Of a DNA stretch of 64,000 bases, positions 1 through 64,000 are shown piece after piece; positions within the stretch are counted from its first letter, which is position 1, and each line of letters begins with the position of its first letter. The stretch spans positions 31,000,001 to 31,064,000 of the forward strand of contig OZ231126.1 in the NCBI GenBank assembly GCA_965153355.1, written 5' to 3'. The notes under the pieces are model-generated. The model made no database searches and was not told where the DNA came from. It worked only from the letters and a program-made list of their open reading frames with translations. A program made the translations under genes and the position numbers. This DNA is from Flaccisagitta enflata (lineage: Eukaryota).

Positions 1-853
1 AATTGAGGTCACCAGATCATTTGGGCAGGAGCAGTGAAGCCAAAAATCCCAAAAACCCAAAAAAAGTAAAGTGTGACGGACGGACCGACAAAGCGGGGTG
101 TAGAGTCGCGTAGCACGCGACTAAAAAACACGACTCAGCAGCTCTCTTGTTCTACTCGGAGATGTTCATTTGTTAGAGACTACAGCTGGGCCGTGACTCA
201 TAACAACGAAGACCCGCACTAAATTTAGTTCGAAGTAATAATCAGCGATCGTTATGTCTTCAACACAACAGTATCACTACTTCGCACCTTCACTGCCATT
301 AAGGGCTAGCAGAAAAGAAAATCCAGGACAGCTGAACACTTACGTTCACTGACTGCAAATATAACTAGAGATCCTCTTTTATCAATATGCATGCTCCCGA
401 TCATAATACGTACAAGGTACTTTTCGCACCCTGGGCTATAAGTACCATACACCTATTTTATTTTATAAGAGACAACATTTTTGAATTCAGCCGGGGTTCT
501 CTTAAATTTTCTGCTGTTTCAAAGCTCAAATTCTCTTAAAATGTTTTTATATATTTCAATTTATAAAAAATCAAAAAAAGTAGATAGATACTTTATTTTA
601 TTATTCCTTCTGTATTTTTAGTAAAAGTGTTATAAATCACTTACTCAATTATATAACTTACTTAATGTAACAGGCAAAATTATAAGAGAGGTTTTTTCCA
701 AAAAAAGGTTAATTTTTAAAAAAATTAGAAAAATAGTTTTTTGATTTATCAAAGAACAAAGAAAAATTTCCACAAAATTTCCCAAAGTGAATCTCAGCCT
801 GGGGAGTCTCTTATTTTGTTAAAATTTTGTTAGAATTCTAACAAATCTCAGGC

Positions 854-1499
854 TTGGATGCTTCATGTAGGAAAAATAGGGAGTATCCCTTTGTCCCGCT
901 TACACAATATGGAGGAACAAAAATCATGATGATGGACGTTTTTCTTTTTTTAAAATTCCACCATCTTCTGTTTTTGTTTTGACCTTGGAGTTTCCCATAA
1001 CAAGGCCGTATACACGAGCCGAAGTCGCGTGCGGGTGGGCAGGAGCAGCGAAATAGCTAAGTGAAGCTAAGTATTACCGACAAACGGACAGACAGACAGA
1101 GTGGGTTGTAGAGTCGCGTGCACGCGAGTAAAAATCATTGGGAATTGAAAATTCCTTTCATAGTTTTGTTACCGATAGGGCAGTTATTTGTATTTGAAAA
1201 TCATGATATTTGTAAGGATAGAATTCACTATAATAGAAAAAACTACGTAAGAGCTTACTTGAAAAGCTGATGAACAATTTTATGAAAAAAAGAATTAGTA
1301 AAAATCGTTTCATAGAATATTACCACAACAATTTATCCCACTGCATTATGCAAATTAAGTACTACGAAAAGCTCGCCAAAAAGATGGAAGATGAATGATT
1401 TTGATGAAAAAAAATGGTAAGGGTTCTAAAATTAACCATTCCACTTATGGTAAGCGGGATAAAGAGAAATTCACAACTTTTTCTATGTGAAGCACCCAA
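854..1499. mobile_element. MITE with 9-bp TSD (Mutator/MULE-like)
   Basis: Imperfect ~50-bp TIRs (TTGGATGCTTCATGTAG.../...CTATGTGAAGCACCCAA), flanked by direct repeat ATCTCAGGC at 845-853 and 1500-1508; a related end lies near 7928. Confidence 0.65.
998..1133 (-). mobile_element. DINE-1/HINE-like (Helentron-associated) short element, AGTCGCG family
   Basis: AACAAGGCCGTATACACG end, AGTCGCGTGCGGG subterminal repeat, (GACA/GACG) microsatellite, GAGTCGCGTGCACGCGAGTAAAAA palindromic end; many copies in the window (1-128, 56745-56900, 58858-59009, 59632-59773). Confidence 0.65.
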
Positions 1500-1604
1500 A
1501 TCTCAGGCTCATGTCTCTCGTCAAGTAGTTTCTTATAAAATAAAAAAAAGTGTAGTCAAATGATGCAAAAGGAAACTAAGTGTTAATCTGGTGGTAGACG
1601 AAAG

Positions 1605-1854
1605 ATGGCATCAACAAAAGACATTTGGACGACTTTGGTGTTGGGGACGAAAGATGAGGATAGCGTGTTGTCTTGTTTACGCGGAGTTCCACACATTCTA
1701 AGACTCATTTACCAATTAGTCGTCAATGACAGAAGATGGAAAAAGTGCATTCAGCTTCCAGATGTTCATTTGGAAGGGGAAAAGCGGGCGACTTTCAACT
1801 CGTCAACGAAAAAGACTGGAAAAGACTCGTTTCTATTCCTCACGCAAGTTCTTG
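1605..1854 (+). CDS. Exon 1 of a putative 2OG-Fe(II) dioxygenase-like gene
   Basis: AAGATGG start; ORF MASTKDIW...FLTQVL; donor G|GTAGGT in phase 1 matches the phase-1 acceptor at 5939. Confidence 0.7.
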
Positions 1855-2253
1855 GTAGGTTTCAATTTGAATCATCTCGTTTATCCATTCAATCCACTAC
1901 TTTTTCCAGTTATTCAACCAATAAATCAACCTATCTACTTACCAACCAATTTCTCAATCAAACAATCATCAATCGTTCTGCCAATCTGTTAATAATTCAG
2001 TTTACTAACCTACTTATCAACCTATTTACTAGAACCGCAGTCTACTAGCCAAGCAATAAAACAATTAACCGTCCTACTACTAAATCAATCAACCATATGT
2101 CCACTAATCAAACAATTAACCGTCCTATTGATACATCAATCAACCGATAAATCAACCCGGACCGATCAACCGACCAACATAACAGGTTATAAAGTCGGTT
2201 TCACGCGATTAAAATCTCTTATAGACGATGGTATGAATGTTCCTCTCTGTATA

Positions 2254-2816
2254 CAGTAGATCTCGTCTAGACTTGAGATAACGGGGGCAAGGATAATGGG
2301 AAGAGAAATAAAGCGAGGGGACTGATATATGAAATATAAACTAATAAAAGAATGATTTATTCCACATGATAGTTGGTTGCTATGGAAACACATTTCCATG
2401 TATTCTTGCCAAAATATCAATATTTTGAGAAATTTTTTTAGGGAACATTAGTTAAAATCAAATTTGCTACAATTTTCCCAAAGTATGTTCTGTAAGAATA
2501 TTGCTCGTTTGGCCGTTGCTAAGGAGCGTATCTATGTGTGACAGCCCCTAGCAACCGCTGAACAAGCAACATTCTTACAGAACACACTGTGCGAAGGTTG
2601 TAGCAAATTTAATTTAAAGAAATGTTCCCTCAAAAAATTTCTCAAAATATTGATATCTTAGCAAGAATACATGGAAATGTGTTTCCATGGCAACCAGCTA
2701 TCATAGGCAATAAAACATTTTTTTATTAATCTTTGTTTTAAATATTACTCCCCTGGCTTCATTTGTTTTTCTGCAATGCTTGCCCCCGTTATCTCAAGTC
2801 TAGACGAGATCTACTG
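2254..2816. mobile_element. Foldback MITE, Tc1/mariner-type, in intron 1
   Basis: TA|CAGTAGATCTCGTCTAGACTTGAGATAACGGGGGCAAG...CTTGCCCCCGTTATCTCAAGTCTAGACGAGATCTACTG|TA; the inverted symmetry extends almost to the centre. Confidence 0.85.
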
Positions 2817-2941
2817 TACCTAACGTGCCACAGATCAGATTCTGCCTTCTGCAATCACCAACGAATGCAGTTGTCGATAGGGGCTTTATTTGGATACAAA
2901 CGTTCCGTCAAACGAAAGTCAGTCATCACTGCTTTGCGAAC

Positions 2942-4807
2942 AAACAAGGCCAACACCTATAAGTCGCGTGCAGGACAAAAATTACTGAACTGACCTGACT
3001 CCCTATTGTATCTTTTTATCGAAAATCAGACTTAAACCAGACCCAAACCAGACCCGAACCAGACTCAAACCAGACTCAAACCAGACTCAAACCAGAACTA
3101 AACCAGACCTAAACCAGACCAAAACCAGACCAAAACCAAATTAAAACCAGACCTAAACCAGACCTAAACCAGACCTAAACCAGACCTAAACCAGACATGA
3201 ACCAGACTTAAACCAGACTTAAACCAGACTTAAACCAGACTTAAACCAGACTCAAGCCAGACTCAAGCCAGACTCAATCCAGACTTAAACCAGACTCAAC
3301 CAGACTCAAACCAGACTCAAACCATACTTAAACCAGACTAAACCATACATAAACCAGACTTAAACCAGACTTAAACCAGACTTAAACCAGACTTAAACCA
3401 GACTTAAACCAGACTTAAACCAGACTTAAACCAGACTTAAACCAGAATTAAACCAGACTTAAACCAGACTTAAACTAGACTTAAACCAGACCCAAACCAG
3501 ACCCAAACCAGCAGACTTTAACCAGCAGACTTAAACCAGCAGACTTAAACCAGCAGACCTAAACCAGCAGACTTAAACCAGCAGACTTAAACCAGCAGAC
3601 TTAAACCAGCAGACTTGAACCAGCAGACTTAAACCAGCAGACTTAAACCAGCAGACTTAAACCAGCCAAATTAAACCAGCAGACTTAAACCAGCAGATTT
3701 AAACCAGCGGATTTAAACCAGCCAACCTAAACCAGCCAAATTAAACCAGCAGACTTAAACCAGCAGATTTAAACCAGCGGATTTAAACCAGCCAACCTAA
3801 ACCAGCAGACTTAAACCAGCAGACTTAAACCAGCAGACTTGAACCAGTGGACTTAAACCAGCAGACTTGAACTAGTGGACTTAAACCAGCAGACTTAAAC
3901 CAGCAGACTTAAACCAGCAGACCTAAACCAGCAGACTTAAACCAGCAGACTTAAACCAGCAGACTTAAACCAGCAGACTTAAACCAGCAGACATAAACCA
4001 GCAGATTTGAAAAGCCACATATGACCAAAACATCCCAAAAAACAAAAATGACCGAAACATCCCAAAAAACCTAAATGACCAAAAAATAAAAAAAAAAAGC
4101 AAAAAAACAAAAACCAAAAAAACAAAAAACCAAAAAACCCAAAACCAAAAAATCAAAAAACCAAAAAAAACAAAAAAACAAAAACCAAAAAACATAAACG
4201 ATCAAAATGTACCAAAAAACTATGTTAAATGACCAAAAATGACCTGAAATCTTCCAAAATGACTTAAAATGCCCAAAAACGACACAAATGACTTAAATTA
4301 ACAAAGTGACGTAAATGATCAAAAATGACCAAAAATGACTAAAAGCAACCAGAAATGACCAAAAGCAACCAAAAATGACCAAAAACAACAAAATAATGAC
4401 TCAAAATAACTCCAGACGACCCAAATTGACCAAAAACAACGCAAAAAAGCAAAGTGTCACTAAAAACTACAAAAGCCAAAAATAACTTAGAGTGACTGAG
4501 AATGACTTAGAATGACTTAGAATGACTTAGAATGACTTATAATAACTTAGAATGACTAAGAATGATATGAAATGACTCATAATAACATAAAATGACAAAA
4601 ATGACAAAAAATGACAAAATGACTTAAGTGACTAAAATTAACTGAAAATGACTGACAATGACTTAAAATGACATAAAATGACTTAAAACGACATAAAATA
4701 CCCTAAAATGACGTAAAATGACAAAAAAAAGCTAAGTGTTACGGACCGACCGACCGACGGACGGACCGACAGAGCGGGTTATAGAGTCGCGTGCACGCGA
4801 CTAAAAA
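2942..4807 (-). mobile_element. HINE-like element whose interior is expanded into satellite arrays
   Basis: Same termini as 998-1133 (AACAAGGCC...AGTCGCGTGC at 2942; GAGTCGCGTGCACGCGACTAAAAA at ~4784-4807) enclosing ~1.7 kb of short tandem repeats. Confidence 0.6.
3030..4730. repeat. Compound minisatellite: 11-bp AAACCAGACTT, then 14-bp AAACCAGCAGACTT, then ~10-bp AAAATGACC/AGAATGACTT
   Basis: Tandem units directly visible. Confidence 0.9.
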
Positions 4808-4849
4808 CAGATGATAAAGAATTTACAATGCCGTAGGCGTTTCTCCGTC

Positions 4850-5011
<162 letters not shown>

Positions 5012-5478
5012 CACGCGCGCGCGCGCGCACAAATACGCAGAGAGAAAGAGCAAGTGACGCGGGGTCGCAATATCGTTGCGAACGGTGGGCAGGGGCATGC
5101 AACCCCCATCAATTCCCTCTCCCACCCATGGCTCACTCACACACATAGAGAATCACAATTGCGGCATTATGAACGCACGAGCATGACCAATGGACGAAAG
5201 AACGGACGGACAGACAGACCGAAGGACGGACCAACGGACGGATGGATGGACCAACAGACCATCAGACGGACCAACGGACAGACAAAGCCTCCTATAGGTA
5301 TTGCATGTCCGCAACTCAAAGGAGAAAGAAAGAGTTTGAGTTGGACAACAGTGAGTGTGAGTGTGACTGTGTGATCATGTTAGTGCGAGTGGGACGTGGC
5401 CAAGTGAAGTTTCTAAAATCAAACGACTTCTCGTGAGGACCTCATAACCCCATCTATAACTATCGGCCATCTGTGTTC

Positions 5479-5925
5479 CTTTTTGAGCAGCGGCCCCAAA
5501 ACACCGATGTCCTGTAGAACACAGGGGTGAGCCATTATGTCCATCTATTTGTCCATCTGTCTGTCCTCTCCAGCTTGTTGGCCCAAATCCCAGTCCGCTG
5601 GCCCAAATCCCAGCCTATTGGTCTAAATCCAAATTTTTTGGTCAGACTCCCACCCTGTTGGTTCCAGACCCAGCCTGTAGGTCCAAATTCCAGCCTGTTG
5701 AATCAAACCTTTGCCTGTTGATTTCATCCTGTTGGCCCTAATCCCAGCCTGTTGACCCTAATCCCAGCCTCGGTACCCAAATCCTAGCCTGAAGGCTCTA
5801 ATCCCAGCCATAAGGCTTAATTAGCCTTAGAGCCTAAAACCAAACCAAATCCCACTACTACACATGATCATTCCAAGCAGGGCATCGGGTACCGCTGACC
5901 ATGTGCGATCCTTGGAAGACTAGTT
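5479..5925 (+). mobile_element. Second HINE-like family (GCAGCGGCCCC...GGGTACCGCTGACC), ending ~15 bp before the exon 2 acceptor
   Basis: T-run start, (GTCC/GTCT) microsatellite, ~21-bp CCAAATCCCAGCC internal repeats; related copies near 15560-15990, 28345-29205, 29510-30535, 57021-57443. Confidence 0.55.
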
Positions 5926-5939
5926 ATTTCTCTCTTCAG

Positions 5940-6295
5940 GTGGTGGCGTCTGGCACGACTACGACGATGACAATGATGCAGTCACTTTCCCCAAACCCAC
6001 CGACATCAACATCAACATGATGCCTTTCATCCTCGCCGACAACTTCGACGACTCCAAACTGCCCGTCAACTTACGACCTTATTGGCCTTTGATCGCCAAA
6101 TGCAGCTCGAGAGAGGCCTTCAAGAGAGGCAGTCAGTATTTCGGATTCGATCGATCGGAAATTAACAAGATTTGTTATTTGACAATTCAGGAGAGTTTTG
6201 TGGAAGAAGGATTGAGTCAACGACGTCCTGGATTGCACGTTGATTGTCCCGGGAATGTCAAACTCAAGACTGATGGAGGAGGAGAAATTCAACAG
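5940..6295 (+). CDS. Exon 2 of the putative 2OG-Fe(II) dioxygenase-like gene (contains HxD motif GLHVD)
   Basis: Acceptor TCTCTTCAG|; open frame GGVWHDY...INMMPF...YLTIQES...QRRPGLHVD...EIQQ; donor CAG|GTACAG in phase 0. Confidence 0.85.
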
Positions 6296-6398
6296 GTACA
6301 GTTCTTGCTTTTTAAGTGCGTCCTCGTCCACATCTATAAGAGGTCATGTCGATCGGTCGGCCGGTTGGTCGAGTAGTCCGTTGGTTCATTCGTTCATT

Positions 6399-6430
<32 letters not shown>

Positions 6431-6617
6431 ATAAAAAAAAAAAAAAGAAAAAAAAGAAATAGATACAAGATGAATTGGCAACGGTTAAAGGCGAAGTTCC
6501 ATTGATCGCGGGATTGACTGTAACTTATGTCGAACAGCAAAGTTTTCATCGTACACCTCTGATGATTGAATACTGTTTAAATGGCGTGTCTCGCTTATCT
6601 TCCAATTATATTTACAG

Positions 6618-7334
6618 CGCGGCCTTTACAAGGGCAGTGGCTCGTCGAAGCGGTTCCGCGATTACCATTGGGGCCTCGGCGGGTGTTTCCACGTGCCTCA
6701 ACTTGACGAAGAAGTTGAAGATGACAAATCGCATCCCGACTGCCTTCGTCACCGCAGCTTCGAACTCAGAGGCGGAATTTACGTCACCTCCAATGTGGAA
6801 AACTCGTGCAGAGCCTGGAACTGCAGAATCGTGCCACGAGAGAGGAGGGTGGAGGAGGAAGAAGAGGAGGAGGAGGTGGACAAAAGAAAGGACGACGACG
6901 ATGAGGACAACGATGATGACGATTGTTCATGGAAAAGTGACTCGGAAAATTCCGACTGTCAGTCGACGGAAAGCTGCGGGAGCATCGGTAAAGACCATGA
7001 TGATGGCGACAACCACGGCGGCGACGTCGAGGATGTGATCGGGAAGCACGGGTGCTTAGAGCACCTGCGGCATCTGCTGCCTGCCGAGTTGGCCGTCACG
7101 TTGAAGGCCAATCGGATGTATTGGATGACGGACAGAACGCCGCACGAATCGCTTCCCTTGAAGGCCGGAACGTATCGTCAATTCTTCCGGTTGGTGACGA
7201 GTCGAGTGAGTTTGTGGTACGAAGATCACTCGACGAAGAATCCCGAAGGCGTTCAGCCAGATTCCAACGTCACCAAAATCGTCAAAGGGAATAAATTTGG
7301 TGCGGAAGGAGTTGTGGTTGTTGTTGTGGACTGA
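6618..7334 (+). CDS. Exon 3 (terminal) of the putative 2OG-Fe(II) dioxygenase-like gene
   Basis: Acceptor TTTACAG| in phase 0, in frame with the 6693-7334 ORF: HWG...GGIYVTSN...WMTDRTPHESLP...RQFFRLV; TGA at 7332-7334; spliced CDS 1323 nt. Confidence 0.85.
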   Translation, partial: RGLYKGSGSSKRFRDYHWGLGGCFHVPQLDEEVEDDKSHPDCLRHRSFELRGGIYVTSNVENSCRAWNCRIVPRERRVEEEEEEEEVDKRKDDDDEDNDDDDCSWKSDSENSDCQSTESCGSIGKDHDDGDNHGGDVEDVIGKHGCLEHLRHLLPAELAVTLKANRMYWMTDRTPHESLPLKAGTYRQFFRLVTSRVSLWYEDHSTKNPEGVQPDSNVTKIVKGNKFGAEGVVVVVVD

Positions 7335-7455
7335 TATCGACAACCGCAGAGAAAGAGAGGACATCAACAAATACAATTACAACGATCATGACAGAATGAC
7401 AACGCAAACGAAATTGACAAAAAACATAAACGACAATTACTGAACAACAACAACG

Positions 7456-7498
<43 letters not shown>

Positions 7499-7684
7499 AA
7501 ACTAAAACAACAGCATTAACAACAGCGACAACAACAACATCGTCACAACCGCATTGACAACAGCGACAGCAACAACGATAACCACAACAACATCGTCGCG
7601 TCACACTAACGTCAACAATAACAGCAACAGAAAGTCAACAGCAACATCAAAAAGTCAACAACAACAACAACGACATCAACAAAG

Positions 7685-7765
<81 letters not shown>

Positions 7766-8095
7766 TCAACAATAACAACAACAACAACAACAACAACTAC
7801 GATACAGAGCCGTAATTTATATGGTTTCGCTGAAAATGATCTTGTTAAAGCTTTTTTGTTCTTTTCTGAACTGTTTCTTCCCTAAACTGTTTTTTCCATG
7901 TTAAGTTGCGCTCAAGGGATGGCATACTTGGGTGCTTCACATAGCAAAAGTTGGGAATCTCTTTTCACCTTAATTGCCTAATGTGGATTTATTTATTTTA
8001 GGACTACAGTCCTGAATCCTATCGATATGCGTGACCGCGATCTTATTCTCATTATTTCGTTTGTTATGCATTTCACTGGTATCAAAGGTCATTCC

Positions 8096-8345
8096 TTTTT
8101 AGTTGCGGACACGCAACTCTATAAGAGGCTTTGTCCGTCCGTCCGTCCGTCCGTCGGTCGGTCGGTCGGTTGGTCCGTCACGCTCGAGTTGAAAACGCGA
8201 GAAACGCGCATTCTACGATGCTGCAGCTGTCATTGAATGTGTGTGGGTGTATGTTAGTGTAGGAAGGGGGTTTGGGCGAGGCTGGGGGTTGGCTGCCCCT
8301 GCCCACCCGTCCGCAACGATATTGTGACCCCCGCGTCACTTGTTT
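8096..8345 (+). mobile_element. DINE-1/HINE-like element, AGTTGCGGAC family
   Basis: TTTTTAGTTGCGGACACGCAACT 5' inverted repeat, (GTCC)(GGTC) microsatellite, 3' CCGTCCGCAAC subterminal repeat, GTGAC-N6-GTCAC hairpin, then TTGTTT; relatives at 5048-5320 and 24524-24740. Confidence 0.7.
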
Positions 8346-8854
8346 TTTGGCTTGAGAAATTTCCTGTCGCTTTTCATTCTTGACTGACGATTAGAATCGT
8401 GCACGCAAATTCCTCTCTTTTTCTTTCTGGCGAGTTCAGTTCGCTACTTCACAATCCGCCATGATGGGAAATAAATAAGAAATGCGACTTTTTTCAACCT
8501 GGTGTAATTATGTGATTTTTCACTTCTACTAACCCCAAATGGTCCATTTCTACAAAAAAAATCAATTCGAAATCATTAGAGGCTTGATAGTAATACTAAA
8601 AATACATCAAAATTACATTATAAGTATAAGATTTTTCATAAGTTAACGAGTCCGCTAGAGTCCACTGATTTTCTTGGATTCGATGGGTTGGGATCCTCCA
8701 TTATCAACCCACGGAGCTGTGCGTAATGCGCGCGAATGCGCTTTTTAGTTTGAGCGGAGAACGAGCCTGATAACTGATTACTGAATCATACAAATTAGCT
8801 TTTCGAAGATTTGTTATTTTCCTCTTTTCACTGTGTTTACTTTGTTTTTGAATT

Positions 8855-9530
8855 GCCCATGAGTTGTCCATGAGTTGTCCTTAGGTTGTCCACGAGTTGT
8901 CTTTGATTTGTCCTTGAGTTGTCCTTGTGTTGTCCTTGAGTGGTCTTGAAGTTGTCTCAATTGTCATAGGGTTTTTTTTTAGTCATCCTACAGTTGTCTA
9001 TTTTGTACTGAAGTTGTACTTTAGTTGTCCTAGAATTGTCCTAAAAGTGTCTTTGACTCGTTGTAGAGTTGTCCTAGAATTGTCCTAAGTTGTCCTACTT
9101 GTCCTACTAGCCCTGAAGTTGTTCTAGTGTGGTCCTACAAAAATCAGAGTGGTCAGGGAGTTGTTTTAGAGTTGTTTTAGAATTGTTCAAGAGATATCCT
9201 TGATATGTCCTTGATTTGTCCTTGAGTTCTCAGAATGTTGTCCTAGAATTTTTCAAGTCATCCTAGAATTGTATAAGAATTGTCCCAGTTGTTTTAAAGT
9301 TGTCCCAGAGTTATCCTAAAGTTGTTTTAGAGTTGTCCTAGAGTTGTCCAAGAGTCGTCTTAGAGTCATCCTAGAGTTGTCCTAAAGTTGTCCTCTAGTT
9401 GTCCTAAAGTTGTCTTGGAGTTGTCCTAATATTTACCTATATTTGTTCTAAAGTTGTTCTAGATTTGTCCTAAAGTTGTTCTAAAGTTGTGCTAGAGTTG
9501 TCCTAAGGTTGTCCTAAAATTGTCCTTAAG
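8855..9530. repeat. Degenerate 11-bp satellite (GAGTTGTCCTA)
   Basis: Tandem units visible; followed by a degenerate HINE-like 3' end near 9590-9640. Confidence 0.8.
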
Positions 9531-9903
9531 TAACTAAGGGTTATGAATGATGCAAGGTGTGTCCTAGAATTGTCTTAAAATAATACTATCCCTGCCTATC
9601 CACATGTGACTAAGATAGCCATGTAAGTGGCTTTGTTTTTTAATTGTTTGCATATTGCAGAAATTCCTTGTGGATGACAAATTTCTTCTCGCCTTCTGAA
9701 ATGAAGGTATCTGATTTTGAAGAAACATATGTAAGAGCTTTATATATATGTGTGTATGGTAACTTAGTTCATAGTTACTTTATCTCAGATAAATACTTCT
9801 TTGGTGATAAACTAAGAAATAAGAGATGAAGTTCATGAGGGATTAAATATTCAAAACAAAACTTGGAGGTGGGTGGGGAGGAGGTGAAAGAGGACAAGCT
9901 TTG

Positions 9904-10847
9904 GGGGATTTGATGGACTGTGTAGGTGGGTGGAGTGGGATAAAGTGGCGTTAGGTGTTTTTTTCCCATCAGGGTGGGATTTGATGGACTGTGTAGGTGG
10001 GTGGAGTGGGATAAAGTGGCGTTAGGTGTTTTTTTCCCATCAGGGTGGGATTTGATGGACTGTGTAGGTGGGTGGAGTGGGATAAAGTGGCGTTAGGTGT
10101 TTTTTTCCCATCAGGGTGGGATTTGATGGACTGTGTAGGTGGGTGGAGTGGGATAAAGTGGCGTTAGGTGTTTTTTTCCCATCAGGGTGGGATTTGATGG
10201 ACTGTGTAGGTGGGTGGAGTGGGATAAAGTGGCGTTAGGTGTTTTTTTCCCATCAGGGTGGGATTTGATGGACTGTGTAGGTGGGTGGAGTGGGATAAAG
10301 TGGCGTTAGGTGTTTTTTTCCCATCAGGGTGGGATTTGATGGACTGTGTAGGTGGGTGGAGTGGGATAAAGTGGCGTTAGGTGTTTTTTTCCCATCAGGG
10401 TGGGATTTGATGGACTGTGTAGGTGGGTGGAGTGGGATAAAGTGGCGTTAGGTGTTTTTTTCCCATCAGGGTGGGATTTGATGGACTGTGTAGGTGGGTG
10501 GAGTGGGATAAAGTGGCGTTAGGTGTTTTTTTCCCATCAGGGTGGGATTTGATGGACTGTGTAGGTGGGTGGAGTGGGATAAAGTGGCGTTAGGTGTTTT
10601 TTTCCCATCAGGGTGGGATTTGATGGACTGTGTAGGTGGGTGGAGTGGGATAAAGTGGCGTTAGGTGTTTTTTTCCCATCAGGGTGGGATTTGATGGACT
10701 GTGTAGGTGGGTGGAGTGGGATAAAGTGGCGTTAGGTGTTTTTTTCCCATCAGGGTGGGATTTGATGGACTGTGTAGGTGGGTGGAGTGGGATAAAGTGG
10801 CGTTAGGTGTTTTTTTCCCATCAGGGTGGGATTTGATGGACTGTGTA
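9904..10847. repeat. Perfect 71-bp G-rich tandem array, ~13.3 copies
   Basis: GATTTGATGGACTG recurs at 9907, 9978, 10049 ... 10830 (period 71); units appear identical. Confidence 0.95.
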
Positions 10848-10849
10848 CT

Positions 10850-10894
10850 TGGTGGCAACGGTGGGATTCGAACCCACGCCTCTGAAGAGACTGG
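10850..10894 (-). pseudogene. 3' half of tRNA-Leu including encoded CCA (retro-copied fragment)
   Basis: Reverse complement CCAGTCTCTTCAGAGGCGTGGGTTCGAATCCCACCGTTGCCA-CCA gives the variable arm, T-arm (GTTCGAATC) and acceptor strand of eukaryotic tRNA-Leu; the 5' half is absent. Confidence 0.8.
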
Positions 10895-13867
10895 AAAACA
10901 ATGGTTCTATTTTTTTTTTCTTACCTCATGTGAATTTGGTCACTTTATATAGCTTTATTACATCTATAGTTTTCCTTTTCGATTTTTAGTCGCGAGCACG
11001 CAACTCTACACCTTGCTCAGTCGGTCGGTCTGTTGGTCCGTTGGTCCGTCCGTAACATTTTTAAATTTTTGACGTTTTTAACTCTTTTTAACATTTTTTA
11101 ATATTTTTCATCAATTTTTAAGATTTTTAAAAACTTTTCAACATTTCTTAATATCTTTTAACATTTTTTTTAAAACCTTTTTACCATTTCTAACATCTTG
11201 TTATGTTTTTACTCTTTTGTTTTTCATTTCCAGACGCACGCGACTGTTGCCCTCTTGAGCTTGTACTCAAAATACTTTCATTTAGAAACTTTTTTTTGGC
11301 TGAGGGGGAGTCCGGAATCCTATCGATATGCGTGACCGCGATCTTATTCACATTATTTTTCGGCATTTTCGCAAATCTCTCTCTTTTTCTTTCTGGCGAG
11401 TTCAATTCGCTAGTCTACAAGAAAAGAAACGAAAAGAAACTTGACAAAAATAATGAATATACATCATTTGACGCAGCATTAAAACAAGCTTCGTATTTTA
11501 GGAAGATATCTCTAAAACACCAATGATAGGCGGAGCTGCTTCACACAGCGTTGCCTTTTCGGAGCGCAATCGTCAGTCACTGGTAAAATTGTTTGACGGC
11601 GATTGCGTTTGTTGTGGACTTGTGTCTTTTGTTTGAGCTGACTTGCAATCAGCCTCTACCAATCATGTCACTACCAGCTTCTCTAAACATAAGGCTCAGT
11701 CAAAAAGTGAACAAATGACTATCACCGGAATTTGGAAAAATGAAGTACAAATGAAGTTTAAGTTAAAGGTGAAGGTAACGCATCTTCTTGGAGTTGCCAC
11801 TCAATATTGCTTTTTAAAGAGTCTGTCTATAGGTCACGCTTTTCTATTTGGGGCTTATGAAATCTTCTCCAATACTTATTTGGGGCCGATGGAATACTCT
11901 GGAATAGTCATTTGCATCACGGTCCCTGTGCCCTCTTTCCTTCCTCTATGCGATCGTCAACGATGGCTAGTTTTCTATTTGAACTTGTATTGGGTACTGG
12001 CTCCAGAGGGGACAAAGTCGTGAAGAACACAGGGGGAATCTGTCCATATGTCCCTTCATCGGTATGCCCATCTGTCCATCCATTTTTCCCCCCATCTGCC
12101 CCCTTCCCTTCCCTTCCTGCCTAGTCCTCAGGACATTGTCTACTGTGGGGCCTATTCCTGTTCTCTTTTTTTTTTCTTGTAAATTTTCCATGTTATTCGA
12201 TGGGAATTTTGCATTTTTCAAGTTTTTGTCAATGTTCCATGTTATTGAATAAGAATTTTGCTTTTTTTTCATAATTCCCCAATTTTCCATGTACTTCAAT
12301 GGGAATCTATGCATTTCTCTTTTTTTTGGTGAATTTTCCATCTTATTCAATGGCATATTTGTACTTTGTTCTTCTTGTCATTTTCCATCATTGCATTTTT
12401 TCACGATATTGCATTTTTTTCAATTTTTTGGTCAATTTTCCATGTTATTCAATAAGAGCATGATGGACAGATGGTTGGACAAGAAGACAGAGAGATGATT
12501 GGAAAAATGGATGGATGGATTGACGGATGGACATATGGTCATTCCTGTCATGTCTCATGTCATCTCTTCTGTCATGTCTCCAGTCATGTGTCCTGTCATG
12601 TCTCTAATCATATCTCCTGTAATGTCTTCTTTCATGTCTCCTCTCATGTGCCCTGTCTTGTGCTCCAATGGATCCTTTATTTGTTTTTGAAAAAAAAAAA
12701 CAAAGTTGAATTGTAATTTTGTGATTTTTTTTTTCTACAAAAATAGAATAAATTTCCACGGCAATAATCACAGATTGAAACTATTACAATGTACAAATGT
12801 AACGGTGCAAGTGAATCTCAATGTTACCCAGTATGTTTCTATCAGGAAAAACAAATGTAACGGTGCAAGAAAATTTTATGTTTATACACAGTTTGAATAT
12901 GTTAAAATTATAAAAAGTACCGCAAGTGAATCTCATGATGTCATATTGTCATAGTTTAAAATCTTTAAAGAATACTCATTTAACTCTGCAAACAAATTTC
13001 ACGACTGTACACAATTTAGAACTGTTACAATGAACAAATCAAACACTGCAATTTAATAAAAAGAATACGCGGTTTGATGGCATTACACATTACGCTTGTG
13101 AACAGTGCATGTGGATCCTAAATGAGAATTCAATGTGTGCTCATTTTTTTATGATAATTGATCAAGTAACAGTATGTTTATTCTCAAATGAAACGAAAGA
13201 TGACAGCATAAATCGAAAACTAATGAAGGTAATCAAATTCTGCAAAAAGTACCTCAAAGATTATGTTTTGACATTTATTTATGCAAAATCTTAGCCTTTG
13301 GGGTCAAATAGTTTAGCTTCAATCTGCATTTGAAGAAAAAAATGAATTGTTATTTGTTACTTTTTTCCACTGGAGACAAAGGATGAAATTTTCCAATTTT
13401 GCTATTTTTTTCCAACAAAAATGGTAACTGTTTATCTTAACAGGCAATGTATGGGGTATTTCTAATAGCAGATAAGATTTTTCTTGCTAACTGGTTCAAT
13501 TCAACAAAAATCTCCAAAACATTTTTTTATGGACTGAAATTAGAAGAAAATTAAGTGATATTGTGATTTTAACAATTTTGCTTTAAGTACGGATTGAAGC
13601 TAGACTAATTGAGATCTAAGGCCAAGATTTGGCACAAACAATTGCCAGAACATACTTTTTCAGGAACTTTTTTCAGAATTTGATTATCTTAATTTGTTTT
13701 GGATTTATGCCGTCATCTTTCGTTTCATTTGATAATAAACATACTGTAGGATGGGTCAGTCAAATTAAAAACAACAGGAAACAAAACTTGAACCAGATAC
13801 ATGGTGGGGAAATAGTTCAGGCATGTGTGTATGTCACACAACATAAGTGTGGTAGTCGTTTATGGTT

Positions 13868-14840
<973 letters not shown>

Positions 14841-15344
14841 CTGAACTCATTTTTATAGTTATTTAGGGGTCAAAATTGAGATCGATGAAAAATATCGATC
14901 TCTGAGAAATATGCGAAAAATGTGAAAAAATAAAAAAAGATTAAAAAATTCATAGCGCCTAAAGTATTGATCCGACAGTGCCCTGCTTTTTTCCAGAAGG
15001 TGTAAAAAAGTGCCCTCTTTCACCCTGTACCAATTTCAACCCCAGCCTCGGGCGAGCCTAGTCGTGACTCAACTTCCTCAAAACATCTCAAGCGAAAATG
15101 GGAAAAATTAATTCCTAAGCGAAACTCAAAAAATCGAAAAACGTTTTTCGATTTTTTTCCCAATCATGCTTTCAGCAATCCCTCCTGCTCTTCCTTTTCC
15201 TCCTCCTCCTCGTCCTCCTCTTCCTCCTCGTCCTCCTCTTCCTCCTCGTCCTCCTCGTCCTCCTTCTCCACCTCCTCCTTGTTGGGTAGCAGCCCCAAAG
15301 AGCCGATCTCCTGCAGAGCACGGGGATAAACCGTTATGTACATA

Positions 15345-15552
15345 CAGTGGAACCCCGCAATAATAGCCGCAATAATAGCAATAATAGCCGCAATAATAGC
15401 CGCAATAATAGCCTCGCCCATTAATAAAGGTCAATATGTTGAAGTCCTAAATCGTAGTGTTTAATGTTATTTCACCTCTCTTTAAAGGTTACCCTGAGAT
15501 AAAGGTGAAAAATCTTCAGTCCCAATAGGACCGATGAGGCGGGGTCCTACTG
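15345..15552. mobile_element. Small Tc1/mariner/pogo-type MITE
   Basis: TA|CAGTGGAACCCCGC ... GCGGGGTCCTACTG|TA; related element near 27268-27393. Confidence 0.6.
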
Positions 15553-16701
15553 TACATCTGTCCATCCGGCCCCTAGGGATCCTGATCCCAACTCCAGGAC
15601 TACACGCCCAAATCCAAGCCTCCATGCCCAAATTCCAACCTGTTGGCCCAAATCCCAGCCTCAAGACCAAAATCTTGGCCTTGAGGCCCTAATCTCAGCC
15701 ATAAGACTCAAATCCCGATCTAAAGCCAAAATCCTAGCCTCTAAGACAAAATCCCTATAGGCTTAAACAGTGGGAAATCCCAAACCACTCCACTAAAACC
15801 TTAAATCTATAAAACTCCTCAAATAAGTCATGGAGATACAGACAGATAGACGTAATGGTTCACCTCTGTGTTCTACAGGACATTGGCCCTTTGCGGCCGC
15901 TGCCTTGCACTCACCCTACCCATTTTCAAACAGCGATAAAGTAGTGCAATGGGTACCGCTGACCATACGCGATCCTTGTACGACTGGTTCTTCCTCCTCT
16001 TTCTCCATCAACTCCTTCAAATCGGTTTTTTTCGTCTCCATTCATTTCATCCGCGCCCACTTTTATTCCGTTGTAAAGGAAGGATTTGTTTCACATCATT
16101 ATCTGTCAGTCTTTCACGTATACATATTCGTAAGAGATAACTTATCTTTTTGCATATTTTGTCCGTCCATCTGTCTCTCTCTATGTGTTAGAGTGCATAC
16201 TAAATAAGTTGTAGGTCGAATATCAAAAAGTGCAAGGGTCAAATTTTTGGAAATATGGTCTACTTTGAAGAAATAATCGATTTTGGCCAAAAAACTTGGA
16301 TTTTTGTATGCAAATAGGGATTAAGGACCACCAGAGAGGGCTAAATTATTTGATAGTTCACCTTGTTTTATTTATAAACTCTTATTGGATTGGAGGAAAG
16401 ACTTGTCATTGGTCTCGTTTGAAAGATTACTAATCGTAGAACATGAAAAAATGATTAAAGATAGTATGTGTATCTATCTGTCTGCCCGTTTATTCGGTCG
16501 GTCTCTACAAGCCGTTACTGGATGTATTTCACTTGTTCTTTCCAGGTTCTCTGTTTTTCTCATATCACTTGCAGTATCCATTTCTGTCTCTCTTCACAAT
16601 CAGTCTCAGTCCGTGTATGGGATAGCTTTACTTATATATTTCTCTGTTTGTCTGTCTTTCAGTCTGTCTAGCTGTAAGGGGGGGGGGGAAATACATATCA
16701 A

Positions 16702-16960
16702 TCAATTTCCGGCGGGACCTCTCTGCAGAATGATGTTTCTGCCGATTTCATTTTCCTTGACATGACTTTTTCGTGAGTTTTTCTTCTTCATTTTATTTCC
16801 GATTTTCACTTTTTGCTGTAAATTGTCTGCTTCCTCTTCTTCTCTTTGCACATTTGCTTCTTCTTCTTCTTCCTCTTCTTCTTTTGCTTCTTCTTCTCTT
16901 TTTTGGTTTCCTTCTTCAACGTAGTAACGGAAACTCCATTTTTGACTTGTTTTTGAGTGG
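16702..16960 (-). CDS. Terminal coding exon of a GALNT-like gene (end of ricin-B lectin domain plus a charged tail)
   Basis: Acceptor CCATTTACAG|; phase 2 joins the upstream ...TGC AG to give STCSHSKTSQKWSF (QxW motif); TGA at 16704-16702. Confidence 0.75.
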
Positions 16961-16977
16961 CTGTAAATGGAAGAGAG

Positions 16978-17233
<256 letters not shown>

Positions 17234-17500
17234 CATTTAGACATTTAGACATTTATTAGTCCATATTGCAATAAATACAATTGTACAATTGAATCATCAA
17301 AGTACACGGACATCAATAAAGACAGAAGTTAAGTTTTTTTTTAAATAAGTCCATCTAGCTAAGATCAAATGACGCAACATTAAATACATCCTTACAGTAT
17401 CACAGAAGCAAGTTAAAAGAATTAAATACAAGGGATATACGAAAAGGAGATAGAAAAAAAAGAAAAAAGAAACGGGTACCAGTATCAAATTATGACAATT

Positions 17501-20500
17501 CTATTGTCTCGTTTCATTCTTGTTATTTTCAAGATTCCAAATACATTGTAAAAGGCTTGAAATCTGCCGTAAGGTGTCTTTATCATGGGTATATACCGCA
17601 TTAAAATCTATTTCATATTTATCACCGTAAAGGTTAACATCTTTCCATCTAATACAATGGTTTATGCGATGGTTCTCATCATCAATAGTTTTACATGTGG
17701 CGCATAGCTTGGTACCATATTTGCCCTTATAGTTGTTGGCACAGTCCAGCATGCCATATCGAGCCATGATAATGGTTTTTACACAATGTCTCGGTAGATC
17801 AAATAGTACATTTTCGTTATTTTCAGTACAATTGTTTTCCAAAGACTTAGCCACTTCTAGAGTTTTTGTTTTTAATTTTTCTTTACCCTTACAGGAGTCT
17901 AAGATCTTCTTTCGATTAAGTTGCCACGTGGCTTTATCTACAATGGCTCTCCATTCGACTTTTTTCTTTCCCCGTATTTCATCAAGATTCAGCTCTATGC
18001 CGCATTCATGCAGAGTCGTGACAATGTACTTCCCCCAACCACTTTTTTCTGAAACTTGGGAGAGAAGTGTTTTTTTGCCAAGGTCCTCGTCCTCACGTAC
18101 AAGAATTGTGTGCAAGTACTTCAATTGACGATTTATAACCCGAATGGACGTGTATGGTGCTCGAGATTCGTATATCACAGCAGCTGTCGGTGTTGTGATG
18201 GGCAGGCCTAACAATTTTTTAAACGCCCATATTTCCATTTTGTCAAGCGAATTCCTGTCTTTTTTGCTTAGGGTCCAGGATTCACAGTTGATCAATATGG
18301 AGGGTATGGTGTATGCCTCATGGAGTCGAAGTAATGTTTTTGTCTCAATTCTTTTCATCACTTCAATTTGAGAGCTTGCCAGTACTCGTCTAGTTGTACG
18401 CTGCATTCTGATTTTCCTATTTTCAATGTTTTTGTCGTTTTTGCCATCTGGGGTAATTATGTCTCCCAGATAGGTATACTCATTTGTTGACGTAATGGTC
18501 TCTTCACCAAGATTCCATTTGGTCTCATTGTTGTTATTTTTCCCAACTTCCATCACCTTGCATTTTTCGGGGCCCCATTTCAGTTTATGTTTTGTTGCAA
18601 ATTCATCAATAAATTCTAAAGTTCTTAGTTGCTGATTGTGACTTTCTGCGAACGATATGACATCATCAACCCATTCTAGAGCACTTAGGTTTATATTGTT
18701 TATAGAGATTCCGAGATCAGCAGTTCTCCCAAGATCTTCAGCAAGAGTATCCATGAGTTTTGCGAATAAAAATGTCATAATCTTTCCTCCTTGTTTGCCA
18801 CCTATTTCTCGCTCTATTTTGTCTGTTTTGCCATATCTAGTGTTTATTCTGGCCGTTAGATTAGTATTGAGAAGTTTTGTTAAGCGCCATAACTTGCCTT
18901 TGAGGCCTGCATTCCATGCAATATAAAGCATGTCATGAGGGTCAGCATGGTCGTACGCCTTTTGTACGTCGTAAAAAGTTATATACAGAGGGCGTTTATT
19001 TTTTATGGCTGTGCTCATTGCTGCTCGCAATAGAAAAAGGTGGTCTCTGGTAGCACTCCCTTTCTTCCCACCACCCTGTGCGGGGGAGAGTTTTATTATG
19101 TTCCTCATACGATTGTGTATAATTTCCTCAGGGATCATTGAGATGGTACTAGATACTGTGATCCCGCGTTGATACTCCATTTTTTCCTTGTCTCCTTTCC
19201 CTTTCCATACTGAGGAAATAAGTCCTTCATTCCATAAACTTGGGATGATTTCGCCTTCCCAAAAAGCCTTAACTACGTGATGGATTAGTTTTGCCATTTC
19301 CTCTTCTCCAAGTTTTATGATCTCGTTGGGCAAATCCGTTGTGCTTTTTCCATTTTTCTTATTCTTAATAGCCATTTTGATTTCAGCGAGGGTAGGACAT
19401 TCATTGTAGTCCAGGTGATCATATGAAAAGTCGGTTTCATACATCTTTATGGCCTGCTCAACCTGATCGTGGTATGGATGATGGGGAATCTTTTGTTTTG
19501 TAAAGAGCTCAGTATAATAGTTTGCGACTCTTTCTTTTATTCCATCTGGGTCTATCAATCTCTTTCCATTGTGGTCTTTTATAGAAATCCATGAAGATGG
19601 TGGATCACGGTTTCCATTTCTTACATTATTCCAGAAATGGGCACAACTTTTGTCTTGGATCATGAGTGAGAATTTTTCCCGTATTCTTTCCGCTCTTTCT
19701 TGTTCTATTTGGTTCCTTGTCTCTCTTTGTTTTGCAAAGTACTGCTGCTTAAGATCATTTTTGATGTTTATATCCTTTTCAGAGAGGATGAGTTTCTTTA
19801 AACGTCTTTTTCCCATCCTCATTTCAGTGACAACCTCACTGAATTTCTCAGGTTTTGTTTTTTTAATGGATCTTTTCCCAATAGTGGACCCTGCGATTCT
19901 TTCAATCTCATTATACCATTGATTGTATCTTACATCTATTGGTATAGTATGGTCAGCCATTATTTGACTGCTTTCTGCATTAAACCTTCGTAATGCAAGA
20001 TAGAAAGCATCTAGTTGTTCTTCACTTGCGGTTGTTTTCCATACAGTTTTGATCACATTTTTTTGGTGATCAATGTTTTCTAGATTGAGGCTGATTAAGA
20101 TAGAGTTGTGATCTGACTCTGCCTTATCATTTTTCATCACATATGATCCCTCCTCGTCTATTTGTACCCCTTCAATGAGTGACTCTGACTCAGAGCATGC
20201 CAATACAAAATCAATGGCAGATTTTTCAGTTGGTTTCTTCCGATTTACTCTAGTTACTTTTCCGCTGCAAATTTCTGATAGATTCATGATAGTTAGAGAT
20301 GCTTCTTCCGTCATGTTGAGGAGACATTGTCCATTTCTAGAGATAGGTTCATCAAGAATTCCAATTTTTGCATTCGCATCCATGCAGATAATCACATCTC
20401 CATATTGTTTTATTTCTAATATCTCCTGAGTTAATTCGCCAAATTCTGTTTCGATTTCCTCTTTTGTTACTCCGGTCTCCTGTTTTCCGTAGTATACCCC

Positions 20501-20854
20501 TATGTATAGTGGAGTTTGATTTTTCCTTCGCACACTGATCCACATCAATTCTAGTTCTCTCTGTGAATCGTGTGGCGTTACATGACTCATCACATCATTC
20601 CTTACTAAAATGCCAACCCCGCCTTTTCCGTTTATGCGACTTCTTCCACAGAATGAGTAGCCTTGAATTTGAATTTTTGTCATGTCATTTAGCATTGTTT
20701 CAGTAAATAAAGCAATCTGTGGCGAGTTTTCTGTTAGAATGTCTATGAGGCATGGTATTTTACTTTTAATACCTTGTGCATTTGAATAGAAGATATTCCA
20801 TTGTTCAGACTTTTTTGTTCTTTGCCTTCTCTTTTTGTATTTTTGTTTTCTGTT
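17501..20854 (-). CDS. LINE ORF2: APE endonuclease + reverse transcriptase + C-terminal CCHC
   Basis: APE motifs (YSNAQG, FTET, MDANA, SAIDF, SDHN), RT motifs (RGITV, DVQKAYD, KQGG, WVDD, YLG), CATC..ENHRINHC; the frame is open for 53 codons upstream of the first ATG (20695), up to the ORF1 stop. Confidence 0.92.
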   Translation of the reverse strand, partial: NRKQKYKKRRQRTKKSEQWNIFYSNAQGIKSKIPCLIDILTENSPQIALFTETMLNDMTKIQIQGYSFCGRSRINGKGGVGILVRNDVMSHVTPHDSQRELELMWISVRRKNQTPLYIGVYYGKQETGVTKEEIETEFGELTQEILEIKQYGDVIICMDANAKIGILDEPISRNGQCLLNMTEEASLTIMNLSEICSGKVTRVNRKKPTEKSAIDFVLACSESESLIEGVQIDEEGSYVMKNDKAESDHNSILISLNLENIDHQKNVIKTVWKTTASEEQLDAFYLALRRFNAESSQIMADHTIPIDVRYNQWYNEIERIAGSTIGKRSIKKTKPEKFSEVVTEMRMGKRRLKKLILSEKDINIKNDLKQQYFAKQRETRNQIEQERAERIREKFSLMIQDKSCAHFWNNVRNGNRDPPSSWISIKDHNGKRLIDPDGIKERVANYYTELFTKQKIPHHPYHDQVEQAIKMYETDFSYDHLDYNECPTLAEIKMAIKNKKNGKSTTDLPNEIIKLGEEEMAKLIHHVVKAFWEGEIIPSLWNEGLISSVWKGKGDKEKMEYQRGITVSSTISMIPEEIIHNRMRNIIKLSPAQGGGKKGSATRDHLFLLRAAMSTAIKNKRPLYITFYDVQKAYDHADPHDMLYIAWNAGLKGKLWRLTKLLNTNLTARINTRYGKTDKIEREIGGKQGGKIMTFLFAKLMDTLAEDLGRTADLGISINNINLSALEWVDDVISFAESHNQQLRTLEFIDEFATKHKLKWGPEKCKVMEVGKNNNNETKWNLGEETITSTNEYTYLGDIITPDGKNDKNIENRKIRMQRTTRRVLASSQIEVMKRIETKTLLRLHEAYTIPSILINCESWTLSKKDRNSLDKMEIWAFKKLLGLPITTPTAAVIYESRAPYTSIRVINRQLKYLHTILVREDEDLGKKTLLSQVSEKSGWGKYIVTTLHECGIELNLDEIRGKKKVEWRAIVDKATWQLNRKKILDSCKGKEKLKTKTLEVAKSLENNCTENNENVLFDLPRHCVKTIIMARYGMLDCANNYKGKYGTKLCATCKTIDDENHRINHCIRWKDVNLYGDKYEIDFNAVYTHDKDTLRQISSLLQCIWNLENNKNETRQ

Positions 20855-22564
20855 TCAGGTGCGTGTGTCAATTTTTTGAAGTATGGCCTGGGTGGTTTTT
20901 GTTAGCTCTGATATCGCAGTCATGATTACCTCAGACTGGCCTGGATTTGGATTTTCGTTGATTAGCTTGGCGGGCATACGGGGTTGATATGGCTCCCGAT
21001 TGTGGCCTTTAGAATAAAGACTTCTTCGTATGGCTTTCATGTGTTCCTTAAAACCATGGTCGGTATAGTGTATACCATTTAGCATGTGTGGCCTGAGCTT
21101 TTTCGTTCTCCGATCAAAGAGTTCTTTGTTGTCAATGAAAGAGTGGTTTGAAGTTTTGGCATATTCGTCTATCTTTTTATTCAGCTCAATTTGCCTTTCT
21201 GTAACTGGTGGAACTGCTGCAGCATGGATGTGTGCATTGGGAAAAGATTTTTTGTACTCTTCACACATTTCTTTGTGTTTTTTAAGAGTTTCATTCACCG
21301 TCTCTTTCTGATTTTTTGAGTCATTGATGCCTGGGAGAAGTATAACGTCAGTGACGTCATCAGGATTTTTCACCTTGGGAATGTTTTTTGCTTGGTTGAG
21401 AGTATAGCGTCTGCGTTTTAGGACTTTTTTGCCCGGATGTATTCTTTCTGGATCGATGTTGTTTCCATTTGAATCATGAATGATCAGGATTTCAGCCTCT
21501 CTGAGCTCATTTCCATCAATCACAACGGGATTTTCGGCGCTGTCTCCTTTATGCAAGCCAGTATCGTTTTTTTGTTCTGGGTTTTTGATTTGGTCATTGG
21601 GATTGATTGTTTTCTCCAAGTTGCCTATTTTTTCTGCCATGTCGACTAGAATCTCACCACAATGGTTTTGCCATATTTCATTGGGACCTTGTTCCCCTTC
21701 GCTTCTTTTGTTTACCTTTTCAGTAAGATCAGAGACTGCAGCTTTAAGCTCCTTGACATCCGAAGCCATTTCGTTTACGTTACATGCCATTTCCGCGAGA
21801 TTTTCATATCGCTTTAGGATGATCGAGCAATTCTTGCTGAGCGTTTCATTGACCTCCGTTAGACCGGCATTCTGTTTCTTCAGTTCGGTGATTTCGGCAT
21901 CTTTTGCCGAGGTGACTTGTATAACGAGATCAGAGCAGATTGTCGTTAGTAGTTTTTCCAATTCACTTTTAGGCTGCGTTGTGTCATGAGCCCCCTGGCT
22001 TTGAGAATCAAACATGTCAGTTTGTGATTTTTCGCCACTTTCAATTGTTTGACTGTCTCCTTTCCTTTCGTGAGAGCGGGGCAGAACAACAGTTTGATTG
22101 GCATTCTTTCTCAGTAAGCTCCTGACCTTCTGGCTGAGGCTATTATCATGTTCGGCTGTGCTGATATCCTGCCCAGTTTGGAACGTATCATCCTCGGTGA
22201 TGGTGCTGCTCGTTTCATCATCATCATCATTTTCCGATCCATGTTCACTCTCTGTGACGTCGATGTCGGCGAGATCACTGTCTGTAGCTGATATTCGATG
22301 GCTTGAGTTGAGCGGTGGTTGCACGTTGATGTCACTCATTAGCGCGATGCATTCATCTTCGTTTGCATGGAAGTATTCGGCGATTTGTTTAATTTGAGCA
22401 GGATCGACTTTATTCTTGTTTGCATATTCGCAGATTTCGTTTCTGAGATCCTCAACTGTGCCATCCATTAGTATGTTGACCTTATGACAAATATATCGCA
22501 AACAGTTAATTTTTTTGTTTGGATGCGACGTTAAAAAGGATTTCAGTGCAGCGCCGATGGCCAT
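20855..22564 (-). CDS. LINE ORF1: coiled coil + SGNH/GDSL esterase-like domain
   Basis: 569 aa; heptad-like central region; SGNH blocks IIHDSN, LLPGIND, NGIHYT. Confidence 0.85.
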   Translation of the reverse strand: MAIGAALKSFLTSHPNKKINCLRYICHKVNILMDGTVEDLRNEICEYANKNKVDPAQIKQIAEYFHANEDECIALMSDINVQPPLNSSHRISATDSDLADIDVTESEHGSENDDDDETSSTITEDDTFQTGQDISTAEHDNSLSQKVRSLLRKNANQTVVLPRSHERKGDSQTIESGEKSQTDMFDSQSQGAHDTTQPKSELEKLLTTICSDLVIQVTSAKDAEITELKKQNAGLTEVNETLSKNCSIILKRYENLAEMACNVNEMASDVKELKAAVSDLTEKVNKRSEGEQGPNEIWQNHCGEILVDMAEKIGNLEKTINPNDQIKNPEQKNDTGLHKGDSAENPVVIDGNELREAEILIIHDSNGNNIDPERIHPGKKVLKRRRYTLNQAKNIPKVKNPDDVTDVILLPGINDSKNQKETVNETLKKHKEMCEEYKKSFPNAHIHAAAVPPVTERQIELNKKIDEYAKTSNHSFIDNKELFDRRTKKLRPHMLNGIHYTDHGFKEHMKAIRRSLYSKGHNREPYQPRMPAKLINENPNPGQSEVIMTAISELTKTTQAILQKIDTRT

Positions 22565-23031
22565 TTTTGCCTGATTAGATTGGCCACTGATTTACGAACG
22601 AGGAGCAGGAATAATCCGACTGTTTTTATGTGATTCGGGCGCAGGAATAATCCGTCACGATCTATGTAGGAGTTTTCGGTGATGAGCACGTGGTCCAATG
22701 ATAAAAATGTAGCGATAGAGTAATCCAATGTCAAAAATAGAAATGTGGCGATAGTGTAATCCAATGTCAATAAATGTGATTAAGAATATGTACAGGAAGA
22801 TGAGATTATGTACATATATAGATTGTTTGTTCAGCCGTTTTCTTTTTCTATTTGTAGGGAAATGTTCTTCGTTATTTCTTGTTTCTTTTTTCCATAGAAT
22901 AGGACGAGATATATGGATTTCTATGGATAGGACGAGATTTCTTTTATTTTCTTGTTGTTTGGTATTTTTTCGAGAAAAATTCGGATCGAGAGAGGAGATG
23001 TGATCGTCATGGGGTTAGGAGAGAGAGAGAG

Positions 23032-23165
<134 letters not shown>

Positions 23166-23767
23166 AATGACCATGAGTTCCAAGGGCATAAAGGATTTGA
23201 CATGGTGGGCAGTTGGACAAATTCGAACAAAATTTGACATACATTTGATAGTTAAACAACTCCATTCATCCTGATTTTGACATACCCTTCAACTTAATCT
23301 TTAGGCACGCTCTACTGTTTTAGTCTCATAATTCATTTTTTGATGCACCCGTCAGGAACGCATCTCTATAAAAGGATCTGTCCATCTGTCCATCCTTCTG
23401 TCTGTCCCTCTGTCTGTCTGCCCGTATGTCCATCCTTTACGCTTTCTTAAAAATCGCAGTTTTTGGCTCTATTCAGGCTCTTTTCAGCCGTGACGATGTC
23501 TGGAATCAAACTGAACATTATTTGGGATGATTCGAGGCAGTTTTATCAGTCTTACCGTCCATCAATCAGTCACGTGATCACCCCATATATCTGACATGTT
23601 TAGCACCTAGGTAAATACACTCAGAGACAAAGTTCGGACGCATCGTTGTTTCTTTCATACAGACAAACTCGCCTAGGTATTGTAAAACCATAAAAGTTTC
23701 GGTTGATGAGATGTCATACAAGTTTCCCTAAGTCTGCAAACGGATTTGCAAATGGCTATGTCTGTGG

Positions 23768-23949
<182 letters not shown>

Positions 23950-23952
23950 CAC

Positions 23953-24077
23953 CTGCAAGTCGACATGATGGGTTTGAAGTCTTTGGTCATGTCCAGACAG
24001 GTGCCAGTTGAGACGTGTTGCACCTGCCCAAATTTCGTGTGTCGCCATCGATTATTCGACTGAGGGGCCAAAATGCA
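23953..24077 (-). CDS. GALNT-like exon (ricin-B lectin)
   Basis: Acceptor TTTCTTTAG|, CILAPQSNNRWRHTKFGQVQHVSTGTCLDMTKDFKPIMSTC, donor AG|GTGTGT. Confidence 0.85.
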
Positions 24078-24101
24078 CTAAAGAAAAAAAAAAGATTTAT
24101 A

Positions 24102-24474
24102 CAGTTCAGCTTTACTACAGCGCATTTCAAGGGACTAACAGGGTGTTCAAAAAATTTTGCACAAGACTATAATGAGAACTACATAAAATACATATTTTTT
24201 GTTGGCCAAACCATGTAATAGTTAGACTGAATTATTTTGGCAATGTTGGGAAAATCAAGTCTAAGTTTCACTGTACTAGGTTGATTAGAAATTTAATACT
24301 GCAGTACTTTTGCAAAATTTATTGCACACCTTGTTCAGAAAAGTTTTGCCTTAAAGTGAAGCTGCCTTGTTGCCAATATAGCAATAACTACAAAATTTTT
24401 CATGGAACTGTGAGTTGTATGCCTTGTAGGCGGGTATGCCTTGATAGCGGGTGCGCTAAAGCGGTGCTCAACTG
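24102..24474. mobile_element. Tc1/mariner-type MITE next to a GALNT acceptor
   Basis: TA|CAGTTCAGCTTTACTACAGCGCA ... TGCGCTAAAGCGGTGCTCAACTG|TA; probable nested CAGGGTG element at ~24139-24333. Confidence 0.55.
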
Positions 24475-25030
24475 TAACCTGTTGTATTTTGGGCTGAGCA
24501 CCTCTGACCACAAAGAGCTGTCGTTTTTAGTTGCGGACACGCAATTCTGTAAGAGGCTTTGTCCGTCCGTCCGTTGGTCCATTGGTCCGTCGGTCTGTCC
24601 GTGGTGATCGAGATGAAAAGTGGCAAAATGAGCGTTTTAAACACTTTTTGTGTGTGGGAGTAGGGGTTGTGGTGTGGATGGGGGTTGGATGCCCCTGCCC
24701 ACCCGTCCGCAACGATATTGTGACCCCATGTCACTTATTGTTAAGTTCTAACCTAATGGATTTTGGGCTGAGTACCTCTAACCACAAAGAGCTGTCGTTA
24801 TTGTTAAGTGCTGATTTGTTGTATTTTGGTCTGAGCACCTCTGACCAAAAAGAGCTGTGGTTTTGTTAGGTGCTAACATGTTGTATTTTGGGCTGAGCAC
24901 CTTCAACCACAAAGAGCTGTCGTTTTTGCTAAGTGCTAATCTGTTTTATTTTGGGCTGAGCATCTCCAACCACAAAGAGCTGTCGTTTTTGGTAAGTGCT
25001 AACCTGTTGAATTTTGGGCTGAGCATCTTC
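24475..25030 (-). repeat. ~63-bp tandem array derived from a GALNT exon end plus splice donor (~6 copies, interrupted by a HINE)
   Basis: GCTGAGCA-like motif at 24492, 24767, 24830, 24892, 24955, 25018; the top unit overlaps the exon. Confidence 0.8.
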
Positions 25031-25093
25031 AACAATAAGGCATTGGAGCGGCGATCGAATCAAGTCGCCCGGAGATTTTGTCCACATAAATCC
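25004..25093 (-). CDS. GALNT-like 90-nt exon (ricin-B lectin)
   Basis: CAG|GFMWTKSPGDLIRSPLQCLIVEDAQPKIQQ|GTTAGC; phase 0 at both ends, consistent with the neighbouring exons. Confidence 0.8.
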
Positions 25094-25530
25094 CTGTTGC
25101 ATTTGGAATAAGAATTAGATTACGATTAAGATTAAGGCATTGTAGCGGCGATCGAATCAAGTCGCCCGGAGATTTTGTCCACATAAATCCCTGTTGCATT
25201 TGGAATAAGAATTAGATTACGATTAAGATTAAGGCATTGTAGAGGTGATCGAATCAAGTCGCCCGGAGATTTTGTCCACATAAATCCCTGTTGCATTTGG
25301 AATAAGAATTAGATTACGATTAAGATTAAGGCATTGTAGTGGCGATCGAATCAAGTCGCCCGGAGATTTTGTCCACATAAATCCCTGTTGCATTTGGAAT
25401 AAGAATTAGATTACGATTAAGATTAAGGCATTGGAGCGGCGATCGAATCAAGTCGCCCGGAGATTTTGTCCACATAAATCCCTGTTGCATTAGGAATAAG
25501 AATAAAATTACGATTAAGATTAAGGCATTG
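25037..25530 (-). repeat. 97-bp tandem array (5 copies) made of acceptor + first 57 nt of the GALNT exon
   Basis: AAGGCATT at 25037, 25134, 25231, 25328, 25425, 25522. Confidence 0.92.
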
Positions 25531-25793
25531 GATTACACTTGTTAAGAACGACAAGGAAAGAGATCCAAATGGATAGTGATCAGGCAAGACTCTACTATTT
25601 TTTCTTTGACTCAGTGTCTTGTGTGGAGAATGATAACAATTTTTGATAAGATTTGTAATGATTTTATCCTAATAACATTCACAATTTTTTCATTATGAAA
25701 AAAAAGGATTTCCTTCAATGCACAAACACACTACACAGTACATAGTGCACACACTTGATTAAGGACTTGGTTAGAAATTTTGTAATGACAGAC

Positions 25794-26047
25794 CTGATTA
25801 GAAATTTTATAATGACAGACGTAGGCAATGACGCTTTCCACAGCTTGATAGACGTAGTTTGCAGTATCTAGGCACATGTTGAACTTGTCATTCCGAAGTC
25901 CGCCCCACGCGCGTACGTCCTCGTTGGGCACGACCAGTTCCGGATAAACAGTCTTTAAATACCACGAAAAGTCGCGACATTGAAGGCGATGACGTAATGA
26001 CACGCGGGAACTCACGTCACCGTAATCCAATGTGCTCAAATTCATGC
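25794..26047 (-). CDS. GALNT-like exon (end of catalytic domain, linker, start of lectin domain)
   Basis: DYGDVSSRVSLRHRLQCRDFSWYLKTVYPELVVP...WGGLRN...MCLDT...CH...NQ is characteristic of polypeptide GalNAc-transferases; acceptor ACACAG|, donor CAG|GTCTGT. Confidence 0.92.
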
Positions 26048-26549
26048 CTGTGTGTGTAGTTGTGCAATGTGTATTGGATTGGTTGGATTTCGTTTTTTGT
26101 TTATTTGTTTGTTTGTTTGTTTGTTTGTTTGTTTGTTTGTTTGTTTGTTTGTTTGTTTGTTTGTTTGTTTGTTTGTTTTGATTGTTTGTTTGTTTGTTTA
26201 TTTTGTTTGTTTGTTTGCTTGTTTGTTTGTTTATTTGTTTGTTTGTTTGTTTGTTTGTTTATTTGCTATGTTTGTTCATTTGTTTGATCGTATTTTCGTT
26301 TTGTTTTTTGATTTATTGTAGTTTTGTTTTTGTTTTGTTTGATTTTGTTTTTTGGTTTGTTTGATTGTTTATTTTTTGGTTTCCGTTTTTTGTTTGTGTG
26401 TTTGTGTTTTTGTTTGTGTCCGTGTTTGTGTTCAATTGGCGTATTGGGGAGAAACAATTGAGAGGGTGAGGGAGGTGGGGGGGAGGGGTTTGCGGTTTGA
26501 GAGATGGATTTCAAACAATCCAGAAATGGGCAAAGCCAAAGACCAACGC

Positions 26550-27030
26550 AAACTCACATTACCATTTTCGTTGATTTACCATAAGCATAGTTCATTTAGT
26601 AAACAAAGCAAACTCACATCACCCTAAGTATAGTCTATTGTAAACAAGGCGAACTCACATCACCCTAAGCATAGTCCATGGTAAACAAAGCAAACTCTCA
26701 TCACTATAAGCTTAGTCCATAGTAAACATGGCAAACTCACATCACCCTAAGCATAGTCCATAGTAAACAAGGCAAACTCACCACACTGTAAGCATAGTCC
26801 ATAGTAAACAAGGCAAACTCACATCACCCTAAGCATAGTCCATAGTAAACAAGGCAAACTCATGTCACCATAAGCACAGTCCATGATAAACAAGGCAAGC
26901 TCATATGACCATGAGAATAGTCCATGATAAACAAGGAAAACTCACATCATCAAAAGCATAGTCCATAGTAAACATGGCAAACTCACATCACCAGAAGCAT
27001 AGTCCATAGAAAACAAGCTCATTCCTGCAT
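26550..27030 (-). repeat. 41-bp tandem array (~11 copies) derived from a diverged duplicate of a GALNT exon start
   Basis: Unit ACTATGGACTATGCTTAGGGTGATGTGAGTTTGCCTTGTTT (minus strand); period 41. Confidence 0.8.
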
Positions 27031-27624
27031 GTGGGAGTTTGGAGGATGTTGAGGGGACAGAATGAGGCAAAAACAGAAAAAAAAAGAAAATGCTGTCTAT
27101 TCAAAGAGGAGTGAGGGAGATGAATTTTGAATAAGCAAGAGCAAACAATCGATAACTTCACCAATGCCCAGGAAGAGGGGAGGGTAAGTGGAGAGGGGGG
27201 GGGAGGGGGAGGGGGAGGGGGAGGGGAGGTGGGGTGATGAATGAAGAAAATGCAAGGTCAAACTACACAGTTTCACCCCGCTATAATGGATCTAAGAGTA
27301 ACGGAAAACTGATGGATATTAAAGTCTGGTCCCACACCTGTATTGAATGAAGTTTGTTACTCCTTTGACATTGATTATTACGGGGTTCAACTGTGCTGTA
27401 CTGTCGCGTTTCTTGTGTAGAGGAGGGGGAGGAGGAGGGGGTAGGGGAGGGGGTAGGGAGGAGGAGGAGGCAGAAGAAAAGGGAGATCGAACGGAGAGGG
27501 ACATGTGGTCAAATAGAAATGAATCATCAGAGATGAAACGGACAGATGGACGGACAGACAGACCCTCTTAGAGAGATGCGAGGATGCATCTAAAACGAAA
27601 AGGATAAAGAGGAAGGACAAGAAG

Positions 27625-27857
27625 TAGAAGAAAAGGAAAAGAAGAAGAAGAAGAAGAAGAAATAGGGGGAGAAGAAAAAGAAGAAGAGAAGAAGAGGAGG
27701 AAGAAGAGGAAGACGAAGAAGAAGAAGGATGAGAAAAAGAAGAAGAGGAAGAAGAGGAGGAAGAAGACAAAGAAGAAGACGAAGAAGAAGAAGAAGAAGA
27801 AGAAGAAGAAGAAGAAGAAGAAGAAGAAGAAGAAGAAGAAAGGAGAAGAAGAAGAAG

Positions 27858-27889
<32 letters not shown>

Positions 27890-28330
27890 GAAGAAGAAGA
27901 AAAAGAAGAAGAAGAAGAAGAAACAGAGTAAGAAAAAGAAGAGAAAAGAAGAAGAAGAAGAAGAAGAAGAAGAAGAAGAAGAAGAAGAAGAAGAAGAAGA
28001 AGAAGAAGAAGAAGAAGAAGAAGAAGAAGAAGAAGAAGAAGAAGAAGAAGAAGAAGAAGAAGAAAAAGAAGAAGAAGAAGAAGAAACAGAGTAAGAAAAA
28101 GAAGAAGAAGAAGGAAAAGAAGAAGAAAAAGAAGAAGAAGAAGAAGAAGAAGAAGAAGAAGAAGAAGAAGAAGAGAAGAAGAAGAAGAAGAAGAAGAAGA
28201 AGGAAAGGAAGAAGGAATTGAAGAGGAAGAAGTTGAAGAAAAAGAAAAAGAAGAAGAAGAAGAAGAAGAAGAAGAAGAAGAAGAAGAAGAAGAAGAAGAA
28301 GAAGAAGGAAAAGAAGAAGAAGAAGAAATA
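27625..28330. repeat. (GAA)n microsatellite
   Basis: Directly visible. Confidence 0.95.
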
Positions 28331-28344
28331 GTCGCAAAAGCGTT

Positions 28345-29205
28345 ACATGGTCAGCGGTACCCGATGCCCCTATGTTAGTTTTTTTTGCTATTAGATGAGT
28401 AGGGCAGCGGCCCCGGAGGGACCGATGACCTATGATTCCACGCTGGACAATTACAGGGCCTTTAATACCTAATTTTGTGTCTAAATAGCCTGATTTGAGG
28501 TCTTAGTTGCCTGATTTAAGGTTTAAGATGCCTGATTTGAGGTCTGAGAGGTTTCAGAAGCTTGTTTTGGAGCTTAGAGGCCTGATCTTGGGTCTAATTC
28601 AGGGTCGGAGGCCTGCTTGTAGGCTGGGAAGGGCTGATGTGGGTCTGATAGGCCTAGTTTGAGGTCTCGAAGATCTGATTTTGGGTTTGAAAGGCCAGAT
28701 TTGGATCTGAGAGAGCTGGATTAAGTACTGAAATGCCTGAATTAGGGTCTGAGAGGCCTGATTTGAGGTCTAGATGGCCTGATCAGAGGCTCAAAAGGCC
28801 TGATAAGGGGTCTGTCAAGGCCTGATTTTAGATCTGAAAGGCCTGATTGGGGTTCTTAGAGGCCTGGTTAGGATTCAGGAGGCCTAATTTGAGTTCTGGA
28901 AAGCCTGATTGTGGGTCAGACAGGCCTGATTGAGGCTCTGAAAAGCCTAAATTGAGGTCTGGAAGGCCTGATTTGAGATCTGATAGGCCTGATTGAGGTC
29001 CTGAGAGGCCTAGATTGGAGTCTGGAAGCTCTGATTTGGGATCTGATAGGTCTGATTGGGGGTCTGAAAGGCCTATTTTGAGGCCCAGGAGGTTATTTTC
29101 TAGGCCGGGGGGGGGGACAGACGGACGGACGGACGGACGGAAACCGGAAAATTTGCCCTATGTGGAATCATAGGTCATCGGCCCCTCCGGCGCCGCTCCC
29201 CAAAA
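28345..29205. mobile_element. HINE-like element(s) with internal ~21-bp AGGCCTGATTTGAGGTCTGAG repeats
   Basis: GGTCAGCGGTACCC and GGCAGCGGCCCC family motifs, (GGAC)n microsatellite, GCCGCTCCCCAAAA end. Confidence 0.55.
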
Positions 29206-29304
29206 GGATAAGGTGAATAATGACTGAAAAGTGAAAGTATCATCATAAAAGTGACAGAAAAATAAAACTAACAAATGCCTTTCATAAACCTAGAAACGCA
29301 AAAA

Positions 29305-29338
<34 letters not shown>

Positions 29339-29906
29339 CAAATACTATGGGGGAAGAAAAAAAAAAGCCCAGGAAGAGGCACAAAAGGACAAAGAGGAGG
29401 AAAAGGAGAAGCAGGAGAAAGAGAAGGAGGAGAAGGTGGAGGAGGAGGTGGAGGAGGAGGTGTGGGAATATCTGGGGAAAATAACAAAGTGAATAATCTC
29501 AAAAGCGTTGTATGGTCAGCGTTTCCCGATGGCCCCAAGTAAGTATATGTGGAAAAGAGATGGTGAGAGGGGCAGTGGCCCTGAAGAGACCACTGACCCA
29601 TGATTTGGCAGAAGAATCATCGTCAGAATTTGGCTGTTTGTAGTTCGCGTTTCATGGCTGTGATTTAGGCTTGGAGGCTGGAATTTAGACTTTAGGTCTG
29701 GGATTTGGGATTCAAGACTAGGATTTGAGTTTTGAGGCTGGAATATGGGCCTGAAGACTTGGATTTAGGCTTTGAAGCCAGGGTTTGGGTCTCATACTAC
29801 GGGGGGGCGGGGATCGATGGACAAACAGACAAATGGACGGACAGCACGATTGATGAGTGGATGTATGGACAGTCGGAGGAGAACATTCCCCATATGTTAA
29901 GGCATA

Positions 29907-30498
29907 CAGTACGATGGGAGCAATGACGACCTAGACTGGAGGATAGATTTTAGGTACCTTAATTTTGTTTATATCATAAAGTATTTGAGATCTAGGGTAA
30001 TTAAAGGTTGCTTTATTGAGTGAAAATTTTTGCGTCTCTCAAACTTCAACTTGCACCTTGAGTCTTGACCTCATCAAGACTTCATTTTTCAAAATTCATT
30101 AAATTGGGTTGAAAATTTTATATGGTTTTGAAAAAAAAATCAGCTAAATTTGTCCATTTTTACAGGTTTTATGGCCATTTTAAGTTTTGCCCAAAAATTG
30201 ATTTGCATAACTATTGTTTATTAAACATAGCCGTAAAACCTGTAAAAATGGTCCCATTGAGCTGATTCTTTTTTCGAAATTAAATTAAATTTTTCGCTCG
30301 ATCTAACAAAAATGGTTAGAACCTTGAAAAATAAAGTCTTGATGAGGTCAAGTCACAAGTTGAGTTGAGACGCAAATGCATTCACTCAATAGAGCGACCT
30401 TTAATTAGCCTAGATCTCAAATATTTCATGATACAAATGAAATTAGGATACCTAAAATCTAACCTCCAATCTAGGTCGTCATTGCTCCCATCGTACTG
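29907..30498. mobile_element. Foldback MITE, Tc1/mariner-type, nested in a HINE-like element
   Basis: TA|CAGTACGATGGGAGCAATGACGACCTAGA ... TCTAGGTCGTCATTGCTCCCATCGTACTG|TA with long internal inverted symmetry. Confidence 0.85.
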
Positions 30499-30918
30499 TA
30501 TGTCATCAGTCCCTTCGAGCCCACCGCCCAAAAAATGAATGAAGAAGTAGTCCGTGCGCAAACGTAAAGAAAAGGGAAAAAAGTAGAAGCTGAAGAAGAC
30601 GCAAGAGACATTTCGGAAGAAGACTCTTGATGTGTGGGCGACAGGAAGAACGTCTACTACATAACCTTTGCTCTCGAAAGTCTATACACTCTATTGTTCA
30701 TTCTGTCTAGTAACTCTCTACTTGGCTTTGTTGTTTGTGTGATTTATAACTCTTTCCGGGAGTTAGCTTTTAGCAATATGAATCTTAACAAAAAGAAACA
30801 ACTATCTATGATTCATTTGAACATCTTTTTCGTTGCCAAACTGTCTTTAGATTTCCGTTTTGTTTGATCTTTAAGCATTTTTTCGCTTTTATTCTCTCAG
30901 CATCGCAAAAAGTTGGTA

Positions 30919-31460
<542 letters not shown>

Positions 31461-31644
31461 AATTCATTACATTAGAGGAGACAACAATGACAGTAGCAAC
31501 ATGAACGGTAAATGAAATGTATGAGTGTTGAACCTGTCACTGGTTAACACAAAGTATTCATATCATGTAGAATTTTTTGACACATGAAACTGAAAGTGAG
31601 ACGATTGGTATGCAAATCGAATGTCGGTATGTCACTGGATGCAG

Positions 31645-31705
<61 letters not shown>

Positions 31706-31709
<4 letters not shown>

Positions 31710-32024
31710 CTGGCCCTGAGCCCCGCTCAACCCCGTTCTGCTTGCGCCTGAGCCCCCCTTTTTGATTCGGGCCTCTCCTCTCTTCTTCTTCTTCCGCATT
31801 TTACCGGTTCAAGCGCTATAAAAGCGACGATGATTATGATTCTAGGCATTCTCTCTTCCTTCTTTTGGAGATCGATCGATTCTCATTGGCTTCGTTACCG
31901 CTTTCACGCTAATAAAGACATTCTCGGGCGATATCGTTCTTCTTTCTTCTTCTTTTAGTGCAGGTTTGCTCAGGCTTAGCTCATTTCAGTTACGATTAGC
32001 TCATCCTCGAACAATCCTCACCGG
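31706..32024 (+). repeat. 5' LTR (GCGCC...CACCGG)
   Basis: Appears identical to 47898-48216; contains a TATA box (CTATAAAAG, ~31817) and AATAAA (~31911) in U3-R-U5 order. Confidence 0.88.
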
Positions 32025-32034
32025 TGGCGCCCAA
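32025..32034 (+). promoter_or_regulatory. Primer-binding site, tRNA-Lys(CUU)-like
   Basis: TGGCGCCCAA directly abuts the LTR end and is complementary to the 3' end (UUGGGCGCCA) of tRNA-Lys. Confidence 0.75.
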
Positions 32035-32401
32035 TGGTGCTCAACCATTCCAGATTCTTTTTTTCCCTCCCAATAGCAGGATCGCGGAATTAAAGACGGA
32101 CACGACCCCAATCGATTTTTTTTCAGCGCCGGGAGACACGATTACGGGATACGAATTTCGTGGTGGACATGGCGAATGGAAGTGGCGAACGGACGTGGCG
32201 AATGGAAGTAGCGAACGAATATGGTGAACAAACGTGGTGAATGTAGCGAACGAACGCGGTGGACGTGGTGAACGAATTTCGTGATGGACCACACGGGATA
32301 ATGCGTAGAGGAAGAAGATACAAATACTAGTGGACGTAAGACCCACCCGAGTCCCACCCGCCAATCATTTCTATCTTCTTTTCCTTTTCTCTTTCTTTCT
32401 C

Positions 32402-32489
<88 letters not shown>

Positions 32490-32542
32490 TTTTTCTTTCT
32501 TATTTTCTTACTTTCTTACTTTCTTACTTTCTTACTTTCTTA

Positions 32543-32589
<47 letters not shown>

Positions 32590-32666
32590 TTTTCATTTCT
32601 TTGTTTCTCTTTGTTTCTCTTTGTTTCTTTGTTTCTTTCTTCTTTTTCTTTCTTTCTTTCTTTCTT

Positions 32667-32800
<134 letters not shown>

Positions 32801-33223
32801 TCTCTCTCATTTCCTTTTCAAAGAGGACAAACTTTTAAATCGCGTCAATGCAACTCTCTAAGCCGCAGTTATCTACGAAAACAAAAAATTATTTATAACA
32901 AAACAAAACAAAACGAATCAGAACAAAATAAAACAAAAACAAAAAAAAACAAAAACAAAACGAAACGAAACGATTCATCAGTAAGTCGCGTCATTTTCAT
33001 CACATTTCTTTTTTTAACACCTCAAATACCCTTAGTTGCGCGTTTAACTTGGTTTTCGAATCCAATCAAAACGAATTTTTTTTCATAATCGCGATGGTGT
33101 GAGCGAAAGCATGATACGCAAATTCATGGAAATTTGAGAACCTGAATCCTACCTGTCCCGTCCATAAGCACTTTCTTTCATTATTTCTTTTCTTTCTTAT
33201 CTTTCTTTCTTATCTTTCTTTCT

Positions 33224-33299
<76 letters not shown>

Positions 33300-33333
33300 T
33301 TCCGTTCTTTCTTTCTTTCTTTCTATTTTTCTT

Positions 33334-33440
<107 letters not shown>

Positions 33441-33792
33441 ATCTCTCTCTCTTTCTTTCTAATTTTTTCCTTTTAGCAGGAACAGATTTTAGTCGCGTGG
33501 ACGCAACTGGCCATCGATCGATCGGTCCGTCTGTTCAACATCAGTAACAACACGGTGGGAACGCATTAACGTGGTGATGGTGACGGTGACATGATAAGGC
33601 GTTGACCCAAAATCATAGGTTGCGAAGGCACGAAAAATGGCATCAACAACGCAGTGAGAACGCATCAACGTAGTGGCGGTGCGTTGACACAATACGGTGA
33701 CGGTTGACGGTTTACGCAAATTATGGGACGCAAACGCATTAACGTGGAGATGGTGACGGTGACATGAGACGGCGTTTTTATCTGTGTCAGTC

Positions 33793-33960
<168 letters not shown>

Positions 33961-34025
33961 TTTTCTTCCTACATTCCTTCCTTCCTTCCATTCCTCCGTC
34001 CTTTCTGTTTTTATCTGTGTCAGTC

Positions 34026-34110
<85 letters not shown>

Positions 34111-34247
34111 TTCTTTCTTTCTTTCTTTCTTTCTCCTTTTTCCTTTTCTTCCTTCATTCCTTCCTTCCTTCCATTCTTCCGTCCTTCCTTCCTTCCTCCC
34201 TTCCTTCCTTCCTCCCTTCCTTTCTTTCTTTCTTTCTTATCATCATC

Positions 34248-34278
<31 letters not shown>

Positions 34279-34579
34279 TCATCGTCATCATCACCATCAC
34301 CATCATCATCATCATCATCATCATCATTATCATCACCACCACCCACGACGACCCACATTCACAATTTCGTGGAATGTAACCTGGGAAAACGACCCCGCTC
34401 TCGCCACCCACAGTCGGCTTTTGAAGAAGATCCAGTCTAAACAACGACAATTAAGAAGCACGGCCCAACCCAAAGCTGTCGATGGACGTATAACACTTTA
34501 CAAAATCGAGGTGAGTCTGCCAACCGGCAAATTCGTCTCTCTGTCTGTCTCTGTCTATCTGTCTCTGTCTATCTGTCTG

Positions 34580-34686
<107 letters not shown>

Positions 34687-35786
34687 CAGTTTGTCCGCAC
34701 TCTTTCTGATTGTCTGTTGATCTGATTGTCTGTTCATCCCCCCTCACCTTCCCCCCCACCTCCTGCCCCTCTTTACTGGACGTGGCCTAAAAACGCGACC
34801 CTGTGGAGAGACCACCAATCCAGACACTGCTGTCATCACCAGTCCTAAGAAAAGGCCTCAAAACATCTCACCTTTGCCTAGTTTCGTTTATCACCGACGT
34901 CTGGATTTCCGATTTAGCGGCAAGTCGGCCGCGCCTTTCCTTCTTCTTCTTCTTCTTCGTCTTCTCCTTTTCTTTTCCTCTTTCTTCTTCCATCTCTTCT
35001 TCTTCTTTTCCTTTTTCTTCTTCCATCTCTTCTTCCATCTCTTCTTCCATCTCTTCTTCCATCTCTTCTTCCATCTCTTCTTCCATCTCTTCTTCCATCT
35101 CTTCTTCCATCTCTTCTTCTTCTTCTTCTTCTTCTTCTTCTTCTTCTTCTTCTTCTTCTTCTTCTTCTTCTTCTTCTTCTTCTTCTTCTTCTTCTTCTTC
35201 TTCTTCTTCTTCTTCTTCTTCATCTTCTTCGTCTTCTCCTTCTTCTTTTCCTTTTTCTTCTTCCATCTCTTCTTCTTCTTTTCCTTTTTCTTCTTCCATC
35301 TCTTCTTCCATCTCTTCTTCCATCTCTTCTTCTTCTTCTTCTTCTTCTTCTTCTTCTTCTTCTTCTTCTTCTTCTTCTTCTTCTTCTTCTTCTTCTTCTT
35401 CTTCTTCTTCTTCTTCTTCTTCTTTATCGTATACATATATTTTTTTCTTCTTCCTAAAGTCAGGACGCCTTCAATCGGCGCATGGAATTCTTGCAAAATC
35501 ACAACCCCACCGAGTCCGGTGATAAAGACGATTGGATGGTCGGTCGGGCGGTCAATCGTTCATTAAAACGTCTTCTCAACAATTTCATTAGCAAAGACTC
35601 TCTCTCTGACGCAAGTTGTCATCGGTCGCATGCACGTCCAACACAAACTCGTTTGACCATCGGTTTGTACATCATTTTCTTTCGCTTCATCACCTTCACC
35701 AATCGTTAAAAGTAAGACAATCACAACAACATAAACAACAACATAAAAAACATAAACATCAGAAACAACATAACAACAACAACAGC

Positions 35787-35895
<109 letters not shown>

Positions 35896-36194
35896 TAAAA
35901 AAAACAACATCTCTTTTACTTTTCTACTTTGTTTGTTTGTTTATATGATTGTTTTTTGTATTTGTTTGTTTGTTTGTTTCGTTCTTTCTTCTGTTAAACA
36001 CGTTTATTCTTTCAGTAGTACAACGCCACAGATACGGATGGAATCGTAAGTCGGACGATCGTTTGGTCCTTTTCCGATAGCATCGTTGTCGGTGTTTCTC
36101 TTCCTTCCTGGAACTGTCAACGTCATCCCCAATCAAGTCGGTCGGTCGGACGGTCGGTCGTTTAATCTTCTTTCGTTGATAAGTCGCCATCATC

Positions 36195-36286
<92 letters not shown>

Positions 36287-36330
36287 TAAACATTCTACAC
36301 CTCTCCCTTTCTGATGAATTAATCCTACCA

Positions 36331-36615
36331 ATGGCGGGTAGACTGAAGGCAAGTATCAAATTGAGCAAGCACACCTTTAAAGATATAATACTGGGAGAAA
36401 TCATAGAAATAAGAGAACAGAGACCTAATCTTTCGGAAATTCAAGCTTGGTGGGAGCTAGTGGAGAGACTAGAGAAGACTAACTGTTTTCGAAACTTTCA
36501 AGAGATTCTTGACGTATGGGGCTTTGCTTTCGAGAGCGCACCAAATATTATCTTTCCACAGCTTTATGGTCTTCATTTGAATGACCTGAGAAGAAGAGCA
36601 GGCCTGTTGGACTGA
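36331..36615 (+). CDS. Small 94-aa ORF inside the LTR element, function unknown
   Basis: CCAATGG start, non-repetitive composition, fills the unique DNA between a (TC)n tract and the 16-bp array. Confidence 0.4.
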   Translation: MAGRLKASIKLSKHTFKDIILGEIIEIREQRPNLSEIQAWWELVERLEKTNCFRNFQEILDVWGFAFESAPNIIFPQLYGLHLNDLRRRAGLLD

Positions 36616-36619
36616 AAGA

Positions 36620-37832
36620 AACTCGACAATTGGCAAACGACAATTGGCGAATGACAATTCACGAACGACAATTGGCGAACAACGATTGGCCAACAACGAT
36701 TGGCGAAGGACGATTGGCAATTGGCGAACATCGATTGGTACACACAACGATTTGCAAACTTGACGATTGGCAAACTCAACAATTGACAAACTTGACAATT
36801 GACAAACTTAACGATTGGCAAACTCGACATTTGGCGAAGTCGACGATTGGCAAACTCGACGACAGGCAAACTCGAAGATTGGCGAACTCGACAATTGGCG
36901 TACGCGACAGTTGGCGATCTCGACAATTGGCGAACTTGAGGTTTGGCAAACTTGATGATTGGCAAACTTGACAATTGGCGAACTCAACAGCGAACTTGAA
37001 GATTGGCAAACTCGAAGATTAGCAAACTCAACAATTGGCGAACTTGACAATTGGCGAACTTGATGATTGGCGAAATCAAATACTTATGAACTCAACGATT
37101 GGCAAACTTCACGATTGGCAAACTCGAAGATTGGGAAACTAGACAATTAGCGTACACGGCGATTGGCGTTCTTTACAATTTGCGAATTCGACGATTGGCG
37201 AACTCAACAATTGGCAAACTCGACAGTTGGGGAACTTGAAGATTGGCAAATGCGATGATTGGTGAACTCGACAATTGGCAAACTCAACATTTGGCGAACT
37301 CATCGATTGGCGAACTCGATGATTGACGAACTCGACATTTGGCCAACTCGATGATTGGCGAACTTGACAATTAGAAAACTCAACAATTAGTTAATTTGAC
37401 AATTGGCAAACCAACAATTGTTAAACTTGACAATTTGCAAATTTACGATTTGTGAACTTGACAATTTGCAAACTTGACAATTACCAAACTCAAAGATAGG
37501 CACACTTGGCGATTGGGGAAATTCACGGTTGGGGAACTCGACAGTTGGCAAACTTGGCGATTGACAAACTTGGCAATTGGCGAACTTGATGATTGGCAAA
37601 CTCAACAATTGGCGAACTCAATGATTGGCCAACTCGATGATTGGCGAACTTAATGATTGGAAAACTTGGCAATTGGCAAACTCAACGATTGGTAGACTCA
37701 ACAATTGGTAAACTCGACGATTGGCAAACTCGATGATTGGCAAACTCAATGATCGGCAAACTCAATGATTGGCAAACTCGATGATTGGCAAACTTGATGA
37801 TTAGCAAACTCGACGATTGGCGAACTTGACAA
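36620..37832. repeat. Degenerate 16-bp tandem array (ATTGGCAAACTCGACG) directly upstream of gag
   Basis: About 1.2 kb of units, most containing ATTGG (a reverse CCAAT). Confidence 0.9.
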
Positions 37833-37873
37833 TAGGATTTAATACCTTGTACTTCTCCCACCTCTACATCAAC

Positions 37874-39610
37874 ATGGATCAGGAACGCTCTTTGGATAAA
37901 CGCTGTTCAGCGCTTGCCATGGAAAACATCAAGATCAAGGAGGATGATGTGGAGGCCAACATGACAATACCTGAACTGATAGAATCAATGACAAACAAAC
38001 ACCAAAATCTTCACAAGCAGCTCTTGAAGGAACGCCTTGAGCATGAAACCGTTGTCAAAAATCTGAGGAAAGAGATGCATCATATGCAGGTAACTATCAA
38101 CGATCTTGAGAATCATAATTTTGATTTGCAGGAGTGTCTGGAGGAAGCAGAAGCCAGAATAGACTTCCTCGAAGTGCAAAACAAATCGGCATTAACAACA
38201 GCATGTGGAATCAAAAAACGGTGCGATATGCTTCGCTCATTTGAAAAAGAAGACGAGCATGCAAAGATGGATTACGATAACAGGATTCGCCAACTCAGCA
38301 CTTCATTCGAGGAAATCAAGCAAAAACTTGAGACATACTTGACAGATTTTGGTCGAAGCAAGGAAGATTGTAACGTGAACCGAGGCAAGGCTAAGGAGGA
38401 GAAGACAGCCCCAACAAAACCTACCGCAGAATCGAAGCATCGGTGGGACCACGAAGAGGTGCGACAGTTTCAAAATCATGGCTTCGTTCAGAACTTGACA
38501 ATCGCACAAGAATCTCTCCCTCAAGACAAATCGCTGATGAATGCCTCAAGGAGCGTCAACGTACTTCCCATCACGGACGGTGACGGAGATAAGACCCAAA
38601 ATCTCCCTACAGAACGTAATTCAACAATTTCCTCGAGGGTTTACGCTCAGAGACTGGAATCCGTCAGCTTCCCTAAGAACATCTACGACAGCCATGACGA
38701 ATATTGTGACGAAACTCAAATCATAGTTGATCAAGCCTTGGCAATGGGCCTGAAAGATTTAGATGTGGCGATCATTCTCAGAGACCACATCCAAAGGTCT
38801 CCCCTCCGATCCAGCCTCTTAGCAGAACTGAAAGACCACCTTCCTTCTACGAAACAGGTAATGGTGGCTTTGCGAAATTGTGAAAAGACGGACCCCAACA
38901 TGACAAGCGAACAGAAATTCAAACTGTTGAAACCACGTCACCAAGAGTCCTGGTATAATTATGCGAAGCGGGTGGAGAAATACTTCAATGATCACCGGGT
39001 AGCTGATGCGCAGCACAAAAATCGTATGATCAAGGAGCACCTGATTAAAGCGACTCCTAATTTGCCCGATCTCGTCGCCAACATCATCAGCTCACCATCA
39101 CTTGCCCTTGCTGATCTCGCACAGTACATCCAGGATGAAATGACGAAAATAAAACAACCAAGACATCTGATCGATTCAACAATTACCCCTCTCCTTCAAG
39201 ATGGTCAAATACTTGATCAACAATCTGTTCCATCACCTCAAAATGATTCATTTGTGGTCGATAGACAAGACCAAGGCATGGCGTCACACAGACCTCCGCA
39301 GGATGAACCTATCGGTCAACAACGAAGTGGATCGACTTTTCACCCTCGAAGAAGAAACCGTAAGCGCCCCATTTGTGAAAATTGCCAGCGCCTTGGGCAC
39401 AAATGGCAAGATTGCCAATGGGAAGCATTCTGTTCCCTCTGTAACAAAGAAGGACATCAAAACAGCTCCCACACCACCAACCAATGCAACTACAAGCCTC
39501 CTGAACATATTCGTCAAGCGTACAAGGATTCTTTTGTTTCGGGTGGAATGAACAAAGAGGAGCAAGATGTGCTCAATGATCCCTCTCAAGGAAACACGAA
39601 TAATCCATGA
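37874..39610 (+). CDS. Gag-like protein (coiled coil, capsid MHR-like motif, two zinc knuckles)
   Basis: AACATGG start, 578 aa; HQESWYNYAKRV resembles the major homology region; CENCQRLGHKWQDC (CCHC) and CSLCNKEGHQNSSH. Confidence 0.8.
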   Translation: MDQERSLDKRCSALAMENIKIKEDDVEANMTIPELIESMTNKHQNLHKQLLKERLEHETVVKNLRKEMHHMQVTINDLENHNFDLQECLEEAEARIDFLEVQNKSALTTACGIKKRCDMLRSFEKEDEHAKMDYDNRIRQLSTSFEEIKQKLETYLTDFGRSKEDCNVNRGKAKEEKTAPTKPTAESKHRWDHEEVRQFQNHGFVQNLTIAQESLPQDKSLMNASRSVNVLPITDGDGDKTQNLPTERNSTISSRVYAQRLESVSFPKNIYDSHDEYCDETQIIVDQALAMGLKDLDVAIILRDHIQRSPLRSSLLAELKDHLPSTKQVMVALRNCEKTDPNMTSEQKFKLLKPRHQESWYNYAKRVEKYFNDHRVADAQHKNRMIKEHLIKATPNLPDLVANIISSPSLALADLAQYIQDEMTKIKQPRHLIDSTITPLLQDGQILDQQSVPSPQNDSFVVDRQDQGMASHRPPQDEPIGQQRSGSTFHPRRRNRKRPICENCQRLGHKWQDCQWEAFCSLCNKEGHQNSSHTTNQCNYKPPEHIRQAYKDSFVSGGMNKEEQDVLNDPSQGNTNNP

Positions 39611-40936
39611 CGGGGCCGGGTGGATTTTGAAGAGTCACACCGTAGACCAGACGTAATCCTTATTAACCAAGCAGGTAATCTTACTAAGCTTCATAGAGTA
39701 GGAAACACTAACACATTTGTCAAGGCAGAATCTGCGAGAAATCGATTTCGAAATAAAACTACGCGGCGATCGAAATTTAAAGATGAAATGACCGACAGAG
39801 GCTCCAGACGCAAACTCGAGGGATCGCAAAACACCACTCGTCCCGAAAGAAAAACGGCCAAACCATGGTTCAGACGCAAATATCCACAACATCCAAATGA
39901 AAACAAAAGATACCGTGGCGAACCTTTTGATCTACGCGAGGTAAAGGAAAACAAAACTGTAGGCGGTTCAAAACCAAATTCAACCAAAAAGTACATCTCC
40001 AGGGACACGGAGAAGACCACTAATCAAAAGGTATGGCAGTTAAATACTTCAAACAGATATAGACTCCTATCCAATCTTGATGTTGACGAAAAGGCATCGG
40101 AACCACTTTGCTCGTCACTACTGGATGATAACATTATTGACAAAAGCCTTAATTGTCTCAGAAATCAGAAAGATCTCTCCAGCGTTACGCGATCATCACC
40201 TGATGATGAAAACTTTGCGCAAAGACTGGAATGCCTGCGCAGTGGCACTACAAAAAGAAAAGGTAAGTCAAAAATGAACTTGTCTTCTCTTGATCATTCA
40301 GCCATTCAAACAGAGGGATCTTGCCAAAAATGTAAATCATCTGAAAAATGGAAAAACGCAAAGGAGAACAAATCTGCCTCAAGCCCATCGAATGAAAGCG
40401 AATCAAGACGGAATTTCGCATCTAGACGGAGGGGCGGACGCTCGGGCTTCTATAAAGCTAATACAAGTATGAGTAGCTCGCGAGTTCGGGTTATCGAATC
40501 TAGACGGAGGGGCGAAAACCCTAACGATGGCTCAAATGAGAACACTTCTTCAACTAATAGTGCAACCTCGTCACCTGCATCTTATCGGAGGAAAGAAGTT
40601 CTAACGAATGTGAATTCTTCCTCGGATCCTGCAAACGAACATACGGGTGACAAAGCAACTGTCAATGGTAATGATCTTACATCAGCACTCGATGCACACA
40701 AAAAAAGTAATGCAACTGGAAATGATATAGAAACCAATCATGCCAGTACTAACACTTTTCAAGATAATACACCAGGTAAGGTACATCTTGCCCTCATGCA
40801 GGATGATTTGCGATACTTCATGTCACTCATTCTCCTGAATCAAATCTGGGTGTCATCCAGACGTTGTAGGCCTCCTAATGATGTTGTTTCTAAGGGAACT
40901 CAAAATGGTCCCAAACCTCAGAAACCCTCGTCTTAG
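39611..40936 (+). CDS. Basic/Ser-rich ORF in frame after the gag TGA; no protease, RT, RNase H or integrase motifs recognised
   Basis: Frame stays open for 441 codons after TGA CGG GGC CGG; overlapped by another ORF at 40878-41537. Confidence 0.45.
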   Translation, partial: RGRVDFEESHRRPDVILINQAGNLTKLHRVGNTNTFVKAESARNRFRNKTTRRSKFKDEMTDRGSRRKLEGSQNTTRPERKTAKPWFRRKYPQHPNENKRYRGEPFDLREVKENKTVGGSKPNSTKKYISRDTEKTTNQKVWQLNTSNRYRLLSNLDVDEKASEPLCSSLLDDNIIDKSLNCLRNQKDLSSVTRSSPDDENFAQRLECLRSGTTKRKGKSKMNLSSLDHSAIQTEGSCQKCKSSEKWKNAKENKSASSPSNESESRRNFASRRRGGRSGFYKANTSMSSSRVRVIESRRRGENPNDGSNENTSSTNSATSSPASYRRKEVLTNVNSSSDPANEHTGDKATVNGNDLTSALDAHKKSNATGNDIETNHASTNTFQDNTPGKVHLALMQDDLRYFMSLILLNQIWVSSRRCRPPNDVVSKGTQNGPKPQKPSS

Positions 40937-43399
40937 CTTCCAAGCATCTCCAGGGTCGACATGGTATCTCGGAACAACATCTTATTTCAGAACAACATCG
41001 TATCACGAATTGACGTCATCTCGAAACGTCATTGTTTCTCAGAATGACATAATATCTCGAAACGATCCTGCATATTGGAATCTTCAATCAAGACGGAGGG
41101 GCGAAAATCTGAATTTTGACTACAACTTCGCGAATACATCATCTTCTGGAACCCTTACGCCTCTGAATTCCGCATCTACCCGGAGGATCGAAAAAGAAGG
41201 TAGAGGGTCAAGAATGAACGCAACTAGGGCAACGGACCACACCATTGCGTGGATGGGTGGCCAATCGATCGACAACATGGATGATCACCCTTCCAAATCC
41301 ACCAAACCCAAAGACTCCCTGAACTCAGGTGGAATCATGTCTGAACTCTTTGTGCTTCCGTTGATATGTTCCTTTCAGATTTGGGGATTTCCAATTGGTG
41401 TTATTCTACTCTGCATTGGAACCATCGTGGAGATACCGATTTGCCTCGGGGATTATAAATATCCCATCACGCGAATGATGAAGCGTCTGGCCAACGTTAT
41501 CCGGGCGCAAAAAGCAACCAATTGCTTGTTGGTCTAACTATATGATGGAATTAGTGGCTGGTAGAATAAATTTTCTCAGTTTACGCCAATCTTTCCCACT
41601 TGAAACCCTCCACTCCTTCATTCTCCTCTTCCTGATTTGAACATACACTGCAAATTTGCATTTCTAATTGCACCACAAATTACGTTAAAAATCAAGCATG
41701 CTATAATTTGCCGCACAAATCGCGTTACAAATCGCTTGACAAATTGCGTCAAATTGCATTATGAATAGCGTTATAAAACACACATCGCGTTACAAATTGC
41801 TTGAAGAATTGCATTTAAAAATTGTATTACAAATCGGGTTACAAACTGTGCAAATTTGCATTTCAAATTGCACCACAAATTACGTTAAAAATCAAGCATG
41901 TTATAATTTGCCGCACAAATTGCGTTACAAATCGCTTGACAAATTGCGTCAAATTGCATTACAAATAGCGTTATAAATCACACATCGCGTTACAAATCGC
42001 ATGATCAAATTACAATTTACATCACCTGTATCACTCATCAAGGCTTGATCTCTCACTTAAGTTTCCAACATTCTCTTTCACCCGCAGTTAACTGGGACAT
42101 TTTTGTTGAAGTCCTATCTTTTGGCCATCAAATTTTCAATCCACAAACATTTGCAAATCCTTATCACTGATTCGGCAAAGCCGTCCCTCCATCTTCAACC
42201 TAATCTGTTCCTGATTCAACACAACATCGTCTTCCAGCTGCTTCAATCCTGCAGCATTTATCTGCCACCTAAGCTGTTTTTCTTGTCAGGTCATCTTCTT
42301 TCTTTGTCATCAAACAGTATTAAAAGAAAAAAAAAAGAAAAGAAAAGAAACATATTTAAAATCTCTTTAAATGGTTCTGCACTCAGTCTTGACAAATTTA
42401 TGACTCTTCAAATCCATGCGGTGTCCTTGTTCTTAGTAGTTTTGCATGCATAATTCACTAATTCTAGCATTGCTCTTAGTGTCTTAGAAAAGATTATTGT
42501 CACAAAATCTTTTCATATCCAGCCCATTGCCATGGAAGAAATCTTGCTTTAACTAACAATTTCTCTGTCTTCAATCCTGCCTGAACCCAAATTGAATAAC
42601 ATTCAGTGCTCATATCCATTTTGCTTGCTTTTAACTTACACTTCAACTCAGTAAGTCTAACATTGGATGTCTGAGGCTGTAAACTGTAAGCGCCAATCTA
42701 TCAGACTGTCAGTTGGAATCTTTTTGGACATTCTTGCTTTGCTATCAGCTGATTAGCTGTCCATTAGTCCTTTGGTCCTTTAGTCTTTCGTCACTTCAGT
42801 CCAGTCTATCTGCAAATCCACCTGTTGATTCAGAAGACTTTGGGTCTTCACAGTCCAAGTTCTGGCTGAAACTGCAATATGCTTACAAAACTGCCAACTC
42901 TGACCTTTTATGTACAATCATCACTTCAGATGTCCAGGCAATTTTCGCCTGTCTGATTGTCACCCTATGTTTTACTCCAAAGTTCTGAACATCATTTTTT
43001 AAAAAAATGCCCATACTATATTTCTACAAGTGTCACTCAGAAAATCAATATTTTATTTTTTTAGTCTCTTACCTAAATTCTATTGACTCCCACCTGTTTA
43101 AGTCTACTTACCCATACCTCCCCCCCCCTCCCTACAGTTGAAGTACCCTGTACCCAATTGAATGTACCTGGACATCACTTTTTTAAATGCCCATACTAAA
43201 TCACTACAAATGTGAATCCCCCTACTATGTCAATCAAAAAATCAATATTTCATATTTTTTAGTCTCTCACCTAAATTTCATTGACTCCCACCCGTTTTAG
43301 TCATGCTTACCCTTACCTCCCCCCCCCCTCCCAACATTAGCTGAGCATCCCTCCCTGTACCCCATTACATGTATAATCTAGATACCATTTGGATTTTGC

Positions 43400-46300
43400 T
43401 TATTCGGACCTTCATCTTCTCCTCGCTGGCTTAATGGTGGGCTGTCGAAACTGCAGAGTGGGTTTCATCTGTGGCAGTACTCATCGTCTTCGCATCGATC
43501 GATGACTTGCATGGGTTGATGGCTCAAGTGGATCGGTGATTCGCACGGTTTTACGTTGAATTGGATTTCGGTCTCGCATGGATCGTAGTGAATGCAGATC
43601 GATGGCAGCATCAGGCTCAGAGGCCTTCTCGTCCAGCCTCCTTCCCTTGCTCAAAGGACCACTTGAATCGTCATCCCAAATGGATTGTCAGATGGTCATC
43701 ATCACTGGATTGTCGTCAGGCATGAATCGTGACGCAAATGGATTGATGGCGCATCTTCTCAACGACCCTCTCCTCTAACCTTGGTTAAACTCCTCCCGTC
43801 CGTCCCTCACTTAGTGGCACACTCAGATTAATGGTTCGAACGGCTCACTAGCCCTCTCTCCCACCCTCAACACGTATCGATTGTTGGCACAAAAAAATGC
43901 GTTGTTGCCACGCCCCTTCCTTCATCATTCCCTCGCTCAATGGCACGCATGGATTGGTAACCTGAACGCTCGCTCTATTCCATGATCAAATTGTCGTCAC
44001 GCATGAGACGGCGCATATGAATTAGGGCATCTTCATGTTCAACATCCTTCTACCCTACCTCCCTCGCTCCCTCGCTCGTTGGTTTGAATGAACCCTCACT
44101 ATGTATCGATCGTCAGCACAAAAATGCTTCGTCGCAATTCCCCTTCCTTCATCATTCCTTCGCTCAATGGCACGCGTGGATTGATGGTTTGATTGCCCGC
44201 TCCATTCCATTGTCAAAATTACGTATCGATCGTTGGCACAAAAAAATGCATCATTGCAACGCCCCTTCCTTCATCATTCCCTCGCTCAATGGCATGCATG
44301 GATTGGTAATCTGAACGCTTGCTCCATTCCATGATCAAAATTGTCGTCACACACGAGACGGCGCATATGAATTAGGGCATCTTCACGTTCAACAGCCTTC
44401 TACCCTACCTCCCTCGCTCCCCCGCTCGTTGGATCGAATGAACCCTCACCACGTATCAATCGTCAGCACAAAAATGTGTCGTCGCAATTCCCCTTCCTTC
44501 ATCATTCCTTCGCTCAATGGCACGCGTGGATTGATGGTTTGATCGCCCGCTCCATTCCATAGTCAAAATAGTCGTCGCGCAAAAATGATGCACGCGGACC
44601 AGGGCAACTTCACAGCCTTCTACCCTACCTCCCTTCCTCCCTTGCTCGATGGATCGAATGAACCTTCTTCACGTATTGAACGTCGGCACAAATGAAGTGT
44701 CGTCGCAATCCCCCTTCCTTTATCATTACTTCGCTCATTGGCACATTTGGATTGGTGGTTCGAACGCTCGCTTGATTCTTTGGTCAAAATTGTCGCACAC
44801 GAAACGGCACACGCAGATCGAAGGCAACTTCATAGTCAGCCGCTTTCTCTTACAACCTTCTACCCTACCTCCCTCGCTGCCTCGCTCGGTGGATCGAATA
44901 AACCCTCTTCACGCGTTGAACGTCGGCACAAATAGTATCGTCGCAACCTCCCCTTCCTTCATCATTCCCTCGCTCAATGGCACGTGTGGATTGGTGGTTT
45001 GAAAGCTCGCTCGACTCCATGGTCAATTTGCCGTCACGCATGAGACGGCGAACGCAGCTCGAAGGCGATTTCATGCTCAGCCGCTTTCTCATACAGCCAT
45101 CTACCCTACCTCCATTGCTCGATGGATTGAATGAACCCTCTTCACGTATTGAACGTCGGCACAAATGAAGTGTCATCCCACTCCCCCTTCCTCCATCCTT
45201 CTGTCACTCAGTGGCACGCTTGGTTTGATGGTTTGAACAGTTCGTTATCACAGACTGCCATCCCTCTCTCCTTCCCTCGCTCGTTGGATTGAATGGGCCG
45301 TCGTCACAAATGAAATTTCGGCACAAATGGACTGTCATTTATTATCCCTTCCTTCGCCTCTCTGGATTGATGGCTCGCATGGATCGATGGCTCGCGCGGG
45401 TCGATGGCTCGCGTGGGTCGATGGCTCGCGCGGATCGATGGCTCGCGCGGATCGATGGCTCGCGCGGATCGATGGCTCGCGCGGATCGATAGCTCACGCG
45501 GAACAACTCCTTTACTCTCATCGACTTCTGCCTCCATCTTTATTCATCATATCCACTCTCTAAACTGAAACTGGATCACATCGACCTCTCCCTCCATCTC
45601 TATCAATCATATCCATCCTCTAAATCGGGACTAGATCACATGGACTTCTCCTTCTATCTCTTTTCCTTATATCCATCCTCTAAATAGAGGCTGGTTCACA
45701 TCAACTTCTCCCTCCAACTCCATAATATCCATCTTCCAAATCGAGGCTGGGTCACATTGTCTTTTTCCTCCTCCATCCTCCATCTTATCCATCCTCAATT
45801 TTAGGGTGCCCTCTGCACATACTCTGGTGTCTCGTCTTGGCTATAAGGATAACTAACTCTCCCTCCCTCCCACGCTTAGTGGATCAAATGGACCGTTGTC
45901 GCAAGTGGACTATTGGCACCAATGGAGTGTCGCCGCACGCTCCCCTACCCCGTCCTTCCCTCACTCAGGACTCTCGCATGACACCCTCCGATTGATGGTT
46001 CGAGCAGTTTGTAATCACAGAAGGACTGTGATCCCTCCCTCGATGGATCAAATGGACCGTCGCCATGAATGAACTGTCAGCACAAATAGAGTGTTGCCGC
46101 TCTCTTCCTTCCCTCACTCTGTGGCAAGCTCGGATTGATGGTTTGAATGGATCGTTATCAGGATCCTCCCACGGACGCAATCTCCAATCTCCAACGACAC
46201 ACGTGGATTGATGGCTTCTGTGGATTGATGGCTTGCATGGATCGACAGCTCGCATGAACCAACAGCTCCTGAAGATTGACAGCTCGCATGGATCGATGTC

Positions 46301-46820
46301 TCGCATGAATCAATGCCTCGCATGGATTGATGGCTCGCGTGGATCGAAGGCTCGCATGGATTGACGGATTGCCTGGCTCAATGGCTCTCGTGGCTCGACG
46401 GATTGCGTGGCTCGATGGCTCTTGTGGATCGATAGCTTGCGTTGATTGTTGGCTCGCGCGGATTGATGGCTCGCGCGGATCGATGGCTTGCGCGGATTGA
46501 TGGCTCGCGCGGATCGATGGTTCGCGCGGATCGATGGCTCGCGTGGGTCGATGGCTTGCGCGGATCGATGGCTCACGTGGGTCGATGGCTTGTGAGGATC
46601 GATGGTTCGCGTGGGTCGATGGCTCTCATCAAACAACTTCTTTACTCCAATCAACTTCTCCCTCTATCTCTATTCATCATATCCATTTTCTAAATCTAGA
46701 TTATATCACATCGACTTCTCCCTCCAGCTCCATCATATCCATCCTCTAAGTTGAGGCTGGGTCACATCACTTCTTCCTCCGGCATCATCCATCTTATCCA
46801 CCCTCAATTCAAAGCTACCC
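43400..46820. repeat. Complex tandem repeats in the 3' part of the LTR element (~230-bp units and 17-bp GGATCGATGGCTCGCGC arrays)
   Basis: CCCCTTCCTTCATCATTCCCTCGCTCAATGGCAC recurs from 43910 to 45220; 17-mers at 45370-45500 and 46200-46625. Confidence 0.85.
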
Positions 46821-47884
46821 TCTGCAAATTTTCTTTTACATTGACGCCAATGAAACCTTTGTTCAGTGCTGCCATTTACGAAACCCACTCAGCAATGATT
46901 TTCAATTTCAACATTTCTACCAGTGCACGGACTCCTCTTCTTCAAGAAGCATAAATGTCCCCCTGTGTTCACCCCACATGAGGCTCCTCTTTCTGTTCTT
47001 ACTTTTCTTATTATCATTCCCCATGCTCACCCCCCATCTCCGATAATCATTACCTTTTATTTTCCCTCTAACCTTGATGATATACTTTTTTAACAGGTGT
47101 TATTTTCATGACTATAAAAAAAACTTTCAAAGTATACATGTACCCTTTTGAATTTTCTTGCTATACCGGATTTGTACCTATCTGCCTTAATAAGTGATAC
47201 AGACACAAACCTGAATTTTTCTCCTTTCTGATTTCAATCTATCATTTTTTTTATCATTCAGTCTTTTGGCGCTTTGATATTCCTTTTCTTTTTTTTTTTG
47301 ATATCATTTATACACCGCCTTATGTGGATGGTGACAAGTTACATTAATTTCAGTTTCAAAGGTGTTCTCTTTCCAATAGTGATTTTCCGCATCATACAAT
47401 GTACACGTACTTTTATTGGATCATTGTGAGCCATTCTAATTTTTTTCTGTTGTGTAAATCCTTCATTTTCCAACATCAATTCGTTTCTGTCCTACCATAC
47501 ACTTTTCCGTTTTTTCTCCCATTCCTTTTCTCCCATCCCCTCTTGTTTTCATACATAGCCTTGTGTTGACATTACCTTCAGCAGAGTCTCAAAAGTCTCA
47601 AAGTCTCATAAGTTTCATTTCATAATTAATAAATAGGGCTCCAAAGTGCTTTTCTTGATACAGCATACGACATACAAGTTTCATATTTTTGAGACCCATC
47701 CCGATTTTTCCTCCATTTGGTACTACCACATACTCTTCTATATTTCTACCAGCCTCATATTTACGTTAGTTACTAGAGAGTCCGTCTCAAAGGCGGGTAC
47801 TCCGCGGCAGACGGGTTTTTGCGTGAGCTCTGGCCTTTTTTGGCAAAACTCCCCTTTGTCTCTACGCTTCCAAATTGGCGTTTT

Positions 47885-47896
47885 GAGACGGAGGGG
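47885..47896 (+). promoter_or_regulatory. Putative polypurine tract GAGACGGAGGGG
   Basis: 11 of 12 bases are purines; ends 1 nt before the 3' LTR. Confidence 0.65.
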
Positions 47897-47897
47897 C

Positions 47898-48214
47898 GCG
47901 CCTGGCCCTGAGCCCCGCTCAACCCCGTTCTGCTTGCGCCTGAGCCCCCCTTTTTGATTCGGGCCTCTCCTCTCTTCTTCTTCTTCCGCATTTTACCGGT
48001 TCAAGCGCTATAAAAGCGACGATGATTATGATTCTAGGCATTCTCTCTTCCTTCTTTTGGAGATCGATCGATTCTCATTGGCTTCGTTACCGCTTTCACG
48101 CTAATAAAGACATTCTCGGGCGATATCGTTCTTCTTTCTTCTTCTTTTAGTGCAGGTTTGCTCAGGCTTAGCTCATTTCAGTTACGATTAGCTCATCCTC
48201 GAACAATCCTCACC

Positions 48215-48216
<2 letters not shown>
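47898..48216 (+). repeat. 3' LTR
   Basis: 319 bp, appears identical to 31706-32024; followed directly by (GA)n. Confidence 0.88.
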
Positions 48217-48293
<77 letters not shown>

Positions 48294-48296
48294 AAA

Positions 48297-48345
<49 letters not shown>

Positions 48346-48721
48346 AGAGAAAGAGAAAGAGAAAGAAAAAGAAAAAGAAAAAGAAAAAGAAAAAGAAAAA
48401 GAGAGAAAGAGAGAAAGAGAGGAAGAGAGGAAGAGAGGAAGAGAAAAAGAGAGATAGAGAGAGAGAGAGAGAGATCGTTTATAGCTCGGTCATGGTGTCA
48501 GGGAGACGCCTCTATTCAGAGATGTGAGCCTTTGAAAAATCGGAAATTCGATTTCCTTCTCTTGTTTGTTTTCTACTTGTGGCAATTCTTTTTTTGTGGA
48601 CAGAAAGCAAAAGTTTCTTTTTCTTTTGTGTTATTTGACCTAGATATTGGAATTCATGGCTTTAAAGAGGCAGGAATGCCCGGGGATCTTTGCCGTGCAC
48701 CATGGTGACAAAAACGGACGG

Positions 48722-48844
<123 letters not shown>

Positions 48845-49139
48845 AAACACAATAACAAACGAACAAACAAGCAGGCAGGGTACCCAAGATTCTTTTCATG
48901 TCACCAACATGCAATTGTCATTCGCAATTGTCATTTGCAATTGTCTTTTGCAATCGTCATTCTCACAATTCTACGCGTGCAGATTCAAGACAATATATCT
49001 GATCCTAGATTCTACATTCGATACCTTTTGATACCAAAAAAGACACAGAGTCGACAAACCAATTAACTGTGTACACGTTAATGACGTGACTCTGTTAACC
49101 GGTTTGTCTGAATGAGACAATAACAAAGGTCTTGTAACA

Positions 49140-49975
49140 TGTGAATTCCAATTTTGTCTATTCTTCAAATAGTGAAGGTGAGTCAATAACAAAAACATCG
49201 TAAAGTGTGAATTTTAATTTTGTCAATACTTCAAAAAGTAAAGGTGAGTCAATAACAACGGCATCGTAAAGCGTGAATTTCAATTTTGTCAATACTTCAA
49301 AAAGTAAAGGTGAGTCAATAACAACAGCATCGTAAAGTGTGAATTTCAATTTTGTCAATACTTCAAAAAGTAAAGATGAGTCAATAACAACAGCATCGTA
49401 AAGTGTGAATTTCAATTTTGTCAATACTTCAAAAAGTGAAGGTGAGTCAATAACAACGGCATTGTAAAGTGTGAATTCTAATCTTGTCAATACTTCAAAA
49501 AGTAAAGGTGAGTCAATAACAAAAACATCATAAAGTGTGAATTTTAATCTTGTCAATACTTCAAAAAGTAAAGGTGAGTCAATAACAACAATTACAATTG
49601 CAATTGCAATCACAATTGGCATCGTAAAGTGTGAATTTTAATCTTGTCAATACTTCAAAAAGTAAAGGTGAGTCAATAACAGCGGCAACGTAAAGCGTGA
49701 ATTTCAATTCTGTCCATACTTCAAAAAGTAAAGGTGAGTCAATAACAACGGCAACGTAAAGCGTGAATTTTAATTTTGTCGATACTTCAAAAAGTAAAGG
49801 TGAGTCAATAACAACGGCAATGTAAAGTGTGAATTTTAATTTTGTCGATACTTCAAAAAGTAAAGGTGAGTCAATAACAACGGCAACGTAAAGCTTGAAT
49901 TTCAATCTTGTCAATACTTCAAAAAGTAAAGGTGACTCAATAACAACGGCAACGTAAACTGTGAATTTCAATTCT
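49140..49975. repeat. 66-bp tandem array (~12 copies)
   Basis: AAGGTGAGTC at 49175, 49241, 49307 ...; one unit is interrupted near 49590. Confidence 0.92.
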
Positions 49976-50357
49976 GCCTCTACTCCAAAGGCAGAAGCCG
50001 GAAAATTGGAATTGTCTCGTAAAAAAATATGAGTTGGGACTCGAGCGCGGAATTCACTTTGAGATGATTTAGTGTAGGTTCATTTTTTCTTAAAGGTGAT
50101 ATGATTGAATCATAGTCATTCAAGCCATATTTATTTTGTAATGTATTGTTTTTCTGTGTGATTTGATCCTTGCCGGTTACCATTCTTTTCGCACCTTATT
50201 GGCCTTCTTGGCCTTGTTTACTTTGTAATCACTTTTCGTGATCTTCCGGTGAGCTTGAGTTGCAGTTCCCCTGGTTAGAATTTGAATGATTATGCTCGCT
50301 CGCTGAAATGAGCGTCTGATTTGAAATAAATACTGGTAGTGCTTGTATCTTCATGTC

Positions 50358-50449
<92 letters not shown>

Positions 50450-51029
50450 AGAGAGAGACGTAGATGGAAACGTAGATGGAAACGTAGATGGAAACGGAGC
50501 CCGATTTTGTGCAAAGTTTATCCTTTTCTGCCTCCCCCCTTCCGTAATATCTGTTGCTAATTGCTCAGTCGCATTTCTTAAAGCGAGAAATCATTATTTT
50601 CACTTTTCTGTAACATGTTTTTCATCCAGGCCTCTTATGAGATCAAGGGATTGATTGAAAATATCATTCAAACTTCGCGCAATTCCTAAGTATCCGAAAA
50701 TATCCGATATGGATATCACAAAAAGATATTAGAAGAGATACGGAAAGGATATACTTTAGATACAGTATCTTAACTAGATCGGATACTTATTTCCCCCATG
50801 ACTACGACGTGCGTCATTTACATCTTATACATCTGCGTAACAATCTCTGTCTTTGTCACTCTCTCTCTCTTTCTCTCTGTATCTCTCTCTGTTCGTATGT
50901 CTCTCCCTCAATCATTTAAATCTGATACATGCCGTACGCGTAAACATCTCTGTCTGTTTAATTGTCTTTCTTCTGTTCATCTGTCTGTCTGTCTGTCTGT
51001 CTGTCTGTCAGTCTGTCTGTCTTGCAGGA

Positions 51030-51125
<96 letters not shown>

Positions 51126-51776
51126 GATGAGCGAATGGGAAAGGTGATAACGATGTGGGCGTGGTCAGCGTCAGCTCCTTGCTTTTAGCGCCACAAAAGA
51201 ACAAAAGAAAAGTACAAAAAGAACAGAAAAAAAGGATCAGAAAAAGAACAAAAGAAAAGGAAGGGCAAAAAAGAGGTGTTCATTGTTCAAGGCCATTACC
51301 TTTTCCTGCTTGTCTATCATCACAGGGGGAAAACAGTATGGTAGATCAAAACACATCATGCTTGGTCAGTTTGGTTTTCTTCTTCTTTTTTTTTGGTTTG
51401 TTTTATCTGTTTGTTTGTTTGTTTGATTATTCTATCATTTGGTTGTTTGTTTGTTTGTGTGATTGTTTGTTTGTTTGTTTGATTGTATGTTTGTTTGTGT
51501 GTTTTTTTTGTTTGTTTGTTTGTTTGTTTGTTTGTTTGTTTGTTTGTTTGTTTGTTTGTTTGTTTGTTTGTTTGGTTAGTTTGTTTTTCTACATGGTCAG
51601 TTTTTGTGTTTGATTGTTTCTTTGTATGTTTGTTTGTTTGTTTGTTTGTTTGTTTGTTTGTTTGTTTGTTTGTTTATTTGTTTGTTTGTTTGCCCAGTTA
51701 AGCAATCAACTCAATACAAGTGTCCCTCCTTTTCAACGTCTGAATTTGTCGCATTTTTTTCACAAACAGTTAACAC

Positions 51777-53176
<1,400 letters not shown>

Positions 53177-53734
53177 GTTAACACAACACACATCAGCGAA
53201 ATCTAACACATTTAACACCTTCAAACCAACACATATCCAATTGGACAAATTTGACACATAAAATCCAACACGCTCGCCTCAAAGTTCCCTGCCTCAGTTA
53301 AGTTTAAAACGTGTTTTGTTACCTTTTTTTACGAAACAAAAGAGGCAGAAAATCAATGAATGACAATCAGGTTTGCACATAGGTGGGGAATGAAAATAGA
53401 ATATTTGCTTAAAAAAGGAGGGGGAAGTTAAGATTCTTTATATATCATCGCACGTACGCGTGTCCGCATGTACATACAGGACACGCACTAGGCCCTCATC
53501 CGTATTTCTCAGTATGGGATGTGAGGGATGTGAGGGATGTTGTTCCACTTGTCATACTACTACTCAGTGCCTAGGGATTAGAATATCCGGCAGTTGCATT
53601 AAGCTTGATCTCGATTCTATCCTTTATGGGTATGGTTTCTTACTTTCTTAACGATGTTGCCCTAGTGTGATTTGTTGAATTTTAATTAAGCAGGCAACAG
53701 TCATTTGCCCTTATCTATTTTCACTTTTATTTTT

Positions 53735-54690
53735 AGCAGGTGAAGCAAACGAAGGTGAGGCAAAATCAGGTAAGGCGAAAGTGGGTAAGGCAATAGCAGG
53801 TAAGGCAAAATCAGGTAAGGCGAAAACAGGTAAGGCAAAAGCTGCTGGGAAGAAAGCTGCTGAGACAAAAGCAGAGAAGGCAGAAACAGGTAAGGCAAAA
53901 ACAGGTAAGGCAAAAGCAGGTAAGGCAAAAGCAGGTAGGGCAAAATCGGGCAAGACAAAAGAAGGTAAGGCAAAAGCAGGCAAGGCAAAAGCAGAAAAGG
54001 CAAAAGCAGGTAGGGCAAAAGCAGGCAAGGCAAAAGCAGGTGAGGCAAAAGCAGGCAAGGCAGAAGCAGGTAAGGCAAAAACAGGTAAGGCAAAAGCAGG
54101 AAAGGCAAAAGCAGGAAAGGCAAAAGCAGGAAAGGCAAAAACAGGAAAGGCAAAAGCAGGAAAGGCAAAAGCAGGTAAGGCAAAAGCAGGTAAGGTAAAG
54201 GCAGGTAAGGCAAAAACAGGTAAAGCAAAAGCAGGAAAGGCAAAAGCAGGAAAGGCAAAATCAGGTAAGGCAAAAGCTGCTGGGAAGGAAGCTGCTGAGA
54301 CAAAAGCAGGTACGGCAAAAACAGGTAAGGCAAAAACAGGTAAGGCAAAAGCAGGTCAGGCAAAAGCAGGTAGGGCAAAAGCGGCCAAGGCAAAAGCAGG
54401 TAAGGCAAAAGCAGGCAAGGCAAAAGCAGGAAAGGCAAAAACAGGAAAGGTAAAAGCAGGTAAGGCAAAAGCTGCTGGGAAGAAAGCTGCTGAGACAAAA
54501 GCAGAGAAGGCATAAACAGGTAAGGCAAATGCAGATGAGCCAAAAGCAGGTAATACAAAAGCAGACAAGACAAAAGCAGGTAAGGGAAAAACAAGTTAGG
54601 CAAAAGCAGGTAAGGCGAGTGCAGGTCAGGCAAAAACAAGAAAAGGCAGGTGAGGCAAAAGCAGGTAAGAGAAAAGCAGGTAAGGCAAAG
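53735..54690. repeat. 15-bp tandem array (GCAAAAGCAGGTAAG)
   Basis: Roughly 60 degenerate units with higher-order GCTGCTGAGAC inserts. Confidence 0.9.
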
Positions 54691-54840
54691 TGGCGGGGAG
54701 ACAGGAGAAGCAACTACGTGACTGAGAAGGCGGAATCCTGGAGAAGACCAACGCAAAAGGATTTTCTATGACACCCAATAACGTGCTGTTTACTACGATT
54801 CCCAAACAAGAGAAAGGCTCCCACAAAAGAATGGCTCAGC

Positions 54841-54991
<151 letters not shown>

Positions 54992-55729
54992 TGTTGAAAG
55001 CCATTAGCAGACAGATGGACATACACACACATCTGAAAGGACAGAAATGAAAGGTAATCTTAGTTGTGGTGGCGAGTGAATCCTTTGCTTGTCTTTGATT
55101 GACATTGCAGAAATGGGAAATGTGATTAGAGATGAAATTTTATACTATCGCCATTTGAAGTGCACTTTTATCCTTTATTTCTCTGTTGTTATGTTTTGTC
55201 ATGTTTTCCTCAGTGACAAGAACAGGATCCCAGCTCTCAAGGATCTGTCTGATCTTCAGTGTACACTCCTGCTCCTGCTTCTGCAACATCTGGCTGTGAT
55301 CAATTAAGGCAAATTTCTCTGTGATATATTTGTCCGAACGAGTTAGTAATAGGAGTTGCTCTTTCTGAACAGGGACTCAGGGCGTGTTTCTAGTGGAGAC
55401 CAAAGTAGCGTTCGTTCCCGTCGAACACGTTTTCAGCATGAACACAAATTCATGAATTTCAACCGCCCCACAAGAGGGTGAGCGAACTGAATGAGCGAGC
55501 CCGTGAATGGAGAGCTGCAGAGCAAGTGAGCAGAGTGAACGGTGCGAGCAAATAAATGTAGCGAGCGACCAAGTGGTCCTTTAAAAACGCGATTGTCTGT
55601 GACTAGAAACGCCCCCTCAGTTTATAACTACTGCCAGACAGAAAGATTATCGCATAAAATCTGACAAATACTTGAGAATAGCTTGTTCTCTGTGGCTACT
55701 GCTCCAAAACAAGAGAGCTAGTATTGATT

Positions 55730-56030
55730 AAAAAGGTTTCCCATTATAGTAGCTCCCGACAAACTAAAGATTACCTTTTCCTCTGTGGCCATTGCCCCAA
55801 AAACATGAGAGTGAGTAAGAGAAGTTTCCCATTAAAGAAGTTAGCTCTTGACAAACTAAAGATTACCTTTTCCTCTCTGGCCGCTGCCCCAAAACAGAGA
55901 GCGAGTAAGAAAGGTCTCCATTAAAGAAGTTAGCTTCTGACAAACTAAAGATTACCTTTTCCTCTGTGGCCACTGCCCCAAAACATGAAAGTGAGTAAGA
56001 AAGGTTTCCCATTAAAGAAGTTAGCTACTT
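55730..56030. repeat. ~90-bp tandem repeat, ~3.3 copies
   Basis: GACAAACTAAAGATTACCTTTTCCTCT occurs three times. Confidence 0.85.
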
Positions 56031-56280
56031 AACGCAGAAAAGAGAACAATCAATGGTTTGTGGAAGTGTTTTCCTCGGATAGGGGGAAAGAAGAGGGGCA
56101 GGAGGAGGAGGAGGAGGGGAAGGGGGAGGAGGAGAAGTGGAAGCGAATGTTCAGTGGAGTCCTCCACGTATTTACAAACTGCCGTATCTTGACAACGACT
56201 CTCAGAGACACAGAATTACTCTCTTTACGAACCAGGAAAATTCTCAGTCAGGGTTGAAGAAACCAAACTAAAAACGGTGA

Positions 56281-56366
<86 letters not shown>

Positions 56367-58167
56367 ACAATCATCACAATCATCACACTCATCACACTCA
56401 TCACAATCAATACTATCATCAGAATCAACACAATCAACTCATTCAACCCAAGTCAAAGAATGACGTTAAAGGCGTCTAAGGGAGACGGAAAATTAGGGGA
56501 AATTGAATGAAGAGAAGAAAACAAACCCCAAACTTAGGACCAACTAATTAATCCTAAAGGCTTCTTTGACAAACGCCTATCAAACTTTCTTTTTGATCTC
56601 GGACTCTAGACTCAGCAAATGGCTATGTCCTCGCGTACTTTCGCCCCCATCCTAACCCCCCCCCCCCGCCACCCACCCACCCCTGCCCCGTCCACGACGT
56701 TATTGCAGACCCGGGTAACTTGTTTGTCTGGTGTCGAAAAAAAGAAACAAGGCCGGAAATTCTGCCACCTCAGTCGCGGCAGGGGCGGTAGTTAAGGTCA
56801 CTAGACCATTCTGGCAGGAGCAGTGAGATCAAAGATTGCAAAATCATAAAATAAGTAAAGTAGATAAAGCGTGTTGTAGAGTCGCGTGCTTGCAACTAAA
56901 AGGGACAGATTAGATAACGAGTAAGCCCATAAAGCAGTGTTTTGTCGCGTGCTACGCGACTCTAAACCCTGCTATGTCGGTCGGTCGGGTGGTTGGTCGG
57001 TCGGATGGCTGGTCGGTCCCCTTTTTGGGCAGCGGCCCCGAAGGCGTTGATGACCTATGCTTTCACGCATATGGGGGATTTTCTCCTTCTTCTTCTCCTT
57101 CTCCGCCACCCCCCCCCTCAAATCCCAGTATCGAGGCCAAATTCCAGTCTCGAGTCCCAAATCCTAGTTTTGAGGCCTAAATCCCAGCCTCAAGGTGCAA
57201 ATCCCAGGGGAGAGTCCCACATCCCAACTCCAGGCTAGGATTTGGGCCTTGACACTGGGATTTGGGCCTCGAGACTGGAATTTGGGCCTCAAGACTGGGA
57301 TTTGAGGGGGTGAAGGAGGAGAAGGAGGAGAAGGAGAAAATTCCCCTGTGAGGCCGCTGCCCTGCTTCCCCTTCAACTTCAAGCACAACCTACTACGGCA
57401 GGGCACGGGCACCGCTGCCCATCTTACGCTTTTGCGGACTATCACTTTTTCGGCGTTTTTGAGGTTTTTTAGCTCACTGCTCCTGTCCAAATGTCCTAGT
57501 GACCTTTTCCTTCACTGCTCCTGCTCATCCGCGCGCAGCTGGGGTAGCCATGTTAACGGCCTTGTTTAAGAGGGAAAGGGATAGAAAACTTGGCAAACGT
57601 CCCATTTATTTGTCTACAGTTTTTGAAAGGGGAATACATAAACTTCCACAAAACAAAATTTGGCCAATTCTAATCGTCATCATGGAGAAAGGCCAGAACG
57701 CTGGTTGCTTCGGAAAAAAAACTTCTTTTCTTCAGGAGTTACAAAATTAGACATTTTCTTCACAATCTTTTTCTTTTTTTTTTATTGGAAATTAGTAAAG
57801 TCAGGCCGTCAAGAGAGCATATTGCTCCTATGGAATTATTTTGACCATTTTGACAAACTAAAGCAGCGACCAAAAAAAAAAAAAAAAGAAATAGAAGAGT
57901 GGCATTGATAACCCATCATGAAGCGGCGAAACACTGAACAGTGACAGTAATTAAAAAATCTGATCCCATTATTAAGTGTCGTGTTGTGGTTGATGAAGGA
58001 CGTTTATAGTTCTATTCAAACTCAATTAAGTCAAAGATGTTTTGTTGAAAACCAACTTGTTATGTTTTATTTAGCAAAACGAAATGAATGTCTTTAATGA
58101 ATGTTTATGAGGTAACAACAACATGAACGCAAAATTCGGTAAATGATAATGCCACTTGCGTGTCATA

Positions 58168-58269
<102 letters not shown>

Positions 58270-58270
58270 T

Positions 58271-58380
<110 letters not shown>

Positions 58381-58485
58381 ATTCCGTTTGAAACGTTTTT
58401 TTTTGTCAGTCTGTCAGTGCATCGTTTTCTTTGCCTGTATGTCTGTTTCTGCCTGACTCTATCTCTCTCTCTTTCTCTCTTTCTT

Positions 58486-58616
<131 letters not shown>

Positions 58617-60039
58617 CTCTGTGTCCTCCTCTTTCAGAGAGTATAATCGCGTTGAAACTGTTTTTGAAACTAATCAGCATCAAAATAGAAGATGGGCGGC
58701 CAGAGGCGGCCTAAGGCGGCCCAAACCGGCCTTAGACGGCCAATTTCTTTATAACCCTTTGAAACATTTCACTGTTTCCAAAACATCACAACGTCACCGA
58801 TGTGTCATGTATGACACGTGAAACAATATAAAACATATGTCAGAGTTACAAGTAATAAAACAAGGCCGGATACACGGCAATCCAGTCGCGGACGGTTGGG
58901 CAGGAGCAGTAATGCGTAAATCGGCCGGAATTCAAAAATATGACGGACGGACCGACATACCGACCGACCGACACGGCAAGGTGTAGAGTCGCGTGTCCGC
59001 GACTAAAAATCCCATTAAATACTACCCTGTAACTAAGTATGCGGCATTACATGATTTATTAGCCTCATATCATAAAATCATTATACCAAAATGTTAATAC
59101 AGCAAACAATATTTTCAACTACAATGTTTGCAAAAACTTTTGCAAACATGTTTCAAAGCCATTCGACCTAATTCTGGATGATTTTGTCTTTTCATTTATG
59201 AGCATATTTTAGATTTTTGAGGAAGTTCATGGTTTTATTTGCAAATGATCAATATCATAGGAACTGGGATAAGTCCATCTTTTGCATTTTTTGATGTAGA
59301 TGAATTGGTTTGTTTTAGGTCGCGGACATGGGAATCTACACCTCGCTGTGTCTGTTGGTCTGTCTGTAGGTCAGTCCATCCGCCCATTTGTCTGTCCGTC
59401 TGGAACATTTTTGAATTATCGCTGTCTTTTGTCTTTTTCTAGTGGTTTATATCATTGTGAGGAGTGTAAGTGTGTTATACTGTTGTGCTGTCTTGGGCTT
59501 GTTTTTTAGAATTTTTCTAGCTGCTCTAGAAGCAAATATATCTTGATTTATTCGAGGTATCTCTAAACCTTCACACTCTGCTGTACTCAAAATTTCAAAA
59601 TGAATATCTTTACATTTTTGCTTATATTTTAAACAAGGCCGTATACACGGAAGCATTAGTCGCGGACAGGTGGGCAGGAGCGGAAACCTCAGATAAGTGA
59701 CTTTGTTACGGACCGACGGACCGACGGACCAACCAAAAAGTGGATTATAGAGTCGCATGTCCGCGACTAAAAATGCTTAAAGATACAGAGACCAGTTTGG
59801 ACTCATTTATTGACTCATTTCAAAGGTAGTTGATGAAGTTTTATTTGGTTTAATAATCATTTAATAATCATTCAACATTTCCAGAAGCTGCGTATGTGTG
59901 AGTATGGGTGTTTTCTTTAAGTAAGACCTCTTGTCAGGCGTCTGCGACTTATGCCCTATTACTTTTCTTTTGGAAGATTGGTTTTGACATTAGATGATTG
60001 CCCAGTTTTGACTGATGATAGAAAAAGAGTCATGTCATA

Positions 60040-60804
60040 CAGGGAGTACCACGCCAAACAGGACAAAAGAAAACGATGTATCTTTGCTTCTAGAAATGGT
60101 AGAATGATTCTGTAAACAGGTTCAGAAAGCTCTTAAAAAACGATTTTTATATCTGTATTTTGCCAAAGGCTCATTAAGAAAACTGAATCCCTTTGTATTG
60201 TTTAAAGCAAAGTATAGTTTTTACTTTTAGTTTTTGCTTGTTTTGTTGTATATTGACAAGCATCTTTTTATCCTACTCTCATTTCCAAACAAATGGTGCT
60301 ACAATCCTGGCAATGGTCTTGAATTAAAGATATTGTGAGGTAGAATCATACCTCTGCAAAAAATGAGAAAATTGTACAATATTGGTTAGGTCAAGAGACT
60401 TTTTTGTAAGTTTCATTACAAAAAAGTTTTATGTGCATTGATAAAAATTTCAATAACTATATTGAATGATACAATTTTAACAAAGGTCATAAGGGAATCC
60501 CAATCTTCAGTGTCCTAGCTTAACTGACAAACATTTCTGACCATTTTTTGTCATCTATATGTGAATATGACTTGAAAAATCTAAGGAAAAACCTTGAATT
60601 GGGATAGAAATTAGTATTTTTTGTTAAAAAAAGGCATTTTTTTATGGTTTTGCTGAGGGTATGTGTTAACCATGACTAGCAAAAGTCTGTATCATTCAAA
60701 AATCGTCTGAATTTATCTTTTAGAAACAGTTTTCAGAAATGATTTTTGCACTTCTAGTAAAAATACATCGTTTTCTTTTGTCCTGTTTGATATGATACAC
60801 CCTG
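60040..60804. mobile_element. Tc1/mariner-type MITE
   Basis: TA|CAGGGAGTACCACGCCAAACAGGACAAAAGAAAACGATGTA ... TACATCGTTTTCTTTTGTCCTGTTTGATATGATACACCCTG. Confidence 0.7.
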
Positions 60805-60923
60805 TGATGGTGATCTTTTCCGTACGAGGTTTTTCTTTTGGAAGTTGCAGGGTCAAATGTTTGTCATCCTTTGGTAAATAACGACAAAAAAGCAGTGATG
60901 CTCCATGTTCCTCACCATCCCCT

Positions 60924-61033
<110 letters not shown>

Positions 61034-61165
61034 GTCTCTCTCTCTCTGTCTCTCTCCTCTCTATATATATATATATTATATATATATATATCTCTCTCTA
61101 TAGTTAAGGTCCTCTTGCTGTATATTTTCCCCATCCAAATTCCTCTTATCTCTTATTCCTCTCTG

Positions 61166-61206
<41 letters not shown>

Positions 61207-61218
61207 TGTCTATATATG

Positions 61219-61258
<40 letters not shown>

Positions 61259-61369
61259 GTGTCCTCTGTGTCTCTTTTTATCTACTTATTCTCACCATCC
61301 ATATTCTATCTCTCTCCACCTCTCTCTCTATATCTCTCTCTCTCTCTCTCTCCTCCTCTCCTCTCTCTG

Positions 61370-61411
<42 letters not shown>

Positions 61412-61440
61412 GTATATATCTCTCTCTCTTTCTGATTCTG

Positions 61441-61548
<108 letters not shown>

Positions 61549-62017
61549 ATTGTGTCCTCTGCCTGTATCTTTTCCCCATCCTCTCACATTTTTACAAAGA
61601 AGAAGACGCTTGAAAGATCTGAAAGAGAGGAGGAGGATCCCAAGTAGCAAGGCCGGATACACCGAAGAGCTCAAAGAGGGCTGATTTGAGGCCAAAGAGG
61701 ACAATTTCAAGGTCTGAAATGGCAGATTTCAGGCTTGGAAGGGCCGATCCTAGGCCTGAGAGGGTGGATTCCAGGAGTAAGAGGGCAGATTTTAAGCCTG
61801 AGAAGGAAGATTTCAGACCTGACAGGCCTGATGAGGGGACACACAGCGAGATTTGGATATATCAGAGGAAATCTTAACCCTACAACCACCTCATCACCCA
61901 AAATACCCCCTTTGTCTCTACCTCGGGCATCCTTTCAACGACCCAAGCCTCAAAATCACCATATGGGGGAAACGAACAGAGGGACAGACGAACGAGCAAA
62001 AGTTCCCTGTGTTCCAC

Positions 62018-62067
<50 letters not shown>

Positions 62068-62074
<7 letters not shown>

Positions 62075-63702
62075 TGAATGAATGAATTGTAATGCTCATC
62101 AAATGTGCGTTCATCACATCAACAATGTAACATTGTTATGAGCTGTACATCAGTACAAAGAATTACATCACTATTACGTTCAGAAGAAAGATTTATGATC
62201 AAAAAAGTCTGCATGTCGTCACCACTAATGTGGTTCGTTCATAAGTTTTCTCTTAAACGACAATTTTGACTTTAGTCATTACACTAGACATTTGAGAATC
62301 ACGTTCAATAGTTCATGGAGAATAGCTTATCATTTATCACAGGTACACGTTACTTTTTCAAATCAAGTATTTGTAATAAATACATAATAAATAGGTTCAG
62401 AAAGCACAATTGTCGTCGCCACTGTAGTGACTCGTTCATAGGTATCTCTTAAACGACGTTTTGTGACTTCACTGATTTCATTGTAGGTGGTTAATGATCC
62501 ACCTGCATGGTGCCATGGGCATTCTTTACATTCCAAAGTGTTTGTACATGGGGCAAGATCTTACATAGGGTATTGATACTGTCGGAATATACATCCTGGA
62601 AATACATCCTGAAAATTAACTTGCTCGTCTTTTCCAACTAAGTTTTTTCCTTCCCATTTGATACATGAATGGAGTCGGTGATTTTCATCATCTGCGACCC
62701 CACAAGTTTGACATTCCGTTTCAACCATTCCTTTGAAATTTTTCCCGCACTCTAACATACCATAACGCGCCACAATAACGGTTTTTGTTTCCTTTTTAGT
62801 CATTTTTAGAAATTCTGGTTCTGGTTGACGTTTGTAAGTGTCTTGTTTCAGTTTGTCTATGATCGTTTTTGTTTTGCTCTTTAGTGTCTTTGTGTCGTTT
62901 ACTGTCTTATAGCATTCTTCTTCGATTCTCTCTTTATTTCTTTTTTCTATGGAAAACTTTACCTTGTATCGCCATTCTCCAGCTGGAAGTTTTTTAATGT
63001 CATTAAAATTGTCTGGTAAGTTGTACTCAACAAGGAGGTTTTCTACCTTTTTGAACCATCCTATGTTCAGATTTTTTAAGGTCAAATCGATTTTTCCTGC
63101 CAATCAATTTCACCTCTGTTGAGAATCTTGTGAAGATACAATAGTATTTTTTGGTCCACCCGTTGTTTGGTAAAAAGTAAACCAAAGGAAAAAACTATTG
63201 ACACAGAAGGGGTGTGGATTGGGAGGTCAAACATATACTTTAATGCTTGTATTTCTATTTTTTCTAGTTCCTGTTCGTTCCCTTTGTTTAAATTCCCTTT
63301 GTTTAAATTCCAGCATTCCGAATTATTAATTAAACCGGAAATACTTTTCTTTTCATGGAGATCTAGTAGGACGCGGGTTTCCATTCTATTAAGCACTTCA
63401 GTTGCCGCAATAGAGTTAATGAGAATGGTCGTCACTTGCATCTTTGTTCTTCTTGAATCTATTGTTTCCTTGAATTTTCCATCGCTTGTAATGATGTCGC
63501 CTAGGTATTTGTAGCTCGTTGTCTCTTGTATTGTTAGATCCCCAACTTTCCATTCGTAACCTTCAGGTTTATCCTTATGGTATCCCACTCTCATTACTTT
63601 ACATTTCTCCTGACCCCATGTTATTTTATGTTTGATTGCAAACTCGGATATAACTTGCAAAATCTCTCGTTGCTCCGTCTCACCAACAGCAAATGACAGT
63701 AC
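62068..63702 (-). mobile_element. 5'-truncated, frameshifted LINE related to the 17231-23018 element
   Basis: VLSFAVGETEQ...KHKITWGQEKCKVM...YLGDIITSDG...ARYGMLECGKNFKG...CQTC..DDENHRLHSC aligns by eye to the ORF2 C-terminal half; (ATTC)n tail; GA-rich tracts on both flanks. Confidence 0.9.
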
Positions 63703-64000
63703 AGAGAGAGAGAAGAGAGAGAGAGCAGAGAGAGCGAAAGCGAGAGCGGGAGACAGAGACAGCGACAGCGACAAAGAGGCAGAGATAGCGACAGAGTGGG
63801 ACAGAGACGCAGTGCTTTGGAGAGACAGAGAGACAGAGACAAACGGGAATAGAACAGTAGAGGGACAGACAGAGAAAGAGTTTTTTTGTCATGCAAATAT
63901 AAAAAAGCCAATGTGGGCTTTTCAACAATTTTAACTCGCTCAAAGAAGTTGTCCCTTCAGAGAACGGAACACGACAAAAAAAGACTAATTACTAATAAAA

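What the first reader, a model, noticed from the sequence alone, without database searches (positions are those of the whole stretch)
40424..47898. The PPT 13-mer AGACGGAGGGGCG recurs three times inside the element's ORFs
Seen: the exact 13-mer at the PPT/3'-LTR junction (47886-47898) also occurs at 40424, 40502 and 41091, close to the middle of the element, where it encodes RRRG. Established: lentiviruses, foamy viruses and Ty1 use central PPT copies for extra plus-strand priming. Inference: multiple central PPTs could help copy a 16-kb template. Alternatively they are relics of old internal duplications, since copies 2 and 3 share downstream similarity.
Basis: partly seen in the sequence, partly recalled or inferred. 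Interest (0 to 1): 0.7.

Follow-up and report, generated by a model that had tools for sequence, protein, structure and literature searches.

The report
PPT sequence repeated inside a retrotransposon
A 16.5-kb jumping gene carries three letter-perfect extra copies of its 13-letter second-strand start signal near its middle, inside a protein-coding repeat, which fits the extra "central" start sites known from HIV, yeast Ty1 and plant EVADE but is not yet proven.

Summary
AGACGGAGGGGCG occurs exactly four times in 64 kb, where 0.02 is expected. One copy abuts the 3' LTR. The other three lie at 52.8-56.8% of a 16,511-bp LTR element.

The element has identical 319-bp LTRs, a tRNA-type primer site, a capsid/zinc-knuckle gag and an unknown 639-aa ORF2. 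It has no protease, RT or integrase, so it depends on a partner element.

In intact relatives all three internal copies encode RRRG in the same ORF2 frame. RRRG is kept in 7 of 7 motif instances in three sister proteins.

Outside the 13-mer the flanks are no more alike than shuffled sequence. Codon usage cannot explain the shared codons (P about 8e-6). The copies are therefore letter-perfect islands, not plain duplication debris.

Central PPTs are the best reading at about 0.45, but priming was not shown. The decisive test at synonymous sites could not be finished: sister contigs show 331 variable places in 2,151 bases, and only 40 were listed. Multiple central PPTs are already known, so this would be a new member of a known kind.

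The parts
31706..32024 (+). 5' LTR (319 bp) with TATAAAA at 31817 and AATAAA at 31911. The outer flank is (GA)n.
32025..32040 (+). Primer-binding-site-like sequence (starts TGGCGCCC) directly after the 5' LTR.
   Evidence: Its likeness to the 3' end of a tRNA-Lys is recalled, not tested; no tRNA gene lies in the window.
37874..39610 (+). gag: coiled-coil N-terminal part, helical capsid-like middle, then a CX2CX4HX4C knuckle and a CCHH-type knuckle. Its stop codon is kept in the relatives.
39620..41537 (+). ORF2 of unknown family (639 aa in the intact relative P0012; S/N/R/K-rich with a hydrophobic C-terminal stretch). In this copy it is broken by an in-frame stop at 40934-40936 and a frameshift between about 41010 and 41040. 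It starts with GTG where the relatives have a Met.
40424..40436 (+). Internal 13-mer copy 1 (peptide context ASRRRGG).
40502..40514 (+). Internal 13-mer copy 2 (peptide context ESRRRGEN).
41091..41103 (+). Internal 13-mer copy 3 (peptide context QSRRRGEN).
40406..40412 (+). Decayed copy of the motif (AGACGGA, peptide ESRRN). Two more decayed copies (CGGAGG after GCATCT-NNN) lie at 40586-40591 and 41181-41186.
47851..47896 (+). Hairpin in which an upstream pyrimidine tract (47851-47862) pairs with the 3' PPT (47885-47896). The internal copies have no such fold.
   Evidence: -35.4 kcal/mol, z = -4.19, 0 of 200 shuffles fold as well; internal copies z = 0.58, -0.31, 2.05
47886..47898 (+). 3' polypurine tract (11 purines of 13) abutting the 3' LTR.
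47898..48216 (+). 3' LTR, 100% identical to the 5' LTR. The outer flank is (GA)n.

Best explanation
The 13-mer is the 3' polypurine tract of a recently inserted 16.5-kb non-autonomous LTR retrotransposon. The element has gag and an unknown ORF2 but no pol.

The three internal copies sit in a short repeated coding motif of ORF2 (...S-R-R-R-G-E/G...). That motif probably spread by small internal duplications.

The copies have stayed letter-perfect, and identical to the 3' PPT, because they work at the nucleic-acid level. After minus-strand synthesis, the partner element's RNase H would spare them as it spares the 3' PPT. Plus-strand DNA would then also start about 6.8-7.5 kb upstream of the 3' PPT, near the middle of an unusually long template. 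In that case they are central PPTs.

Shown: the identity, position, strand and reading frame of the copies; that they are islands; and that RRRG is retained in relatives. Inferred: RNase H resistance, priming, and selection for it.
For:: four exact copies against 0.02 expected.

one copy lies exactly at the PPT position.

the internal copies lie at 52.8-56.8% of 16,511 bp. The element interior has only 5 other purine runs of 12 or more on the + strand.

Arg codons are AGA 28, CGG 13 and AGG 13 of 92, and Gly GGC is 14 of 49. Three RRRG would share all four codons with P about 7.7e-6. The 9 other RRRG found in the six frames of the window use other codons.

with the 13-mer excluded, none of 12 flank comparisons beats the shuffles (best results 34/500 and 41/500). 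Identity therefore stops within about 4 bases of the motif.

RRRG, and the G that starts the next codon, are kept in 7 of 7 motif instances in P0004, P0012 and P0013. Overall identity is 80-91%. The residue just before the motif changed in 3 of the 7.

PMC7197481 (passages read): multiple cPPTs are documented in EVADE, and cPPTs in Ty1 and HIV.

PMC3185511 (passages read): PPTs need not be all purine.
Against: There is no direct evidence of priming.

The tract is short (13 nt) and has two pyrimidines, one at the second-last position.

The internal copies lack the T-run that precedes the 3' copy, and they lack the strong hairpin that embeds it.

Three sites within 670 bp are redundant for priming.

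Decayed copies of the same motif lie nearby at 40406, 40586 and 41181, so the motif does duplicate and decay.

Retention of RRRG in relatives is only marginal statistically. P0004 and P0012 are 97% alike and are treated here as one lineage, with P0013 as a second. Retention is about 0.05 by my estimate from 81% and 87-91% background identity.

The RT/RNase H that would read the signal is unknown, because the element has no pol.

Synonymous-site data from sister DNA could not be read.
Confidence: 0.45

Rival explanations
1. The copies are relics of small internal duplications of a peptide repeat (SRRRG) in ORF2 and have no role in replication. The likeness to the PPT is inherited or incidental.
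For: The motif family is visibly repeated and decaying: AGACGGA at 40406, and GCATCT-NNN-CGGAGG at 40586 and 41181.

Copies 1/2 and copies 2/3 each share 4 more bases.

The segments after copies 2 and 3 match weakly as protein: 19/37 residues, E = 0.017, and 10/22, E = 0.05.

All copies are in frame in the intact ORF2.
Against: If the duplications were old enough to randomise the flanks, about 7 synonymous sites per copy should have drifted too. None did in three copies (P about 7.7e-6 for shared codons).

A fourth identical copy exactly at the PPT position has a chance of roughly 4^-13 if it is unrelated. Its flanks show no ORF2 likeness (34, 449 and 313 of 500 shuffles score as well).
Confidence: 0.3
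2. The 13-mer is some other nucleic-acid signal, such as a binding site for Gag/NC, for ORF2 protein or for a host factor, or a purine-rich splicing or packaging element. It happens to double as the PPT, or to overlap it.
For: The island pattern and codon identity show constraint on the letters, but not which constraint. The 3' copy lies in a strong hairpin that the others lack, so the four sites are not equivalent in RNA.
Against: No evidence points to any particular factor. The one copy whose role can be read from its position is a PPT. No Rfam or other search was run for such a signal.
Confidence: 0.1
3. The direction of descent is the reverse. A rearrangement put the 3' LTR next to a fourth copy of the ORF2 motif, and that copy was co-opted as the PPT because it is purine-rich. 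The internal copies are simply its kin.
For: The PPT copy reads RRRG in an open 106-codon frame. The region between ORF2 and the PPT consists of satellite-like arrays, which suggests much rearrangement.
Against: There is no detectable likeness upstream of the PPT copy to ORF2. This account explains the origin but not the lasting letter-perfect identity. It also still predicts that the internal copies are PPT-competent.
Confidence: 0.1
4. Chance recurrence or an assembly artefact.
For: None beyond the window's richness in simple repeats.
Against: 0 of 100 shuffles reach 4 matches. In the lay, 27 of the 55 X1 contigs are 99% or more alike to 39500-41650, and one (40491-40736, 0 differences) spans copy 2. 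X1 may, however, be the sample the window was assembled from.
Confidence: 0.01

Closest known systems
Multiple central polypurine tracts of the Arabidopsis Ty1/copia element EVADE (PMC7197481, abstract and passages read)
   Same: More than one internal PPT-like site on the plus strand of an LTR retrotransposon, proposed to start plus-strand DNA.
   Different: The EVADE sites were defined as 15-19-nt all-purine runs and were backed by discontinuities in VLP DNA reads. Here the sites are 13 nt with two C, are exact copies of the 3' PPT, sit in a non-autonomous gag+ORF2 element of a marine organism, and have no cDNA data.
cPPT of HIV-1 and other lentiviruses, and the second PPT of yeast Ty1 (as cited in PMC7197481 and PMC3185511, passages read; sequence details recalled)
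   Same: An internal repeat of the 3' PPT sequence inside coding sequence near the middle of the genome.
   Different: Those sites lie in pol (the integrase region) of autonomous elements of 6-10 kb, mostly as a single copy, and HIV has a termination sequence and a flap. Here three copies lie within 670 bp in an accessory ORF of a 16.5-kb element without pol.
Central purine-rich regions of foamy viruses (recalled; only the listing of PMC4070436 was seen)
   Same: Several purine-rich elements in the central part of a long retroelement genome.
   Different: I recall that not all foamy-virus elements are identical to the 3' PPT. No sequence comparison was made here.
Non-autonomous LTR retrotransposons that keep gag but lack pol (class recalled from the literature; not searched)
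   Same: LTRs, PBS, PPT and a gag-type ORF, with no protease, RT or integrase.
   Different: This element is very large (16.5 kb). It is filled with micro- and minisatellite arrays and has a conserved second ORF of unknown family.

Membership tests
LTR retrotransposon | Two long terminal direct repeats | tested here: met
   319 bp, 100% identical, 31706-32024 and 47898-48216. TATA and AATAAA lie inside.
LTR retrotransposon | tRNA-complementary primer binding site next to the 5' LTR | tested here: inconclusive
   TGGCGCCC... starts at 32025. No tRNA gene lies in the window for comparison. The tRNA-Lys likeness is recalled only.
LTR retrotransposon | Purine-rich tract next to the 3' LTR | tested here: met
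   11 of 13 bases are purines, ending at the LTR boundary.
LTR retrotransposon | Target-site duplication and TG...CA termini | tested here: not met
   Both flanks are (GA)n, so a duplication cannot be read. The repeat starts (G)CGCC and ends CACCGG, and TG and CA lie 4 bases inside.
LTR retrotransposon | gag (capsid plus zinc knuckle) | tested here: met
   Canonical CX2CX4HX4C. Atlas clusters Retrotrans_gag/Ty3_capsid/DUF4939 score 0.93 with 171 features. 19 of the first 20 ranked Foldseek hits, including the top 10, are retroelement capsids (PNMA2, copia, HIV, HERV-K, Arc, MLV), but all have E >= 0.1 and the model has mean pLDDT 48. Pfam has no hit at gathering score.
LTR retrotransposon | pol (protease, RT/RNase H, integrase), the mark of an autonomous element | tested here: not met
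   0 of 89 stop-to-stop frames of 70 aa or more in the element hit such a Pfam family at E <= 0.001. The only RT in the window belongs to a LINE at 17501-20854.
Central polypurine tract (cPPT) | Internal plus-strand sequence identical or nearly identical to the 3' PPT | tested here: met
   13 of 13 bases, three times.
Central polypurine tract (cPPT) | Position near the middle of the element | tested here: met
   0.528, 0.533 and 0.568 of the length.
Central polypurine tract (cPPT) | Uninterrupted purine run (15-19 nt in the EVADE definition) | tested here: not met
   13 nt with C at positions 4 and 12. PMC3185511 notes that single pyrimidines occur in some PPTs.
Central polypurine tract (cPPT) | Nucleotide-level conservation among family copies | tested here: inconclusive
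   RRRG is kept in 7 of 7 instances as protein. The DNA lay listed 40 of 331 variable places, none inside a 13-mer, but 291 are hidden. No indel is listed inside a 13-mer.
Central polypurine tract (cPPT) | Plus-strand start, discontinuity or flap in the cDNA | not testable with these tools
   Needs VLP or extrachromosomal DNA reads.
Internal coding duplication (relic) | Homologous flanks around the repeated core | tested here: not met
   12 flank pairs give 34-474 of 500 shuffles scoring as well. There is only weak protein likeness, E = 0.017 and 0.05 with the motif included.

The most novel reading that the evidence does not exclude
Three exact PPT copies are held by selection on the DNA or RNA letters inside an accessory gene of a giant pol-less LTR element, as a cluster of central plus-strand origins. 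On this reading the repeated RRRG peptide is largely a by-product of a replication signal, and the cluster is what lets a 16.5-kb, repeat-laden template be copied by a borrowed reverse transcriptase.
Probability: 0.3. Interest if true: 0.5.

Novelty: new member of a known kind. Interest (0 to 1): 0.35.

Why it matters
If the sites prime plus-strand DNA, central PPTs would extend to a non-autonomous, very long animal-type LTR element. It would also be a clean case in which a replication signal constrains a coding repeat.

The case would be useful for annotating active elements and for reading VLP-DNA data. It would not overturn anything, because multiple cPPTs are already documented (PMC7197481).

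The element is of some interest in itself. Its identical LTRs show a recent insertion although ORF2 is broken and pol is absent. Gag and ORF2 are conserved in relatives from marine samples.

Tried and rejected
No whole genome is held for the window.

DNA of sister copies was sought in four scans, and none found a relative. JGI metagenome contigs were scanned with ORF2 (198 pattern hits, none confirmed) and with a 7-row gag alignment (589 hits). Viral contigs gave 120 hits and prokaryote genome contigs gave 116.

Protein searches for more ORF2 relatives gave only P0004 and its cluster mate P0012, plus the fragment P0013. The Atlas gave nothing for ORF2.

The RNA raw-read run X10 put 0 reads on 39500-41650, with about 6 in 100 of the run read. 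The tool calls this no test.

Contig ends and soft-clipped ends fall near the motifs: 40424, 40436>40499, 40496 and 41104. I considered them as signs of conserved islands or breakpoints. I set them aside because they are too few and depend on the aligner.

I tested for a remnant of a nested LTR after copy 1 and rejected it (U1 against the LTR, 50 of 500 shuffles score as well).

The gag structure model is poor (mean pLDDT 48). Its capsid matches (E >= 0.1) are a lead only.

Earlier findings of this scan: nothing on this genome or sequence. The five word hits concern other elements.
Full report
OBSERVATION

AGACGGAGGGGCG occurs exactly at 40424, 40502, 41091 and 47886, all on the + strand. No extra site appears at one mismatch. 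Dinucleotide-preserving shuffles give 0.02 matches on average, and 0 of 100 reach four. At up to three mismatches, the only additional matches inside the element are four minus-strand sites at 34534, 34932, 42182 and 43793, plus a minus-strand partner at 47849-47861.

A self-comparison of the window finds one long distant repeat: 31706-32024 = 47898-48216, 319 bp, 100% identical. The fourth copy therefore ends at the first base of the 3' LTR. That shared G could also belong to the (GA)n flank of the 5' LTR.

THE ELEMENT

The unit 31706-48216 is 16,511 bp. The LTR holds TATAAAA (31817) and AATAAA (31911). TGGCGCCC... follows the 5' LTR at 32025 as a primer-binding-site-like sequence. I recall that it resembles the end of a tRNA-Lys, but no tRNA gene is in the window to test this.

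Both outer flanks are (GA)n, so the element sits in a microsatellite and no target duplication can be read. The repeat ends are not TG...CA; TG and CA lie four bases inside.

Most of the interior is micro- and minisatellite arrays. Two genes stand between 37.9 and 41.5 kb.
- gag (37874-39610) has a canonical CX2CX4HX4C knuckle and a second CCHH-type knuckle.
  - It resembles Retrotrans_gag/Ty3_capsid/DUF4939 clusters in the Atlas (0.93, 171 features).
  - Its helical middle part, modelled poorly (mean pLDDT 48), draws only weak Foldseek hits. Of the first 20 ranked hits, 19 are retroelement capsids: PNMA2, copia, HIV, HERV-K, Arc and MLV, with E >= 0.1.
- None of 89 stop-to-stop frames of 70 aa or more in the element hits a protease, RT, RNase H or integrase family. 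The only RT in the window belongs to a LINE on the minus strand at 17501-20854.

The element is therefore a non-autonomous, gag-bearing LTR retrotransposon. Its identical LTRs point to a recent insertion.

ORF2 AND THE MOTIF

Relatives exist as unnamed ENA proteins. For gag they are 95-98%, 70% and 46-50% identical, and all stop where the window's gag stops. For ORF2 they are P0004 (554 aa), P0012 (639 aa, full length) and the fragment P0013.

ORF2 begins three codons after the gag stop, in the same frame, with Met in the relatives. It has no relatives outside this family among 1.84 billion representatives and no Atlas hit.

In the window, ORF2 starts with GTG. It carries an in-frame stop at 40934-40936 and a frameshift between about 41010 and 41040. 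In that stretch one search lists a length difference to one X1 contig. In the intact relative all three 13-mers lie in one frame and encode RRRG, in the contexts ASRRRGG, ESRRRGEN and QSRRRGEN.

Decayed versions of the same short motif lie nearby: AGACGGA at 40406 (ESRRN), and GCATCT-NNN-CGGAGG at 40586 and 41181. The motif has therefore multiplied locally and some copies have decayed.

DUPLICATION DEBRIS OR CONSTRAINED LETTERS?

With the 13-mer left out, I compared upstream and downstream flanks of the four copies and the LTR in 12 pairs against 500 shuffles each. None stands out. The best results are copy 1 against the PPT upstream flank (34/500) and copy 2 against copy 3 downstream (41/500). 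Identity extends only 4 bases beyond the core: ATCT for copies 1/2 and AAAA for copies 2/3. As protein, the segments after copies 2 and 3 match weakly: 19/37 residues, E = 0.017, motif included.

Codon usage in gag+ORF2 is not skewed towards the motif's codons. AGA is 28, CGG 13 and AGG 13 of 92 Arg codons, and GGC is 14 of 49 Gly codons. Three RRRG peptides would share all four codons with P about 7.7e-6. The nine other RRRG in the window's six frames use other codons.

The three internal copies are thus perfect islands in flanks that are randomised or were never related. Selection on the peptide alone does not explain this. That the same 13 letters also form the PPT cannot be chance.

SISTER COPIES

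RRRG, and the G that opens the next codon, are kept in 7 of 7 motif instances: P0004 and P0012 have three each, and P0013 has one. Overall identity is 80-91%. The residue just before the motif changed in 3 of the 7. The motifs are therefore not absent from sister copies.

The statistical weight is small. P0004 and P0012 are 97% alike and are treated here as one lineage, with P0013 as a second. My estimate is P about 0.05.

For DNA, runs X1 and X2 (organism A), X3 (a marine metagenome) and X10 (RNA) were laid on 39500-41650 at 80% likeness.
- Contigs laid numbered 55, 37 and 28 for X1, X2 and X3, spread over all identity classes. The family is therefore multi-copy and diverged.
- 331 variable places exist, but only the 40 best supported were printed. 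None of those 40 lies in a 13-mer, and 291 are hidden.
- The table of indels lists none inside a 13-mer.
- X10 gave no reads, which the tool calls no test.

CONTEXT OF THE 3' COPY

The 3' PPT is preceded by a T-run. It pairs with an upstream pyrimidine tract in a strong hairpin (-35.4 kcal/mol, z = -4.19, 0 of 200 shuffles fold as well). The internal copies have no comparable fold (z = 0.58, -0.31, 2.05). The four sites are thus alike in letters but not in RNA context. This matters little for an RNA/DNA hybrid, but it is a difference.

MECHANISM

My best reading (0.45) is that the motif spread by small duplications and that the perfect copies are kept because the partner's RNase H treats them like the 3' PPT. 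That would give extra plus-strand starts 6.8-7.5 kb upstream, near the centre of a very long template.

Every step after 'identical to the PPT' is inference from what is established for HIV-1, Ty1 and EVADE (PMC7197481, abstract and passages read) and from the note that PPTs may hold single pyrimidines and co-evolve with their RT (PMC3185511, passages read).

Several points count against this reading:
- The tract is short and interrupted.
- The T-run and the hairpin are absent at the internal sites.
- Three sites within 670 bp are redundant.
- Decayed copies lie nearby.
- The RT is unknown.

The rivals are neutral duplication relics (0.3), another nucleic-acid signal (0.1), a PPT co-opted from an ORF2 motif (0.1) and chance (0.01).

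COMPARISON AND NOVELTY

Central and even multiple central PPTs are known, so at best this is a new member of a known kind. It has three unusual traits. The host element is pol-less and 16.5 kb long. The sites are exact PPT copies in an accessory ORF rather than in pol. They also form a peptide repeat.

Membership as a cPPT is met for identity and position. It is not met for an uninterrupted purine run. It is open for conservation and untestable here for priming.

LIMITS

No sister DNA could be read letter by letter. X1 may be the sample the window came from. Statements on foamy viruses, Ty1 sequence details, tRNA-Lys and gag-only element classes are recalled, not tested.

Noticed in passing
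window 47832-47907: The 3' PPT is the 3' arm of a strong hairpin. The stem has 12 bp with two G-U pairs, formed with the pyrimidine tract at 47851-47862 (-35.4 kcal/mol, z = -4.19). On the minus strand the partner is itself a PPT-like purine run (47849-47861, 3 mismatches to the 13-mer). Its function is unknown.
   Followed up: partly
window 39608-39622: The gag stop is conserved in relatives. ORF2 starts three codons later in the same frame, with Met in the relatives and GTG here. This suggests read-through, reinitiation or a separate message.
   Followed up: partly
window 39620-41537: ORF2 is broken in this copy (a stop at 40934-40936 and a frameshift near 41010-41040) although the LTRs are 100% identical. 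The copy was therefore probably already defective when it moved and was mobilised in trans.
   Followed up: partly
window 31706-31712 and 32018-32024: The LTR termini are non-canonical: the repeat starts (G)CGCC and ends CACCGG, with TG and CA four bases inside. The element is inserted in a (GA)n microsatellite, so no target duplication can be read.
   Followed up: no
window 17501-22591 (minus strand): A non-LTR retrotransposon. One ORF has an endonuclease and RT (RVT_1 E = 5.8e-14). An upstream ORF has a weak GDSL-lipase/esterase match (E = 1.4e-4, below the Pfam cut-off).
   Followed up: no
window 32368-37830 and 41713-46625: About two thirds of the element's interior is tandem repeats: (TTTC)n, (CTT)n, (ACA)n, (TC)44, a 16-bp array of 69 units, 221-350-bp satellites and 17-bp arrays. 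On the + strand pyrimidine runs dominate (50 runs of 12 or more, against 5 purine runs).
   Followed up: no
window 9763-10985: A 71-bp tandem array of 14 units, ten of them 100% identical.
   Followed up: no
window 40436-40499 and 40557-40799: Single X1 contigs join these places, skipping 62 and 241 bases. A further X1 contig has unrelated sequence before 40496. Deletion or recombinant variants of ORF2 therefore exist in organism A, and two of the breakpoints lie within 6 bases of a 13-mer.
   Followed up: no
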